The translations under genes were made by a program, and so were the position numbers. The notes under the pieces are model-generated. The model did no database searches. It saw only the letters and a program-made list of their open reading frames with translations, and had not been told where the DNA came from. This document shows positions 1 through 64,000 of a stretch of DNA of 64,000 nucleotides, piece by piece (the stretch's first letter is position 1; every line of letters starts with the position of its first letter). Source of the DNA: Mytilus trossulus (taxonomy: Eukaryota); contig NC_086380.1 in the NCBI RefSeq assembly GCF_036588685.1, positions 33,530,313 through 33,594,312 on the forward strand. Direction: 5' to 3'.

Positions 1-3000
1 TGGGGACAAAAAAGGGTCTTACCGGACCTATCTACTCCTTTCCCGATTTTCAATTTTTAAATTAAAAGAAATGCTGAAAAATACAATTTTCTAAATAAAT
101 TCATTAACATAAATACAGCGATTTCAAATAGCTTTTTAGTAACAAAAATATCTAATATTAAATAATTTACCCATTTTCTTGATTACCTATCAGGGGTTAT
201 TCCTCCCCAATTTGTAAGATAATTATTGACGAGAATCCCATTCAAGGCCGCTTGATTTCACGGAGTTGCCAATCTCTGTGTATATTATATGTCTCTAATT
301 TAATAGACTTGTTTTGTCAGTACAAGTAGATGCATCTGAGTTTGCAATTGGCTATGTCCTTTGACAAATATATCCAAACACTAAACTTGAACTTCAGGGT
401 TCGATCACTGGATGAAAATTAACAGAAATGGCACATACATTACACGGAGGGTTATTACCAAAGAACGGTGTCAAACATTTTTATCCAAGTTTTCCCAACA
501 GTAAAAGTCTATGTTTTTACAGACAATATAACAGTTCGCTGAATAGAGACAATAAAACATACCAGAGACACTAAGTTATATCCACATGATTTTTACGAAT
601 ACAATTTTGAGATGAACGATATACCTTAGCAAGAAAAACAAAGCAGATGCCAAATAAAGAAGAGAACATAGATAGAAAAGCTCATTATGATGTCCACAAA
701 CTGAAGTTTAAGTAACAGTTGTAACTCTGAAGGACAACAAGTATGAGTTCATAACATTTTATTATGTGGGAGTTAATAAAAATAAATTAAACAGCCTTGC
801 AATAAAATAATTAAAGATCACGACACTCTTAATTATATTGACCCTGAGGAATTTAAAAGACGCAAAAATATTCCATAACCTTAAAAGACATTGCTCAGAT
901 TATGTAAAAATTTGAAATCACAAATTAGATGGTACCTAAGGACAGACAAAATGAAAGACAACCTGATGCCAAATCATCAATTCAAGATCAAGGATCCTAC
1001 CAAAATGAGATTATATTATGGCCAAACAGCTGGCAATAACAAGGGTCATACCACAAGAAGTATAGGAATTTTGTTGGTTGTCACCAAGCAGAAGAAACGA
1101 CCTATGCAGATGTACAACAGAGATATAACTGGCCAAATATGTATCAACATACCAAAACATACATTAATACTTGTGCAATCTAGCGAAAGTTTCACTTGTT
1201 TACAAATGACATTTGACATTTAAAGACAATTACCCCATAGAATTATTTATATCAGGTTTACCCAAGAGTATAGATAACATAAATTGACTGATACACAATA
1301 AAGCCATGTGCTAGGTGGATACATTTAAATTGTCAACTGAGTCTTTTTGAAAATTTTTACTTGCCTACTAGGTCCACTTTGAGTAAAATATAACATTTGT
1401 ATTGAAAATTGTTTTTTTCAACTGTTTAAAGTAACAGGTGAAGGTTACATTATGTTTTCTGGAAATTAATCTGCATTCTACTAATTTAAACTACTTGCAA
1501 AATATATTATTTATTATAACATACATTATCTTATAATAATTACAAAAAGCATGCAAGTAAAATACAACACAATATCTTATCTTAACAACAAATAATTGAT
1601 GCTATTTAATCAAAGCGCTTGTGTGCACTAAGGAAAGCAGTTTACTATCTCTTTTTGGTTTTAAACTTATTAAAGTTTATTATGATTTACACTGTATTCA
1701 TCCTTTATTAAGGCAATGTTTTGAAAAGAGTTATCTTCCTATGACATTGCAGGTAAAATAGGTATACCATGTAATACTTTTTACAACTTTAAGGATAATT
1801 TTAATATAATGGATTTTTAAACTAGTACAGTAATACATACACATGACATTTATTTAACTTGAAATACTGAGCGTACATTATTACTGAATTGCTTGACATG
1901 GTCATGGATAAGGAGTGACTAAAGGATGTTCACCTCATTGCACTATTTCGAATAAATTAGGAAAGAAACAGTTAAAAATCTCTATTTAGACAGTGATTGT
2001 ACTAAGTCACTAACTCTGCACAAAATCATCAAACCGGAACAAAATTTGAACTGCATCTGTAACTTGTTATGATAAAAAATATACCAAATATTAAATCAAT
2101 ATCTTCAAACATGAAGAAAGATAAGTGTGAAAAACTGATTTGTCAGACTGGCGGATGGACAGACAGAGGGACCAAGTGCAAACCTAAAGCCAACTTTGAC
2201 TTCATCGGTAAGGGAATAAAAAGTAATATAATGCAAATTCATGCTTAGGGTAATACAATATAACTAAAGAAAGTAACCTCACTAATATAAAGATTTAAAA
2301 AAAGCAATAAAATATCAGCAACAACCACTGCATCATTAACAACAGACTTGTAAAACATAGTCTTGATTGTAGTAGCATATGAGATAGAAAGTAATAATTT
2401 CTCAAAAAGTAAATGGTGGCAAGCAATGATAAAAACAGTATGTGTAAAAACAAACTATCACATTTTTTAAGTATGCCAAAATATGAAACAATTCAGAAGT
2501 GAAAATAAAAATATTAACATATAATTCATTGGGAACAACCTCTTATAAATACAACACTACTGCTAAAAACCTAAAATTCAAAAATGTTAAAGAATGTTAA
2601 CCTTTCTAAAAGGCAAAAATTTGTAAGAAATAGAGTTCATTAGAACAAAACATAAACCAACCATTGTCATCAATGGTAAGTTTAAAAATCTAAATGTCAT
2701 GAAACATTTTACAGCATAAAACTAAGAGTTAAAACAGATCTAGAATAGCAAAAACTGCTAAAGGTCAACTAAGAGGGATTTGCAACTTAGTGATAACTCA
2801 AGGCAGTAATCATATGGCAAAAATAACAGATATTATGTTTACAAAATTAGATCAATATACATTAAGGAGGTAACTGCTGACAAAAACAGGTCCGGAGAAA
2901 TGTTTACATTTTCAAAACAATAGTTCAAACATAATCATCTAAAATTTTCAAATCATTTATACTTTGTCAATTGAATGATTTAATTATTCATACTTTTTAA

Positions 3001-3881
3001 AAAGCTATGTTTAAGTCAACTTCACAGCAATTAGTTTTTTGCAATTTTTCTAAACTTTCTGAAATATATCTTTATAAGGGGTTACACATTCAATACAATT
3101 TATAATTATATAGCATTAAATTTCTTGAAAAATGTCAAAAACAAATTAGCTTATCAAATAAGTTCACAGAATACTATAACTGCATCCAATTAATTAAATT
3201 ACTTAAATACTAGTCTTGCCAATAGAGGCCTTTTTAACTGTATTAGATGTATGAATATGTATTGCACCTTTATTTAAAAAATGAGCATAGGCTTTAACTT
3301 TTACTGAGGGATTTCTGTTTTACATTTCAGGATTTAGAAAATGTGGGCTGAGTAAGAGGTATTTAAGTTTGACTGTGCAAAAGGTAAGAAAGTTTTATTA
3401 AGTTGCAGGCAGCAAATCACAGTTAGTTGATAACAGCATATGAAAGTTAATGGTGGGAGGTGATTGACAAGTTGTATGAATTTCTTTAATTTATACGAAA
3501 AGGAAATTTATACTAAATTATTTGCAACCCAAAGCAGTCGGTTGAATAGTCTGATTAATTGAAAAACAAGACAAAATATATGGGAGGAAGAATATGTGTG
3601 CCATTATATGCCAGGCCACACAGTAGAAGCCTATAACCAAATGCAGGTGGAAATCTTTGCAAGACCTAGGAATATACCTTAATTCATCCAAGGTCTAAAT
3701 GCAACCCTGATTATCATAATGAGGTACAACTGTATCGGTTCATATACCATTTTATAGTTATATACTTAATCTATAATTGAACTGTTTAGCTAATTTCCAA
3801 TATAAGACAGATAATATGGATATCAGGACTCAAACAGTCACACTGTCTATTAATATTTTGTATATGTGAACTTCATGGCAG

Positions 3882-3984
3882 TTAAGGCCTTTCTTTAAAG
3901 CTGGCCATAATACCATTTTTGGCTCTCATCACCACCTCTATAAAATGTTCTACTTCATGATCGGGATCTACAGTAATTTCAAAT
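3882..3984 (-). CDS. gene A exon 12, terminal (R-FEITVDPDHEVEHFIEVVMRAKNGIMASFKERP*)
   Basis: Acceptor TTACAG. TAA stop at 3882-3884 (minus). Homologous to the gene B terminal exon (RFEVTLDPDHTVIPFLEVVMRAKTGIMVNFKDRSS*). Confidence 0.8.
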
Positions 3985-4665
3985 CTGTAAATATTAAATA
4001 TTATATGTCAAATTTTTAGAAAAAAATATGCATGAATTTTATAAGCAATCAGACAAAAAAATCAAATTCAAAAACTTCAAAAATATTAAATGCAAAATTC
4101 GTCAAAGATCCTGATTCTAGTCTAACAACAATAATGTAATGTGTTAATAAAAATGTCATTTCTTTACAGTAAAAGTAACAATTATTTAAAGCAAAAGCAA
4201 AGCAAATGTTTTTACTGTAAACAAATAAGTGCAGAAAGTTTCAAATAAAACAATTCATGAAGAGGGTTGGAGCCTTCAAACATGATTGAGTTGCAACCTT
4301 CTTTATGTGCTAATCCCAATCCCAAGTCAGGAGCCTGTAGTTCATTGGTTTTCATTGGTTCATGTCTGTCATATTTGATTTTTTGTAAATTGTTTTAAAT
4401 TAATTAAGCTGTTAGTTTCCTCAATTGAATAATTGTTTCTTATGTTTCATGTTGGGGCAATTTTAGTTTTATAGCACACTATAAAGTATGGATTGTTTTA
4501 TTGCTCATTATTGAAAGCAGTCAATTTGCCTACTTTTGCTTGCATCCACTTCATTTAAACTTTGGTTGATAGATGCCTCATTGGTAATCACAATGGATTT
4601 CCATATTTCTGCCCCCCCCCCCAAAAAAAAAAAAATATCAATACAACAACATTACCTATTGACTA

Positions 4666-4731
4666 GTCTAGCAATTAGGACCTTTTCTTCATTTTGTGCA
4701 AAGGCTTGGCCAATACAATTTCTAAAATAAA
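4666..4731 (-). CDS. gene A exon 11 (R-NCIGQAFAQNEEKVLIARLVN-R)
   Basis: Acceptor ATTTTAG and donor GTAATG. 66 nt as in gene B. Completes FSAGPRNCIG with the heme-ligand Cys. Confidence 0.85.
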
Positions 4732-4974
4732 AAATATTCACATTGACTTATTTTTTACAGTGTGGAAAATTGAATAGAGTCAAAAGCTGCATTATTGATG
4801 TTTTCTCCTTACTAATAAATACTGTAGCAGTTCAGAAATTTAGTAAATTAAATGCTTATTGTCTCTTTCAAACTGCTGACATTCATAACTATCTTCATTC
4901 TTCTCCATGAAAGGAAAACAATTATAAAAATCCTTTTCAAGGACCTTTATCTTCTGTATTTACCCACTAATTTA

Positions 4975-5750
4975 TGGTGGATAATTTGTATTTACCATGG
5001 TCTAACTGAAAATGGAGTAAATCTATTAGGATCCTCTGCATTATAGGGGAGATAATTTATGTTCATTTCATTCAATTAGAAAGTGGAGTAAAACTATAAG
5101 GATCCTCTGCATTATAGGGGAGATAATTTATGTTCATCTCATTCAAGCAGAAAGTGGAGTAAAACTATAAGGATCCTCTGCATTATAGGGGAGATAATTT
5201 ATGTTCATCTCATTTAAGCAGAAAGTGGAGTAAAACTATAAGGATCCTCTGCATTATAGGGGAGATAATTTATGTTCATTTCATTCAAGCAGAAAGTGGA
5301 GTAAAACTATAAGGATCCTATGCATTATAGGGGAGATAATTTATGTTCATCTCATTCAAGCAGAAAGTGGAGTAAAACTATAAGGATCCTCTGCATTATA
5401 GGGGAGATAATTTATGTTCATCTCATTCAAGCAGAAAGTGGAGTAAAACTATAAGGATCCTCTGCATTATAGGGGAGATAATTTATGTTCATCTCATTCA
5501 AGCAGAAAGTGGAGTAAAACTATAAGGATCCTCTGCATTATAGGGGAGATAATTTATGTTCATCTCATTCAAGCAGAAAGTGGAGTAAAACTATAAGGAT
5601 CCTCTGCATTATAGGGGAGATAATTTATGTTCATCTCAATCAAGCAGAAAGTGAAAAAAAAACTATACAGATCCTCTGCATTATAGGGGAGATAATTCAT
5701 GTTCATCTCAATCAAGCAGAAAACGGAGTAAAACTATAAGGATCCTCCCC
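4975..5750 (-). repeat. 71-bp tandem array, about 11 copies, in gene A intron 10, derived from the exon 10/intron 10 junction
   Basis: Plus-strand monomer GGGGAGATAATTTATGTTCATCTCATTCAAGCAGAAAGTGGAGTAAAACTATAAGGATCCTCTGCATTATA. It aligns to 6001-6070, which is intron start GGGGAGATAATTCATATTTAC plus the exon 10 3' end. On the minus strand it reads DPYSFTP(L)SA…. Confidence 0.8.
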
Positions 5751-6022
5751 AAGAGGTTTGTTTCAATTAGTCTTCCACCATTATTAGAGATGATTCATAG
5801 TCACAGTGGTCAGGCAGAAAATTCATTAAAGTTTTAAGGATCTACTGAGAAAGTTTCTATTGAAACTTTCTACAGGAAAGGGGAGATAACTCAAATCTAA
5901 ATTTGTCAAGGAGAAAATAGAGTACAACTATAAGAAACTTCGAAGGAAGTCTGTATCAATTAAATCTTTTTTGTCTCTAGTTAATTTTGTTTTACATTTC
6001 AGGGGAGATAATTCATATTTAC

Positions 6023-6105
6023 CTTGGTCCAGCTGAAAAGGGAGTAAAACTGTAGGGATCCATATCATGATGTTTGTCTCCCTCAAATCTCTCTGGTTTA
6101 AATTC
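6023..6105 (-). CDS. gene A exon 10 (EFKPERFEGDKHHDMDPYSFTPFSAGP-R)
   Basis: Acceptor TTTCAG and donor GTAAAT. 83 nt as in gene B. PERF motif and start of heme-binding loop. The ORF-track stop after GPR is the GTAA of the donor. Confidence 0.85.
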
Positions 6106-7098
6106 CTGAAATTGCAAATAAATTGTATCAATATTTGCTTTATAGATAAAAAATGTTTGAAAGGTGAGTCTGGTTATTGATGTCTCATTCAAAATTGCAA
6201 ATAAACTACTGTTTTTAATATAAAAAAAAATTGTTTTTAAAATGATTATCGACATATTTTTATGTATTTGTTTTTGTTTATGTTTTACCATGCCAAAATT
6301 AAATGGCTAAAGAATGTGAATAGTTCCTACATTTAAAACAATTTCAATTGTATTCATTTCAATAGAATCCAAAAAAATCATTGACTGCTTGTTTTATTAC
6401 TGTTAAAAATAGAATGACACATAACCATTCTCTTGTCAAATTTTATATCTGATTTTAAATAATATGCCATAATGTTTCTGGATATTTGGTAATGTATAAT
6501 GCATCTTAGCTACTTTGTAGCTTGTAAAACTTTACTTTAATTTGTTTCTTGGATGGAGAGTTATCTCATTGGCACTCATACCACATCTTCTTAGATCTAT
6601 TTAACCTAATAGGACTTGTATTCAATCTAATGAAATGTATCATGTTGAATCTTATATTAAATTAACAACAGATATTTTTTTCATATTAAACATATTACAT
6701 TCTAAACCTTTCCCTTTCTTGTTGATTCATTTATTTTCATTGTTACCAATTTTAGTGTACTTAGGGAAAAAATTCATGAATATTTTATTTCTTGTTTTCC
6801 CAAAGTCTACATACAAACCAGAAAAAACATTGTTATTCATTGAACATTTAATTTCTTGGTTCACCTGCACCCATGAGATCCATGAAGATTGTTTTTCTAA
6901 CAAATAATGATGAACCCCTAGTAGTAAACCTTATTTAAGTATTTGAGTGTGGATTCCATTGACAGGTAAAAATAGCAGCATATGTCAACCCTGTCAATTC
7001 ACAATTTTACCCTCCTGTTAGAGGTCGTTCTAAAATTTGTGTTTTTGACCTTGATTTGACATTGGGAAACACCTTCAGCACCTATATTGTATAATTAC

Positions 7099-7294
7099 CC
7101 ATGGATCCTCCCATACATCAGGATGATGATGAGCATGATAGATAGCCATATCTATAAAACTGCCTTTAGGTATCTCTATACCTTCAATAATACATGGTTC
7201 ATCTAACATCCTACTGATAACTGGTACTGGGGTGTGGTGTCTCATTACTTCCTTCAGAAAACAGCTTAAATATTTCATTTTAGATATGTCTTCA
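7099..7294 (-). CDS. gene A exon 9 (EDISKMKYLSCFLKEVMRHHTPVPVISRMLDEPCIIEGIEIPKGSFIDMAIYHAHHHPDVWEDPW)
   Basis: Acceptor TTTTAG and donor GTAATT. 196 nt as in gene B. K-helix ExxR (EVMR). Overlaps minus ORF 7075..7278. Confidence 0.85.
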
Positions 7295-8098
7295 CTAAAA
7301 TAAAATATTTAAAAGATTAAAATAAAAAAACAAGAACATGATGAATGTAAGATGAGAAAAATATGACATTTTTTGTTGAATGATATGTACACAGTTAACT
7401 TTCATTATATTGAAACTGATCTGATGGGACATGATAAAAAAAATTAATTATATGAAATTTGACCAAAAAGGAGCTTACTTACAAACAATCAGGTGGAGAA
7501 AACTACATTTTGCACACATAGTTAAACCAGTATTGCTCATTATGATGTATTTTAATGGACAAGGATCAAATTCAAAGCCTTTTTTAGCAGATGGTATTAT
7601 TTTTAGTAGTTGTGTTTAAAAATACTGTATGATTTCTTTTAAGTTCGGCTTTGAAAGATATCTATAATGAAATATTTTTAGGCAAATATTAAGTCAACTG
7701 AGATAGAGGCAAAGAACAAGACTGTTTAGTTTATATAGATATAGGAAAATGTGGTGTGAGTGCCAATGAGACAACTCTCCATCCAAATAACAATGTATAA
7801 AAGAATTTCACAGTTTAACTTTGGCCCAGTATTTTCAGATAAGATTTTTGTAAAAGTTAAACAACTCCGAACGCAAAGTGATGAGAAAAACTCATTTGGA
7901 CCTTCAGGTAAGGTGAGCTAAAAATGTAGTCTTTCTACAGACTGTTACCTGGTGAACTAGCATGTTGGTCTAGTTAATAGCAGGGTTAATATTTATATTA
8001 CATGTACATGTTCTCGTCCTGATTATGCATATCAATTTGCCTCTGGACGTTAACCAAACATCCATCCTCATTATCAATTAATTAAGCCTTTTACTTAC

Positions 8099-8222
8099 CA
8101 ATCAACATACTGTTTGTCCCCAATGACCCCTCTGACCTCTTCATAAACTTTGTCCTGTATGTCTTTGTGTTTGCCTAAACTGTATATACTCCAGCTCAAC
8201 ACACTGGATGTAGTGTCGTGAC
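8099..8222 (-). CDS. gene A exon 8 ([42 protein letters not shown])
   Basis: Acceptor CATATAG and donor GTAAGT. 124 nt as in B and C. Overlaps minus ORF 8095..8313. Confidence 0.85.
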
Positions 8223-9537
8223 CTATATGCCATAGAAAGAGATACATTATCATTATGATCATCATTTCATGAGTGTAAAAATCAGATGTTAGCAAATAGA
8301 TGGAGCTATTCAAAAATATCCATCAAGAGCTGAGCACATAGATGAATAATGGAAGAATCTGACTTAATAGATTTAAAACTGTAGATATTATTCATTAATC
8401 TGATTCTGTTTCATCAACTTCTTTTTAACTTTATAAACAGTATTAACATACAATATCTTTCTCAAAATAACTTGAAACTACTAAAAAAAGGTTAACATTA
8501 CATAAGTTCATTGAATTTTGATACATAGATAAAATGCATACAACAGCGGTTTAAAATTAATCTTAAATCAAAAAGGTTATAGACTTTTGGGACTAACAAG
8601 TCAAAGTTCAGGCTGTGAAAAACAACGGTTAGAACTCAGGTTTTTAAAATAACTATTTTCAGGGGTCATTTATATTTACGGACGCCATCACGAGTTGGTT
8701 GACCGTTATGGAATTACCGTTTCACAAATGATATCGGATATGTTCCTTACGTCGTAACTACAATCCCCTTCCCTTTCATGAATGTGACCTACTGAATTAA
8801 GACTATTTACCGGATTTGATATCACATAAGCAACCCGACGGGTGCCATATGTGGAGCAGGATCTGCTTACCCTTACGGAGCACCTGAGATCACCCCTAGT
8901 TTTTGGTGGGGTTCATGTTGTTTATTCTTTGGTTTTCTATGTTGTGTCATGTGTACTATTGTTTTTTTTTTTTTTTTCATTTCTAGCCATGGCGTTGTCA
9001 GTTTGTTTTAGATTTATGAGTTTGACTGTCCCTTTGGTATCTTTCGTCCCTCTTTTAGGATCAGGACTCTTGATTTCTTTACATTTAAGTTTGTAGATTT
9101 AGGACATGCAGAATTCAGAACATCTGATACACAATTGGAATATATTGATTAACATATAAAATGCTGGATATTCAATCAAGTATATGTATAGCTTGCTGTT
9201 CCATGTGAGCCAAGGCTCTGTTTTGAAAACCATACTTTGACCTATAATGCTTTACTTTTACAAATTGCAAATTGGATTGAGAGTTGTCTTATTGACACTC
9301 ATACCACATCTTCTTATATCTATATATTTACATTAGATGTATGTTTCCTTATAATACTTTATTCTGATTGGCTAATTGCACATCACATGTTATTCCTTCT
9401 GCCATTGCATCACTCGATAAAACTTATCATCCGTGATAGCATGGGGTCCCACAATAAAGTGTACAGTTGAATTAAATAAAACAATATATAAAATTCGTTT
9501 TTTCATGACCATAGCTAAAATAAATGTAATTATAAGT

Positions 9538-9685
9538 ATTGAATGCTTCTTTTTGGAACTTCATAGGGTTGTAAAAGCTTGATCGTGCACCCATTTTTAG
9601 AATGAAGCGCTTCCACGCTTTGAACAAAATGTACTTCGGTCAACGCTTTTACAACCCAATGAAGTTACAAAAAGAAGTATTCAGT
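9538..9685. repeat. ~45-bp inverted repeat arms with ~60-bp spacer (MITE-like hairpin) in gene A intron 7
   Basis: ATTGAATGCTTCTTTTTGGAACTTCATAGGGTTGTAAAAGC is the reverse complement of GCTTTTACAACCCAATGAAGTTACAAAAAGAAGTATTCAGT, with one or two mismatches. Confidence 0.7.
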
Positions 9686-9724
9686 TCTTAAATATAAGCT
9701 TTAATTATAAATATAATCCTTTAC

Positions 9725-9857
9725 CAGCAAACATAAATGTATCCACCTCAGATCTGATCTCTACATTAGTCAATCCTTTACCAGATTCATCTCTCGCTGT
9801 TAACAAAATATCCAGAAAATCCAACTGTCTTTTCTTCTTTGTTTTGGAGTCGTCCTT
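9725..9857 (-). CDS. gene A exon 7 ([45 protein letters not shown])
   Basis: Acceptor TTTTATAG and donor GTAAAG. 133 nt as in B and C. Conserved LDFLDIL…EVDTF[ML]FAGHDTT I-helix region. Confidence 0.85.
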
Positions 9858-10593
9858 CTATAAAAGTATCAAGTTATAATAATTTCAATTCTAATGGTGA
9901 AAAAATTTAAAAGAAAAAAAATGAAATACTATGAATGCAATTTTCATTTGAGGTATAAGCTTTGTATTTATAGCTTTTTGTTTGTATGTTTTCACATTGT
10001 TTAAGAAGAAAAAAACATGTCAAAATCTAGCTCAAGTGGTGTACCCACATTAGCTGCCACAAAAAAAGTATAAATAAAAATGCTGTGAGTATTTTCCAGT
10101 TTACAATGCAAAAATTTGATCTGCAGTAGATCTAAAACCAGTTTATTTATGAATGACATATAATCATGTATTGTTCAATATATCATATACGTTGTATATC
10201 AATTTAAGCATGATAATTCTAGAGATTTTCCAAACAGTAATTTTTTGGTGCCCTTTACAGCTTGCTGTTCAGTGTGAGCCAAGGCTCCGTGTTGAAGACC
10301 ATACTTTGACCTATAATGGTTTTCCTTTTAAAATTAGGGCTTGGATGGAAGGTTGTGTCATTGGCACTCATATCACATCTACTTATATCTAAGGCTGGAA
10401 TACATGATATGTTATGAATGTATGCAATCCTGAATATGCAATAAAGGTTTCAATGTATCATCTATTATATCTGATTTTCAACATCTTAAAATATATCTAA
10501 ATAAAAGATAAAATGATATTAATTCACACCAGAAAACTTAAATTAAATTACATTTCAGTGAAAAAGGTCAACAATAGACATAATGCATCATAC

Positions 10594-10717
10594 CAAATCA
10601 TCTTTTCTCTTCAAAATAATATCTTCTGAAAACTCATGAACATAATCACAGAGCTTGAAAAATTCTTTACCACTAGGTGACAGCTTGAATAGAAATTCTG
10701 GATACAAGTTAATGTTT
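10594..10717 (-). CDS. gene A exon 6 (L-NINLYPEFLFKLSPSGKEFFKLCDYVHEFSEDIILKRKDDL)
   Basis: Acceptor TTGTAG and donor GTATGA. Homologous to B/C exon 6 (…GKEFFK[IL]C[ED]YVHKFSKDIIS…KEL). One codon shorter than B and C. Confidence 0.8.
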
Positions 10718-11539
10718 CTACAAAGTAAAGGCATTGTCAGTCATATATACAAAGTCCAATGATTCAAATTAAATAGTAACAGACTGCATGATTCAGTATA
10801 GTATTGAGACCATTTGGCATCAATTCAAATGAGTAATTTCATTACATTAATAAACAATATCACTATTTTGGTGCATTTCTCCTTTGATCTTTTATGTGAT
10901 AAATTTTTATATCATTTATTTGCTTAAGATGGAAAATTATATGAGAGTGCAGCACAGAAGCATCCTCTCCTTTGAAACCTTTGATAACCTATAAATAAAG
11001 TAATGCTGTCAATAATTTTTTCACAATGTATTGTGCAATTATTTGTTTTTAGAAAGTTTAAAGTTATAAATTTTTGGGCACCACAAAGTAAATTTCCCCT
11101 TCTCACCCAAAAAATATGACTGACTTTTTCTAGTGTGGTAAATTATGGTTGTGATCTTTTAACTTTAACTTTTACTAGCAAAAATTAGTTTTATCTTCTT
11201 ATTGGGACTCAGCATACTAAATTTGTTGAAGAAAACTGATGAAGACTGGGCATCGATATACTTGTCTGTCTGGTGTTGACATCATTTTTATCTGGATCCT
11301 CAATTGCTTTTAATTTTAATACAATAATCAAAGTTGGTCATATTTTGTCTGTAAGGGTTCTCAAAAGCAGCAATTGTTTACACGAATCACATGCTACCCT
11401 TTTTATTACACCACAATGAAAGTTAGGTATGCCTCATTCCAGGCATAAATTATCTTCTTTTTTCAGATCAAACAAACTTCTCACTATAAATATTTTGTAC
11501 TTCAAACAAAAAAAGTTCAGAACAGTATTTATAACTTAC

Positions 11540-11602
11540 AGACATCTATGTAGTGTTAGTTCAATCATTCTTTTAACAGCTTTAACATATGGATGGCTTT
11601 CC
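11540..11602 (-). CDS. gene A exon 5 (G-ESHPYVKAVKRMIELTLHRC-L)
   Basis: Acceptor CTTTACAG and donor GTAAGT. 63 nt as in genes B and C. SHPYV motif shared with B (DSHPYVTAV) and C (EHHPYVIAV). Confidence 0.8.
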
Positions 11603-12304
11603 CTGTAAAGATAAAATGTATCTTTTTATAATTGTGCCCATTTAGCAATAATAGCAGCAGAAGTCTAACAACTTTTCTTAGAGACTGAACTATTGGTGTT
11701 TTTATGATTTGAAATTATGCACATCTTTCAAAATAGCTAGTAAATTTTAATATACATAAATCCATCTTAGTAAATGTATCAACAGATGAACTATTCAATT
11801 TAATAAATCTATTAGATGGGAAATTTGCCATGTGACATATTCAAAAAGTCAACTTTTAAAAATAAGCAATTAAAACATGTGACAATAAAATTGAGAATGG
11901 ACATGGGGAAAGTGTCAAAAAGACAACAAAAAAAAGAGCAGAAAACATTCAGCAGATATACATTTCTAGAAAGCATGCATTGGACTATTGTCAACTATTT
12001 TTTAATTATTTGGGAAAATATTTCAAAAAATCTGTTTTTAAAGGATTTACGTATGTAAAGTTGACAGCTTTGGATCCAATTTATTGTACTCTTCTTTACA
12101 GAATCATGTATTGTTCATGTTGTATGGAGGTAGGTTCAAACCAATTTTTCTAGGAATTAATTAAAATTTAAATTGATGGAATTATATAGTAAATAAGGAT
12201 ACATCTACATAAAGAAATGTAGTTGAAAAACTCAACATGGTTGCAATTTGGGTACCCTCACGTTAATCCTGAATGCCAATTGATGATTAGAAAATTTGAT
12301 ATAA

Positions 12305-14350
12305 TTTCTTACCCTACATCTTGTATATTTCCTTTGTATGACAGAGCACACTGTAACAAGATATCTAGATCTTACCCTACGTCTTGTATATTCCCTTTGT
12401 ATGACAGAGCACACTGTAACAAGATATCTAGATCTTACCTTACGTCTTGTATATTCCCTTTGTATGACAGAGCACACTGTAACAAGATATCTAGATCTTA
12501 CCCTACATCTTGTATATTCCCTTTGTATGACAGAGCACACTGTAACAAGATATCTAGATCTTACCCGACGTCTTGTATATTCCCTTTGTATGACAGAGCA
12601 CACTGAAACAAGATATCTAGATCTTACCCGACGTCTTGTATATTCCCTTTGTATGACAGAGCACACTGTAACAAGATATCTAGATCTTACCCTACGTCTT
12701 GTATATTCCCTTTGTATGACAGAGCACACTGTAACAAGATATCTAGATCTTACCCTACATCTTGTATATTCCCTTTGTATGACAGAGCACACTGTAACAA
12801 GATATCTAGATCTTACCCTACATCTTGTATATTCCCTTTGTATGACAGAGCACACTGTAACAAGATATCTAGATCTTACCCTACATCTTGTATATTCCCT
12901 TTGTATGACAGAGCACATTGTAACAAGATATCTAGATCTTACCCTACGTCTTGTATATTCCCTTTGTATGACAGAGCACACTGTAACAAGATATCTAGAT
13001 CTTACCCTACGTCTTGTATATTCCCTTTGTATGACAGAGCACACTGTAACAAGATATCTAGATCTTACCCTACATCTTGTATATTCCCTTTGTATGACAG
13101 AGCACACTGTAACAAGATATCTAGATCTTACCCTACGTCTTGTATATTTCCTTTGTATGACAGAGCACATTGTAACAAGATATCTAGATCTTACACTACG
13201 TCTTGTATATTCCCTTTGTATGACAGAGCACACTGTAACAAGATATCTAGATCTTACCCTACGTCTTGTATATTTCCTTTGTATGACAGAGCACACTGTA
13301 ACAAGATATCTAGATCTTACCCTACGTCTTGTATATTCCCTTTGTATGACAGAGCACATTGTAACAAGATATCTAGATCTTACCCTACGTCTTGTATATT
13401 CCCTTTGTATGACAGAGCACACTGTAACAAGATATCTAGATCTTACCCTACGTCTTGTATATTTCCTTTGTATGACAGAGCACATTGTAACAAGATATCT
13501 AGATCTTACCCTACGTCTTGTATATTCCCTTTGTATGACAGAGCACACTGTAACAAGATATCTAGATCTTACCCTACATCTTGTATATTCCCTTTGTATG
13601 ACAGAGCACACTGTAACAAGATATCTAGATCTTACCCTACATCTTGTATATTCCCTTTGTATGACAGAGCACACTGTAACAAGATATCTAGATCTTACCC
13701 TACGTCTTGTATATTCCCTTTGTATGACAGAGCACATTGTAACAAGATATCTAGATCTTACCCTACGTCTTGTATATTCCCTTTGTATGACAGAGCACAC
13801 TGTAACAAGATATCTAGATCTTACCCTACGTCTTGTATATTCCCTTTGTATGACAGAGCACATTGTAACAAGATATCTAGATCTTACCCTACATCTTGTA
13901 TATTCCCTTTGTATGACAGAGCACATTGTAACAAGATATCTAGATCTTACCCTACGTCTTGTATATTCCCTTTGTATGACAGAGCACACTGTAACAAGAT
14001 ATCTAGATCTTACCCTACGTCTTGTATATTTCCTTTGTATGACAGAGCACACTGTAACAAGATATCTAGATCTTACCCTACATCTTGTATATTCCCTTTG
14101 TATGACAGAGCACACTGTAACAAGATATCTAGATCTTACCCTACGTCTTGTATATTCCCTTTGTATGACAGAGCACACTGTAACAAGATATCTAGATCTT
14201 ACCCTACCTCTTGTATATTCCCTTTGTATGACAGAGCACACTGTAACAAGATATCTAGATCTTACCCTACGTCTTGTATATTCCCTTTGTATGACAGAGC
14301 ACACTGTAACAAGATATCTAGATCTTACCCTACATCTTGTATATTCCCTT
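12305..14350 (-). repeat. 63-bp satellite, block 1, about 33 copies, in gene A intron 4; monomer is the exon 4 3' end plus the intron 4 5' splice site
   Basis: Head-to-tail repeats with period 63. Minus-strand monomer ATCTTGTTACAGTGTGCTCTGTCATACAAAGGGAATATACAAGA[CT]GTAGG|GTAAGATCTAGAT. Copies differ by a few point substitutions (C/T, G/T). Confidence 0.9.
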
Positions 14351-14764
14351 TTTATACTGCAATCAGCTAGTTTACTGTACAGATAAAGCTATACGTATAA
14401 ACGTAAGCTTTATACGTCAATGACCCCAACTGACCTATAAGCCCCGCCTCCTTATTGTATTTCATCAACAACATCACGTCACGACCATGACAACGTAAAG
14501 TAACAATGGTCAAACTTTTTTCAATTTAAACTTTTATGTCTTCAAATTGGTTATTTATATATCATGTTTATCAAATGTTATTAATTAAGTTCATTTTCCC
14601 TTTCTAATTCCTTAATACGCCAATGTCTTACCACCTGGACTACGCTCATAGGGAAATACCCCAAAATGGTACCTCTAGAGGGAAATTCCAAACACTTTTT
14701 TTAACAATTTTTGTTACATGTTTTTTTCATTTTTCATTTTTTTTTTCGATTTCAGTATAAAAAC

Positions 14765-14895
14765 AATATACGTATAGTGTCTTGAAATATGAAATTTATT
14801 TGTATTCGGCAAGAAACGAGAAAATGCTCGGTAGAACCTCGCATTTTCCCATTTCTAAGCCTCATACAAATAAATTTCATATTTCAAGACACTAT
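14765..14895. repeat. Perfect 41-bp inverted repeat with a 49-bp spacer, lying between the two satellite blocks
   Basis: AATATACGTATAGTGTCTTGAAATATGAAATTTATTTGTAT (14765-14805) is the exact reverse complement of 14855-14895. The spacer holds a smaller palindrome GAAAATGC…GCATTTTC. Confidence 0.85.
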
Positions 14896-14897
14896 AC

Positions 14898-16515
14898 GTA
14901 TATTGTCTAAGTATGACAGAGCACACTGTAACAAGATATCTAGATCTTTATACCCTACGTCTTGTATATTCCCTTTGTATGACAGAGCACACTGTAACAA
15001 GATATCTAGATCTTACCCTACATCTTGTATGTTCCCTTTGTATGACAGAGCACATTGCAACAAGATATCTAGATCTTACCCTACATCTTGTATATTCCCT
15101 TTGTATGACAGAGCACACTGTAACAAGATATCTAGATCTTACCCTACGTCTTGTATATTCCCTTTGTATGACAGAGCACATTGTAACAAGATATCTAGAT
15201 CTTACCCTACGTCTTGTATATTTCCTTTGTATGACAGAGCACATTGTAACAAGATATCTAGATCTTACCCTACATCTTGTATATTCCCTTTGTATGACAG
15301 AGCACACTGTAACAAGATATCTAGATCTTACCCTACGTCTTGTATATTTCCTTTGTATGACAGAGCACATTGTAACAAGATATCTAGATCTTACCCTACG
15401 TCTTGTATATTCCCTTTGTATGACAGAGCACATTGTAACAAGATATCTAGATCTTACCCTACGTCTTGTATATTCCCTTTGTATGACAGAGCACACTGTA
15501 ACAAGATATCTAGATCTTACCCTACGTCTTGTATATTTCCTTTGTATGACAGAGCACATTGTAACAAGATATCTAGATCTTACCCTACGTCTTGTATATT
15601 CCCTTTGTATGACAGAGCACATTGTAACAAGATATCTAGATCTTACCCGACGTCTTGTATATTCCCTTTGTATGACAGAGCACATTGTAACAAGATATCT
15701 AGATCTTACCCTACGTCTTGTATATTCCCTTTGTATGACAGAGCACACTGTAACAAGATATCTAGATCTTACCCTACATCTTGTATATTCCCTTTGTATG
15801 ACAGAGCACACTGTAACAAGATATCTAGATCTTACCCTACATCTTGTATATTCCCTTTGTATGACAGAGCACACTGTAACAAGATATCTAGATCTTACCC
15901 TACGTCTTGTATATTTCCTTTGTATGACAGAGCACATTGTAACAAGATATCTAGATCTTACCCTACGTCTTGTATATTCCCTTTGTATGACAGAGCACAC
16001 TGTAACAAGATATCTAGATCTTACCCTACGTCTTGTATATTTCCTTTGTATGACAGAGCACACTGTAACAAGATATCTAGATCTTACCCTACATCTTGTA
16101 TATTCCCTTTGTATGACAGAGCACATTGTAACAAGATATCTAGATCTTACCCTACGTCTTGTATATTCCCTTTGTATGACAGAGCACACTGTAACAAGAT
16201 ATCTAGATCTTACCCTACGTCTTGTATATTCCCTTTGTATGACAGAGCACACTGTAACAAGATATCTAGATCTTACCCTACGTCTTGTATATTCCCTTTG
16301 TATGACAGAGCACACTGTAACAAGATATCTAGATCTTACCCTACATCTTGTATATTCCCTTTGTATGACAGAGCACACTGTAACAAGATATCTAGATCTT
16401 ACCCTACATCTTGGATATTTCCTTTGTATGACAGAGCACACTGTAACAAGATATCTAGATCTTACCCTACATCTTGTATATTCCCTTTGTATGACAGAGC
16501 ACACTGTAACAAGAT
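14898..16515 (-). repeat. 63-bp satellite, block 2, about 25 copies, abutting and overlapping gene A exon 4
   Basis: Same monomer as block 1. The last copy (16466-16515) is the genuine 3' end of exon 4, ending at the real AGG|GTAAGA donor. Confidence 0.9.
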
Positions 16516-16590
16516 TTCTAATGTAGCCAGTCCTGAATATTGAAACACTTCCACATATTTTCCATTCTTACTTTCCTCTGCAAACTTCTC
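16466..16590 (-). CDS. gene A exon 4 (EKFAEESKNGKYVEVFQYSGLATLEILLQCALSYKGNIQDVG); its last 50 nt are also the terminal monomer of the 63-bp satellite
   Basis: Acceptor TTTAACAG and donor AGG|GTAAGA. 125 nt as in genes B and C. Homologous to B (DKLASG...LLQCSLGYKGNVQLVG) and C (DKLAFM...LLQCALGYKGDVQQVG). Confidence 0.8.
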
Positions 16591-16935
16591 CTGTTAAAGA
16601 AAATAGAATATTAGACCTTATATATTTGATTATTTTACCTTTTGAGATTTTTAGAGATAAGTACGTATGTACATATTATAGTTTTCAAAAATAAATATTT
16701 TCATGATATAAAACCCTAGTCTCCTCTTTAGATCATAAGTTGAAATTGGGGCAGATGTGTTTTATACTGAGAAAATGTGTGTTCAAAAGTCAAGATCAAA
16801 TATTTGTCATGTTCATTTGCTGCCCTAGCTAAAGAAAGTAAACTTTTCAGCCATCAGATTTAAAAACTTAAATCAATGTTTTTTGATGTTGACTTACAAA
16901 TTTAACATAATAAGGTTATATAAAATATTACTTAC

Positions 16936-17063
16936 TAATAATGTATCTGTCACATCATTGTATATTTTGAAGTACCCATTTAAAATGGAGAAATGAAACG
17001 CTGGTGTTAACAATCTTCTGTTTCTTTCCCACTTTGGTCCATCTGCAACCAGTAAACTTTCAC
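16936..17063 (-). CDS. gene A exon 3 ([43 protein letters not shown])
   Basis: Acceptor CACAG and donor GTAAGT. 128 nt as in genes B and C. Conserved WxxxRxxxxPAFH motif. Confidence 0.85.
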
Positions 17064-17704
17064 CTGTGCATAAATATAAGGATACCATATTTTCTAATTT
17101 TCAAGTTTTGGTTACGGTAGATTATTGGCAAATTATGTAAAATTTTGTATCAAAAGACATTCAAATGAGTGATGTTCATTTTATGTTTGAAAATTTAACA
17201 GATTAGCAGAGATATCATGTAGCCTTTGTAATAGTTAAATCTTTTTCTACTATTTTTTTTAAAGAATTGCTTATATATCATGCATTAAATGCAGACATTT
17301 TATAGGGATTGACAGTTTATTAATGTGATCAGGTATGCCTTTTTTTCAACTGAATTTATCGATCCATGACACAGTGTAGGTGAACTTTATTTTGTGAACC
17401 TTGTCTAGCTATTATTGCAAATGCAATAATGGTACTGCAGATTGATTCATTATTATTCGTTGGATACCAATTTTTGTCAGTTTCATGGGTACAGGTGAAC
17501 CACAATATTCAAATGTTCAACATATTACAAATTTTCTAGACTTTGGGTATGCAGAGATTGGCAAATACCATGAAATCAAATATCCACGAAAATGTAAGTT
17601 TTCCTCAATACACAAAAATTGATAACAATGAAAATAAATGACTCCATAGTATACACATACACAAATTATCTGCCCCTTGTATGGACTTATTTGCCTAAAC
17701 TTAC

Positions 17705-17906
17705 CTATCCATGGTAACATAAAGGAGATTCCTGCCCCTTTTCTAGACTTTGGTGCAGTTGACTTCATAACGACCTTTATAGTGTCTGGATGGGTCAAGG
17801 TCAGTAAAGGTCGTACAACAAATAACCAGTAGACGAAAGCTTTACATCTTTTTTCTTCCACATATTCCTTAAACATCTTTTTGAAAAATCCATCAAAGGA
17901 TTCAAT
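17705..17906 (-). CDS. gene A exon 2 (IESFDGFFKKMFKEYVEEKRCKAFVYWLFVVRPLLTLTHPDTIKVVMKSTAPKSRKGAGISFMLPWI-G)
   Basis: Acceptor TTGTAG and donor GTAAGT on minus strand. 202 nt, same length as gene C exon 2. Ends in phase 1. Confidence 0.8.
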
Positions 17907-19254
17907 CTACAAAATTGAGTGTCAGCGTGGTGTGATAAGCTGGATGACATATATAGGGTGATCATTTTCAAGATCTGGGATTTTTTATTGTTATTTTTAT
18001 GTAATTATGCTTTTTTCCTTCTTTTTCCCAGATGCCACCTTTGTCCCCTCTACAAATGTATATCCCACATCCCTACATTTTTACCCTTATATTCCCACAA
18101 ACTAAAAGTCTGTCATCCCCCTTTCTGTGATAGTTTGAAAGACAATAACAATCAAAACCAAAGAGTAAGCAAAGACTCACAAAACCAAAGGACATTTACA
18201 TCAACAGTTATAAATAATAATTAAGAAACAACACGAATTCCACTAAAAACCGGGAAAAATATAGATAATGTCCAGGGGCAACTATCACATATCTACACCC
18301 ATTCCAGGAGAATAGGTCTATCAGGCATTAAAAAAAGACAATTATAGAAATTTGGAATTTATTACCTTTTTCTCATTTCATCAACACAGGTACCAGCAAA
18401 AAATGTTATAATATCTTTGATAGTTTTTGTTAAATTTCTTTTTTCTTTTTTTGGACTTTGGGACAATAATTTTATTTTACATATTTTTGTTGTTGAAGAC
18501 TGTATGTTAATTTCTATATATCTTTATTACAGCTATCTGTGTTTTTGGGTAGTTGTCTTATTGATATATATACTACCATATTTCATTTTATTCATCATGA
18601 TCATATAAATGACTCAATATTGATTCTATTTGTTGACTTTTTTTGGTCGAACTGTGCATTTCAAATATGATGTCTTTTATTTTTGTACCATTGGATTGCC
18701 GTCTCATTGGTATCATATATATCCCACACCTTTTAAATGTTTAACCCTGCCACATTATTTATGTCCCTGTCTTTTGAATAATTTGACATTTTGTTTTTCC
18801 TGGTGCCTTTAAATTTATAGCTTATCAAAGATATGGAATTCCTCATTGTTACAGACTGTACATGACATATTATTAGTTATCTTGGTGTAATCAGGGGTGT
18901 ACAGAATTTTACACTGTTGTTGAAAATTCATACACCCTGAGGCGCAAATTTATTCATTTTTTTATTTTTTATTTATTTTTTTTTTATTTATTTTTTTTTG
19001 GCAAAATTTTATTTATCCCGAGGTGAACAAGGGTGTGGTGTTATTTACACCCGGGTAATTAACCAATCAGATTGCAGTATTTTTTGCTGCATAAGACAAA
19101 AAGTTGTTTACATCCTTGTCTGATTAATTTTCATTGAATAATTGTATGCTTGGCAATCATGTCCTATCTCCAAATTTTCAGACTTGTATATTTAAATTCT
19201 TTAAATTGGAATAAATTATTGTATAAAGTTAATATATTTTTTAAGTCTAAATAC

Positions 19255-19419
19255 CTGGAGTGCATTTCCAAACAACCAATGTGTTTTAGGTCCTGGAAAA
19301 TGAGACAGAGTCCTGACCATATTACCATGCCATTGTAAGAACTTGATGAGGTTTATAATGATAACTGTGAGGATCAAAACACCTACACCAATCCCTATTG
19401 ACATCAAAACAGCTACCAT
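19255..19419 (-). CDS. gene A exon 1 (MVAVLMSIGIGVGVLILTVIIINLIKFLQWHGNMVRTLSHFPGPKTHWLFGNALQ)
   Basis: ATG at 19419 (minus). Hydrophobic N-terminal membrane anchor then PGP hinge. Donor GTATTT immediately 3' (revcomp of 19249-19254). Phase 0. Confidence 0.8.
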
Positions 19420-19914
19420 GGTAACACTGGTTATTTACTGTATATACCGAGCATCTGAAATTTGACAGTATAAAATTATCTCTATTTTCAATGTTACTAA
19501 GAACACACCCGCGAAATCGCAGGCATATACAGCTTGTGGACTGTTGTAGGATGATTTTTTGTAAAAGATTGTATGTATGGGAAATTTCATAAAAAGTATG
19601 AAAAGCCTTCTCCCTAGTTAAAAAGTCCGATATTTGTTTCCTTTCTGTTAAATTCAAATATTTTCGTGTGTCTGGCCTCAGACCACAATTATTCTTCTCC
19701 TTTGGTACAATGCTGCTTTTGGTAAAAGTCAAATAAAATTAACAATTTGCACCGTTTCAAACATGAAAAAAATATAACTGCTTATATATAGATCATTATT
19801 AGTCTAATAAAATATGCTTCTATGACAATCCGTCAGTCTTTTTTTTTCTTTTGAGAGCCTTATTAAGATGTCAATTGTAGGATATGACTCATGTATAAAT
19901 GACTAAGGCTAATT

Positions 19915-22295
19915 TGAAGGGTGGCCGGAGGGGTCCTGATCCCGAAATCCCGCGATTAAAACCATGAATCCAGAGATGCAGAATTAAAAGAAATGCATAT
20001 CCCGAAATCACGAAATCGAAAAATATATTCCAGGATCCAGTAAGGATCAATCCCCAAATCCCGAGCTTAAAAACACACGATCCCGACGCTCCGAAAAATG
20101 CTCGCCTACTTTTAATCTCTACCTTACTTTCATTTTTGCTAAATCACTATTTTCCCTTTCAACAATAAATTTGTATGCCCCATTTATGGGCATTATGTTT
20201 TCAGGTTAGTCTGTCCGTTCGTTCGCTCGTTCGTCTGTCCGTGTCTGTCCCGCTTCAGATTAAAGTTATTGGTCGAGGTAGTTTTAGATGAAGTTAAGCA
20301 TGTTTTACTTATTTTAATATATATGCAATTGGTATGACCCCTGAAGTAGTAAAACAGTAGACAGAATCAGGCCCGACTTTCTTTACTAACACAGAAAGTC
20401 CCATAGAGAATTAGATAGTCTCTATGTATCAAAGTAGTATAATCGTAGTTTACATGTAGATAAACGCGAAAAATTATTAATTGTCCTCTCTAAGGAGGTA
20501 TAATAGTTGTGATTCGTGCGATCTAAACATCATGATATGGAGAACGCTTTGAATGGCTTATTTTTTTTTCTCCATTTTTGTTATCCATCATACGATTGGT
20601 TGTACTTGTGTCAAATATTTTACTTATTTTAATATATTATATATACAACTGGTATGACCCCTTAATAGTAAACATTTCAAAGAAAACAGTAGACAGAATA
20701 CAGAGAGTCTCCATATATTAAAGTATAATAATCGTAGTTTACATATAGATAAACACGAAAAATAATTATTGTCCTCTATAAGGAGGTATGATAGTTGTGG
20801 TTCATGCGATCTAAACCCCATGCTATGGAGAACGCTCTAATTGGCTTATTTATTTTTCATATTTAGTTATCTATCATACGATTGGTTGTATTTGCGCATC
20901 TTTCAAACCGGAAATTTAATCTATGACTAAAAGTTAGTCCGATGACGGAATCATATCCGGACTCCTTTTTTCTCTTTTTTCTCCCAAAATAACTCAATCT
21001 GAATAATCATAAGAATGGATGACAAATGGGACTATGCATGTTACCTATAGGACACAGAGACATGATGATTGATTTATTGTGGAAGGAAGAGAAGCGACAC
21101 CCAAAATGAGGTCTTCTCGTTTAATAGTATAGATATCATACAAGTTTTTGCATTGACATTATTTCATCATCTGATCCAGGGAGATAAGATGAGGCAGAGG
21201 TACTGCGATCTAGCTATGCACTTCCAACCACTGCAGACATGACAGAATTATGTGCCTTCTGGATTTCAAAAGCCTGTAGTCCACTGAATGGTTGTCTTTG
21301 GTAGCTTTCTGCAATAATGAATCTCTGTTCATCATGTTCATGTTGTTTAATGTTATATTAGCTTAAAGTTAAACCATGCTGTTTCCTGAATTTGTTATCC
21401 AGCATCTTTTTAAATATTGGTTTTGCTCATTTTTGAAGGATGAAATTGGTATGCATGACTTATTACAGTAGAAGTTAGCAATCATCCTTGAACTTATAGA
21501 TCTCCAGGTGGTGGATTATAAGTTGTCTCATCAGCATTACCTCATTTTTTATATCTTAATGATCAGTTTTAAACATGAGGGTGAATGACAAACTTCAAAA
21601 ACATAAAAGACTCCTGGCAATGGTCCATTCTCTTCAAAGGCATCATATGCACATGTACATGCATGGATGTATGTACTGGTAGATTAATACAACCTATCAC
21701 CAATGACAATACACGAACAAACATCAAAGGACTGTTAGAACGTTTGGCTAGCTTTTTGACAGTGGCTATCCTAGTCCAATTTGGTGTAGGTATTATTACA
21801 CAAACATACCCAGGAAAATGACACAATATATTACAGAAGAAAGTCTACATTATAAATTATATTACTTTGACTTATTAGGTGAGGCCAGACCAGCATATCC
21901 ATGGAGTCTTTAAATATACGCTTCTCATTGGTTTTTGTACGACTACCAGTACTAACAATGCATTGTGATGTCACAATTTCCATTAAAAAAGCATTCATAG
22001 TACAAATTCATATGACGTACGAAAACATATGATCTGACCATACTTATTAGCCTGAATACGGTTACCAGATATAGTATGACATATAATTGGGGGGGGGGGG
22101 GGGGGGGGGGGGGGCCTTTATCGGGACTCCGGGATCGGGTGTTTTTTTAAGCTCTGGATTTCAGAATTGATCCTTTCGGGATCTGGGAATTCTTTTTTCG
22201 AATTTCGGGATGTCAGGATTTAAATTTCTTTAAATACGGGACCTCAGGATTTCATGTTTTTAAGCCTGGGATTTCTGGATCAGGACCCCTCCAAC
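19915..22295. mobile_element. ~2.4-kb element with ~190-bp diverged terminal inverted repeats and a G26 run at the inner edge of the right TIR; 0.5 kb upstream of the gene A ATG
   Basis: Left TIR 19915-20106 and right TIR 22085-22292 are about 75% identical as reverse complements (GGAGGGGTCCTGATCC…ATCCCGAAAT…). Interior holds a 300-bp tandem duplication (20285-20590 / 20590-20885) and fragments of other repeat families. Confidence 0.6.
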
Positions 22296-22547
22296 CCCCC
22301 TTATAATTTCCAAATGTATAAAAGCCACATTTTTTTTATATATATATAGAATGGTTTGTATTGAGAACAATCACACATATGTGATTAAATGTTATGGTTA
22401 CGCTTTGAACCACTGCTTTGAACATGTTGAAATTATATCTGTTTATTATCTGTCTGATAGTGTTCTACATGAGGAGCGTAATGGGGTTACCCTCATGACA
22501 AATAACAGTAAAAATTCTAGCCCAATGACATTAACGATAATTTTTGG

Positions 22548-22770
22548 TGCATGACGATAAAATGTACACTTTCTTATCTATAGACGATAAAAAAATCGAC
22601 TGATTTTGACGAATCACATTAATTTTTTCCCAAAAATAAAGGTAACAATAATTATTTGAGACCTCTGACGAATCACAATAAGGATATTTTGACGACTCAC
22701 GGTAAAATTTTAACCAATTTGACGTTATTAACGGTAGCCTAAAATTACCGTTTGACGCCTGACGGTATAG
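22548..22770 (+). promoter_or_regulatory. Cluster of at least 9 TGACG (CRE/bZIP half-site-like) motifs in 220 bp, just outside the right TIR of the 19915-22295 element
   Basis: TGACGATAAAA, AGACGATAAAA, TTGACGAATCACA (x2), TTGACGACTCACGG, TTGACGTTATTAACGG, TTGACGCCTGACGG. A degenerate ~20-bp periodic motif. Confidence 0.35.
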
Positions 22771-24119
22771 GTATATTCCTACCCTCCTAAATTTCCAGTT
22801 TTAATATAATGTTGTCTATTGTTATAATAATGGAGGATTTCAAGCATTAATACCTCAGTCTCATAAATCGGAAAACATATAAGCAAGTCTGTACTTAAAA
22901 CAGAAGATTGAAGAAGAGTGAGCTTAAAGGATCTGTTAGTGACATACTGTCACGAACAAACTTGTTTCATAAATAAATTCTCAGTTCGGGATGTAGTGCA
23001 TAGGGGAGGGAAACGAGCATTGAATTTCGATTCGCAAAAAATGTCAACAAAATGAAGGGACAATGAATGTTATCGAAAGGATTTATAGAATAGCAAAAAT
23101 CTATCTATTTGCTTGCTAGATTTTGTGAATTTTTTCGTTCAGGTAAACTAGTTGTAACTTAATATTTTACATCATGGTAAGTTATGATTTATTTCGGGAT
23201 CTACGTTTAAATGGGGCATAATTCTAAAAAAGGGGGAGGACAAAATGACATGATCAAATCCCTATTGTGATTCGTAGTTTTTAGATTATATTTGGCTCTG
23301 TTGTTAGAAGATTGGCATGTAGATAGACACGTAGACATGACTTTTGAATGACCCTGATGGCCTTGTGCTGTTTTCCGCTGCTCTTTGGTCAGGTTGTTGT
23401 CTCTTTGACACATTCACCGTTTCCATTTTTAATTTTATATAGCTGGGAATAGTATTGTCAACATATTATGTCCCAGGTTTTAAAAGCATGAATGTTTTAG
23501 AGCTATATAACTGATAAAATTTATTAAATTGCCTCGGCATGTAAAATGTAAAACAAAGAACAGCTGACAACCTGACAACCTGATTAATGTACAATGAAAA
23601 ACAAATATATTAAAGATAACGGCAACAACTGACTCACTCATCAGATTGATTGATTGATTGGTGTTATAACACCGTTTTCATCACTTAAATGTGCTATTTC
23701 TTATCAGTTTTTAGTAGTGAAATCAATAGTCATGATAGTGCCATGCAGAGAGAACCACCAAATTCGACTACTAATAGACCACCCTGCAACCAAAGCCCCC
23801 CCCCCCCCCCCCCCATTGGCTCATCAGACCAACACAAATCACACTAAAAATCAACTATAGCAAAAAGATTTAAGAGACATAACTATTTAAAGTAACGTTC
23901 TTCATGCAAACTGTACAAAAAAAGACTTTATTAAATACGTCATGTTTGCTAGTACAAACTAGTCCTACAGGAATGTACAAGGAATCTAGTAGGAATTTGT
24001 TATGAATTAATTCCTAACAGGAAAGTGTGCATATTCCAGCTTCATTGTAGCAGAAATCCACCAGGAAAAACAGCCTAGGATTTTCTTAGTTAAGGAATAA
24101 TGTGATTCCTACTAGGTAT

Positions 24120-25562
24120 ATATATTCAAATTTATTTTACACCACTGGGTCGATGCCACTGCTGGTGGACGTTTCGTCCCCGAGGGTATCACCAGCCCAG
24201 TAGTCAACACTTCGGTGTTGACATGAATATCAATAATGTGGTCATTTTTATAAATTCCTGTATACAAAACTTTGAACTTTTTGAAAAACTAAGGATTTTC
24301 TTATCCCAGGCATAGATTACCTTAGCAGTATTTGGCACAACTTTTTGGAATTTTGGATCCTCAATGCTCTTCAACTTTGTACTTGTTTGGGTTTATAAAT
24401 ATTTTTGATTGGAGCGTCACTGATGAGTCTTATGTAGACGAAACGCGCGTCTGGCGTACTAAATTATAATCCTGGTACCTTTGATAACTATTTACACCAC
24501 TGGGTCGATGCCACTGCTGGTGGACGTTTCGTCCCCGAGGGTATCACCAGCCCAGTAGTCAACACTTCGGTGTTGACATGAATATCAATAATGTGGTCAT
24601 TTTTATAAATTTCCTGTATACAAAACTTTGAACTTTTTGAAAAACTAAGGATTTTCTTATCCCAGGCATAGATTACCTTAGCCGTATTTGGCACAACTTT
24701 TTGGAATTTTGGATCCTCAATGCTCTTCAACTTTGTACTTGTTTGGTTTATAAATATTTTTGATTGGAGCGTCACTGATGAGTCTAATGTAGACGAAACG
24801 CGCGTCTGGCGTACTAAATTATAATCCTGGTACCTTTGATAACTATTTACACTTCTGGGTCGATGCCACTGCTGATGGACGTTTCGTCCCCGAGGGTATC
24901 ACCAGCCCAGTAGTCAACACTTCCGTGTTGACATGAATATCAATAATGTGGTCATTTTTATAAATTTCCTGTATACAAAACTTTGAACTTTTTGAAAAAC
25001 TAAGGATTTCTTATCCCAGGCATAGATTACCTTAGCCGTATTTGGCACAACTTTTTGGAATTTTGGATCCTCAATGCTCTTCAACTTTGTACTTGTTTGG
25101 GTTTATAAATATTTTTGATTGGAGCGTCACTGATGAGTCTTATGTAGACGAAACGCGCGTCTGGCATACTAAATTATAATCCTGGTACCTTTGATAACTA
25201 TTTACACCACTGGGTCGATGCCACTGCTGGTGGACGTTTCGTCCCCAAGGGTATCACCAGCCCAGTAGTCAACACTTCGGTGTTGACATGAATATCAATA
25301 ATGTGGTCATTTTTATAAATTTCCTGTATACAAAACTTTGAACTTTTTGAAAAACTAAGGATTTTCCTATCCCAGGCATAGATTACCTTAGCCGTATTTG
25401 GCACAACTTTTTGGAATTTTGGATCCTCAATGCTCTTCAACTTTGTTCTTGTTTGGGTTTATAAATATTTTTGATTGGAGCGTCACTGATGAGTCTTATG
25501 TAGACGAAACGCGCGTCTGGCGTACTAAATTATAATCCTGGTACCTTTGATAACTAATTATA
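24120..25562 (+). repeat. Tandem array of four ~359-bp retrozyme-like units, each containing a hammerhead ribozyme motif
   Basis: Unit starts at about 24126, 24487, 24846 and 25204, with over 97% identity. Each carries GGAGCGUCA-CUGAUGA-GUCU(uaugu)AGAC-GAA-A-CGCGCG-U-C|UGGCGUAC. Confidence 0.85.
24411..24465 (+). ncRNA. Type-I minimal hammerhead ribozyme (copy 1; equivalent copies near 24771, 25129 and 25487)
   Basis: Conserved core CUGAUGA…GAAA. 4-bp stem II GUCU/AGAC with a 5-nt loop. Helix III is reduced to an A:U pair closing a palindromic CGCGCG loop. GUC cleavage triplet. 7/8-bp stem I (GAGCGUCA / UGGCGUAC, including G:U wobbles). Confidence 0.7.
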
Positions 25563-26640
25563 GCAGGAATAAATTGTCAGGAAAGTAAAATTCCTACCAG
25601 GATTCCTGTCAACTTTCCTTCTAATTTGAATATTCCTGGTAGGATTTTTTCATAAATTCCTACTAGGAAAGTTGATTTTCTAGCAGGAATTAATATAAAT
25701 ATATGTTATAAACTGAAGTGTTTACACATTACACAACTGGGTCATTCGTTAGTTTGAATATCAGCCACATATAATAGAACAAAGAATATACATATTTAAA
25801 CTTCTTCTCAAATACCTTCATAAGCAATCCTGTCTTATATATTCAAATATTTCCCTGATAATTATTTAATCTTTGCAGCATTGTTTTTACACAATCTGAA
25901 TCTTTTACCCTCCAACTTTTGAAATTGTAAACTGGAACCTGGTTGCTAATATAACACAGCAAAATAAATGTTATTAGCAAACTGGAATTCAGTTAAAGAT
26001 AATTGAATACAAATCAATATCAGTCAAGATAATAATCCTGCTTGAATAAGAAAAAAATCCTGGTTAGAAAGATTTTCTAGCAGGTAAAAAAAATTTCTGT
26101 TAGTAACCCAGGAATCTTGTAGGAAAATGAAAAATCCTGCCAGAAAAAACAAATTTTTTCTTAGTACGTCTAAAACAGGGATTTAAGATTTGCTGCCAAT
26201 TCCATGTGAATTCCTGCTATAGTTTAGTAAGAATCCTGCTAAATATTTCATACGGGCAGTCAGGTAAAATGCCATTCTCGAGAAAGTAAATACTGCATGC
26301 CTGGTATATTTTCACAAATATATATACCCAATGTGAACATTATATATATCTGTTTAATTTCACAGAATACTAATAGAATAATTAAAACCTTTGTAAATCA
26401 ATTCCATTGTTTTCTTGGACTAGCATTTATTAATCTTTACTGAAATTAGTTTATTTTAATAGAGCAGTGCACGACTATTTATGTTAAATGATTGCTTTGT
26501 TTAAAAAAGAACACAAAAAAATTCAGTTGAATAACGTGAATTGTAGATAAATTTCAAAATTACACTATCTGTTACATACGTACCCTACAATACTGATTAG
26601 CTAGTTGAATTCAAGTGAAAATAATAATCTTAATGATACG

Positions 26641-26690
26641 CTTGATATGGTGTGATCATCATCATCATCATCAACAACATCATCAACATG
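26641..26690 (+). repeat. Imperfect (ATC)n microsatellite
   Basis: GATCATCATCATCATCATCAACAACATCATCAACATG. Other simple repeats: (AT)n at 27351-27370, (TA)n at 48838-48867. Confidence 0.9.
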
Positions 26691-28914
26691 CAGTTAGGGT
26701 AAAATGTGTTAAAATCCTTGCCGTCAAGTCCAAATTATAACATGTATTCCTGATTCCATTCAACACTTGCACTCAGGGTGAGTATTTTATTAGTTCCAGG
26801 GAGCTTATTGAAGATTAAAGTGACAATCCCAAGAGTCTGAAATAAAATTTGATCAATATGTACAACATGCATGTACATCAATTGATGTAAGGAATGAAGT
26901 ACAAATTAGATGAAATTGATTTGGTTTATCTATATATACAATTGTGATTACAAGTATATGTGTATGGCAGCCTCGGACAAGAAACAACATATTTTATTCA
27001 GTATCCAGAATTCAGTTTTCTATTTTACCATAGGATCTCTGTATTTGTCAATGTCAAAACATAAATATATATACAAAGATAGATGTGACGGTTTTTATTT
27101 ATGTAAATACATATAATATATTATATATTAATTATCAGATTATCATGATTATCAAATATATATATGTTTTTTTTTCCTTTCATCATTTTATTCCTAAAAT
27201 CATGGTAACCTCAGAAATCATTGTAATATCATAAAAGATTGCAATAAAGATAATTCTGTCTGTTATTGCATAGATCTGTAATGAGTATCTTTGATTGACA
27301 ATGAATTATTGACCTTGAACTTGAACTGTATTATCTAAATACATTTATATATATATATATATATATATAATAGTAATGTTGACAATGTAGGTATAATTTA
27401 AGGAATGCGTTTAGGGTACTTTTATTTACAGAATATAACTATTAAAAGTCTTTTAATCATGTTAATGTCTTATGATATATATATATATTTATATCATATA
27501 TCTTGCCTTTTAATATTTAAATCTACATTACCCATTAATAGATTCAGCCAAATATGTTTTAACAGATCCTCTAGATTTAAGATTTAAAGCTCGGACATTT
27601 ATCAGTACAGGTAAACTCAGTTTGGTGCATTCAACTTCCACTTATGTTGATTAAACATTGTGTAGTACATGTTTATATATATAAATAACAAGGACAAACA
27701 AATGTAAACTACCTACTGTTTTGGAGCAAACACTTGGGATATTACACCTTATTTCAGGTAAAACTATGAACTAAGTGGTCTAGCTTAAAATCACTGGTCA
27801 GTACATTCATCATTAAACTTTACACTAATAGCATTGATTATATTTCATGTATTATATTACTTTGGTTTTAAAGTTACAAAGTAACTAAATCTTATAAAAC
27901 TTCTTTTACATGTACTTTTTAGCCCACCTGGCCCAAAAGGGCCAAGTGAGCTTTTCTCATCACTTGGTGTCTGTCGTCTGCCGTTGTCGTCGTCTGTCGT
28001 TGTCATCGTTGTCCGTTTACTTTTACAAAAATCTTCTCCTCTGAAACTACTGGGCCAAATTAAACCAAACTTTGCCTAAATCATCCTTAGGGTATCTAGT
28101 TTTTAAAATGTATCCAAAGACCCTGGCCATCAACCAAGATGGTCGCCATGGCTAAAAATAGAACATGGGGGTAAAATGCAGTTTGTGGCTTATATCTTTG
28201 AAACTAAAGCATTTATAGCAAATCTGAGAAGGAGTAAAATTGTTCATCAGGTAAAGATCTATCAGCCCTTAAAATTTCAGACGCATCAAACAACCCCTTG
28301 TTGGGTTGCTGCCCCTGAATTGGTAATTTTAAGGAAATTTTGCAGTTTTTGGTTATTTTCTTGAATATTTTAATAGATAGAGATAAACTGTAAACAGCAA
28401 ACTTGTTCAACTGAAGATATCAAGGATTTGTATAATAGTAAGACATATTCTTGGTGATATTTAAATAATGGCCCAGTCTCAACAGTTAAACAGAAATGGC
28501 TTTGTAAAAGGGCAACTGAGTTACTAATATAAACATCATAAACATGGTCTTTATTTAATTGGGGGGTTTTAATGACTACAAACTGTTCTTACTAAGCTAT
28601 TTATAAAATTTTACTGAAATTAGTTCATTGACTAATGGAACTTTTGCATAGTTTACATGATTAAAGTTTTAATGTTTAGGTGAATTGAAAGGGAACCAAT
28701 TTTGATAAGTCAGTGGTATCCGCAGTGGTGTTTGATTGGTAGATGAATTGACTTAAAGCATTGGCAATTTTCTCTTCATTTCCATGGAGGTAATTGGGCT
28801 CTGAAACTTTAGTCATGATTCATTAACGTTGAATAATTTAAATTGTTTATATGTTCAAATTATAAATGCCATTTTGATTTTATAAATTTCATTATTCTAT
28901 CAAAATTACATAAA

Positions 28915-29290
28915 TAAAATTGAGAATGGAAACAGGGAATGTACATGTCAAAGAGACAGCAACCGGACCAAAGAGAAGAAAACAGCTCAAGGCCACCAAT
29001 GGGTCTTCAACACAGCGAGAAAATCCTGCACCCAGAGATAGGCTTCAGCTGGCCCCTAAACAAAAATTTGTACTAGTTCAGCGAAAATGGACGTCACACT
29101 AAACTCTGAAACTCATAAATGATTATTTTTTTAAACATACAAGACTGTAACAAAGGCCAGAGGCTCCTGACTTGGGACAGGCACAAAAATGTGCCACATT
29201 AAACATGTTTTGCATGATCTCAACCCTCCCCCTATTCCTCTAGCCAATTTAGAATAAACAAACACACAGAATCTGAGTCAGATGTTAGAA
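28915..29290 (+). mobile_element. SINE-like interspersed repeat, family 'AAATTGAGAATGGAAA…', copy ending ~175 bp upstream of the gene B ATG
   Basis: Homologous copies or fragments at 11865-11995 (+), 23200-23460 (−), 30855-31260 (−), 58590-58720 (+), 4260-4340 and possibly 8840-9080. Confidence 0.6.
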
Positions 29291-29465
29291 TGGGTAACAT
29301 AAAGGTTACTGTTAGACATATGTTTGTGTTAACAGTTTATATTATAATCTTATGTAGATTTTTTATCAAAAGTAGTAAAAATAAGTGAGCCTAACATTAA
29401 AAGTATCTTTTTTTTTTTAATTTTAGGAATACTATAATGGGAAACAGTAGCAGCAGATAAGAATT

Positions 29466-29630
29466 ATGGGTACATTAACATGGACATTTGTAGTCGGTGC
29501 TGTGACCTTGGTGTTGACCTATGCTGCTATTAGAATATTTAAATATTTGAAATGGCTGAGACTTGTGATAACGTCTGTTTCAAAATTACCAGGTCCAAAG
29601 CCACATTGGTTCTTTGGAAATATTTTTCAG
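29466..29630 (+). CDS. gene B exon 1 (MGTLTWTFVVGAVTLVLTYAAIRIFKYLKWLRLVITSVSKLPGPKPHWFFGNIFQ)
   Basis: ATG at 29466 (ORF 29466..29789). Donor CAG|GTAATA at 29631. Membrane anchor plus PGP hinge. Confidence 0.85.
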
Positions 29631-30239
29631 GTAATAATTATTTCATGTTGGATTTATATAGCTTTTTCTCTAATTCTTCATGAATTTATCCCTTTCTGCA
29701 CCCATTGTATAACAAAATTTAATCAACGTGTGGTTCGTTTGATATCAGTTCATCATTGGTTTAAATCCGATTATGACGTCGAATTTTAATGCTTTCTTCT
29801 GAATTTTCTATTGTGACGGCATGAAAAAAGGTGACCATGCCTGATGACGTCACATAGAAAGAACACATCTTTTTGCAGATCATTCATAAAGAAGGAATAT
29901 GTTTGCCTGCATATTGTTTGAAAATCCCGATCATTAGAGAAACATTTAAATTTCTCGGCGAGCCTCACGTTTCAAATTTGAAAATTTAACTGTCTCAAGT
30001 GGATAAATATCATATTACACTTGATGCAGTGGTAGAATCTATATTTATCATGTTTATGTAAATCTTCCTTTATTTAGGGATAATTGTTATAAGCCTTATT
30101 TTCACCAAACTTACATAACTTAAACACTACCCTTTTTCAATCATGATCAGTCAAATAAAAAAAGTTACGAAATTATTAGATCTCATCAAGACTTTTTGTT
30201 TATATAGATTAGACCGTTGGTTTTCCCGTTTGAATGGTT

Positions 30240-30420
30240 TTACACTAGTAATTTTGGGGCCCTTTATAGCTTGTTGTTCGGTGTGAGCCAAGGCTCCGTG
30301 TTGAAGGCCGTACTTTAACCTATAATGGTTTAATTTTTAAATTGTTATTTGGATGGAGAGTTGTCTCATTGGCACTCACACCACATCTTCCTATATCTAT
30401 TTAATGGTATCTGGATGTAC
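30240..30420 (+). repeat. ~150-bp SINE/MITE-like family (…TTATAGCTTGTTGTTCGGTGTGAGCCAAGGCTCCGTGTTGAAGGCC…GGATGGAGAGTTGTCTCATTGGCACTCACACCACATCTTC…)
   Basis: Copies or fragments at 6540-6600, 7745-7800 (−), 9200-9330, 10250-10395, 41385-41460, 42250-42310, 43150-43210, 53590-53710 and 60335-60375. Confidence 0.6.
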
Positions 30421-30854
30421 CAATATAATTGGTTGGAATCAAAACAACCAAAACACATATAGTTTATCTCCCTTCCCTATACACTCCTCATGTACATGTG
30501 CAATCAAAATCAGTACACTAAAAAAAAACCACTTAAACCTGATACCAGTTGAAAGTTTTATGCAGACTATACCGGTAATTAGAATTTAATTATCAGTTAA
30601 ATTTTGATGGAATGTTTTCCTTAAAGTTTAGCTTGATAAGATCTGTTAAAGTCATATGACAAAACTGATTTTTAAAGCTATAAAGATTTTTATGCCCCAC
30701 TTAGGGGACTGTGCATCTGTTTTTATATGATGAAATCATAATCTTTCAGTCAGTTTAATTGAAGTCTGGAGCTGGCATGTCAGTTAACTGCTAGTTAAGT
30801 CTGTTGTTATTTATGCATTATTGTCATTTTGTTTATTTTCTTTGGTTACATCTT

Positions 30855-31260
30855 CTGACATCAGACTCAGACTTCTCTTGAACTGAATTTTAATGTGCGT
30901 ATTGTTATGTGTTTACTTTTCTACATTGGCTAGAGGTATAGGGGGAGGGTTGAGATCTCACAAACATGTTTAACCCCGCCGCATTTTTGCGCCTGTCCCA
31001 AGTCAGGAACCTCTGGCCTTTGTTAGTCATGTATTATTTTAGTTTTAGTTTCTTGTGTACAATTTGGAAATTAGTATGGCGTTCATTATCACTGAACTAG
31101 TATATATTTGTTTAGGGGCCAGCTGAAGAACGCCTCCGGGTGCGGGAATTTCTCGCTGCATTGAAGACCTGTTGGTGACCTTCTGCTGTTGTTTTTTTCT
31201 ATGGTCGGGTTGTTGTCTCTTTGGCACATTCCCCATTTCCATTCTCAATTTTATCTATTT
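30855..31260 (-). mobile_element. Inverted copy of the same SINE-like family, in gene B intron 1
   Basis: Reverse complement of 28915-29290 (…GGCCTTTGTTA…CATCTGACTCAGA…). With the upstream copy it brackets exon 1 of gene B. Confidence 0.6.
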
Positions 31261-31520
31261 GTTCGTCTATTCGTTCATTCGTTAGTTCAATCGTCCGACC
31301 ATTCATCTGTTCCTCCGTCTGTCCCACTTTTAAGGATAAAGTATTTACTCAAGGTACATGTAGTTTTTGATGAAGTTGAAGTCCAATCAACTTGAAACTT
31401 AGTACACATATGTTCCCTATGATATTATCTTTCTAATCGTTATGCTAAATTAGAGTTTTGACCCCAATTTTAGGGTCCACTGAACATAGAAAATGATAGT
31501 GTGAGTGGGGCATCTGTGTT
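31255..31520 (+). repeat. ~250-bp interspersed repeat with a GTYCGTYT/GTCTGTCC micro-repeat core and an …AAAATGATAGTG.GATGGGGCATC tail
   Basis: Further copies at 20165-20290 (partial, inside the TIR element), 54330-54615 (−), 61085-61340 (+) and 63415-63670 (+). Confidence 0.6.
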
Positions 31521-31898
31521 CTATGGACACATTCTTGTTTTTTTTTGTTTGAAAAAAAAAACGACTGCAGAGTCTTCAGTGATGTATGATAGTTGTGTAT
31601 GATACACATCCCCTCTACCAACCAACCACATGATGTCTTGGGTAAAAAAGTATGTATAATACACACCTAAATGTGGTTGATAAGACAGTCAATTCAGAAG
31701 TTTTAAAGGTGCCTGCTTCAGTCACTGTTAATCACAAGCTTTAAGCAGCTGCATGTAGCAGCTAGATTTGTTATAGACATTAGTTTTAATTGAGGGCTTG
31801 GGGAAGATTAGTAAAAACTAACCATGTAACCCTCTGAAAATAAAGTCGTGTTGCTGTTGTTGTCCTTGTTGTTATAATATGCATAAATGTGTTTTCAG

Positions 31899-32097
31899 AT
31901 AAAAGATTTCAGTGACCTGATGTTTAGGATGCACGAGGAATGTATAGGAAAGGGAGATAAACTATATGTGTTTTGGTTGTTTCGATTCCAACCAATTATT
32001 ATATTGGCACATCCAGACACCATTAAAGTTGTAATGAGATCTAATGCTCCAAAGACAACGATAGGTCCAGGATATCCTTTTCTTGTTCCATGGCTAG
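31899..32097 (+). CDS. gene B exon 2 (IKDFSDLMFRMHEECIGKGDKLYVFWLFRFQPIIILAHPDTIKVVMRSNAPKTTIGPGYPFLVPWL-G)
   Basis: Acceptor GTTTTCAG and donor GTAAGT. Within ORF 31887..32108. Confidence 0.85.
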
Positions 32098-32702
32098 GTA
32101 AGTTGTGATTAGTTAAACTTATAACATCAGTTGCAATGAAATACATTGATTTTCAGGTCAACAAAATCATGAAAAAAAGGTGTGGACAAGAGTTTTTCTA
32201 TAAATACTATAAATTTAGAAATAATTGTGAGGTTTTATTCATGCTTATTAAGGGACTGAGTGAGTATTGCAATAGTGAGAACTGACATTCTGACATCTGA
32301 TACATATATCTGTATGCAAAGTTTCCTGACATTGCAATAATTAATCTCTCATTGTTGTCCATTCTACAAAATCGCAATAATAAATGCATGCAATCATTTC
32401 TGAATTAACAGTAAATTTATAATGTCTGATTTTAAATTGACATCATCTTCAAGCATAATCAGACTTGAAGTTAACTATCAATTTACAACATGATACATTT
32501 AATAGACATTATAGGTCTTCCCAGTGCCTATATATTCACGCTAGTCATCTCTTTGTAAAATCTCATATTGAAGAATTATTTATGGGCATGCATGCAGGTT
32601 ATGAATCCTTTTTTGTCTCACATTCACAAGAGAATTTTATCAAAATGATATGAAGCACAGCACAGATATTCAATTATTGAATTCATTGTTATCATTTTTA
32701 AG

Positions 32703-32830
32703 GTCAAAGCTTATTAATAGCTAATGGACCAAAATGGGAAAGAAATCGCCGATTGTTGACACCAGCTTTCCACTTTAGTATACTGACAGGGTATTTTAAG
32801 CTCTACAATGAGGTAGCTGATGTATTATTG
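32703..32830 (+). CDS. gene B exon 3 ([43 protein letters not shown])
   Basis: Acceptor TTTTTAAG and donor GTAAGT. 128 nt. Confidence 0.85.
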
Positions 32831-33099
32831 GTAAGTAATGTTAACACCACAATTTCACATGCAGTATATAGTGAGAAAAAAAAGCTAAATAGCAACAAAT
32901 ATTCATAATTTTATATATTTAAACAATAACCTATCTTTACTACATGTACTAAAATAACGAGGTCCAATTTGTTAGCTGTCAAAGAGACATATAATACAAT
33001 TGTATTATATGTCTCTGGCTGTCATGACGTAAAAACGACAAATCAATGATGGTGTTGATTAAAAATTATACCATTCCAGGCCATTTTTATACGACAGCA

Positions 33100-34670
33100 A
33101 ATTTACGTTTATTGGTATGACGTTGGCGTCGTCGGCGTCCGAAGACACATTGGTTTTCGCACTATAACTTTTTTTTAAGTAAATAGAAATCTATGAAATT
33201 TAAACACAAGGTTTATGACCACAAACGAAAGGTTGGGATTGATTTTGGGAGTTTTGGTCCCAACAGTTTAGGAATTAACTTGGGGCCAAAAAAGGGCCCA
33301 AATAAACATTTTTCTTGGTTTTCTCACAATAACTTTAGTATAAGTAAATAGAAATCTATGAAATTTAAACACAAGGTTTATGAACACAAAAGGAAGGTTG
33401 GTATTGATTTTGGGAGTTTTGGTCCCAACAGTTTAGGAATTAGGGTCCAAAAAGGGGCCCAAATAAGCATTTTTCTTGGTTTTCGCACAATAACTTTAGT
33501 ATAATTAGAAATCTCTGAAATTTAAACACAAGGTGTATGACCATAAAAGGAAGGTTGTGATTGATTTTGGGAGTTTTGTTCCAAACAGTTTAGGAATTAG
33601 GGGCACAAAGGGTCCAAATTAAACTTTGATATGACGAATCTAACTGTGTATGTAGATTCTTAATTTTTGGTCCCGTTTTCAAATAGGTCTACATTAAGGT
33701 CCAAAGGGTCCAAAATTAAACTTAGTTTGATTATAACAAAAATTGAATTCTTGGGGTTCTTTGATATGCTGAATCTAAACATGTACTTAAGATTTTTTAT
33801 TATGGGCCCAGTTTTCAAATTTGTCCAAATCGGGGTCCAAAATTAAACTTTGTTTAATATTGATTTCCACAAAAATTGAATTCTTGGGTTTCTTTGATAT
33901 GCTGAATCTAAACATGTACTTAGATTTTTGATTTTGGGCCCAGTTTTCAAGTTGGTCCAAATCGGGGTCCAAAATTAAACTTTGTTTGATTTCAACAAAA
34001 ATTAAATCCTTGTGGTTCTTTGATATGCTGAATCTAAGCATGTATTAAGAGTTTAGCTTATGGGGCCAGTTTTCAAGTTGGTCCAAAATTAAACTTTGTT
34101 TGATATCAACAAAAATTGAATCCTTGGGGTTGTTTGATATGCTGAATCTAAACATGTATTTAGATTTTTGATTATAGGCCCAGTTTTCAAGTTGGTCCAA
34201 ATGGTGGTCCAAAATTAAACTTTGTTTGATTTCAACAAAAATTGAATATATGGGGTTCTTTGATATATGCTGAATCTAACCATGTATTTAGATTTTTGAT
34301 ATTTGGGCCCAGTTATCAAATTGGTCCACATTGAGGTCTTAAGGGTCCAAAATTGAACTTTATTTGATTTCATCAAAAATTGAATTCTTGGGGTTCTTTG
34401 ATATGCTGAATCTAACCATGTATTTAGATTTTGAATATTGGACCATAATAGGTAAATGTCCAATTTAAAATTTTTAAGTTTTTAAGTTTAAGTTCTTAGA
34501 ACACATTCATTCTGTGTCAGAAACCTATTTGGTGTCAACTGTTTAATCACAATCCAAATTCAGAGCTATATCAAGCTTGAATGTTGTGTCCATACTTGCC
34601 CCAACTGTTCAGGGTTCAAACTCTACAGTTGTATAAAGCTGCGCCCTGCGGAGCATCTAGTTTTTCTACA
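33100..34670 (+). repeat. Composite repeat: ~170-bp tandem units (x3), then ~120-bp tandem units (x6-7), then a conserved 180-bp tail; a related copy lies at 37250-38190
   Basis: Shared motif AAGGTTGGGATTGATTTTGGGAGTTTTGGTCCCAACAGTTTAGGAATTA. Shared tail …TTGAATGTTGTGTCCATACTTGCCCCAACTGTTCAGGGTTCAAACTCTACAG. Both copies are in gene B intron 3. Confidence 0.7.
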
Positions 34671-35419
34671 TATAATTAATACTTCCAATAATTGACAAGT
34701 TCAATGGTCTAATCAGATACTGATACCAATAGTGTATGTCACATGTAATTTACGGTATATATATGCATGTATGTTTTGTATCTTCCTCCTTTATTAGGAG
34801 CACCTCCATGGGTTATGGTACGTATAAAGGAGGACATCACACTGTATCATTACATATTTAATGTGAGCATTCCTTGCACCGGTTGTTACGTAAGAAACCA
34901 GGACGGGTTAAAACAGAAAGATTTTCAAAGCAGAGAAAACTGTGCACCAATTATAATCAGCATGACCTTATATCAGATACTAAAAATTTTCTATCATGCT
35001 TAAAATAAGGCATAGGTACTTTAATTCAGTCATGGACCTGCAGTGTGTTATAGTGCTTCTTGACATAACAATAAATACATTATTTACAACAAAGAAAATA
35101 AGCTATAACATATAATTTTACTTTAATATTATTTATATTATATAATAAAGATTTTTTTGCACTTTTTACTTTACAGTTCTTTTAATTAAAAAATATGGTG
35201 CTAAACTTTTTACTCTGTATAAATATATATTCAAAGGTGATTCAGTGAAAAGCAATCTTGCTAGTTTTTTGTGGTTTGTGTGAAACAGGATGCATGTCGC
35301 CAGATAGCTAGTGATTTAAGATGATAACACTTCTATTTACATGATTTAGGAACTGTTTATTTACAATGTATCATCAAATATGAAATATGCAGTGAGGTAT
35401 TTCCCACCATCACTATCAC

Positions 35420-37250
35420 TAACTTTTTAGCTCACCTGGCCCAAAGGGCCAAGTGAGCTTTTCCAATCACTTTGCGTCCGGCGTCGTCCGGCGTCGTTGT
35501 TAACTTTTACAAAAATCTTCTCCTCTGAAACTGCTGGGCCAAATTTAACCAAACTTGGCCACAATTATCATTGGGGTATATAGTTTAAAAAATGTGTCCG
35601 ATGACCTGGTCAACCAACCAAGATGGCCGCCACGGCTAAAAATAGAGCATAGGGGTAAAATGCAGTTTTTGGCTTATAACTCTAAAACCAAAGCATTAAG
35701 AGCGAATCTGACATGGGGTATAATTGTTCATCAGGTCAAGATCTATCTGCCCTGAAAATTTCAGATGAATCGGACGACCCGTTGTTGGGTTGCTGCCCCT
35801 GAATTAGCAATTTTAAGGAAATTTTGCTGTTCTTGGTTATTATCTTGAATATTATTATAGATAGAGATAAACTGTAAACAGCAATAATATTCAGCAAAGT
35901 AAGATTTACAAATAAGGCAACATGACCGAAATGGTCAGTTGACCCCTTTAGGAGTTATTGCCCTTTTTAGTCAATTTTTAACCATTTTTTGTAAATCTTA
36001 GTAGTCTTTTACAAAAATCTTCTCCTCTGAAACAACTGGGCCAAATTAAACCAAACTTGGCCACAACTATCATTCGGGTATCTAGTTTAAAAAATGTGTG
36101 GCGTGACCCAGCAAACCGACCAAGATGGCCGCCAAAGCTAAAAACAGAACATAGGGGTAAAATTCAGTTTTTGGCTTATAACTCAAAAACCAAAGCATTT
36201 AAAGCAAATCTGACACGAGGTAAAATTGTCTACAGGTCAACATCAGTATCTGCCCTGAAATTTTCAGATGAATCGGACAACCTGTTGTTGGGTTGCTGCC
36301 CCTGAATTGGCAATTTTAAGGAAATTTTGCTGTTTTTGGTTATTATCTTGAATATTATTATAGATAGAGATAAACTGTAAACAGCTATAATGTTCAGCAA
36401 AGTAAGATTTACAAATAAGTCAACATGACCGAAATGGTCAGTTGACCCCTTTAGGAGTCATTGCCCTTTTTAGTCAATTTTTAACCATTTTTTTCGTAAA
36501 TCTTAGTTATCTTTTACTAAAATCTTCTCCTCTGAAACAACTGGGCCAAATTAAACCAAACTTGGCCACAACTATCATTGGGGTATCTAGTTTAAAAAAT
36601 GTGTGGCGTAACCTGGCCATACAACCAAGATGGTCGCCAAAGCTAAAAATAGAACATAGGGGTAAAATTCAGTTTTTGGCTTAAAACTCAAAAACCTGCA
36701 AAGCATTTAAAGCAAATCTGACAAGAAGTAAAATTGTTCATCAGGTCAAAATCTATCTGCCAGGAAATTTTCAGATGAATCAGACAACTCGTTGTTTAGG
36801 ACTGCTGCCCCTGAACAGGTAAATTTAAGGAAATTTTGCCTTTTTTTGGTTATTATCTTGAATATTATTATAGAGATAAACTGTAAAAAACAACAAATGT
36901 TGGCAAAGTAAGATCTACAAATAAGTCAACATGACCGAAATTGTCAGTTGACCCCTTTAGGAGTTACTGCCCTTTATAGTCATGTTTAACCATTTTTTCG
37001 TAAATCTTATTAATCTTTTACAAAAATCTTCTCCTCTGAAACTACTCATGGGCCAAATTAATTATAGATAGAGATAATTGTAAGCAGCTAGAATGTTCAG
37101 TAAATTAAGATGTACAAACACATCACCATCACCAAAACACAATTTTGTCATGAATCCATCTGTGTCCTTTGTTTAATATTCACATAGACCAAGGTGAGCG
37201 ACACAGGCTCTTTAGAGCCTCTAGTTTATATGACCACACAAATTTTTTTG
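35420..37250 (+). mobile_element. Non-autonomous element with a hairpin head (AGCTCACCTGGCC…GGCCAAGTGAGCT), ~12-bp imperfect TIRs and ~450-bp internal tandem subrepeats; gene B intron 3
   Basis: Head TTAGCTCACCTGGCCCAAAGGGCCAAGTGAGCTTTTCC. Tail …GACCAAGGTGAGCGACACAGGCTCTTTAGAGCCTCTAG. Other copies at 27915-28460, 39855-41160 and 41455-42245 (gene B intron 5). Confidence 0.6.
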
Positions 37251-38398
37251 GATTGGTATAATGCTATGATGTCGTTTGAGACACATTTGGTTTCAGGACA
37301 ATTACTTTAGTTTTAGTATATGGATCTCTATGAAATTTTTAAAGAAGGTTCATTACCACAAAAGGAAGGTTGGGATTCATTTTTGGGATGATGGTCCGAA
37401 ATGTTTAGGAAAAAGGGGCCCAAAACAAGCATTTTTCTAGTTTCAGGATAATAACTTGTGTATAAATATTTGGATTGCTCTGAAATTGTACCACCATGTT
37501 TAATACCACAAGTAGAAGGTTGGGATACATTTTGGGGGTTTTGGTGCCAACAGTTTTGAAATTAAGGTCCAAAAAGGGGCCAAAAACAAACATTTTTGTA
37601 GTTTCCAGACAATAACTTGTGTGTAAGTGTATGGATCTGTCTGACATTGTATGACAAGGTCCCATATCACAAAGTAAAGGCTGGGATTAAGTTTGGGGGT
37701 AACTTCCCCAAACATGCAGGAATTAGGGTAAAAAAAAGGGGCAAAAAACAAGCATTTTTCTAGTTTCCAGACAATTACTTGTGTTTAAGTGTATGGATCT
37801 CTCTAAAATTGTACTACAAGGTTCCATACAACAAAGGAAAGACTGGGATTGAGTTTGATGGTTACTGCTCCAAAGTGGGAATCAAAAAGTTCGGGGAGGG
37901 GGGTTTCCAATTTTTTAAGGGGTTCATATTTTATTTTTTTTATTTTTCAAATTTCAAATATTTGAAAAGTTTCAAGAAGATTAAATCTTCAGTTGCACAG
38001 TATTGCCCATTAGATTTGTAAGATCGTTGACCACATTAATTTTGTGTCAGAAACCTATATTATGTCAAAATTTTGATCACAATTGAAATTCATATAGTAT
38101 GCAAGCTTGAATATTGTGTCCAAATTTGCCCCAACTGTTCAGGGTTCAACCTCTGAGGTCGTATCAGGCTGCACTCAGCGAAGCATTTTATTTATTGTGA
38201 AAAATCAACAATAAGAAGTATTTTTAACTAAGTGTATAAAATGTAATTTGCTATAAATGTTAAATTTTTATTGATAGACTATGATAGAGCAATTAAAAAT
38301 GTTATGTTGCTAATAATTGTTGATTTCCATTTATATATACAAATGTAAGATATAAGAAATTAATGTTTGTGCATAATTGTTTTTCTCTTTTTTAACAG

Positions 38399-38523
38399 GA
38401 TAAGCTAGCGAGTGGAAGTAAAGATGGGAAATATTTAGATATTTTTAAGCCAGCGAGCATGGCTACTCTAGATACTTTGTTACAATGTTCACTTGGTTAT
38501 AAAGGAAATGTTCAACTTGTGGG
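38399..38523 (+). CDS. gene B exon 4 (DKLASGSKDGKYLDIFKPASMATLDTLLQCSLGYKGNVQLVG)
   Basis: Acceptor TTTAACAG and donor GG|GTAGGT. 125 nt. Confidence 0.85.
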
Positions 38524-39409
38524 GTAGGTAATTATTTAGATGTTTAAAAAGTTAAATCTTGATTTGGAGGCAAATTTAAAATTTCTAAATTTACTGTCAA
38601 ATTTAAAACTATGCTAACATTGCTATTTTTATTTTTAAAGAAAGAGAAAAGGTATCAATAAATTACCAGACAAAGGTATGGCCACAAATAAAAATAATAA
38701 GACAATACACAGAAAACTTAAGATTGAGCAACACAAACACTACCACAAAACTGGAGGTAAATAAAGGAAACAGTAGTAAACCGGTGTTCAAAAGTCATAA
38801 ATCTATTGAGAGAAACTACGGTTGCCCTTGAACTTTTCCATTGTACATGATATACTACAACAGTGAAATGACAAGTCAAGACAGAAAATACTGCTTAGAT
38901 TTAGTAGTTTGTTACTGCATTCGTTTATTTTTTCACAAAAAGAAAACTGTCATATTATTTACACAATTAAATAATATGGAGTTGAATTTTTTTTAATTGT
39001 TCATTAATATAAAAAGAAAACACCGTGATGATTTTATTTATTGAGAAAATTGCAATTTTTATGGAGAAAATTGCAAAGGGATAGCTTTGGCAAAAATAAA
39101 TACAGGCTTCTCAATTTCTGATTTCATTAATTGTATAAGGCAACATTTCCTCAAATTGAAAATCTTTATATTGCAATTCTGTCTAGTGTTGAAAAATCTC
39201 AATAATAAATGTTCTGAAAATTTGTAATTTACACCAAATATGTGTATAAAATATCAGTTTAAGAAATCTACAATCAATTTATTAATACATGTAATTTTAT
39301 TTTTGTTGATATCTAACAGAGCTCAGACCCCGTAAATAATCGCCTAATAATGTAGATTCTTCAAAATTGATTAATTATATTCTTATTGTGTATTATTTGT
39401 TTTTTTCAG

Positions 39410-39472
39410 AGACAGTCATCCCTATGTGACAGCAGTAAATCGTCTGGGACATCTGATTGATAAAAGAAGTTT
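39410..39472 (+). CDS. gene B exon 5 (G-DSHPYVTAVNRLGHLIDKRS-F)
   Basis: Acceptor TTTTTTCAG and donor GTAAGT. 63 nt. Confidence 0.85.
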
Positions 39473-41157
39473 GTAAGTTTATCAAAAGCTTGATACTTTA
39501 ACTTCATGGTAGTATCCTGTAGATTAGAGGCAGAATTATTTGTTTGCCTCACTTATGGAACTACATTATATGGTTAATAAAAAGACGTTTTACAAGCTCC
39601 CACTGTTAGAATTGTCTTGCTGGCACCCCCTCCCCTATCTCTTTTTAGCATCCTGGATCCCCATCTGTAGGGAGATTTGTTTATGACATTAAGAAATTTT
39701 TTTTTATTTGTTAAATATGAATAACTTTAGGAAAGTACCAATTAGACAGCATTATAACAATAAGATAAAACCAAAAAAAAATAGATGTTTTAGCCTGTTG
39801 TTCAGTGGTTGTCATTTGTTGATGTGATTCATAAGTGTTTCACGGTTCTCATTTTTATTAGCTCACCTGGCCCAAAGGGCCAAGTGAGCTTTTCTCATCA
39901 CTTGGCGTCCGGTGTCGGTCGTCGTCCGTCGACGTCGTCGTCCTGCGTTCAGCGTTAACTTTTACAAAAATCTTCTCCTCTGAAACTACTGGGCCAAATT
40001 TAACCAAACTTGGCCACAATCATCTTTGGGGTATCTAGTTTAAAAATTGTGTCCAGTGACCCGGCCAACCAACCAAGATGGCCGCCATGGCTAAAAATAG
40101 AACATAGGGGTAAAATGCAGTTTTTGGCTTATATCTCAAAAACCAAAGCATTTAGAGCAAATCTGACAGGGTAAAATTGTTTATCAGGTCAAGATCTATC
40201 TGCCCTGAAATTTTCAGATGAATCCGACATTTCGTTGTTAGGTTGCTGCCCCTGAATTTGTAATTTTAAGGAATTTTTGCTGTTTTTGTTTATTATCTTG
40301 AATATTATTATAGATAGAGATAAACTATGAACATCAATAATGTTCAGCAAAGTAAGATCTACAAATAAGTCAACATGACCAAAATGGTCAGTTGACCACT
40401 TTAGGAGTTATTGCCCTTTATAGTCCATTTTTAACCATTTTTCGTAAATCTTAGTAATCTTTTAGAAAAAATTTCTCCTCTGAATCTACTGGGCCAAATT
40501 AATTGAAACTTGGCCACAATCATCTTTGGGGTATCTAGTTTAAAAAATGTGTCCGGTGACCGGGCCAATCAACCAAGATGGACGCAATGGCTAAAAATAG
40601 AACATAGGGGTAAAATGCAGTTTTTGGCTATAACTCAAAAACCAAAGCATTAAGAGCAAATCTGACAGGAAGTAAAATTGTTGATCAGGTCAAGATCTAT
40701 CTGCCCTGGACTTTTCAGATGAATCCGACATATTTTTGTTAGATTGCTGCCCCTGAATTTGTAATTTTAAGGAATTTTTGCTGTTTTTGTTTATTATCTT
40801 GAATATTGGTATAGATAGAGATAAACTGTAAACATCAATAATGTACAGCAAAGTAAGAACTAAAAATAAGTCAACATGACCAAAATAGTCAATTGACCCC
40901 CATAAGGAGTTATTGCCCTTCATAGTTAATTTTTAACATTTTTCACAAAATTTGTAGATTTTCACTAACATTTTCCACAGAAACTACTGTTATATATAGA
41001 GATAATTGTAAGCAGCAAAAATGTTTAGTAAAGTAAGATCTACAAACACATCACCATCACCAAAACACAATTTTGTCATGAATCCATCTGTGTACAATGT
41101 TTAATATAAACATAGACCAAGGTGAGCGACACAGGCTCTTTAGAACCTCTAGTATAT

Positions 41158-41375
41158 TGTAAATTCAGAAATTATTGCGTGCATTTATTTTTACAATTTT
41201 GTCATTTGAATAGACTTATAAATTATAAATGGGATTTTAATTTTTGTGATATTGAGAAAAATCCTGTTTAATTCATATAAAAAATTTCAAAATGGGAGTT
41301 TAAATTATTGCGATTATAACCCTGTCGCATTTTTTGCAATAATAAAAACATCGCAAAAATTTCTAAATTTACACT
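41158..41375 (+). mobile_element. ~210-bp MITE with ~24-bp perfect TIRs (ACTGTAAATTCAGAAATTATTGCG … CGCAATAATTTCTGAATTTACAGT); one of 4 copies
   Basis: Other copies are 46471-46670 (+, gene B intron 10), 52138-52343 (inverted, intergenic) and 62948-63155 (+, gene C intron 7). Copies are 85-90% identical. Confidence 0.75.
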
Positions 41376-42649
41376 GTTTGGGGCCTTTTTTAGCTTGCTG
41401 TTCGGTGTGAGACAAGGCTCAGTGTTGAAGGGTGTACTTTGACCTATAATGGTTTTCTTTTTAGCTCACCTGGCCCGAAGGTCCATGTGAGCTTTTCCCA
41501 TCACTTTGTCTGTCGTCCGTCGTCCGTCGTCAGTCGTCGTTAACTTTTACAAAAATCTTCTCCTCTGAAACTACAGGGCCAAATTAAACCAAACTTGGCC
41601 ACAATCATCATTGGGGTATCTAGTTTAAAAAATGTGTCTGGTGACCCGGCCAACCAACCAAGATGGCCGCCATGGCTAAAAATAGAACATATGGGTAAAA
41701 TGCAGTTTTGGGCTTATAACTCAAAAACCAAAGCATTTAGAACAAATTTGACTGGAGTAAAATTGTCTATCTGGTCAAGATCTATCTGCCCTGAAATTTT
41801 CAGATGAATCGGACAACCCTTTGTTGGGTTGCTGCCCCTGAATTGGTAATTTTAAGGAAATTTTTCTGTTTTTCGTTATCTTGAATATTATTATAGATAG
41901 AGATAAATTGTATACACCAATAATGTTCAGCAAAGTAAGATTTACAAATAAGTCAACATGACGGAAATGGTCAATTGACCCTGAAGGAGTTATTGTCCTT
42001 TATAGTCAATTTTTAACAATTTTCATAAAATTTATAAATTTTAACTAACATTTTCCACTGAAACTACTGGGCAAAGTTCATTATACATAGAGATAATTGT
42101 AAGCAGCAAGAATGTTCAATAGGTAAGATGTACAAACACATCACCATCACCAAAACAAAATTTTGTCATGAATCCATCTGCTTCCTTTGTTTAATATTCA
42201 CATAGACCAAGGTGAGCGACACAGGCTCTTTAGAGCCTCTAGTTACAAATTGTGACTTGGATGGAGAGTCGTCTCATTGGTACTCATACGACATCTTCTT
42301 ATATCTATGTAGGGGTCAGGTCAGCATATAGTCCTCATGGATTGACACCTCTCCATGTTACATGTCAACACTCTTATTCCAGTGGTTAAAGTATTTCTCA
42401 TTTGTATTGAATAAATCTCCTCTCACAGAAAAACGTTGCAATTTAACTAATCTAAACAGCCTTAGGAAGGTGGTAAGGACCTTGTTTGAATTGTTTCACT
42501 TTCAGACTATACAGTACTGGTTTAAGTCATTATTGAATGTTGATATCTGCTCTCAATTAATGGTTATTATTACAACTTAACAGGTCTTATCTTTTAAATA
42601 CATTATAGCAAGTTTGAATAAGCAACTTAATTTGATATTTTCTTTGCAG

Positions 42650-42776
42650 CCATTTTCATCATTATGCAGAGTTCATATACAGACATTTTACTGCTGATGG
42701 TAAAGAATTCTTCAAGATTTGTGAATATGTTCATAAATTCTCAAAAGACATAATATCTAAAAGACGAAAAGAGTTG
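42650..42776 (+). CDS. gene B exon 6 (F-HFHHYAEFIYRHFTADGKEFFKICEYVHKFSKDIISKRRKEL)
   Basis: Acceptor CTTTGCAG and donor GTAAGT. 127 nt. Confidence 0.85.
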
Positions 42777-43364
42777 GTAAGTTATATTGAGTATAAACTT
42801 TTTATAGCTAGCCTAAAAGAAGTATTATTTTAAAAATTGGAGATTTGTTATGAATAAACCCAACATGAGAATGTCTTTTGGAACAGCTAAGTCCTGATAT
42901 GTAGAAATTAAAAAATTATGAACCTGCTTTGTGTGTCTGTCCAAAGTCAGAAGCCTGTAGTTCAGGGTTGCCTGTCATATTTTTTTTTTGTAAATTGTTT
43001 TGTTATGAATTAGGATGTAAGTTTTTTCATTTGAATTGTTTCATATTTTTCATGTCAGGGCCTTTTATAGCCGACTATATGGTATGGGTTTTTCTCTACA
43101 TTAAAGGCAGCAAGTTTACAGTTGCCTATAATTGCTTTCATCAACTTCATTTGAATTTGGGTGGAGAGTTGTCTCATTGACAAATCATTCCACATCTCCT
43201 TATTTTTATATATAATTAAATTTCTACTAAACCCTAAAGTAAATGTAAAATAGATTACAAGGACACTAAAGAATTCTGACTTGCAGTTCCTGAAAGCAAA
43301 TTTAAAGTACTGGTACATGTATACTACACCTGCTGATCTATAGGCATACTACATGTCTTTTTAG

Positions 43365-43497
43365 AATGAAAGTAAAGAAGCAGAGCAGAAGAAACACTTG
43401 GACTTCCTGGATATATTAATAACAGCCAAAGATGATAATGGTGTTGGACTGACGGATGATGAAATCAGGGCAGAAGTCGATACCTTCCTTTTTGCAG
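43365..43497 (+). CDS. gene B exon 7 ([45 protein letters not shown])
   Basis: Acceptor TTTTTAG and donor GTAATT. 133 nt. Confidence 0.85.
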
Positions 43498-44439
43498 GTA
43501 ATTTATTGTGTTTATGAAAGATTTCCATGCCTGATGCATTATATGTACTATGATCACACAGAGCACAGCATAAATGTATTCTATTTTATTATTTATTTAT
43601 TTTTTTACATCAATTTTTTTCTCCTTTCGGCAATTTGAATTCCCTCAGTGATGTGACTACTCTTCTGTTGAGGCATTGATGGCTATATAGGTTTATTCTT
43701 TAATTATATCCATATGAGTTTTTTTGTGAATTTAGCTTGCATCAAACAAATGTTTTTAAATTTAATTTTAATTTTAAAGACTTCTTGTTTTCTAAAATTA
43801 ACTTAAATCTTAAGATAACCATTTAGGAGGGTGGTAAAGGTTTTTTTTCGTGCACCATGTTTTGCCATTTTTATTTCACGTGCAGCCCTGAAAAAGGTTC
43901 GTTATTCACCGTGTTTTGTGAAATCGGTAAAAAGATCAACATGCAAGAAATTTTTATTTGTTCGTTCATCGTGAAATGGCAATTTTATTTCGCGTTCTTC
44001 CGTGCAGATACACCCCCTTTACGCCCCTCATTTAGTAACCTATAAAAATAATAGTATTTTGAATGATTACAAATGAAACAAGTAACTACCAGAGACTAAA
44101 GGATGAGATTGTAAACATCTAAAAGTCTGCAAATGGCCTTCAACAATGAGTAAGATTGTCTTTTTTTACCTAAAAAAAATTTAAGAATTCCACTCATACT
44201 TTTCTTTAAATCATGGATGATTGAGACCAGTATGAATGAAGCATCCCTCAGTTTCTGAGATTTTTAAGTGCATTGGGTAATATATACACAAATGTACAAA
44301 GTGCATAAAAAAATTTAACTATGGAAATGTACAAAACTAAAAATTGTTGGATATAACATAATTATTTTGAAACAAATACATAAATACAACTTACACTTTG
44401 CCTTAATGCTGTTATATTTATTATTTTTGGATATTCCAG

Positions 44440-44563
44440 GCCATGACACAACATCTAGTGTATTGAGCTGGAGTATATATTGTTTAGGAAAATACAAAGA
44501 TATACAGGACAAAGTTTACAGAGAGGTCAAAGAAGTCACAGGCAGCAATGGAAATATTGACAG
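44440..44563 (+). CDS. gene B exon 8 ([42 protein letters not shown])
   Basis: Acceptor TTCCAG and donor GTAAAT. Within ORF 44367..44567. Confidence 0.85.
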
Positions 44564-44774
44564 GTAAATTAAGGTTTCTATAAACTTAATATTATATAAT
44601 TCACCAAACTGAGCTAATGGTACACCACCATCTGTACTGATCCTGAGTGGTATTTTACTTATATTGATATCAAGTGATAGCTTGTAACAGCAACCATCAC
44701 CAGGTAATGAGAAACTGTAAATTTACCAATTAATCTTGAGAATATCTTATGAACCAATATTTGATTTAATTTAA

Positions 44775-44930
44775 TGAGATGGTAAAATAGTTATCAAAGG
44801 TACCAGGATTATAATTTAGTATGCCAGACGCGCATTTCGTCTACATTAGACTCATCTGAGTGATGCTCATATCAAAAAAAAAATTTAAAGTCAAAACAAG
44901 TACAAAGTTGAAGAGCATAAATGCACTGAA
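44775..44930 (-). repeat. Degenerate fragment of the retrozyme unit, inverted, in gene B intron 8, with a mutated hammerhead core
   Basis: Revcomp reads …CACTCAGATGAGTCTAATGTAGACGAAATGCGCGTCTGGCATACTAAATTATAATCCTGGTACCTTTGATAACTA. CUGAUGA is mutated to CUCAGAUGA, and GAAAC to GAAAU. Confidence 0.7.
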
Positions 44931-45399
44931 TTAAGAACTGATTTTCATAAGGAAAATAAGGCCTTGTTCACCTTGCTATAACCCTACAAAACTATCAAAA
45001 AGAAGCATGTAATACTTATAATAACAGCATAACAGCTAAACCCCTTGCCCCCCCTCTTATATTTCAATTCTAAAAGCATGAAAGGAGGAGTTTAATAAAC
45101 TTTGGTTAGTTTAAAGAAAAATATTACTGGCATACTATACACATTGATGTCATGTTGTCAAGGGAAGCGCCTATTCTAACAAATGCTGCATTGTATCAGT
45201 ACATAAAAAAATCACTTTTAAGTCAGAATGATGCAATCTATATAAAACGTCTTTGTCATTATTAAATTTAAACCAATCACTTCTACAGTCACAAGTATCA
45301 AATTGTAAAAGTTAATTACGATCCGGTTTTCATTTTAAAATTAGGAAGTTGAATTTTTACTACGCTCAAAAATTATATTTGTTATTTGTCACTGTATAG

Positions 45400-45595
45400 T
45401 GAAGATCTACCAAAGTTGAAATACCTGACCTGTTTCCTGAAGGAGGTAATGAGATTACATACACCGGTACCAGTCACAAACAGGACATTAGATGAACCCA
45501 TTGTTTTGGATGGGTATGATATCCCTGCTGGAGTTATGGTAGACTTTGGTATTTATCATTGTCATAACCATCCTGATGTTTGGGAAAATCCAAAA
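45400..45595 (+). CDS. gene B exon 9 (EDLPKLKYLTCFLKEVMRLHTPVPVTNRTLDEPIVLDGYDIPAGVMVDFGIYHCHNHPDVWENPK)
   Basis: Acceptor TGTATAG and donor GTAAGT. Within ORF 45386..45610. Confidence 0.85.
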
Positions 45596-46232
45596 GTAAG
45601 TAATAAATAATTTGAAGATCAGGAATATGCAATGTGCATAAAAGTTATGATTATTTACTTATACATGCTGTTTCCATGGAAAACATATTAAACTTCTTAC
45701 ATTATTATTGTCAGGGTCAAATTTTTTTCTTATTTCTAATGAACTTTTAACTAGATGTTGAATACCTGAAATTATACGACCATTTTTGTAAAGCATCTTT
45801 TTCTTTCCATGCTATTTTTCTCAATGTAGATTTAATGACATCATAAGATCAGTGATGAAACTAAGTTATTATTTTGATAGTGTACTATGAATGCATACTT
45901 CACTTGTAAAGTATACAACCTGTCACTTTGCTCCTAAATGTGTAAGTGAGTGAATATGATTTTTTCAATGTTTAACTCCAAAACCATTTTAGTGTAATTT
46001 TAAATAATGTTTTGACAAAACTAATTCTTATTGCTAAAATTTATTTAGTTGAAATCTATTTACAGGTAAACACGACTTGAAAATTGATCAATGTCCGGTA
46101 CAATTGAGTTTACCTTTGTAAATGGACATGTATTTAGATGACTGTCAAGTACATACATTTATAGGACTGTTTTGAACTGTTTAGAATGTTTTAGGTGTCT
46201 TATAAAAGTTATTCTATTTCAATTATTTTCAG

Positions 46233-46315
46233 GAATTTAAACCAGAGAGATTTGAGGGAGACAAACATCATCAGATGGATCCATATAGTTTTACTCCATT
46301 TTCTGCTGGACCAAG
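46233..46315 (+). CDS. gene B exon 10 (EFKPERFEGDKHHQMDPYSFTPFSAGP-R)
   Basis: Acceptor TTTTCAG and donor AAG|GTAAAT. 83 nt. Confidence 0.85.
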
Positions 46316-47208
46316 GTAAATATGAATTATCTCCCTTTTATAGCAAATGGATTTAAAGGAGACAAGCATTATCATATAGATACTTCTGCTGGGCCAAGGT
46401 AAATATGTAATATCTTCTCTTTGCTGCAGAGATATTTGATGGCAACAAACATCATGAGATGGATCATTATACTGTAAATTCAGAAATTATTGTGTGCATT
46501 TATTATTGCGATTTTGTCATTTAGACTAAATAGCGATTTTAAATTTTGAAAATAATCCTGTTTAATTCATATAAAAAATTTCAAAGTGCGAGTTAAAATT
46601 ATTGGGATTATAACCCACTCGCATTTTTCACAATAATAAAAACCTCGCAATAATTTCTGAATTTACAGTAGTTTAACTTCATGTTCTCCTTAACCAAGTT
46701 AAATAAGAATTATCTCCCCTATAATGCAGATAGTTGATCACCATGAACAGATTCATAGTTCTCCATTTTTTTGGAACCAATTATCTCCCTTATAATGCAG
46801 GGAGATGAAGATCATTAGAAAACCCTAAGTTTTACTGGCTTTTCTACTGGAATATATTAAAGATGGATTACCTCCAATATGAAATAGAGAGAAGAACATC
46901 ATGGGACAGATCTTTAGTTTTACTCCATTTTCTGTGAGACAGAGATAAATATAATGTTCTTCCTTATAAAATAGTGGACAAGCATCTCTACAAATTACTC
47001 ACTTTTCTTCTGAAATGAGAGTATCAAAGCTGATTCACAGTAATTTTAGAACTGGCTTGCTCTCATTAGAACATATATTAAATGTACATCAAGGCAACAT
47101 AAGCTAGTGTCACTGAAACTTTTTTTTAGAAAGAAAGACATTTTAAGAAATTTCATTGTATCTGTATATAATATTAGTTTCATTATATTAGATGGATTTA
47201 TGTTACAG

Positions 47209-47274
47209 AAATTGTATTGGATTAAACTTTGCACAGAATGAGGAGAAAGTGTTGATAGCAAGAATTGTAGAAAG
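47209..47274 (+). CDS. gene B exon 11 (R-NCIGLNFAQNEEKVLIARIVE-R)
   Basis: Acceptor TGTTACAG and donor GTATGG. Completes heme loop FSAGPRNCIG. Confidence 0.85.
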
Positions 47275-47629
47275 GTATGGGGTTTAATTAGTTATTTAGA
47301 TTCTTGTGAATATTTACCCTGCAATACTTGCAAACAGATTCTCAAATAAACCATTTTTCCAATTTACGTCTGAGTTAGTGACAACTCTACAACAGATTTA
47401 TCCATCGGATCACCAGCAATGATGGTGATACATGACTGTGTACATTATGTATATACAACTTGTCTAAACATCAACCCAACAATGTTTTCTGTGACTGTAT
47501 CTTGCATTAATTTGTAGGATCCTTTACTATAGATCATTGAGCTGATCTGTAACAATAACATCTCCATGCCTTATATATCATGTACTGTAGTTCGACGCTA
47601 GATTAAAACTGATGAGGAAAGGTAACTGT

Positions 47630-47805
47630 GAAGCCCAGGTGGTCGTGTGGTCTAGCGGGACGGCTACAGTGCAGGCGATTTGTTGTCACGATATCTCAGT
47701 AGCATGGGTTCGAATCCTGGCAAGGGAGAACAAAAAATTTGCGAAAGCAAATTACAGATCTAACATTGTTGGGTTGATGTTTAGACGAGTTGTATATATA
47801 TACAG
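47630..47805 (+). mobile_element. tRNA-derived SINE copy A, in gene B intron 11
   Basis: A-box-like TGGTCTAGCGG and B-box GGTTCGAATCC about 50 nt apart. Family-specific tail …AAAAATTTGCGAAAGCAAATTACAGATCTAACATTGTTGGGTTGATGTTTAGACGAGTTGTATATA. Confidence 0.6.
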
Positions 47806-48829
47806 TCGACTCTCGTTATCTCGAAGTCAGTCAGAGCAGAGCATTATTTCGATATACACATATTTCGACTCAAACGAAAACTGGAAGTTCAACAGACCAA
47901 GGTACACATCTCTAACTCGAATAATTCTGCGCCCTCTTGCGGCCTATAGCCTATTGAGTTAATGTAGCAATCGGAGATTAGACAGAGATCAGCGGAATAT
48001 AACAACTGACATTATTCGGGTTAAAATAAATCCGGATGAATATGGGAAGGGGATCGATATTCTGGTATCAGATCGATGGTCTTTCATTATTATAATAAAA
48101 TTATTTAAACTCATTCAATTGTTTCAGTTACAATTGTTTCCTATGGCCTTTATGTGAGAGAGTAATTTCCAATCGATCTTAGAGTAATTTAGGTCGTTAA
48201 AATTTGACAAAATTGTTTAATCTCGGTACAAGAGAATTTAGAAAATTGAGATTTCTCTTCATTTTGTTTCATCTCTTTCTTTTCAATAGAAAAAACAACA
48301 AGATAAAAGACGCCGATTGAGTAGTTTTTAGGTGATCATCAACGGAAGTCTTAATCCTCACTTTATACACACCCAAGCTAATTAAGTGTAAATCACGATT
48401 AATTGTTTTGTAAACATTTTAAATACTTTGTCATGAACATTAACAATGTATCACTAATTATTTATGAATATTCTATAAAAGATAATCTTAGAAAAACACT
48501 CGTGGAAATAGCATGTCATAATTCAATTACAGTGGTCAGTGACTCGAAATTTAATTACACGTGTATTGTCAGATTAACTTTTCAATCCATTTAAATCCCA
48601 GAGGTCAAATTTTGACATATTTGTATAAGTTCGAGATAAATGATGAATTTTAAATGCTTTTGTAAACCTTGGGACTGTAGTTCGACTCAATCGAAATTTC
48701 GACTCATCCAATTTCTACTCATCAGGAGTAGAAATACATACATTTATATGGATCAAAGTTCTTGACCACGTGAAAACTTCGACTCATCCAAAATTTCGAG
48801 TCAACCGAGTTCGAGTCAATGAGAGTTAA

Positions 48830-48835
<6 letters not shown>
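47805..48835. mobile_element. ~1-kb TIR-like element nested in the tail of SINE copy A
   Basis: Bounded by CAGTCGACTCTCGTTATCTCGAA … TTCGAGTCAATGAGAGTTAACTG, which are imperfect inverted termini. Flanked by (TA)n. Internal TTCGACTCA motif repeats. Confidence 0.45.
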
Positions 48836-48865
<30 letters not shown>

Positions 48866-49199
48866 GAGTCTAAATTGAAAACTACATTCAAACCTATGAT
48901 TGCGTTGAATAAAAACCGCAATTTTTATACGTGTGCATGTCAAACAAATTTCGTTGTAGAAGGGTCTAAAAACAGCACAAATAACATTTTTCAAAAGACC
49001 AAAAAGTGAAAAAGTATATTTAAACAAAACGCATTTGACTATATATATAGCTAACAGGTCGAACAACTGATGTTCTTTAACCCTGCTGACTGCCATTGAC
49101 GATTGCCAAATAAAATTGATCACAAGATGTAACAAAATGGATCTGAATATAAATTTAATACGTCACAGAAAAAAAAAAATTGTAAACTTGTGGCTACGA

Positions 49200-49400
49200 T
49201 GTTGTGCCACAAACATTCGGTGTCAATATATATATACAACTCGTCTAAACATCAACCCAACAATGTTAGATCTGTAAATTTGCTTTCGCAAATTTTTGGT
49301 TCTTCCCTCGCCGGGATTCGAACCCATGCTACTGTGATATCGTTACACCAAATCGCCTGCACTGCAGCCGTCCCGCTAGACCACACGACCACCTGGGCTC
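49200..49400 (-). mobile_element. tRNA-derived SINE copy B, inverted relative to copies A and C
   Basis: Reverse complement of the copy A sequence, including GGATTCGAACCC and CCGCTAGACCA. Confidence 0.6.
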
Positions 49401-49564
49401 TCAAAAAAAGAGCTTTCGCTGGCCATGTGTTACCTTTCCACGTCAGTTTTAATCTAGCGGCGTACTACAGTACATGATATATAAGGCATGAAGATGTTAT
49501 TGTTACAGATCAGCTAAATTATCTATAGTAAAGGATCCTACAAATTAATGTAAGATACAGTCAC

Positions 49565-49745
49565 AGAATGTCGTGTGGTCTAGCGGGACGGCTGCAGTGC
49601 AGGCGATTTGGTGTCACGATATCACAGTAGCATGGGTTCGAATCCCGGCGAGGGAAGAACCAAAAATTTGCGAAAGCAAATTTACAGATCTAACATTGTT
49701 GGGTTGATGTTTAGACGAGTTGTATATACATTATGTACACAGCTA
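49565..49745 (+). mobile_element. tRNA-derived SINE copy C
   Basis: Near-identical to copy A. Includes GTGGTCTAGCGGGACGGCTGCAGTGCAGGCGATTTGGTGTCACGATATCACAGTAGCATGGGTTCGAATCCCGGCGAGGGAAG. Confidence 0.6.
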
Positions 49746-50471
49746 TGTATCACCATCATTGATGGCGATCCGACGTACTTATATATATATATATATAGGC
49801 ATAAAAAATAATTTTCACATGTGCAGATGTATATATTCATTAAATAAAATAGTAAAATAAGTTAAAAAGTTAACAGTTCCATTCAATCGATTTCATCCTT
49901 CCATTGGAACTCTTCAGGATAACTGATACGGCGTCGTTATGGGCGACATCGTTTATAAGGAGGTTTGTGACCTTCCGTCATTGTTCGTTATTAAAAGTTT
50001 TTCGGGATTTAGTTTTGATCGGAACGTTGTGATGAAATAACGTTCCATCTCCTTTCGATAGGCTTCATCCCGTCTACATTTAAAAATAGGTATTATTTGA
50101 AAACGTTTTTTATATGTAACACATAAATTGAAAGAAAAACATTTTTTTTTATTTCAAAATGAATGAAAAGCAATGTTGGATAAGAATCAATGATCAGCTA
50201 GACAGCAACCCTAAATCACAAATTAAACTCAACATTGAATCATTGATAAAAAAAATGCATAGGAACTTCTTTTTAAATTACTAACTTTTATTCTATCAAG
50301 TTTTCTAGTGTCAACAAACTGGTTTGATTGTTAGAGAGACCGTAGAAAAGAAAAATATTTTAACAATTTATGATCATAATAGTTGATGTCTTTTCTTTAA
50401 TCATCAATCTAAATTATGTTACATGTATTAACTAACATCACTTAATCTTGGTATAATTTTATATTTCATAG

Positions 50472-50577
50472 GTTTGAAGTCACCTTGGATCCAGACCATA
50501 CAGTTATACCATTTCTTGAGGTTGTAATGAGAGCCAAAACTGGTATTATGGTCAATTTTAAAGATAGAAGCTCCTGA
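50472..50577 (+). CDS. gene B exon 12, terminal (R-FEVTLDPDHTVIPFLEVVMRAKTGIMVNFKDRSS*)
   Basis: Acceptor TTTCATAG. TGA stop at 50575-50577. Homologous to gene A terminal exon. Confidence 0.8.
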
Positions 50578-51129
50578 GTTACCAAGAAGACCTGAAAAGT
50601 GAAATCTTGATTTTAAAACAGAGGCTTCTTATAATTTATTTTATTGTTATTAATGAAAGAAATGTAAAAACAAGCCATTAATTTTTGGTGTTTCTAAGAA
50701 TTTATGTTAGCAGACAGGACAATATTGCACTGGTTTTATTTTCTTAAAAATGTTTGTTCATTTAATTAACTTAAACAATTATGTCCAACTTTTATAAATT
50801 TATTCAATCGTTTGGGCCTTGGTAGATGGATAATAATAATTACCTCCCCTTTATATTTTTTGAACTTTTTTATTAGATGAAGGTTTTGCACAACTTTCAA
50901 CCTATCCTCTATTTTTAATTTTATGGCAGCCACTGGTGGATTAGTAAATTGAATTATCTCCCCTGTTGAATTGTTAGATTGTTCTGTATTTTACACGTTT
51001 TTTGGTAGCTTAGTATTATTGTAAATTTATCTAGTTACAGTTTTTCTTTCACCATTGCAATTAATATTGAAAAAGAAGATAAATTTTGTTGTTAATCAGT
51101 TATTGCACATAAGAAAATTCTTGGACAAA

Positions 51130-52080
51130 AAAAATAAGTTACAGTGACTTGACTGTTAGTGTTGCTATCCACCAATTGCAACTCATTCAAAATTTTGACC
51201 AAATTGCAATTTGTTTTTTAAAATCCAATTGCTCAACTGGTCAGAATATTGAACAAATTGTTCAGTCAAAATGTGAAAGTGCAAGGTGATAAAATAAAAT
51301 ATACTTACAATCCTATAAGACTTTAACTCCACTTTAATGATGTTATTACTAAATCTGTCTATCAATCTGTATAGTTATATTATAGCCATTACCATACTAT
51401 AGTTCAACTGTTTTATTATGAATTGCTATAAAAATGTCCAAACTAAGCTTTTATATAGTTTTTCTTTCGAAAAGAATTTTATATTTATAAGAATCATGTA
51501 TCATTTAAAATAATACATCATATATTCAGTAAAATACGTGTGAAATAACAATATGCTATTGATAAGTTTCCTTGGGGAGATAACCTAAAATACTATTCTT
51601 TTGAATAAAGACTTTTTGAAACCAAAAAAGATTATCTCCCCTTCCTACAAACATATTGCAATTTCACAAATATTTTACTGAATATGAAATGATTTTATTC
51701 ACATAATGTGTGATCCTTATGAATATAGAATACTTTTCGAAAGAAAAACTATATAAAAGCTTAGTTTGGACATTTTTATAGCAATTAAAAATAAAACAGT
51801 TCACCTTTAGTATGGTAATGGCTATAATATAACTATACAGATTGATAGACTGATTTAGTAATAACATCATTAAAGTGGAGTTAAAGTCTTATAGGATTGT
51901 AAAGTATGTTTCATTTTATCACCTTGCACTTTCACACTTGACTGTGGTTTTCTACAGCAGTTGGTTCAAATTTCTGACCAGTTGAACAATTTGGTTGAAT
52001 AAAAGCAATTTGGTCAAAATTTTGAATGAATTGCAATTGGTGGATAGCAACACTTACAGTCAAGTCACTGTAAATGGATT
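51130..52080. repeat. ~950-bp near-perfect palindrome or foldback (arms ~450 bp), centred on a GGGGAGATAA…TTATCTCCCC mini-inverted repeat at about 51605
   Basis: Example: 51289-51356 GATAAAATAAAATATACTTACAATCCTATAAGACTTTAACTCCACTTTAATGATG is the reverse complement of 51852-51925. Outer arms 51141-51210 match 52010-52080. Confidence 0.8.
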
Positions 52081-55000
52081 GTCAAAAATCAATATACAAT
52101 GATTTTAAAATTTGAACAGTAGAAAATATATCTACTACTGTAGATTCAGAAATTATTGCGATGTTTTTATTATTGCGTAAAATGTGACGGGGTTATAATT
52201 GCAATAATTTAAGCTCACATTTTGAAATGTTTTATATGAATCAAACAGGATTTTTCTCAATATCACAATAATTAAAATCACATTTAGTCTAAAATGACAA
52301 AATCACAATGATAAATGCATGCAATAATTTCTAAATTTACAGTACTTTGTAAAATTGATAAAAATATACAACATTTAATATGAGCAGAGACATATAGTAT
52401 TGTGTCTCTGATATAAGAGAGTAAGCATATTTGATATTGATTTGTCCTATCTCAAATGGTCTTCTTATTTAAAATACAACCACAAAGTGCTGCAGTTATG
52501 GTACTATAAAGATGGTATTTGAAATAAACTTATTTTCATTTTTCTATTACTAGTATACAGAATTGGTTTTGCTCATTGTTGAAGGCTGTATGAAAACCTG
52601 GCCTTGAAGGTGTAAAACTTTGCTCAGTGCTTGAAGCACAAAAATCTTGCTTGATACACAAAATCCAGTATTTTGATTGGTTGATTCTTGAGTCTGAGTA
52701 CAAAAATCGTGCTCGAAAGTTTTATGACCGCAAGGCCTGGTATTCGTTCACTCCTTTATGCTTTGGTCTTCATTGATTGTTTTTTAATTTGCAATTATAC
52801 AGCATATCCTTATTTTTTGTTGTGTAGTTATTGTTAAATTTGGTTGTATATACATGGGTATGTTCTTTTTATTATACTTTTTATAATCAAAGCAATACAG
52901 TATTACTAATGCAATTTGTTATGTGTCTGTTGAACTGTATTATATATTACTCTTATATGAATAATAATAAACATATAATAATAATGGAAGAGTTTGCGCT
53001 TTTTTTACAATGCCAATTTATTTTCAGACTTAATGATGTACATAGGTGAGGTTTTGGAATTTGTTTCAAATTTTTCGGACTCCTTGGTGTTTTTCCATAC
53101 ATAACAAGGTAAAATATTTTGCCCCATAACACCCATTTATTTTTTCATATAAGACTAAATAGCTCATGAAAGGTTTAATTACCAAAATTTTAGAAGATTC
53201 TTAGTTTTCTTTCTTTTGTTTTAGGACCCAAATAATAATATCAATGCAAACATAAGGTAAAAGTCTGAGTCAGACTTTTCCCGCCATATTTTAAATCTCA
53301 AATATTTGGAAAAGGAGGTCATGACCTATCAATATTTTTAGCTTATTTTTTAGCCATAAAGAATGCTGTACCAACTTATAGTATCAATTTTATTTATTAA
53401 TATTCACCTTACCTCACCTAAGTACATCCTTAAATACCTTGCATCATTCTGAGTCATTTTTCATGCTTTTCAAAAATTTTGAATTGCCTAAAAACTTCTT
53501 TGGGATAGACATTTTTACTGTCTTAACATACTGTCAGCAAAATTTTGTTGAATCTATTTAAAAAAAAATTGTGATTTACTAAAAGATAGAGGGTTTTGCT
53601 CATTGTTGAAGGCCATATGGTGAACTATAGTAGATTATATCAACATCATTTGGTCTCCATTGGATAGTTATTTCAAGAGGCAATCATACCACACCTTCTT
53701 ATTGTCTTCCTTGCAACACATATTGTAGAATGCAAAATATAAGGATTACAATTTAGGGACTACAGCATAGACCATTTGTATAAACCTTTAGATTTCAAAA
53801 GTTGGAGGCAGGGATTCTTGATACGTTATTTACAGATGTCTTATGTTACCAAGTTTCTGCCTGTCATATTTCCATAATACACAACCTCATTTTCACTGTT
53901 AAAAGATGGCTTGCATGATGAAAAAAAAAAAATTTTTTGTAATGATATAATCTTTAGTATATGGCTTCCTTAGAATGCAAGGTCTACATTTATGCCAGAT
54001 AGGCAGCGTTCACCAAACCTCAATTTCAATTTATGGATCAATTATCAAGGTTTACATGGAATGAATGAAGTGTAAATGTGTGACTGGCAGATTTCATTTG
54101 ACCTTGACCTCCTTTAAGGACCATCAGACAATGCGTTGTTTTTGTGGTTTGGTAAATTTCTTAGATACTATCAACAAAAAAGGCCACTATACTACATGTT
54201 GTGCATGAAATGATTGTAAGGTGTATATATTTGTATGGCAGGTTTTATATGACTTTGACCTCATTGTTATGATGGTGATGATAATTAGTCACATTTGAGA
54301 TAAGGAAGACTTTAAAAACAAGAATGTGTCCCCAGTATACACGGATGCCCCACTCCCACTATCATTTTCAATGTTCAGTTGACCTATAATTGGGGTCAGA
54401 ACTCAAATTTTGCATTAAAATTAGAAAGATCATATCATAAGGAATATGTATACTAAGGGTTCATTGGACTTCAACTTCATCAAAAATAACCTCGACCAAA
54501 AACTTTAACGTGAAGCGGGACAGACAAATGAACGAATGGACAGACAGACGAACGGCTGAATGGACGGACGAACAGACCCACAGACCAGAAAACATAATGC
54601 CCCTCTACTATCGTAGGTGGGTCAAAAAAATCAAATTCACCATTAAGAACCCGACATGATCAATGGTTCTAAAGTTCAAGTAAAGCATCAACCATCCATA
54701 CAGCAAATAAACATAAGCCCTCATATATTTTACTAATACACCAAAAGTCAGGGAGATTTATGGATGACTGCCTAAAAATACTTTGACAAACAACTTAAGT
54801 TTAAGGATCAGGGACATATCTTTGAATCTTTAAGTCAAGTGTCATTGACCTTAAATAATCCTTGCATGGTTCTTTATCGATGACTTCTGTTAAATATATT
54901 TTATTATGCAAACAAAACCCATGTTTTAAAATTATTATTAAAAGTTTCTTTTGAATAAATCATTTATTTATTTTATTAACCTGTAATATTAATTTGGGCA

Positions 55001-55289
55001 ATTTGGAATCATTTTTGGCGCAAATGGAATATGGTTTGTGGCGCAAATGAAATACCATATTATATACTGGCACAAAAGCAACTTTTAAGCACCGGTTTGA
55101 ACCCCATTGAACTCATGTCTTCCTCTGGATTTGTCACCTGTCAAAAAATAAGTTGAGTAATTTTTCAGCATAGTTTGTAAATATTGTGTTCTGAAAAACA
55201 GGGGTTAAAAAAAATATTTTAATTAAGATATCTGTAGTGAATTTTGATTAAATTGTTTGCATCACTATAAGGCCTGATATTATATTAGG

Positions 55290-55583
55290 CAGCAACCATT
55301 TGATTTTCTGGGGGGGGGGGGGGGGGGGGGGGGGGCTATGGTTTTTTTTGGAAAAAAAAGTTTGTTTCAAGTTTTTGGAGAAAAAAATAATTTGTTTTTG
55401 ACCCTGGGAAAAAAAAATTGTTTGTTTCACCCTCAGCTGCCACTATATATAATGCTAAATTTGAAAGAAAAAAAATGTTTTCGACTTGTCGCCAAAAAAA
55501 TAGCAAAGGCGAAAAAAAAAGTCTGTCCAGAAAAAAAATCCATAGCCCCCCCCCCCCCCCAGAAAATCAAATGGTTGCTGCCT
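55290..55583. mobile_element. ~295-bp foldback or MITE with ~60-bp TIRs that include a long poly-G/poly-C run
   Basis: GGCAGCAACCATTTGATTTTCTGG-(G)~33-CTATGG … CCATAG-(C)16-CAGAAAATCAAATGGTTGCTGCC. Confidence 0.65.
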
Positions 55584-56277
55584 TATTATAAAAAAAAAAT
55601 GTATATTGAAGCAATGAATGCCTTGGAGCCTCTTGTTTTGATAAATTAAAGAATTTAATACAAAGTAACATACTCTTAGAAACATACTGCACCATATTAG
55701 TCAATCAACACTTATAAAATGTGAATTTGTGAACAAAATCATGCTATAAAGAATTTATTTTAGGTTACTGTAACAGTTATAGTAAGTAAACTATAAATAG
55801 AATACATTTACTGACAGATGCATTCATGTGTAATATGTTTGGGAATATTTTATGGCTTTTAATAATGTCAATATATAGGACATTGAAGGCAGATGTTTGC
55901 TGCAGTTTGACATTAGATTGTGCTGCAGAAGTGTGAAAACAAGATGGCCTGATAACAGTAGAAAATTGCAGAATTGTGTATTAGATTTCATTGATTATAG
56001 ATATACATTTTGAAGTACCATTAGTTTGTATAGGTATGTAATACTGTGTCAATGAAAAACAATTCCATAAAACATTTATTTATTTCAGTCTTTAAAATAC
56101 AAGTTTCACAATATTTATAACACATCAATTACAATCTACACTAAAAAGAAAATGTTTAATAAATATAGAAGGTGTCAAAGCTGTCTATCAGAGAATAGAA
56201 TTAAGTTGACAGTTCATTTTTATTGTAATGTATGAGGGTTTAGCTGGTTTGAGGTTCTTCATTTTTTAATTCTTTAG

Positions 56278-56520
56278 TGAGGGGGAGGACAGGGGTAAGG
56301 GAGACAGGGACAAAGGGGGTAGGAGAAAGGAGAGGAAGGCTGGGAGAAAGGAGAAAAAGTTCGAGAAAGGAGAAAAAATAAAATATCTCTCCTTTTAAAA
56401 AATGATCTAATATTTCAAGAAAAAATATCTCAAAAGGAGATGTTTTATTCTAATAGGAGAAAGGAGAAAGGAGAAGAGGGGTGGGAGAAGGGAGAAGGGT
56501 ACCCCCTGTCCTCCCCCTCT
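56278..56520 (+). promoter_or_regulatory. 240-bp polypurine (GA-rich, GGAGAAAGG-type repeats) tract bounded by 20-bp inverted repeats, ending 177 bp upstream of the gene C ATG
   Basis: GAGGGGGAGGACAGGGGTA (56278-56296) is the reverse complement of TACCCCCTGTCCTCCCCCTC (56500-56519). Interior is about 95% purine on the plus strand. Confidence 0.5.
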
Positions 56521-56696
56521 TTAGTTGTTCATCAAATGTCGTATGTTTCTATATTCTTCATTTTATCTTCCATTATCTTTTCATGATATATATAATTTTC
56601 ATGATTGCAATTATTAACTTATTATTTTCTCATTATACATGCTTTAATCACTTTAACTTCATAATTCTATCTTAAGGGACTACATTAAGTAGAGCA

Positions 56697-56861
56697 ATGG
56701 GTACTATAACATGGACATTCATAGTTGGTGCTGTTACCTTGGTGATGACATACATTGGAATAAAGCTGTACAGATATTTTAAATGGCTGAGATATGTCCA
56801 TAAAACTTTATCCAAATTACCAGGTCCAAAACCACACTGGTTATTTGGAAATATTTTTCAG
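56697..56861 (+). CDS. gene C exon 1 (MGTITWTFIVGAVTLVMTYIGIKLYRYFKWLRYVHKTLSKLPGPKPHWLFGNIFQ)
   Basis: ATG at 56697. Donor CAG|GTAATT. Within ORF 56697..56924. Confidence 0.85.
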
Positions 56862-57284
56862 GTAATTTGTAAACAATTCAGCATATATATATATATCATA
56901 AATATTGAAATTTCACCTCTTTAATTTGTCTTTTGTTATTAAAAAAAAGATAATAGCTATATAAGTAGTAGCATGTTGCTTTGTAAGCATGTAAAAAATT
57001 ATATACTTTTGATGGCAAGCAGGAAATCAATATTGTTCATTATATGGTTCATTATGTTGGGTGTATGTCAATAAGGCAGCAAATCAATTAGATAATTAAG
57101 AAGGGTGGATTTTCAGGGGTTTTAACCCCCTTTAGAAAACATGTGGATCTGCCCCTGCAAAGCATGGTTAAACATGGTAAAACTTCGGTTGTTGGACTCT
57201 TTTTGATTCCATACATTTTGGGTTGAGGTGCAATTCAATTAGAGTCAACTTTATTAATCGTGTCACATTTTTTGTGTTTTGCAG

Positions 57285-57486
57285 ATAACAAATTTTAGTG
57301 AATTCCATAATAAATGTCATGAAGAATTCATAGTGCAGAAAAAAGTGAAGATATATGTGTTTTGGCTGTCAACGTTCTTTCCAACTGTGATGCTGGCACA
57401 TCCAGATACTATCAAAGAAGTGATGAGGTCTAATTCACCAAAGCCTACGGTAGGACCAGGATACCCATTCCTTGTACCTTGGCTAG
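57285..57486 (+). CDS. gene C exon 2 (ITNFSEFHNKCHEEFIVQKKVKIYVFWLSTFFPTVMLAHPDTIKEVMRSNSPKPTVGPGYPFLVPWL-G)
   Basis: Acceptor TTTTGCAG and donor GTATGA. The ORF-track entry 57279..57728 starts at an alternative TTG, not an ATG. Confidence 0.8.
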
Positions 57487-57846
57487 GTATGAAAATATTT
57501 CAGATCATTTCAATATGGGTGTTTTTTCAAATACTTTGCAGGTCAGGAATCATTATTATCCTTGGGAAACAATTTTTGTGGATTTCGTGGGTATATTTAA
57601 ACCATGAATTTAAATGTTTTACAAATCACCAACTTTCATTAGACATGAATGCAGACTTTTGCTTTACCATGAAATCATATATCCATGAAAAAACAAATTT
57701 TCTTCAATCTAAGAAAATGGGTATCTAGGAAAATGAGTCAACAGTACCATAAGAATAAAAAGGTTATAATGGGATGACAAACTAATGAAATAGATATAAA
57801 AGGGGTTCTGTAAAGGTATTATTTTTTCTGGTTTTTATATGTCATG

Positions 57847-57985
57847 TTCTCTACTAGTCCAAATAATTATGACGTCTGGCAAGGCTATTTTAATTTTTTT
57901 CTAGGACGCCTTCCTCTGACGTCGTAGGAAGGCGTCCCAGAAAAAATTTAAAATTGCCTTGCCAGACGTCATAATTATTTGGACT
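57847..57985. repeat. ~140-bp near-perfect palindrome (hairpin or MITE) in gene C intron 2
   Basis: ACTAGTCCAAATAATTATGACGTCTGGCAAGGC…TTTTTTCTAGGACGCCTTCCT | AGGAAGGCGTCCCAGAAAAAA…GCCTTGCCAGACGTCATAATTATTTGGACTAGT. Confidence 0.75.
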
Positions 57986-59056
57986 AGTTATTTTAATATC
58001 TGTAAATACATTTTAGTTTTATGATTGTCTTACATTAATGTTAAGTTTAATTATCTCCCCTGAATTAAACTTATTAATTTAAATGATACATTCTAAGTCT
58101 TCAACCAAAGTTTGGTGAAAGATTCTAAGACTTGTGTCTTTACGTGGGCGCCATTTGTAGTGCAATATATAAAATGATAATAAAAATCACTCTGCTACAT
58201 ATATAAATAAATGGATACACATACTTGTTTATTCCTTGAGTTTAGCATAGGAACATTGAATGTCTAAGATATTATAATTGAATTCCACATCAAAATTTGA
58301 CATCCTATTAAATGTGAAAGGTTATTTATTGACAAATATACTTCAGATTTAAACTCTTTTGTCCAATGAAAGGAAAGATGTATTGCAAATTACTATAGAA
58401 GTACTAAGTTGATACTTTTACAAATAATTTTGACATTGCAGCAGGGAACAATGAATGTGTTGAGCAAAGACAATTTATGAAGCTAAGGACTTTCTTCATC
58501 TTATTTTCGTTTTTACAGTAGACTTAAGATTGACAGAATTCCATTAGAAGCATTTATATCAACATGATCAAATATATAAAACTTAGAATGGAAATAGGGA
58601 ATGTGTCAAAGAGACAATAATCTGACCAAAAAGTAGAAAATAGCTAATGGCTATTAATGGATCTTAAATACAGGGAGAAAATCACATGCACTTGTCTCAG
58701 AAAACAAATGTTATATTAAGGTATAAGGGGGGAAAAAATTCTGAGACAAGTCCTGTAGAGAAAATCTTGCATGGGGAGCAAAGCTTCAAGTTCAGCTTCA
58801 GAAAACATTTTTTAAGAATATGCATAAAGTATAAATAATAATATCTTTATTTGCAAAACATACAACAACCAATTTTGGTTGTGGCAAATACATTGACAAA
58901 CAAACATAATGAAACATAATGAAAACTAAATCTATTCTATTATCTCTAACTGCTGCATTATCAAAACCAGTATACAATGACAAATTTGTACATTTCTTCT
59001 TCCTTCATTAAGTCCTACAAAATTGTTACCATTTTCCATTCCTATTCCTTTTATAG

Positions 59057-59184
59057 GTCAAAGCCTTCTTTTATCAAATGGAGCTAAATGGGAGAGAAAT
59101 CGTCGATTGTTGACGCCAGCTTTCCACTTCAGTATTTTGACGGGGTATTTCAAGATTTACAATGAAGTAACAGATGTATTGATG
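59057..59184 (+). CDS. gene C exon 3 ([43 protein letters not shown])
   Basis: Acceptor TTTTATAG and donor GTGAGT. Within ORF 59023..59409. Confidence 0.85.
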
Positions 59185-59214
59185 GTGAGTAAGATATCAG
59201 TGCCTTTCTTTAAT

Positions 59215-59400
59215 ATTGAGGGGGGGGGGCAGGAAGTTTTGCCAGATGTCTGGGTTTTGGGGATTGATCCTTTCGAGATCTGGTTTTTTTTTTTATTTTC
59301 GTTATGTTTGGATACAATTTTTTTTAAATTTGGGACCTCAAGAATCGTGATTTTAGGCCCAGGATTTCGGGATCAGGGCCCCTCTGACCCCCTTCAATAT
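59215..59400 (+). repeat. Solo copy of the poly-G-headed TIR sequence of the 19915-22295 element, in gene C intron 3
   Basis: G10 followed by sequence homologous to the right TIR 22115-22292 (GGGATTGATCCTTTCGAGATCTGG…GGATTTCGGGATCAGGGCCCCTC). Confidence 0.6.
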
Positions 59401-59876
59401 TCCACTTAAAAAGTTGTTATATTAACATAAGAAGATGTGATATAATTTGCGATGAGACAGCTATCCACAAGGGACAAAATGAAACAGAAATTTACAATTA
59501 TAAGAAAATTAACAGCCTAATTGATTTAAAAATGATGTCTAGTAAATGAATGATAAGTTTTTTTAATAAAAGTAGTCTCAATTAAATATTTGATACTATG
59601 GGAGTTTACCATTAAGTAAAGATTTGAGGAATTTTAGAAAATGTATCTGTTGAGAAATAAACAAAGGGGAAGCTGGTCGTATCCAGTTTTATCATGTTGA
59701 TAATGTAGTACATTTGTTAAATATAATAATATTTTCAAGGTACTATGATTATGCTTATTGAAACCAAACATGCTGAAGTAAACAATCGAAAAACAAAAAG
59801 AGACAAAAAATTGTAAAATCCTTACTGATTTGATCACATAGCTACCACATAATTCTTGTGAAAACATTTATTTTAG

Positions 59877-60001
59877 GATAAATTGGCATTTATGTGTGAA
59901 AAGAGAAAATACATAGATATTTTCAAACCTGCTAGTATGGCTACGTTAGATACCCTACTTCAGTGTGCCTTGGGATATAAGGGAGATGTACAACAAGTTG
60001 G
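59877..60001 (+). CDS. gene C exon 4 (DKLAFMCEKRKYIDIFKPASMATLDTLLQCALGYKGDVQQVG)
   Basis: Acceptor TTATTTTAG and donor GG|GTATGT. 125 nt. Confidence 0.85.
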
Positions 60002-60644
60002 GTATGTAAAATATTGTGTTAATACTGCAAACCAACTTATTTTCACGACTTTCGCGAGTAGAAAAAAAACGTGAATATAAATCGTCGCATATACGTAAAA
60101 CTTTAATTATTTTTTTTATTAAATTACATCAGGTAAATCATAAATTCGCAAAAACTTAATAGCAGCGGAATGGTCTGTGAAGGGTAAAACGCGGAATAAA
60201 GTATCCGCGAAGTTAAGTTGGTTTACAGTAATTCTATAAAATTGTAGTACATGTACATATGATATTACTTTTCATCTTCAATTGATCAAAAATTGATAGA
60301 AAAAAAATATTCTTGTACAAAAGATTTAAGAAGATGGGTTATGAGTGCCAATGTGACAACTCTCCATTAAAGTCTCAATTTTTAAAAGTAAACTATATAG
60401 CTATACTATATGTCAAAGTAAGGTATTCAACATGGAGCCTATACTGAACAGCAAGCTATATATTGGGCCAAAATGATTTTAAACCATTCAAATAGGAAAA
60501 ACAACAGTCTACAATGAGAAACAAGAAACACTTGTGTTTTGAACACACTAACAAACAATAACAACTGAACAACAGGCTTCTGACTTATGACAAGTGCATA
60601 AAAAGGTAACAGTTTTAACGTAATAGTTACTACCTTATTTTCAG

Positions 60645-60707
60645 AGAACACCATCCATATGTAATAGCAGTGAATAGACTTGGTTTTCACATTCAGGAAA
60701 GATGCTT
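60645..60707 (+). CDS. gene C exon 5 (G-EHHPYVIAVNRLGFHIQERC-L)
   Basis: Acceptor TTTTCAG and donor GTGAGT. 63 nt. Confidence 0.8.
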
Positions 60708-61441
60708 GTGAGTATTATCAATTATTATAACTCTATAAAATTCTTTGGAAGATGCCTTTTTTTCTTTCTGAAAATAAACATGATAAAGGGCAATATTTTA
60801 TAATTTGATATTTCTATCAAGAAATTAAGAATGAAACAATAAAATAAAAAAAATAATTCAATGGAATCCAATTGTAATGAATATTTCATTGAGAATTTTT
60901 AAATTCTTTGATTTACCATTACAAACCTTGTATTAGACTTTGTGGTTTTGATTAAGTGTTGTGAGGGGTTTCTTCAGTCCTGTACTCCATCAACATAATA
61001 AATGAAAACAATAAATAAAAGAACTTTCATTTCTAGACTTAGTTTTCTTTTAGGGCAAAGATATAATCAGTTTTTTTGCCCCATTGATGGGCATTATTGG
61101 CTCCATTTATGGACATTATGTTTTCTGGTCTGTGCGTCCCTCTGTTTGTTTGTTCGTTTGTCCATCTGTCAGTCCGTTCATTCTGCTTCAGGTTTTGGGT
61201 CAAGGTAGGTCAAAGTTTTTGATCAAGGTAGTTTTTGATGAAGTTGAAGTCGATCAACTTAGTATACATGTTCCCTATGATATGATCTTTTTAATTTTAA
61301 TGCCAAATTAGAGATTCTACCTCATTTTCACAGTCCATAGAAAATGATAGTTCAGATGGGGCATCCATGTACGGTACTTAGGAACGATCTTTTTGCATAT
61401 TTATTATGTAGATGTTTAATTTTATTGAATATTTTGGTTAG

Positions 61442-61568
61442 ATATATTCACCACTACCCAGAGTTCATATACAAATACCTTACAGCCAATGGCAGAGAAT
61501 TCTTCAAACTTTGTGATTATGTTCATAAATTCTCAAAAGATATCATCTCTACCAGAAGAAAAGAACTG
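61442..61568 (+). CDS. gene C exon 6 (L-YIHHYPEFIYKYLTANGREFFKLCDYVHKFSKDIISTRRKEL)
   Basis: Acceptor TTGGTTAG and donor GTAGGT. 127 nt. Within ORF 61344..61601. Confidence 0.8.
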
Positions 61569-62100
61569 GTAGGTACTCTCATTGGGGTATTTGGAGAATA
61601 AATGTTAATACAAAATCAAATGTTTAACGATAATATATTTTAAAAGTTTGTTCATGCAGACTTTGGCAGAACCATGAACACTAAAAAAAAAATTCCAAAG
61701 AAAATTAATGAAAATAAGTGAATCCACAGCATACATACTGAAGTTTAAAAACATTTCAAAATAAGCAAAGCTAGGGTTTATTTGCCTATTAGAATTTCTT
61801 CATGATTTTAATAAAGAAAAACTTTTTTTTGGCAGGGGAGATAATTGAAACTATTAGATACTAAATAAAAGTATGATGTGATATAATGCAATAATTTCTT
61901 TTGTCTTGATTTGACAGATCCTAATACCTTTGATCAATTTGCATACAAACTATTTTGACCTATTTTTTACTATGATTATCTACCTATGATAGATTTAAGA
62001 TGAAAATCTAATGTATTTTATAAACGATCATCCAAGAAAGCAAATTAAATGTATACTTAAACTGAAGATATGAATTCATGCTATTCTACTCTCTTTTTAG

Positions 62101-62233
62101 AATGAAAGTAAAGAAACAGAGAAGAAGAAACACTTGGATTTCCTGGATATTTTAATAACAGCCAAAGATGACAATGGTGTCGGACTGACAGATGATGAAA
62201 TCAGGGCAGAAGTTGATACCTTCCTTTTTGCTG
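62101..62233 (+). CDS. gene C exon 7 ([45 protein letters not shown])
   Basis: Acceptor CTTTTTAG and donor GTAATT. 133 nt. Confidence 0.85.
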
Positions 62234-63178
62234 GTAATTTTTTAAACAATAAAAGTTCCACCTAATATTGAATTCAGTATTGCTGGTAACCACCAATTGT
62301 TTGCCTATTGTATTTATGTATATTAATATTCCCATATGCTGCCATCTTATCTATTTTAAGTTTTAAATTAAAGCAAACTTAACTTTTGATAGATTTGTGA
62401 TTGTCATTTCTATTAAAGATTATTTCTGATTGAATATGACTACTAGTAGCTACGATATATCTTCCATTTCACGTTGAATCATGTGCAAGGAATAGAGTTT
62501 GCCAGTATATCTCATGTAATAAAATAAAACAAACAAGTAAAGAGAAACTGTTCACTATGCCATTAACAAATATAATTTAAAGGAGATGTGGGGTATACAA
62601 TAACGAGACAGAAACCCAACCAAAAAAAACACCCAAAAGACAACTGAAGAGCATACAGTCTTCAAAAATAAACAGATGTATAAACAATATGTCAACCTCT
62701 GAATCTTCCAGAGTCGATAAAAAATGTTATTTATGTTAACAGAATTGCAGATGTCCATGTATTGACTTCAACTTAGGTCTATGATATACTTAGAAATTAT
62801 GTCATGATAAATAATTTGTTGGAAATTGCAGTACACTTGTAGAAAGATTATGCATTTAATTATTTAGTTTGTTTGACATCTAGATATCCTTATAGAAATA
62901 GGAGTTGAAACTCAGATCTCAACTATTATAAACTTGCATATTGAATACTGTAAATTTAGAAATTATTGCATGCATTTATTATTTCGATTTTGTCATTTTA
63001 GACTTGAATGCGATTTTAATTTTTACGATTTCGAGAAAAATCCTGTTAAATTCATATAAGATATTTCAAAATGCGAGTTTGAATTATTGGGTTTACAACT
63101 GAGTCGCATTTTTCGCAATAATTAAAACCTCGCATAAATTTCTGAACTTACAGTAATATGGTAGAGGTTATGTTCTAG

Positions 63179-63302
63179 GTCATGACACAACATCTTGTTT
63201 GCTCAGTTGGAGTATGTATTGTTTGGGTAAATTCAAAGATATCCAAGACAAAGTTTACGAGGAAATTAAACAGGTCATTGGCGGCAAAAATACTGTTGAC
63301 AG
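63179..63302 (+). CDS. gene C exon 8 ([43 protein letters not shown])
   Basis: Acceptor TGTTCTAG and donor GTAAAA. 124 nt. Within ORF 63182..63376. Confidence 0.8.
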
Positions 63303-64000
63303 GTAAAATTATATTTTATTTTAGTTTTCTTTCTATACAGTCACATAATAATACCAGTACCTTTGATTACAATTAGTAGCTTGAAAACAAGCTTTACATG
63401 ATTAATTAATTTTTATGCTTCATTTATTCTGGTCTGTGCATCCATTCGTTCGTCTGTCCTTTTGACTGTCTGTCCTGTTTCAGGTTAAAATTTTTGGTCC
63501 AGGTAGTTTTTGATGAAATTGAAGTTCAATCAACTTGAAACTTAGACACATGTTCCCTTTGATATGATCGTTCTAATTTTAATGCCAAATTAGAGTTTTT
63601 ACCCCATTTTCACGGTCCACTTAACATAAAAAAATGATAGTGCTGATGGGGCATCTGTGTAAATGGGGACACATTCTTGTTTTATGATTTATTAGATATA
63701 GCATTAGAAAATTACATTTTTGCAAATGATTATGAAATTGTGTCATCTTATACACCTACTGACAACTGTGATCATTCATTTATTTTTTCGTGCATACCAT
63801 TTTTAATGGATTGAGGAAGACTTGTATTTTTGTAAATATTTGATTTCGTGGTTTTGCCAAAGTCTGAATACATTCTTATAGAGAAGTCATTCATCTTACA
63901 TTGAAAAACAGGATTCACAGGTAATCATTAAAACCATAAAAATTGGTTTCCCACGAATAATAATGAATCCTCAGTATACAACTTATCAGTAAATAAGATT

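Follow-up and report, generated by a model that had tools for sequence, protein, structure and literature searches.

An intact CYP4 gene (gene A) within the 64,000-nt stretch of Mytilus trossulus DNA analyzed here, hereafter the window, carries a 71-bp tandem array in its tenth intron, which raises the questions of where this array came from and whether it serves the gene. Gene A comprises 12 exons in a GT-AG model, and its 503-aa ORF yields a product identical to XP_063396178.1 (RefSeq, Mytilus trossulus); the joining of exon 10 to exon 11 in the model gives the RefSeq protein exactly. The exons were located by tblastn with a human CYP4V2 sequence, which served as a probe only and on which no conclusion depends. 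The parts of the gene that surround the array are as follows.

6023-6105, minus strand: coding exon 10 of gene A in the 12-exon model, 83 nt (EFKPERFEGDKHHDMDPYSFTPFSAGP-R), from which the exonic portion of the repeat derives
4722-6022, minus strand: intron 10 of gene A, 1301 nt, donor gtaaat and acceptor ttttag, holding all of the repeat units
4656-4721, minus strand: coding exon 11 of gene A (NCIGQAFAQNEEKVLIARLVN-R)

The array was identified by TRF at 5008-5747 with a period of 71, 10.4 copies, 95% matches, and no indels. Comparison of each unit to the consensus resolved 11 minus-strand units in a 71-nt register running from 5747 to 4975, in agreement with the original prediction of about 11 tandem copies in this intron. 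Percentages below refer to the 71-mer consensus.

5747-5677, minus strand: 71-mer unit, 94%
5675-5605, minus strand: 71-mer unit, 77%; one nucleotide is deleted and a poly-T/A patch is present
5604-5534, 5533-5463, 5462-5392, and 5391-5321, minus strand: 71-mer units, each 100%
5320-5250, minus strand: 71-mer unit, 97%
5249-5179, minus strand: 71-mer unit, 99%
5178-5108, minus strand: 71-mer unit, 100%
5107-5037, minus strand: 71-mer unit, 96%
4975-5036, minus strand: terminal unit T, truncated (nhmmer model positions 30-90), 69%
5037-5675, minus strand: the nine 71-bp units present in the M. trossulus sequence only (TRF; nhmmer model positions 30-100 each)

The central 71-mer units are identical and the edge units more divergent, as expected for unequal exchange. 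Five of the nine M. trossulus-only units match the consensus fully, and none of the nine has GT at the donor position. The predicted minus-strand peptide DPYSFTP.SA was recovered as (E)DPYSFTPLSA followed by a stop in most of the homogeneous copies, with small variants in three units. A change of the donor from GTAAAT to ATGAAC had also been claimed, and this was true of all homogeneous copies. The sequence at this point is GAG/ATGAAC or GAA/ATGAAC in all ten 71-mers, and identical pseudo-donors are not reiterated in the 71-bp array. Only T among the 11 units keeps ATG/GTAAAT, with the donor boundary at 4997/4996, and its peptide is DPNRFTPFSVR.

The relationship of the unit to the exon 10/intron 10 junction was examined by two approaches. 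When the monomer was compared without gaps to every position on the two strands of the window (~128,000 positions), the background had a mean of 19.6, an SD of 3.75, and a maximum of 35 matches of 71, whereas the gene A junction at 6002 scored 52/71; the corresponding junction of the neighboring paralogue, gene B, scored 53/71 at 46266. An nhmmer search with the 101-nt consensus from the M. californianus gene A orthologue as the query placed the 71-mer at model positions 30-100 of a ~101-bp unit (E down to 7e-8). The 71-mer thus consists of 41 nt of exon and 30 nt of intron rather than the ~50 and 21 nt first proposed, and its TATAATGCAG end is intron-derived. On the basis of the M. californianus array, nhmmer, and the unit alignment, the founding unit was likewise ~101 bp instead of 71 bp. 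Stop codons are present in every unit. The nhmmer search delimited the following units upstream of or overlapping the homogeneous array.

5995-6093, minus strand: U0, the authentic junction and template unit (model 1-97, E 4e-15)
5876-5968, minus strand: U1, a decayed old unit of ~100 nt with the donor lost (model 3-94, E 0.01)
5786-5859, minus strand: U2, a decayed old unit (model 12-90, E 0.036)
5676-5770, minus strand: U3, a full-length old unit (model 8-100, E 4e-11)

U0 extends from nt 13 of exon 10 to the exon end and includes the first 28 nt of intron 10. U1 and U2 were also evident in the ungapped scan, with 45/71 at 5880 and 42/71 at 5784, respectively. U3 reads EDPYSFTPFSA and then a stop, its donor is changed to GAGATGAAC, and the 71-bp register begins with its 3' 71 nt (5747-5677), which constitute the founding unit. 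The homogeneous array is linked to exon 10 only via these three decayed units, U1-U3.

Comparison of orthologous introns supported the claim that the array derives in situ from this junction. The lengths of intron 10 in the gene A orthologues are as follows: M. galloprovincialis, 763-775 nt; M. edulis, 1438 nt; M. californianus, 3490 nt; and M. coruscus, 2428 nt. The M. californianus orthologue possesses a 101-bp array of 3.9 copies that begins at exon 10 nt 13 (TRF) and has the 101-nt consensus GAGAGATTT...GGACCAAG/GTAAACATAATTATCTCCCTTATAATGCA. Only U3 and the truncated T were located, by nhmmer and unit alignment, in M. galloprovincialis (L007) and M. edulis (L005).

M. galloprovincialis L007 15066-15155 and M. 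edulis L005 11662-11752: orthologues of U3
M. galloprovincialis L007 15155-15217 and M. edulis L005 11756-11814: orthologues of T

The copy number is one unit plus T in these two species versus ten plus T in M. trossulus, and collinear BLAST blocks gave a surplus of M. trossulus over M. galloprovincialis of 640 nt, or 9.0 x 71. The unit alignment revealed a derived GAGATGAACA at the donor position that is common to U3 of M. trossulus, U3 of M. galloprovincialis, and all of the 71-mers. The U3 donor is kept in M. edulis and lost in the other two species; as judged from the aligned units, this pattern conflicts with the usual species tree unless lineage sorting, introgression, or a wrong assignment of unit orthology is invoked.

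We consider it likely, with a probability of roughly 0.85, that the 71-bp array and its neighbors are a minisatellite that formed in situ, in two stages, out of the exon 10/intron 10 junction of gene A itself, and that is most likely functionless. In an old first stage, a ~101-bp segment from exon 10 nt 13 to intron position +30 (71 exonic and 30 intronic nt), found in the gene A orthologues of five of five Mytilus species examined, would have been duplicated in tandem to ~4-5 copies, with the first copy being the real exon end and the later, intronic copies decaying as neutral sequence. One downstream unit would then have lost its first ~30 nt and become T, so that two adjacent units, the 3' part of U3 and T, came to lie in a 71-bp register. 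In a young second stage, seen only in M. trossulus, replication slippage or unequal crossing-over in this register would have added nine near-identical units (the 640 nt noted above) as copies of the U3 type, whose donor had already mutated from AAG/GTAAAT to GAG/ATGAAC. The original prediction had pictured an old array that was re-homogenized in gene A; the comparison points instead to a new expansion of one sub-unit in M. trossulus only, with U1 and U2 still decayed. The expansion is called M. trossulus-specific from one haplotype and could instead be allele-specific. Read in this manner, the 71-bp array provides a well-dated example in which five species show junction duplication, decay, truncation, and re-expansion of a donor-less unit.

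The age of the first stage depends in part on gene B. Its intron 10 spans 46316-47208, rather than ending at 46960 as first given, and the decayed copies claimed for it are present as five nhmmer units.

46233-46315, plus strand: coding exon 10 of gene B, 93% nucleotide identity to exon 10 of gene A
46350-46969, plus strand: relics of a ~100-bp junction array in intron 10 of gene B (nhmmer; 38-46/71 in the ungapped scan)
46350-46428, plus strand: relic 1, nhmmer E 0.021
46430-46477, plus strand: relic 2, nhmmer E 0.47, not significant alone and resting on register position
46668-46729, plus strand: relic 3, nhmmer E 0.015
46776-46800, plus strand: relic 4, nhmmer E 5.5, not significant alone and resting on register position
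46889-46969, plus strand: relic 5, nhmmer E 4e-6
46470-46670, no strand assigned: MITE interrupting the third gene B unit; its terminal inverted repeats are 32 nt long and 88% complementary

These copies had been described as non-tandem, but they are what remains of a head-to-tail array and are not scattered. The relics are better kept in the B-like gene of M. galloprovincialis (L001 11472-11573 and 11574-11678; nhmmer E 1e-10 and 1e-9). The MITE that was said to interrupt them is present as predicted, has three further copies in the window (41158-41373, 52136-52343, and 62947-63156), and was not present in the M. galloprovincialis B-like intron.

The proposal that the amplification pre-dates the A/B duplication is unproven. 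The nucleotide identity of exon 10 is 93% for gene A versus gene B and 92% for gene A versus gene C, compared to 70-85% for the other eleven exons and 89% for exon 10 of gene A versus that of its own M. californianus orthologue. Because these paralogue identities exceed both of the latter values, gene conversion could have carried exon 10 together with the adjacent units, and exon 10 indeed looks gene-converted among the paralogues. At somewhat short of even odds, the gene B relics were copied between paralogues along with exon 10, and the array need not then be older than the A/B duplication. Consistent with such copying, the first ~28 nt of intron 10 are the same in genes A and B, and nhmmer found no significant junction-unit relics in gene C (L009) or the L008 paralogue. 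However, exon 10 codes for the conserved region before the haem-binding cysteine and part of the similarity may be due to constraint, the heavy decay of the gene B units implies age, and units this short do not allow a reliable phylogeny.

Gene A contains a second exon-junction satellite, as originally reported, and similar arrays were detected in other Mytilus CYP4 genes.

12307-16520, minus strand: companion 63-bp satellite of gene A, 67 copies (TRF, tblastn)
M. edulis paralogue L008: exon 2 array, 75 bp x 2.2 at the exon, then x 203 and x 53
M. edulis paralogue L008: exon 9 arrays, 139 and 73 bp x 18
M. californianus paralogue L004: exon 2 arrays, 156 and 52 bp
L010, a distant M. edulis CYP4F4-like gene on another chromosome: exon 4 array, 58 bp x 2
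L010 5686-5750: the one acceptor-side duplicate

Each 63-bp unit joins the final ~57 nt of exon 4 to GTAAGA, and its translation is LDILLQCALSYKGNIQDVG followed by a stop. The first unit of this array is the authentic exon 4 end (exon 4 = 16466-16590), its GTAAGA donors are retained, and among the gene A orthologues it occurs in M. trossulus only, with 56 exon-4 matches in the window versus 1 each in the other four species. Ancestrally, the 63-mer was followed in intron 4 by AATTAT, leaving a microhomology of at most ~3 nt. The units start after an AG-like motif and end soon past the donor, an observation that prompted the idea of rolling-circle reverse transcription of a back-spliced RNA circle; this candidate was rejected because the 63-mer was not followed ancestrally by GT and the units include intron nucleotides.

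From the two satellites of gene A, the original prediction had proposed a mechanism that tandemly duplicates splice junctions. The recurrence is real and broader than had been noted, but human precedents (PMC1557585) indicate that a special mechanism is not required. In the strongest form of the proposal, a lineage- or family-specific process would preferentially nucleate arrays at 5' splice-site junctions and the 71-bp array would be one of its products. Such a process could act through selection or through mutation, for example by template switching where transcription or the spliceosome stalls; we regard it as rather unlikely. Donor-side arrays recur at exons 2, 4, 9, and 10 across Mytilus CYP4 genes, and a census of arrays in 242.5 kb of gene bodies from one gene family counted 5-6 independent donor-junction events versus ~13 local non-exonic arrays and ~17 dispersed-family arrays. 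The share expected from target size is ~4.3%, and the enrichment (binomial P ~0.001 with local arrays as trials, ~0.016-0.04 with every array as a trial) hints at something beyond random slippage, although the census was post hoc, was limited to a single family, classed local and dispersed arrays crudely, and included non-independent orthologous loci. Against a dedicated process, the breakpoints have no common motif (exon part 41-123 nt, intron part 6-30 nt), the AATTAT junction of the 63-mer fits ordinary slippage, an acceptor-side duplicate was found and the donor-to-acceptor ratio of 6:1 has P = 0.06, and the same class of array is sporadic in humans (PMC1557585). Use of the most upstream donor further offers a survivorship explanation for the donor bias (PMC1557585).

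A slightly less doubtful, yet still unlikely, statement is that Mytilus, or at least its CYP4 family, nucleates and expands 5' splice-site minisatellites far above the target-size expectation and almost always on the donor side. Were this true, the outcome would be naturally occurring arrays in which intact pseudo-donors number in the tens to hundreds, such as the 67 copies of GTAAGA in intron 4 of gene A and >250 copies of GTGAGT in an M. edulis paralogue, with the 71-bp array as a donor-dead end state of the junction-nucleating process. A junction-linked mutational or selective bias would then be indicated, and the arrays would let the rules of 5' splice-site choice be tested in nature beyond mammals. 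The donor-junction arrays, seen at several independent junctions in the few CYP4 genes examined, are a broader and more interesting lead than the 71-bp array itself. They can mislead gene prediction and exon-homology searches, and those with strong donors raise the question of how mussel spliceosomes choose the right site.

The human precedents are minisatellites whose first monomer lies across an exon-intron boundary, as in F7 (IVS7, 37 bp x 5-9), CBS (IVS13), IFI6 (6-16; intron 2), LMNB2 (100 bp x 10-15), and PDGF (intron 4, 81 bp x 16-18), and they are tolerated because the most upstream donor is used (PMC1557585). The Mytilus sequences resemble them in being head-to-tail intronic arrays on the donor side with a unit made of the exon 3' end and the intron 5' start. 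Unit sizes are 37-100 bp in the human genes and 71-101 bp in Mytilus, the copy numbers are similar, and the gene stays functional in both. As in F7, the M. californianus 101-bp array and the 63-bp array of gene A begin at the authentic junction. In contrast to F7, the 71-bp array arose when an internal, truncated unit was expanded secondarily, ~275 nt of decayed units lie between it and the exon, and its 71-mers have lost GT and so provide no reiterated functional pseudo-donors. Taken by itself, the 71-bp array is an ordinary and probably neutral member of a type already known from human genes.

Since the authentic donor of gene A lies upstream of all the others and GT is missing from the amplified copies, splicing of exon 10 to exon 11 should be undisturbed. 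Gene A is intact, and the array is most likely without function and probably harmless; undisturbed splicing and lack of function are expectations drawn from the intact ORF and the RefSeq model alone. Each 71-mer does carry a good 3'-splice-site-like tract (TTATCTCCCCTATAATGCAG/A), which together with the donor of T makes a cryptic 40-nt exon possible. The candidate poison or cryptic exon would combine the acceptor TATAATGCAG/ with the T donor ATG/GTAAAT and would be frameshifting; in another version, the array would act as a decoy for splice sites or splicing factors. It is nevertheless improbable that the array or unit T functions in splicing, whether as a poison or cryptic exon or as a decoy that tunes gene A expression. 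The GTAAA donor of T is kept in M. trossulus, M. galloprovincialis, and M. edulis while that of U3 is lost in two of them, T differs at 2/62 positions between M. trossulus and M. galloprovincialis, and a pyrimidine-rich tract followed by CAG occurs in every 71-mer. The apparent conservation of T spans only 62 nt, however, the older units decay at a neutral-looking rate (E 0.01-0.04), the copy number differs 10-fold between sister species, and the repeated units have stop codons and no donor.

Extremely improbable is the reading that the monomer is a dispersed repeat or a transposon-borne satellite common in bivalves that resembles exon 10 by chance or by gene-fragment capture: many transposon-associated satellite-like arrays are reported in bivalve genomes (PMC7492417) and the window holds dispersed-family arrays with periods of 126, 165, and 162 bp, but the junction match far exceeds the background maximum, the orthologous introns show stepwise derivation in place starting inside the exon, and no copy of the unit was found outside intron 10 of the CYP4 paralogues in the window or in ~270 kb from ten other loci. 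Within the window and those ten loci, a dispersed or transposon origin is thus largely refuted. The array does share with the Helentron- and MITE-associated arrays of bivalves (PMC7492417) a short intronic tandem structure whose period lies in the range from tens to hundreds of bp; unlike them, it is not dispersed, has no obvious transposon ends, and consists of a unit homologous to the host exon junction. Reading of the sequence revealed no obvious terminal structure in the array and its flanks. A ribozyme or structured-RNA repeat, including the hammerhead retrozyme type, was rejected because no Rfam family lies in the array; the only match in the whole window at the gathering threshold was at 25124-25167, outside 4975-6105.

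Functional mutually exclusive or alternative copies of exon 10 were also considered and rejected, on account of the partial exons, 30-nt spacer, stops, and wrong length. Nothing in the Mytilus units suggests the alternative use that marks mutually exclusive exons. Compared to tandem exon duplications (PMC9013439), the units represent a partial exon (the 101-mer is without exon nt 1-12 and the 71-mer without nt 1-42), the 30-nt spacer is too short for an intron, and the unit lengths are not divisible by 3, with stops inside the units. The likeness to such duplications is that exon-derived sequence was copied in tandem into the flanking intron, where the peptide DPYSFTP.SA is still recognizable.

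Of the three CYP4-family genes in the window, A lies on the minus strand, whereas B and C lie on the plus strand, C being truncated by the window end. The 12 GT-AG exons of gene A were assembled by hand; the 503-aa product of this model agrees at every residue with XP_063396178.1 (cytochrome P450 4B1-like [Mytilus trossulus]), so that the window is M. trossulus DNA and gene A is intact. As originally observed, intron 10 of gene A carries a tandem array, which TRF places at 5008-5747 (period 71, 10.4 copies, 95% matches, no indels). The previously described monomer was slid ungapped along both strands of the window and scored as matches out of 71. Against a whole-window background with a mean of 19.6, an sd of 3.75, and a maximum of 35/71, the array units scored 61-71/71, except for one unit with a 1-nt deletion (47/71), and the exon 10/intron 10 junctions of gene A (6002) and gene B (46266) scored 52/71 and 53/71, respectively, with more sub-threshold peaks in intron 10 of both genes. 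In a 71-nt register the array comprises 11 units on the minus strand (5747 to 4975), 5 of them identical to the consensus, with greater divergence in the edge units. The peptide (E)DPYSFTPLSA-stop is encoded by most of the homogeneous units, with small variants in three. The reported donor loss was also borne out, as ATGAAC replaces the GTAAAT of the junction in all homogeneous units and the terminal unit alone retains ATG/GTAAAT.

Gene A was compared with its orthologues from four further species: M. californianus (L002), M. galloprovincialis (L003 and L007), M. edulis (L005), and M. coruscus (L006). The M. californianus gene contains a 101-bp repeat (3.9 copies by TRF) that starts at nt 13 of exon 10, consists of the final 71 nt of that exon plus the initial 30 nt of the intron, and has the consensus GAGAGATTT...GGACCAAG/GTAAACATAATTATCTCCCTTATAATGCA. 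With this consensus as the nhmmer query, the following units were located within the hand-built GT-AG model of gene A.

Exon 10/intron 10 region of gene A
6105-6023, minus strand, exon 10
6022-4722, minus strand, intron 10 (1301 nt)
6093-5995, minus strand, U0, the authentic junction (E 4e-15)
5968-5876, minus strand, U1, decayed (E 0.01)
5859-5786, minus strand, U2, decayed (E 0.036)
5770-5676, minus strand, U3, full-length (E 4e-11, model positions 8-100)
between 5676 and 5036, minus strand, nine 71-bp units (model positions 30-100 in each)
5036-4975, minus strand, T, the truncated terminal unit (model positions 30-90)
4721-4656, minus strand, exon 11

The restriction of each 71-bp unit to model positions 30-100 indicates that the 71-mer is a 101-bp unit shortened by its initial ~30 nt. 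It is made up of 41 nt derived from the exon and 30 nt from the intron, not of the 50 + 21 nt proposed earlier, a split obtained because an ungapped alignment was forced; in the ancestral unit, the counterpart of the monomer end TATAATGCAG is intron +22 to +31 and not the exon. In M. galloprovincialis and M. edulis, T directly follows U3 with no unit in between, and on the basis of collinear BLAST blocks the M. trossulus intron exceeds that of M. galloprovincialis by 640 nt, or 9.0 x 71. The donor-killing change GAGATGAACA is common to U3 of M. trossulus, U3 of M. galloprovincialis, and all of the 71-mers, so the donor was dead before that unit was amplified. We propose a history in which an old ~101-bp junction duplication, relics of which lie in gene A of all five species, was followed by neutral decay of the intronic copies, truncation of one unit to give a two-copy 71-bp register, and a recent expansion by nine units, seen in M. 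trossulus only (a single haplotype). Intron 10 of M. galloprovincialis has a secondary duplication of its own, an array of 125 bp x 2.4-2.5 (86-87% match) that starts inside exon 10 (L003, 13098-13409; L007, 14652-14953); re-expansion of the intron 10 locus has thus taken place separately in different species.

Intron 10 of gene B had been described as holding scattered relics of the same junction, interrupted by a MITE. Decayed junction units are present, but they form head-to-tail remnants, and the MITE does split the third of them.

Intron 10 of gene B and MITE copies
46316-47208, plus strand, gene B intron 10
46350-46428, 46430-46477, 46668-46729, 46776-46800, and 46889-46969, relic units (nhmmer)
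46470-46670, 201-bp MITE with 32-nt inverted termini
41158-41373, 52136-52343, and 62947-63156, three further MITE copies in the window

Two of the relics, with E 0.47 and 5.5, fall short of significance by themselves and are assigned by their register position. Two units in the intron of the M. galloprovincialis B-like gene (L001) are far better preserved (E 1e-10 and 1e-9), and sequence comparison found no counterpart of the 46470-46670 MITE in that intron. The MITE family is ~200 bp long with 32-nt terminal inverted repeats (TACTGTAAATTCAGAAATTATTG...). The array was originally taken as probably older than the A/B duplication; a live alternative is that gene conversion between the clustered paralogues affected exon 10 together with its flank, since the nucleotide identity of exon 10 (93% for A-B and 92% for A-C; A 6023-6105, B 46233-46315, C L009 10834-10917) exceeds both the 70-85% of the other exons and the 89% between gene A and its own M. 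californianus orthologue, and since the first ~28 nt of intron 10 are identical in A and B. The similarity of exon 10 among A, B, and C suggests gene conversion or unusual constraint.

The 63-bp satellite in intron 4 of gene A (12307-16520, minus strand; exon 4, 16466-16590) was correctly attributed to a splice junction: its 67 copies each consist of the final ~57 nt of exon 4 plus GTAAGA. The real exon 4 end is the first unit, the donor is intact in the units, and the peptide reads LDILLQCALSYKGNIQDVG-stop. None of the gene A orthologues in the other four species (M. galloprovincialis, M. edulis, M. californianus, and M. coruscus) has the satellite. Its units keep the ancestral LDILLQ, the present M. 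trossulus exon 4 reading LEILLQ. For the mechanism, the simplest reading is an ordinary tandem duplication at the DNA level with subsequent slippage or unequal exchange; the 71-bp array, with its identical central units and divergent edges, fits this reading. In the orthologues, which represent the pre-duplication state of the 63-bp array, GTAAGA is followed by AATTAT, with microhomology of at most ~3 nt and no GT, which disfavors an RNA-circle origin.

The 71-bp array appears, from its sequence, to be a member of an already known class, the exon-intron-boundary minisatellites, of which CBS, IFI6, LMNB2, and PDGF have examples whose first monomer spans the boundary (PMC1557585). For the human F7 IVS7 minisatellite, experiments showed that 5'-to-3' scanning picks the most upstream among identical donors (PMC1557585). 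In contrast to F7-type minisatellites, the 71-bp array is a secondary expansion that is donor-less and no longer contiguous with the exon. It should be harmless and leave splicing undisturbed, because the authentic donor lies furthest upstream and GT is missing from the amplified copies; we infer that it is neutral.

Junction-derived arrays were also found in other Mytilus CYP4 genes.

Junction arrays at other loci
L008 (OY782961.1, M. edulis paralogue P0010), 8935-9099 (x2.2, at exon 2), 9668-24901 (~x203), and 45182-49176 (~x53), 75-bp array
L008, 55998-57536, exon 9 junction arrays, two 139-bp units and then ~18 x 73 bp
L004 (M. californianus paralogue P0013), 2449-3382, exon 2-derived arrays, 156 bp x 3.2 and 52 bp x 6.6
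L010 (OY782968.1, different chromosome; M. edulis CYP4F4-like gene), 2983-3097, 58-bp exon 4/intron 4 junction duplication, two copies
L010, 5686-5750, acceptor-side duplicate comprising the 3' end of the intron and the initial ~50 nt of exon 8, located ~112 bp before the real exon 8

The 75-bp unit, within the 40-kb intron 2, combines the 3'-terminal 67 nt of exon 2 with GTGAGTAG, and every sampled unit has a strong donor. The 139-bp and 73-bp units contain 123 + 16 and 53 + 20 nt of exon 9 and intron, respectively, and each reads LGIHSGHHHPDVWEDPW with an intact GTAGGT or GTAAGT donor. The L004 arrays encode the exon 2 end (...LPWLGE), the final 123 nt of that exon being present in a second copy at 2944-3066. 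The junction duplicated in L010, a distant paralogue, is the one that is copied in the 63-bp satellite of gene A; the second donor of the L010 duplication is mutated (GT to GA). A census of 242.5 kb of gene bodies gave 5-6 independent donor-junction events, ~13 local non-exonic arrays, and ~17 dispersed-family arrays. On the basis of target size, a donor-junction share of ~4.3% is expected, giving a binomial P of ~0.001 with local arrays alone as trials and ~0.016-0.04 with all arrays; because this census was post hoc, limited to a single family, and based on a crude array classification, the recurrence is a lead worth following rather than a result.

Other repeats in the window were as follows.

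24136-25560, between genes A and B, tandem array, 355 bp x 4
25124-25167, plus strand, type I hammerhead ribozyme match (35 bits, E 5e-5, Rfam gathering threshold)
33150-34432 and 37410-37874, gene B introns, arrays with 165-, 126-, and 162-bp periods
22089-22114, perfect 26-G run, ~2.7 kb upstream of gene A exon 1
55310-55335, perfect 26-G run, ~1.4 kb upstream of gene C exon 1

Because of the hammerhead match inside it, the 355-bp array looks like a retrozyme; several other fetched loci carry related sequence. The 165-, 126-, and 162-bp arrays belong to dispersed families present also in L001, L002, L006, and the gene C locus (L009) and are probably transposon-borne satellites.

Follow-up and report, generated by a model that had tools for sequence, protein, structure and literature searches.

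An intronic minisatellite, probably lineage-specific, that reiterates the exon 4/intron 4 junction of a Mytilus trossulus CYP4 gene

Intron 4 of a functional CYP4 gene (hereafter gene A) of the mussel Mytilus trossulus contains a long tandem repeat of the gene's own exon 4 end and 5' splice site. We analysed this repeat within a window of 64,000 nucleotides, the whole stretch of DNA examined here (contig NC_086380.1, assembly GCF_036588685.1), and consider it likely to be a lineage-specific minisatellite whose first monomer lies across the exon 4/intron 4 boundary, which was duplicated in situ and expanded while the first donor continued to be chosen. It would most likely be neutral or slightly deleterious rather than an adaptation. 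The array had initially been described as a satellite, but it is a single-locus repeat of 3.6 kb with 58 head-to-tail units of 63-bp period, within the size range of minisatellite units (about 10–100 bp), and is therefore a minisatellite. It belongs to a class already described, the intronic minisatellites that reiterate an exon/intron junction (F7/LMNB2/PDGFA/IFI6/CBS type, PMC1557585): unit 1 spans the exon 4/intron 4 boundary, the host gene is intact and the repeat stems from the gene's own junction.

The array and its host gene

Gene A (3882–19419, minus strand) is an intact gene of 12 exons that encodes 503 amino acids, including the heme motif FSAGPRNCIG. Its spliced model has GT-AG boundaries at all 11 introns, and the deduced product matches the NCBI M. 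trossulus protein XP_063396178.1 residue for residue, which removes the concern, raised in the earlier note, that the exon 4/intron 4 junction might have been mis-called. The proteins matched by gene A carry the domain PF00067 and are named CYP4B1/4A/4F-like, as expected of P450 family 4; these matches were obtained with the full-length model, whereas the 42-aa peptide of exon 4 alone had no match in the protein library. Exon 4 (16466–16590, minus strand, 125 nt) is delimited by the spliced model and by tblastn matches with both paralogues (B and C); its final bases are GG and its end is in phase 2. It is followed by the authentic 5' splice site GTAAGA (16460–16465, minus strand; AGG/GTAAGA, with the slash at the junction), the first of 58 reiterated donors and the only one with an open reading frame into exon 5 (11540–11602, minus strand, 63 nt), which holds its acceptor partner. 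The NCBI annotation of gene A pairs the same two sites. Two older Mytilus annotations of this gene are fragmentary.

Tandem Repeats Finder (TRF) detected a single 63-bp array (12307–16520, score 5860), which an in-register parse of the minus strand resolved into 58 head-to-tail units extending from 16515 to 12307 in intron 4, in agreement with the approximately 58 copies first estimated; this copy number is that of one haplotype in a single M. trossulus assembly. As had also been proposed, the array lies on the intron side of the junction and its terminal unit is the real exon end, the exon part of unit 1 being the last 50 nt of exon 4 (16515–16466). The monomer does combine the 3' end of exon 4 with its 5' splice site, but not as 50 nt of exon plus 13 nt of intron: each unit consists of ~55–56 exon-derived nt, GTAAGA and 1–2 further nt, and only GTAAGA is demonstrably intronic. 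The motif CTAGAT, previously counted as intron, is a Leu-Asp codon pair that every orthologue, and also paralogue B, has at this position; the units retain this ancestral form, and the M. trossulus exon copy now reads TTAGAA.

The donor is well preserved along the array. GTAAGA follows the exon-like part in 57 of the 58 units, although the exact AGG/GTAAGA once attributed to about 58 copies is present in 52 (53 if the insertion in unit 25 is removed). Unit 25 is 66 nt long because of this 3-nt insertion, which changed its donor to GTATAAAGA. The acceptor-like sequence supposed to occur in every copy (TTACAG/TTTCAG) was found in just 41 units, with CAA in the remaining 17. Unit 58 terminates at GTAAGA (12312–12307), beyond which unique intron sequence begins.

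The array consists of two blocks separated in phase by an insertion of 559 bp (14352–14910, minus strand), close to the ~550-bp spacer of the earlier description. Block 1 (14911–16515, minus strand) contains units 1–25 and the opening 27 nt of unit 26, at which point the insertion splits this unit; block 2 (12307–14351, minus strand) resumes in phase with its last 36 nt, followed by units 27–57 and unit 58. The perfect 41-bp palindrome reported at the end of the spacer corresponds in fact to an imperfect foldback of 144 nt (14763–14906), made of 48-nt arms with 96% complementarity and a 48-nt centre, which folds as one hairpin (-95.5 kcal/mol, z = -19.5). We found no further copies of the insertion in the window or in loci L001–L005, no Rfam match for it and no clear target-site duplication at its borders. 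Its ends do not match the canonical termini of Helitrons (TC...CTRR between A and T). The insertion is probably transposon-derived, foldback/MITE-like and younger than the array, and may have entered unit 26 once the latter had formed.

Origin and expansion from the exon 4/intron 4 junction

At five orthologous loci, representing four further Mytilus species (M. californianus, M. coruscus, M. edulis and, with two assemblies, M. galloprovincialis), the 63-mer is present once, without any array. In all of them GTAAGAAATTAT comes after this single copy, as it does after the last unit of the M. trossulus array; the copies at the orthologous junctions are each followed by GT(A/G)AGAAATTA, matching the M. 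trossulus sequence past that unit. The non-repeated remainder of intron 4 (11603–12306, minus strand) accordingly begins with AATTAT..., continuing the ancestral intron start, although farther in it shares nothing with the intron 4 of M. edulis and M. galloprovincialis. In these two species intron 4 measures ~172 bp, versus 4863 bp in gene A of M. trossulus; in gene B it has the 886 bp noted previously. The single copy at the five loci implies that the exon is ancestral and the repeat derived from it, as the earlier note had held on the basis of the paralogues, and that the amplification belongs to the M. trossulus lineage or haplotype alone.

Because the array runs directly from native exon to native intron, without foreign sequence at its ends, an origin in situ is indicated: a segment of ~63 bp, comprising the last 55–56 nt of exon 4, GTAAGA and 1–2 junction bases, was tandemly duplicated. 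In the Rogers model, tandem duplication of an exon segment containing AGGT creates an intron. The mussel case resembles it in the doubling of splice signals by tandem duplication, but here the duplication only lengthens an existing intron. Intron gain can in fact be rejected, since the codon position of intron 4 is unchanged in every orthologue and in paralogues B and C.

The repeat may then have been expanded to its 58 copies, and mixed, by slippage during replication together with unequal exchange and conversion among units. The units differ from one another by a mean of 1.5 positions per 56 nt, and we found no higher-order repeat structure in the array. Three variants are common among units, where they occur in all eight combinations, and the similarity of units is independent of the distance between them, two observations that fit exchange among units.

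The distribution of this variation by codon position suggests that the exchange might even involve the exon. Seven of the nine variable sites are third codon positions (p about 0.003–0.008 in a post hoc test), and the three common variants affect the same synonymous sites, with the same alleles, that differ between the exons of different species (chance probability 2e-4). Such a synonymous-site bias is not predicted by the simple neutral decay of intronic copies. It would be explained if the decoy units were in ongoing exchange with the functional exon end, by inter-allelic conversion, unequal exchange or the minting of new units from unit 1, so that the array archives exon alleles and can return them; unit 1 itself physically belongs to the array. 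However, the test covers nine sites only and was made post hoc, position 45 is a CpG that may simply be hypermutable, and the exon-like units show no visible polarity toward the 5' end. We regard this exchange as unlikely. Its full form, in which the 57 intronic decoys and the functional exon end make up one recombining unit, with the array as a running archive or reservoir of synonymous exon alleles, is somewhat more doubtful. If true, it would account for a codon-position-biased intronic variation that matches exon differences between species.

Splice-site choice and effect on the gene

Survival of the gene with an array formed in this way would depend on the spliceosome joining the most upstream donor, contiguous with exon 4, to the acceptor of exon 5, all 57 decoy donors being removed within the 4.9-kb intron. 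This predicted use of the first donor rests on the gene annotation, which is possibly homology-driven, and on mammalian precedent. With any decoy donor the reading frame runs GTA GGG TAA and stops immediately, and inclusion of a 38-nt pseudo-exon meets TAG; both kinds of product are thus expected to be lost to nonsense-mediated decay. Since donor 1 would be chosen and decoy use ends at once in a stop codon, the array appears to be tolerated and is probably harmless. The plausible acceptor AG of 41 units makes splicing internal to the array conceivable, a counterpoint to the view that the decoys are silent. Some in vitro work with duplicated strong donors has favoured the site nearest the acceptor. 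Which of several duplicated donors is preferred has been a matter of dispute (PMC1557585).

Precedents come from human genes. F7, IFI6, CBS, LMNB2 and PDGFA all carry minisatellites with a first monomer across an exon/intron boundary; the upstream donor alone is used in F7 (IVS7), LMNB2 and PDGFA, while in IFI6 and CBS the first two decoys are used too, constitutively, giving alternative transcripts (PMC1557585). The 37-bp VNTR of F7 intron 7 has 5–9 copies of a monomer made of 4 nt of exon and 33 nt of intron (Borensztajn et al. 2006, PMC1557585). The mussel array shares with it the boundary-spanning first monomer and the authentic donor followed by identical pseudo-donors in a functional gene, but has 58 copies in which the exon contributes 55–56 nt and the intron about 7 nt, lies in a mollusc P450 gene and is known from sequence alone, whereas upstream-only donor use has been observed in F7. 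Also similar in monomer design are LMNB2 (100 bp x 10–15) and PDGFA intron 4 (81 bp x 16–18; both cited in PMC1557585), where long monomers combine a substantial exon segment with the donor, most of the intron is taken up by the array and only the authentic donor is seen to be used. These human repeats have fewer copies, and the mussel one differs further in being interrupted by a later insertion and absent from sister species. IFI6 (6-16) intron 2, with its authentic donor and 25 pseudo-sites, and CBS intron 13, with a 31-bp VNTR of 15–20 repeats (Turri 1995; Yang 2000; Lievers 2001, cited in PMC1557585), resemble gene A in their many reiterated donors at the exon/intron border; in the mussel, however, decoy use hits an immediate TAA, so that no alternative protein is possible.

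The IFI6 and CBS examples leave room for a second alternative, namely that the array has an effect: the 57 decoy donors, together with the 41 acceptor-like sites, could divert a meaningful fraction of transcripts to stop-containing products or slow the processing of the 4.9-kb intron, lowering the output of gene A in M. trossulus as a regulatory or mildly deleterious variant, in which case copy number could tune expression, as reported for the 31-bp VNTR of CBS. The influence on splice-site choice, transcription elongation or local chromatin that the earlier note had proposed is likewise conjectural. The retention of GTAAGA in all but one unit, the premature stop that accompanies every decoy use, the contrast in intron length with M. 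edulis and M. galloprovincialis and, at least from a title in the reference list of PMC1557585, a link between the CBS VNTR and reduced activity are all in line with such an effect. Yet the F7 decoys are wholly unused in spite of being identical to the authentic site, gene A shows no other defect and donor 1 is the one used in its annotated product; these points make this alternative improbable in our opinion.

No new biology is required, as both the class of repeat and the usual outcome in favour of the upstream donor are already described. The 58 copies exceed the donors of any junction-reiterating minisatellite listed in PMC1557585, where all those listed are from vertebrates. The locus is a natural experiment on the choice of 5' splice sites: 58 strong, almost identical donors lie in their native exon context ahead of a single real acceptor, and an acceptor-like AG is close to 41 of them. 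The sister species with a repeat-free intron of 172 bp provide built-in controls. Junction arrays of this type can also break gene prediction and read mapping.

Assembly, dispersed repeats and a second junction array

Tandem repeats are prone to assembly errors and only one M. trossulus assembly was available, so that the array, or its length, might be an artefact of a mis-expanded or mis-joined repeat. We consider this very improbable: the units are not identical but form an irregular mosaic of the eight variant combinations, with an indel of 3 nt and the unique insertion of 559 bp, which preserves the phase; artefactual expansion rarely gives such a pattern, and collinearity with the orthologues holds on either side of the array.

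Transposon-carried arrays with satellite-like organisation abound in bivalve genomes, among them the Helentron-associated repeats of Crassostrea gigas, which occupy many dispersed loci flanked by transposon parts (PMC7492417), and several arrays of this sort are found within our window. The C. gigas repeats and the gene A array are both short tandem arrays in euchromatic, often intronic, DNA, but the latter is exon-derived, single-locus in the data available and bordered by its own parental flanks. Outside the array, the only copies in the rest of the window were the homologous exons of genes B and C, and neither 146 kb of related loci nor two protein libraries nor a metagenome scan showed any sign of the repeat. 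In these searches, the unit-unit junction 29-mer GTAGGGTAAGATCTAGATATCTTGTTACA gave 0 hits when JGI metagenomes were scanned for exact matches, no protein matched a chimeric query built from the two open frames of the array, and phmmer, run with 12 units against the whole library, yielded only repeat-like matches of 16–32% identity, judged spurious. The exon sequence occurs once and is conserved in the four other Mytilus species as well as in paralogues B and C, the native flanks are devoid of transposon ends, and there were no matches elsewhere in the data searched. On these grounds it is scarcely credible that the 63-mer is a satellite, dispersed through the genome or carried by transposons, with a mere resemblance to the exon, or that the exon end derives from the repeat.

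Gene A contains a second junction-derived array in intron 10 (5008–5747, minus strand), with 10.4 copies of a 71-bp unit that comprises the 3' part of exon 10 (6105–6023), the donor and about 25 nt of intron. Its homogenised decoys have lost GT. This array is older than that of intron 4, showing that junction arrays are tolerated for long periods. The possibility that its copies act as alternative exons was discarded, as those of M. californianus hold stops and frameshifts. If the decoys and the functional exon end do recombine as one unit, the presence of independent junction arrays in both intron 4 and intron 10 of gene A would further suggest that mussel genomes repeatedly mutate by reiterating splice junctions.

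Structure of the intron 4 array and its host gene

We modelled gene A, the CYP4 gene hosting the array, by tblastn of window fragments against its two paralogues in the window (genes B and C), inspecting every boundary. It lies on the minus strand (19419-3882), with 12 exons, GT-AG borders at all 11 introns and a 503-aa open reading frame containing the heme loop FSAGPRNCIG. The best database matches of its product were Mytilus CYP4 proteins. Exons 4 (16590-16466, minus) and 5 (11602-11540, minus) flank an intron of 4863 bp. The exon 4/intron 4 junction called in the earlier note was correct, as the spliced model was identical, by exact-sequence look-up, to XP_063396178.1/179/181/182, 'cytochrome P450 4B1-like [Mytilus trossulus]'.

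Tandem Repeats Finder reported a single 63-bp array (12307-16520, score 5860), which, read in register on the minus strand, contains 58 units, the first being the true exon 4 end with its donor (donor 1, 16465-16460, minus). Units 1-25 run from 16515, and in unit 25 an insertion of 3 nt changes the donor to GTATAAAGA. A 559-bp insertion (14910-14352) breaks unit 26 after its first 27 nt, and the other 36 nt continue exactly in phase. Next come units 27-57; unit 58 ends in GTAAGA (12312-12307), beyond which the intron is non-repeated (AATTAT...). The distance from first to last donor is 4153 bp (57 x 63 + 3 + 559). On average, 1.5 of 56 positions differ between units; GTAAGA is kept in 57 of the 58, and the exact AGG|GTAAGA in 52 (53 if the insertion in unit 25 is removed before counting). 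An acceptor-like site had been claimed for every copy; it occurs, as ...TTACAG or TTTCAG, in 41 units, the other 17 having CAA at the same place.

The unit had also been read as 50 exonic plus 13 intronic nucleotides, a split overturned by the exons of the orthologues and paralogue B, all of which have CTAGAT or TTAGAT (Leu-Asp) in the six bases before ATCTTG. The array units carry CTAGAT at this place and the M. trossulus exon copy alone TTAGAA (Leu-Glu). Because the CTAGAT of the units corresponds to these Leu-Asp codons, at least 55-56 nt of the unit are exon-derived and GTAAGA alone can be shown to be intronic, with 1-2 joint bases (T, C) of ambiguous origin, exon or intron. The units have preserved the ancestral Asp codon, which has since changed in the functional M. 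trossulus exon.

We found no second copy of the spacer that splits unit 26 in the window or in the five orthologous loci. Its transcription-proximal end is an inverted repeat (14763-14906; 48-nt arms, 48-nt centre), a near-perfect foldback of 144 nt predicted to form one hairpin (-95.5 kcal/mol, z = -19.5), and the remainder lies between the two members of a 16-nt inverted pair (14349-14364 / 14748-14763). The insertion resembles one or two small elements of foldback/MITE type and, since it splits a single unit in phase, arrived after the array existed.

Origin and distribution of the array

Comparison with related species, suggested in the earlier note, covered the orthologous loci of M. californianus (L001), M. 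galloprovincialis (L002 and L004, from two assemblies), M. edulis (L003) and M. coruscus (L005). In each of the five loci (146 kb) the 63-mer occurs exactly once, where exon 4 ends, and none has an array, in agreement with the proposal that the satellite derives from the junction of an ancestral exon. Every orthologue continues after exon 4 with GT(A/G)AGAA(A/T)TTA, the sequence found beyond the last array unit in the window, and the intron of paralogue B likewise starts with GTAGGTAATTAT. The array has the ancestral exon body on its transcription-proximal side and the ancestral intron on its distal side; since the flanks are native exon and native intron, this arrangement is the signature of in-situ tandem amplification across the junction. 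Because the array is absent from the four other species, including the two closest, the amplification either took place in the M. trossulus lineage or represents a polymorphic haplotype of that species.

All matches to an exon 4 probe within the window fell on the exon itself, on the other 57 units or on the homologous exons in genes B and C. The array is open in two reading frames; these had no protein match among 5.8 billion clusters, and a filter-free search of 1.84 billion representatives gave only repeat-like matches (16-32% identity). The 29-mer spanning the unit-unit junction was not found in JGI metagenome contigs, and the array ends have no transposon flanks. Within the window, the five related loci, the protein libraries and the metagenome contigs, these results point to an array private to this locus.

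[quoted passage not shown] That of M. californianus holds a 17-bp x 8 minisatellite and a 134/268-bp array (L001 14894-15030 and 16230-17587); by eye, unaligned, the 17-bp unit resembles a stretch that is single in the M. edulis and M. galloprovincialis introns. The orthologous intron gathers tandem repeats independently in different species. The exon 4 donor differs between the two M. galloprovincialis assemblies (GTGAGA, L002 12769; GTAAGA, L004 5949). The M. coruscus orthologue spans ~41 kb (L005 3001-44406), versus ~11-19 kb in the other species, because of greatly expanded introns. Older annotations of the gene are fragmentary: P0002 (392 aa) is missing parts of exons 6 and 7, and exon 5 is skipped in P0122 (M. 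edulis).

Variation among units and splice-site choice

Nine positions vary across the 58 units, none of them in GTAAGATCTAGAT. In the exon frame, seven of them (9, 12, 33, 36, 39, 45 and 48) are third codon positions and two belong to the split Gly codon, an excess of third positions with a binomial probability of 0.003-0.008, depending on the denominator, in a post hoc test. The three common variants (CAG/CAA, GGG/GGA, GAC/GAT) are all synonymous and correspond, in site and alleles, to differences separating the single-copy exons of other species; these 50 nt contain only four sites that differ between species, so that three sites drawn at random would all fall on them with a probability of 2e-4. 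All eight combinations of these variants are present, and similarity among the 58 units did not depend on the distance between them. Codon constraint should not act on intronic copies, and simple neutral decay does not account for the codon-position bias. Exon alleles may have been imported by inter-allelic conversion or unequal exchange, unit 1 being itself an array member; new units may have been minted from unit 1; or the variable sites may be mutational hotspots, position 45 being a CpG.

An open frame into exon 5 results from donor 1 alone, which the public annotation also joins to that exon. Read-through past donor 1 (GTA GGG TAA) meets an immediate stop, and joining exon 4 to an in-array acceptor would, from the sequence, create a 38-nt pseudo-exon ending in TAG. 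Donor 1 would be chosen as the first one encountered after the exon 4 acceptor, by exon definition or 5'-to-3' scanning, the remainder of the array would leave with the intron, and nonsense-mediated decay would be expected to remove the products of rare splicing errors. We infer this choice of donor because human genes offer a direct precedent (Borensztajn et al., PMC1557585). In the F7 array (37 bp x 5-9), 50 constructs revealed that identical pseudo-sites are functional, yet the most upstream always wins. The authentic donor alone is used in LMNB2 (100 bp x 10-15) and PDGFA (81 bp x 16-18), and the first two decoys are used too in IFI6 (25 pseudo-sites) and CBS (15-20 repeats). The mussel array has the structural characteristics of this class; first-donor use in gene A has indirect support, from the annotation. 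Arrays of this kind are already known from human genes and the mechanism is not new, but the mussel array is unusually large, invertebrate and species-specific, and has an older companion in the same gene. Most likely, it is a tolerated, near-neutral expansion. The earlier observation and its structural and evolutionary interpretation hold with small corrections. The array is well suited as a natural substrate for experiments on splice-site choice and is a curiosity of mussel genome dynamics.

A second junction array and other repeats

Intron 10 of gene A contains another array (5008-5747, minus; 71 bp x 10.4), whose unit comprises the 3' part of the heme-loop exon 10 (6105-6023), the donor and ~25 nt of intron. 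Intron 10 of paralogue B (46337-46952) and of all five orthologues (including L001 23769-24162, L002 20204-20651, L003 12396-12745 and L004 15770-16211) has three to six degenerate copies of the exon 10 junction, which in M. californianus are contiguous with the exon. Because of these copies, the array must predate the A/B gene split, and it was re-amplified in M. trossulus. The homogenised 71-bp M. trossulus units have lost the GT, and the intron 10 decoys are therefore disabled. Of the 11 introns of gene A, two thus contain repeats derived from a splice junction, an old one and a new one.

The introns of paralogue B hold further tandem arrays of 114-168 bp (33150-34432 and 37410-37874), dispersed satellite-like repeats of the sort usual in bivalve genomes. 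A 355-bp x 4 tandem array (24136-25560) lies between genes A and B, which are divergently oriented; it has a type I hammerhead ribozyme match (25124-25167, plus strand; 35 bits, Rfam gathering score 34) and fits the retrozyme-type repeats reported from mussels (PMC7229834). A short dispersed repeat in the remainder of intron 4 (~11885-11947) also occurs at 23369-23438, 28913-28984, 31210-31254 and 58576-58620 of the window.

Follow-up and report, generated by a model that had tools for sequence, protein, structure and literature searches.

The tandem repeats carried by this 64,000-nucleotide stretch of Mytilus trossulus DNA (the window) are very probably a genomic insertion, four units long, of the mussel non-LTR retrozyme, a non-coding, non-autonomous family first characterised in Mytilus galloprovincialis. 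The element is already known, since a 2020 study described the family and put it to experimental test. With 82% identity over 343 aligned columns to Mg353, a genomic retrozyme clone of M. galloprovincialis, and with nearly the same ribozyme, the unit marks the locus as one more copy of the published family. Identity to the consensus of cloned circular RNAs (circRNAs) is likewise 82%, in an alignment that runs end to end, and the hammerhead differs from that of Mg353 at a single base of loop 2 (UUAUGU here, UUUUGU in Mg353); the Mg353 sequence was taken from Table S2, and the circRNA sequences from the supplement, of PMC7229834. Cervera and de la Peña (NAR 2020; PMC7229834) showed that the mussel retrozyme self-cleaves in vitro with a kobs of ~0.1 per min, that its RNA is circularised in vitro by RtcB, and that its circRNAs are abundant in tissues, as detected by northern blot and RT-PCR. 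Hammerhead copies of the family number ~5000 per genome, and the mussel hammerheads lack most of the nucleotides usual in loop 1-loop 2 contacts (PMC7229834). Homology to this experimentally tested family supports the main claim of the original prediction, made from the DNA letters, that self-cleavage of a multimeric transcript would yield unit-length RNAs that can circularise. The array also has the general features of metazoan non-LTR retrozymes, namely head-to-tail repeats of ~170-400 bp that each carry a type I hammerhead (here 4.0 x 355 bp), a GC content below 45-50% (38.8%), no coding capacity and no LTRs.

Tandem Repeats Finder described a single head-to-tail array of 4.0 copies with a period of 355 and 97% matches, and the four units show a mean column identity of 98% in a MAFFT alignment. 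The four tandem copies of the original prediction were thus recovered, with the period of ~359 bp given there revised to 355-356 bp. The exact pattern CTGATGAGTC-N7-GACGAAACGCGCGTC is found at four + strand positions (24420, 24775, 25130 and 25486), and has 0 matches in dinucleotide shuffles of the window. Placement of the array in a head-to-head intergenic region between two genes, A and B, was also confirmed, as two divergent CYP4-like genes flank it, their first detectable exons being at ~19428 (-) and ~29460 (+). A CYP4 exon used as query matched nothing but short gene calls from metagenomes and Logan, with the best Logan contig 80% identical in DNA. The array flanks are unrelated to one another and to the unit by sequence comparison, and a search for the flanks in the fetched loci, made to recover an empty site, found no copies. 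Several further tandem arrays, unrelated to the retrozyme, were reported by Tandem Repeats Finder in the window. Table 1 lists the features of the locus.

Table 1. Retrozyme features in the window (positions numbered from its first letter).
Feature	Position	Strand	Evidence or remark
Tandem array, 4.0 retrozyme units, 355-356 bp, GC 38.8%	24136..25560	+	Tandem Repeats Finder, unit alignment, BLAST of unit against window
Conserved GC-rich hairpin domain, including GGACGUUUCGUCC hairpin (24167-24179)	24145..24200; repeats 24500-24555, 24855-24910, 25210-25265	+	
Third hairpin, GUCAACAC-UUCG-GUGUUGAC	24203..24222; repeats 24558-24577, 24913-24932, 25268-25287	+	
Hammerhead, unit 1	24414..24457	+	RF00163, 33.0 bits, E 7e-6; predicted cleavage after C24451
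Hammerhead, unit 2, loop 2 = AAUGU	24769..24812	+	RF00163, 33.3 bits; predicted cleavage after C24806
Hammerhead, unit 3, stem I weakened	25124..25167	+	RF00163, 35.0 bits; predicted cleavage after C25161
Hammerhead, unit 4	25480..25523	+	RF00163, 33.0 bits; predicted cleavage after C25517
Predicted excisable monomers	24452..24806 (355 nt), 24807-25161 (355 nt), 25162-25517 (356 nt)	+	Spacing of predicted cleavage sites
3' tail, ~41 nt, UGGCGUACUAAAUUAUAAUCCUGGUACCUUUGAUAACUA, last cleavage site to insertion 3' terminus	25518..25556	+	Terminus shared in 21 insertions
Solitary 5'-truncated decayed copy, unit positions 229-356, 89% identity	44786..44918	-	BLAST; 23.5 bits, Rfam

Whether this particular array could still give rise to RNA bears on a somewhat unlikely alternative, that it is a real retrozyme-derived array yet a silent genomic fossil, the published circRNAs having come from other copies. 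The array provides just four units among thousands of family copies, stem I of unit 3 is weakened, the other copy in the window is plainly dead, and none of the cloned circRNAs is exactly equal to any database copy (PMC7229834), all of which would suit a fossil. The condition of the units, however, points the other way, with catalytic cores intact in all four. CpG observed/expected is 0.88 for the unit compared to 0.44 for the window, and only 4 of 48 CpG sites across the four units have been lost, which indicates that the array is young; the 98% unit identity and the 44 of 48 CpGs retained in a CpG-depleted genome similarly argue for little decay.

The ribozyme assignment was evaluated by Rfam covariance search, in which RF00163 (Hammerhead_1) matched all four copies across the full model on the + strand, with E-values of 1.5e-6 to 7e-6 in a local search. 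Relative to the RF00163 gathering score of 34 bits, unit 3 scores above (35.0) and the other three units are 0.7-1.0 bit under (33.0-33.3), with local-search E-values of 5e-6 to 7e-6. A complete type I hammerhead had been proposed for each unit, and the full-model matches are in accord with this, as is the type I topology, in which the core is surrounded by three helices and helix I is left open. The proposed core (CUGAUGA and GAAA), GUC cleavage site and 4-bp helix II (GUCU/AGAC) are present in all four units, with CUGAUGA, GAAA and GUC aligned to invariant RF00163 positions. Two details of the originally proposed structure required correction: stem I, given as 7-8 bp, has six contiguous pairs (GCGUCA/UGGCGU) followed by an internal loop and a short upper stem, and helix III, given as one A:U pair around CGCGCG, can form two base pairs (A-U and C-G) capped by a GCGC tetraloop. 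A G-to-A change at a CpG in unit 3 gives UGGCAU, and with it a C.A mismatch in stem I. Among 22 copies, the three-helix pairing is kept in 86.6% of cells, compared to 24-50% when the registers are slid by 1-3 columns; the stem pairings, loss of which across genomic copies would have told against the original prediction, are thus conserved, with covariation that is thin because the copies are young. For the isolated segment, the canonical hammerhead fold is feasible, at -7.7 to -8.9 kcal/mol, but differs from the minimum-energy fold at -12.2 kcal/mol. The complete monomer folds no more stably than shuffled sequences do (z = -1.0), and an unusually stable rod-like structure was therefore rejected. 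The Rfam search found no minus-strand ribozyme of the viroid style, and no other hammerhead, including the minimal type of Penelope-like elements, elsewhere in the window beyond the decayed solitary copy. Origin from a tRNA or another known RNA was also rejected, with no ARAGORN prediction and, in Rfam at E-values up to 1, nothing besides the hammerhead and one chance match, to rliG.

It is unlikely, though with some evidence in its favor, that cleavage depends strictly on a double hammerhead, in which the palindromic ACGCGCGU sequences of two units in the multimeric transcript would pair to form an 8-bp intermolecular helix III. Co-folding of two 71-nt segments gave exactly this structure at -35.9 kcal/mol versus 2 x -12.2 kcal/mol for the monomers, the ACGCGCGU self-duplex is at -14.7 kcal/mol, the mussel ribozyme is slower than that of coral (0.1 vs 0.8 per min; PMC7229834), and a review states that a weak helix III often blocks cleavage by a single motif. 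Against an obligate dimer, the Mg353 construct, which has one ribozyme and the same helix III, undergoes self-cleavage as it is transcribed (PMC7229834), and its authors report that invertebrate retrozyme ribozymes are efficient as single motifs, with only the amphibian ones in need of dimers. As the monomeric Mg353 construct cleaves alone, a dimer is not required. The description of these ribozymes in the original prediction as minimal hammerheads that act as dimers can therefore be kept only in part: Cervera and de la Peña class the mussel ribozyme as canonical type I, reserving "minimal" for the variants of Penelope-like elements, and the monomer cleaves, whereas the double hammerhead is strongly favored in silico.

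Outside of the ribozyme, the second hairpin noted in the original prediction, that of GGACGUUUCGUCC, falls within a conserved GC-rich domain that is near-identical to that of Mg353, the differences being compensatory changes in the stem (GGACG/CGUCC here, GGAGA/UCUCC in Mg353). RNAalifold applied to 13 copies predicted 19 pairs in this domain, five of them with double changes. In the third hairpin, one stem pair is A-U in window-type copies, G-U in metagenome-derived copies and G-C in Mg-type copies. A Pol III A/B-box in the conserved domain, sought by eye, was unsupported, the box-like strings being in the wrong order.

Copies beyond the array provided the means to examine how the element inserts. 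The solitary copy in the window has a mutated core, with an insertion producing CUCAGAUGAG and GAAAC changed to GAAAU, and it ends at the same 3' terminus as the array (...GATAACTATT). This second copy, together with 74 spurious ORF matches and more than 25 retrozyme copies on 15 contigs (mostly of one host-contaminated metagenome assembly), gives a dispersed, multi-copy distribution; viral and prokaryotic collections searched for the retrozyme/ribozyme pattern yielded zero matches. In 21 of 21 readable insertions the 3' ends coincide within ~2 nt, at a point 41 nt downstream of the cleavage site, and the 5' ends vary from unit position 10 to 353. Partial tandems of ~1.1-1.2 units (up to 1.6 or more at one locus, L007) occur, as do arrays of 3.0 and 4.0 units, and the published anatomy of insertions of Penelope-like elements and their non-autonomous derivatives agrees with both the partial tandems and the arrays. 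In its fixed 3' end, 5' truncation and partial tandems, the element thus resembles a dependant of Penelope-like elements in behavior, with no identity to them implied. Target-site duplication was not apparent at the junctions, where the longest shared words do not exceed those of random pairs in 10 of 11 insertions. ORF and Pfam analysis of the window and fetched loci detected no reverse transcriptase, endonuclease or Penelope-like element, and near the array there are no ORFs of at least 110 aa except satellite artefacts, with spacer ORFs having no Pfam domain. The proposed mobilising partner is accordingly drawn from the literature.

The same junctions bear on the quite improbable reading that the copies arose not by reverse transcription, but by satellite-like duplication of one inserted unit at the DNA level, through unequal crossing-over or replication slippage. 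A 2026 preprint proposes local amplification of the terminal sequences of Penelope-like elements into tandem repeats, the window has several unrelated tandem arrays, and the number of units is almost exactly an integer (4.0), each of which is compatible with duplication of DNA. However, the 3' terminus of the array is the family-wide terminus of solitary copies, partial tandems of 1.1-1.6 units and 3.0-unit arrays occur at unrelated loci, as reverse transcription past one unit predicts, and a single unit has no internal repeat from which to start unequal exchange. Minus-strand ORFs of 51, 56, 95, 56 and 80 aa lie over the units, with the differences in length due to 1-bp indels between units, and that the repeat encodes a small protein of 80-95 aa on this strand is exceedingly improbable: units 2 and 4 contain the ORF, which is matched by 74 database "proteins", but it is broken by 1-bp indels in units 1 and 3, has no Pfam match and is antisense to the ribozyme, and the "proteins" in question are gene calls with a single sequence each (53-154 aa), with no recorded domain, made on other retrozyme copies, so that the 80-aa ORF is fortuitous, as originally supposed.

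For insertion by reverse transcription, a more specific proposal is advanced tentatively, as one that may well be wrong: reverse transcription would start at one fixed site ~41 nt 3' of the cleavage site, in the conserved tail block UCCUGGUAYCUWUGAURA, in both sequence subtypes, and produce insertions that are 5'-truncated or extend beyond one unit. Comparison with the retrozyme literature consulted suggests that this start-site detail, obtained from genomic junctions, has not been stated there; a 2020 review knows of no such conserved recognition motif, and a 2026 preprint tested the link to Penelope-like elements in vertebrates only. If the proposal is correct, the tail would be a recognition or priming element tying mollusc retrozymes to a specific Penelope-like partner. 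The 5' ends may also cluster at the start site (344, 352, 353 and 10) and around the ribozyme (287-325), a weaker hint, which would fit a circular template.

Taken as a pathway, transcription of the + strand through the array would generate a multimeric RNA in which each unit could fold into a type I hammerhead, with helix I (GCGUCA/UGGCGU and an upper extension), helix II (GUCU/AGAC) and helix III (AC/GU capped by GCGC). Cleavage, as shown for the Mg353 homologue, would be expected here after GUC at the four positions in Table 1, and the monomers might then be circularised by a host ligase of the RtcB type, as occurs in vitro for the homologue. From the junction anatomy, the RNA would be copied by a reverse transcriptase acting in trans, most likely that of a Penelope-like element, and copying from the fixed site 41 nt past cleavage would leave insertions that always end in ...GATAACTAT(T) and are 5'-truncated or longer than one unit.

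In animals, hammerhead retrozymes offer a ribozyme-based way to make abundant circular RNAs, and they serve as a model for the spread of non-coding parasites. The locus described here establishes nothing new in principle; within the published mussel family it is a clean and young genomic example of four units, located between two divergent CYP4 genes. Its sole added value is in the junction analysis, where the fixed 3' terminus and 5' truncation offer a testable handle on the retrotransposon that mobilises mollusc retrozymes.

In comparison with known systems, the viroid-like and satellite circRNAs (Avsunviroidae and others) are also small circular RNAs processed by hammerheads, but they replicate from RNA to RNA and usually have ribozymes of both polarities, whereas the array is genomic DNA with its ribozyme on one strand. 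Plant LTR retrozymes are, similarly, non-coding and non-autonomous retroelements whose hammerheads release RNAs that are later circularised; theirs are type III hammerheads inside LTRs of ~350 bp, accompanied by a primer-binding site, a polypurine tract, 4-bp target-site duplications and GC above 55%, as opposed to the 38.8% GC of the array, in which LTRs and a target-site duplication were not found. The amphibian satellite 2 and axolotl retrozymes (HHR_Amex1, HHR_Amex2), and other members of RF00163, share tandem repeats of ~330-350 bp and a type I hammerhead, and in the amphibian hammerheads helix III is likewise weak and closed by a palindromic tetraloop, but sequence similarity to amphibian satellite 2 and axolotl retrozymes is confined to the ribozyme core. 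HHR_Amex1, with a helix III of 1 bp, depends on dimers; in the mussel ribozyme this helix has 2 bp, and a single motif is enough for cleavage. With Penelope-like elements the array has in common a fixed 3' end, frequent 5' truncation, partial head-to-tail tandems, multicopy non-autonomous arrays and a type I hammerhead near the 3' end; unlike them, there is no reverse transcriptase/GIY-YIG ORF in or near the array, and its ribozyme has a helix III and an extended helix I where theirs is minimal. The closest known system is the mussel retrozyme itself (Mg353 and the gonad circRNAs), with homology over the whole unit, the same size class (355 versus 350-390 bp), hammerhead core, helices I, II and III, GC-rich hairpin domain, tandem layout and low GC. 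The differences are a sequence divergence of 18%, loop 1 and upper helix I, the 3' tail (...GATAACTATT here, ...GATGAGTTTATT there), and a segment of ~29 nt in the mussel circRNA consensus that is absent from the window-type unit. The window type may correspond to the second ribozyme family of the pair (A and B) presented in Figure S4 of PMC7229834.

A tandem hammerhead repeat, originally predicted at 24120-25562 as a retrozyme-like unit with a minimal type I ribozyme, was confirmed by repeat finding, alignment, exact string matching and covariance-model search. Tandem Repeats Finder returned an array at 24136-25560 having the predicted four copies (4.0, with 97% matches), the measured period being 355-356 bp instead of ~359 bp (355 by Tandem Repeats Finder). 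Alignment of the four units with MAFFT showed a mean column identity of 98% and 13 variable columns. Each unit holds one plus-strand copy of the string CTGATGAGTC-N7-GACGAAACGCGCGTC (exactly four in total, none in shuffles of the window), and Rfam RF00163 (type I hammerhead; threshold 34 bits) aligned over its full model length in all four units, with scores of 33.0-35.0 bits and local E-values of 1.5e-6 to 7e-6. The Rfam search of the array revealed no family besides the hammerhead, and the minus strand gave no ribozyme match. Two structural details were revised: stem I, predicted as 7-8 bp, is an unbroken run of six pairs (GCGUCA/UGGCGU), beyond which come an internal loop and a short upper stem, and helix III, described as one A:U pair with a 6-nt loop, is able to form A-U and C-G pairs capped by a GCGC tetraloop. 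In unit 3, a CpG-type G-to-A change leaves stem I with a C.A mismatch.

Two sequences given in the supplementary data by Cervera & de la Peña (Nucleic Acids Res 2020, PMC7229834) can be aligned end to end with the array unit: Mg353, a retrozyme clone from the Mytilus galloprovincialis genome, and the consensus of circRNA clones from mussel gonad. Likeness to Mg353 extends over the whole unit (82% identity over aligned columns), and the ribozyme, from stem I through stem I, is the same except in loop 2 (UUAUGU in the array, UUUUGU in Mg353). Judged by this homology, the array belongs to an already known, experimentally characterized mussel retrozyme family, which has ~5000 hammerhead copies per genome in repeats of 350-390 bp (PMC7229834); the likeness suggests a mytilid mussel as the source of the window. 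A single-ribozyme mussel construct self-cleaves co-transcriptionally with a kobs of ~0.1 per min, RtcB circularizes the monomer, and northern blots revealed abundant retrozyme circRNAs in gonad, mantle, gill and hepatopancreas (PMC7229834). The predicted self-cleaving, circRNA-producing retrozyme is thus supported through relatives in which these properties were tested.

Conservation of the stems, proposed as a check on the ribozyme, was upheld as to pairing, but covariation is thin because the retrozyme family is young. Across 22 ribozyme copies, 86.6% of cells in the three helices and upper stem are paired, versus 24-50% with registers slid 1-3 columns; double changes occur at four ribozyme pairs, and helix II is near-invariant. 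CpG transitions in decayed copies account for most departures from ribozyme pairing, and they make up the majority of all mutations in the decayed copies found elsewhere. Outside the ribozyme, the second hairpin of the original prediction has two compensatory pairs relative to Mg353 (GGACG/CGUCC in the array, GGAGA/UCUCC in Mg353), one position of a third hairpin varies among A-U, G-U and G-C across copies, and RNAalifold analysis of the GC-rich domain in 13 copies predicted 19 pairs, with double changes in five.

By homology to the tested molecules, ribozyme cleavage after GUC, RtcB circularization of monomers and accumulation of the family circRNAs have been shown. At this locus, transcription of the array plus strand would lead to cleavage after 24451, 24806, 25161 and 25517, freeing three monomers of 355, 355 and 356 nt; the insertion junctions suggest that an enzyme supplied in trans would then begin reverse transcription at a fixed point in the tail. 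No reverse transcriptase coding was found in the window or the fetched loci. The hammerhead was also predicted to be minimal and to act as a dimer. Two co-folded ribozyme segments adopt the classical double-hammerhead structure, in which helix III is intermolecular and 8 bp long (-35.9 kcal/mol versus 2 x -12.2 for the monomers), and so the dimer idea appears physically reasonable from modeling; however, the published single-ribozyme construct cleaves without a partner, and its authors class the mussel ribozyme as canonical, not minimal. The minimum-energy fold of the isolated ribozyme is not the catalytic fold, and the whole monomer shows no excess stability over shuffled sequences (z = -1.0).

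Three cytochrome P450 family 4-like paralogues lie in the window, A and B head to head and B and C in tandem, with exons of B and C sharing 65-94% amino-acid identity. Mapping of gene A and B exons, using peptides of the CYP4-like gene at 56.7-63.3 kb, placed the array as predicted in the ~10-kb head-to-head spacer, on the strand of gene B and ~3.9 kb upstream of its first detectable exon. Insertion of the array is recent, since just 4 of 48 CpGs have been lost across the four units and CpG observed/expected is 0.88 in the unit against 0.44 in the window. The 12 CpGs of the unit fall mainly within the ribozyme and conserved hairpins.

Features of the window and recurrently truncated retrozyme insertions
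Feature	Position	Strand	Remark
Gene A, CYP4-like	exons 19428 down to ~8100	-	
Gene B, CYP4-like	exons 29460 to ~44560	+	
Gene C, CYP4-like	56680-63300	+	
Hammerhead unit 1	24414-24457	+	RF00163 33.0 bits
Hammerhead unit 2	24769-24812	+	RF00163 33.3 bits
Hammerhead unit 3	25124-25167	+	RF00163 35.0 bits
Hammerhead unit 4	25480-25523	+	RF00163 33.0 bits
Second retrozyme copy	44786-44918	-	decayed, 5'-truncated; shortly beyond a gene B exon
63-bp satellite	12307-16520		67 copies, 87% identity; between gene A exons, so intronic
Tandem array, 71 bp x 10.4	5008-5747		unrelated to retrozyme
Tandem array, 165 bp x 3	33150-33624		unrelated to retrozyme; gene B intron
Tandem array, 126 bp x 5.7	33706-34432		unrelated to retrozyme; gene B intron
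Tandem array, 162 bp x 2.9	37410-37874		unrelated to retrozyme; gene B intron
Shared interspersed repeats	30208-30403, 30981-31254, 23345-23441		
Shared interspersed repeats, further sites	28911-29010, 31173-31257, 58573-58636, 11885-11947		
Insertions with recurrent 5' truncation	window 44918; L010 5355; L004 5559; L013 5360; L005 8552; L006 2632		

Short motifs of the ATTCCTRNYAGG form surround the array in both orientations (23960-24120 and 25560-26250); of the exact matches, numbering five over all 64 kb of the window, every one is within ~130 bp of the array edges (chance expectation 0.17). This cluster, rich in short inverted repeats, is perhaps an older element with many hairpins or else a preferred target. 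Homopolymers G26 (22089-22114) and C19 (23796-23814), 1.7 kb apart and with unclear inversion of their flanks, terminate 320 bp upstream of the array; a second pair, G26 (55310-55335) and C15 (55546-55560), 210 bp apart with perfectly inverted flanks, is a foldback element. The interval 49342-49617 matches the plant miRNA family MIR6217 on both strands (~51 bits, well short of the gathering score of 110), which implies a long palindromic hairpin, probably MITE-like in nature instead of a real MIR6217 member. The long ORFs (500-690 aa) that the 63-bp satellite yields in several frames of both strands are artefacts. Other interspersed repeats that recur in the window are shared, at 77-94% identity, with L005, L006 and L007, metagenome contigs containing mussel DNA.

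The minus-strand ORF of the unit was rejected as a gene but was useful as bait for other retrozyme copies: its translation as query recovered 74 single-sequence "proteins" (53-154 aa) with no recorded domains, and all 11 matches with fetched contigs trace to one ENA metagenome assembly, evidently containing mussel DNA. Scanning metagenome contigs for a DNA pattern added three contigs, and BLAST revealed more than 25 retrozyme copies across the total of 15 contigs. Window-type and Mg-type sequences (two subtypes, the latter that of Mg353) coexist in the metagenome's host, at least one contig carrying both. The ribozyme pattern had no match in viral and prokaryotic genome collections.

The array starts and ends at positions that differ from the ribozyme cleavage site. 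In all 21 insertions with a readable 3' end, the ends coincide within ~2 nt, at ...TTTGATAACTAT(T) for window-type and ...ATGATGAGTTTAT(T) for Mg-type copies; this end point is 41 nt downstream of the cleavage site, and none of the 21 reads through into the TACACCACTGGG of the next unit. The 5' ends are variable, at unit positions 10, 54, 142, 143, 153, 209, 209, 229, 229, 261, 269, 287, 305, 312, 317, ~325, 344, 352 and 353; they tentatively seem to cluster around the start site and the ribozyme, the junction sample being small and skewed to copies holding the ORF region. Independent insertions share truncation points (229 twice, 209 twice, 142/143 twice), which suggests preferred reverse-transcription stops or truncated master copies. 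The ribozyme is precisely missing from two copies that retain the family 3' terminus, L005 7033-7345 (-), where the deletion is bounded by two GCGTC direct repeats (the stem I 5' strand and the cleavage site), and L004 1149-1484 (-), where its limits are GAGCGT and the terminal TGATAA.

Insertions of less than one unit are numerous, several measure ~1.1-1.2 units and that in L007 ~1.6, with multi-unit arrays of 3.0 units in L013 and 4.0 in the window; no target-site duplication beyond chance was found at the insertions. A 2020 review described metazoan retrozyme repeats as having no conserved motif that betrays the mobilizing element, and the fixed terminus within the conserved tail block may be a handle on that element. 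As described by Craig et al. (MBE 2021, PMC8557442), insertions of Penelope-like elements and of their non-autonomous derivatives keep a fixed 3' terminus, are truncated at the 5' end, and occur as partial tandems or as several copies head to tail; the retrozyme insertions match them in each of these features.
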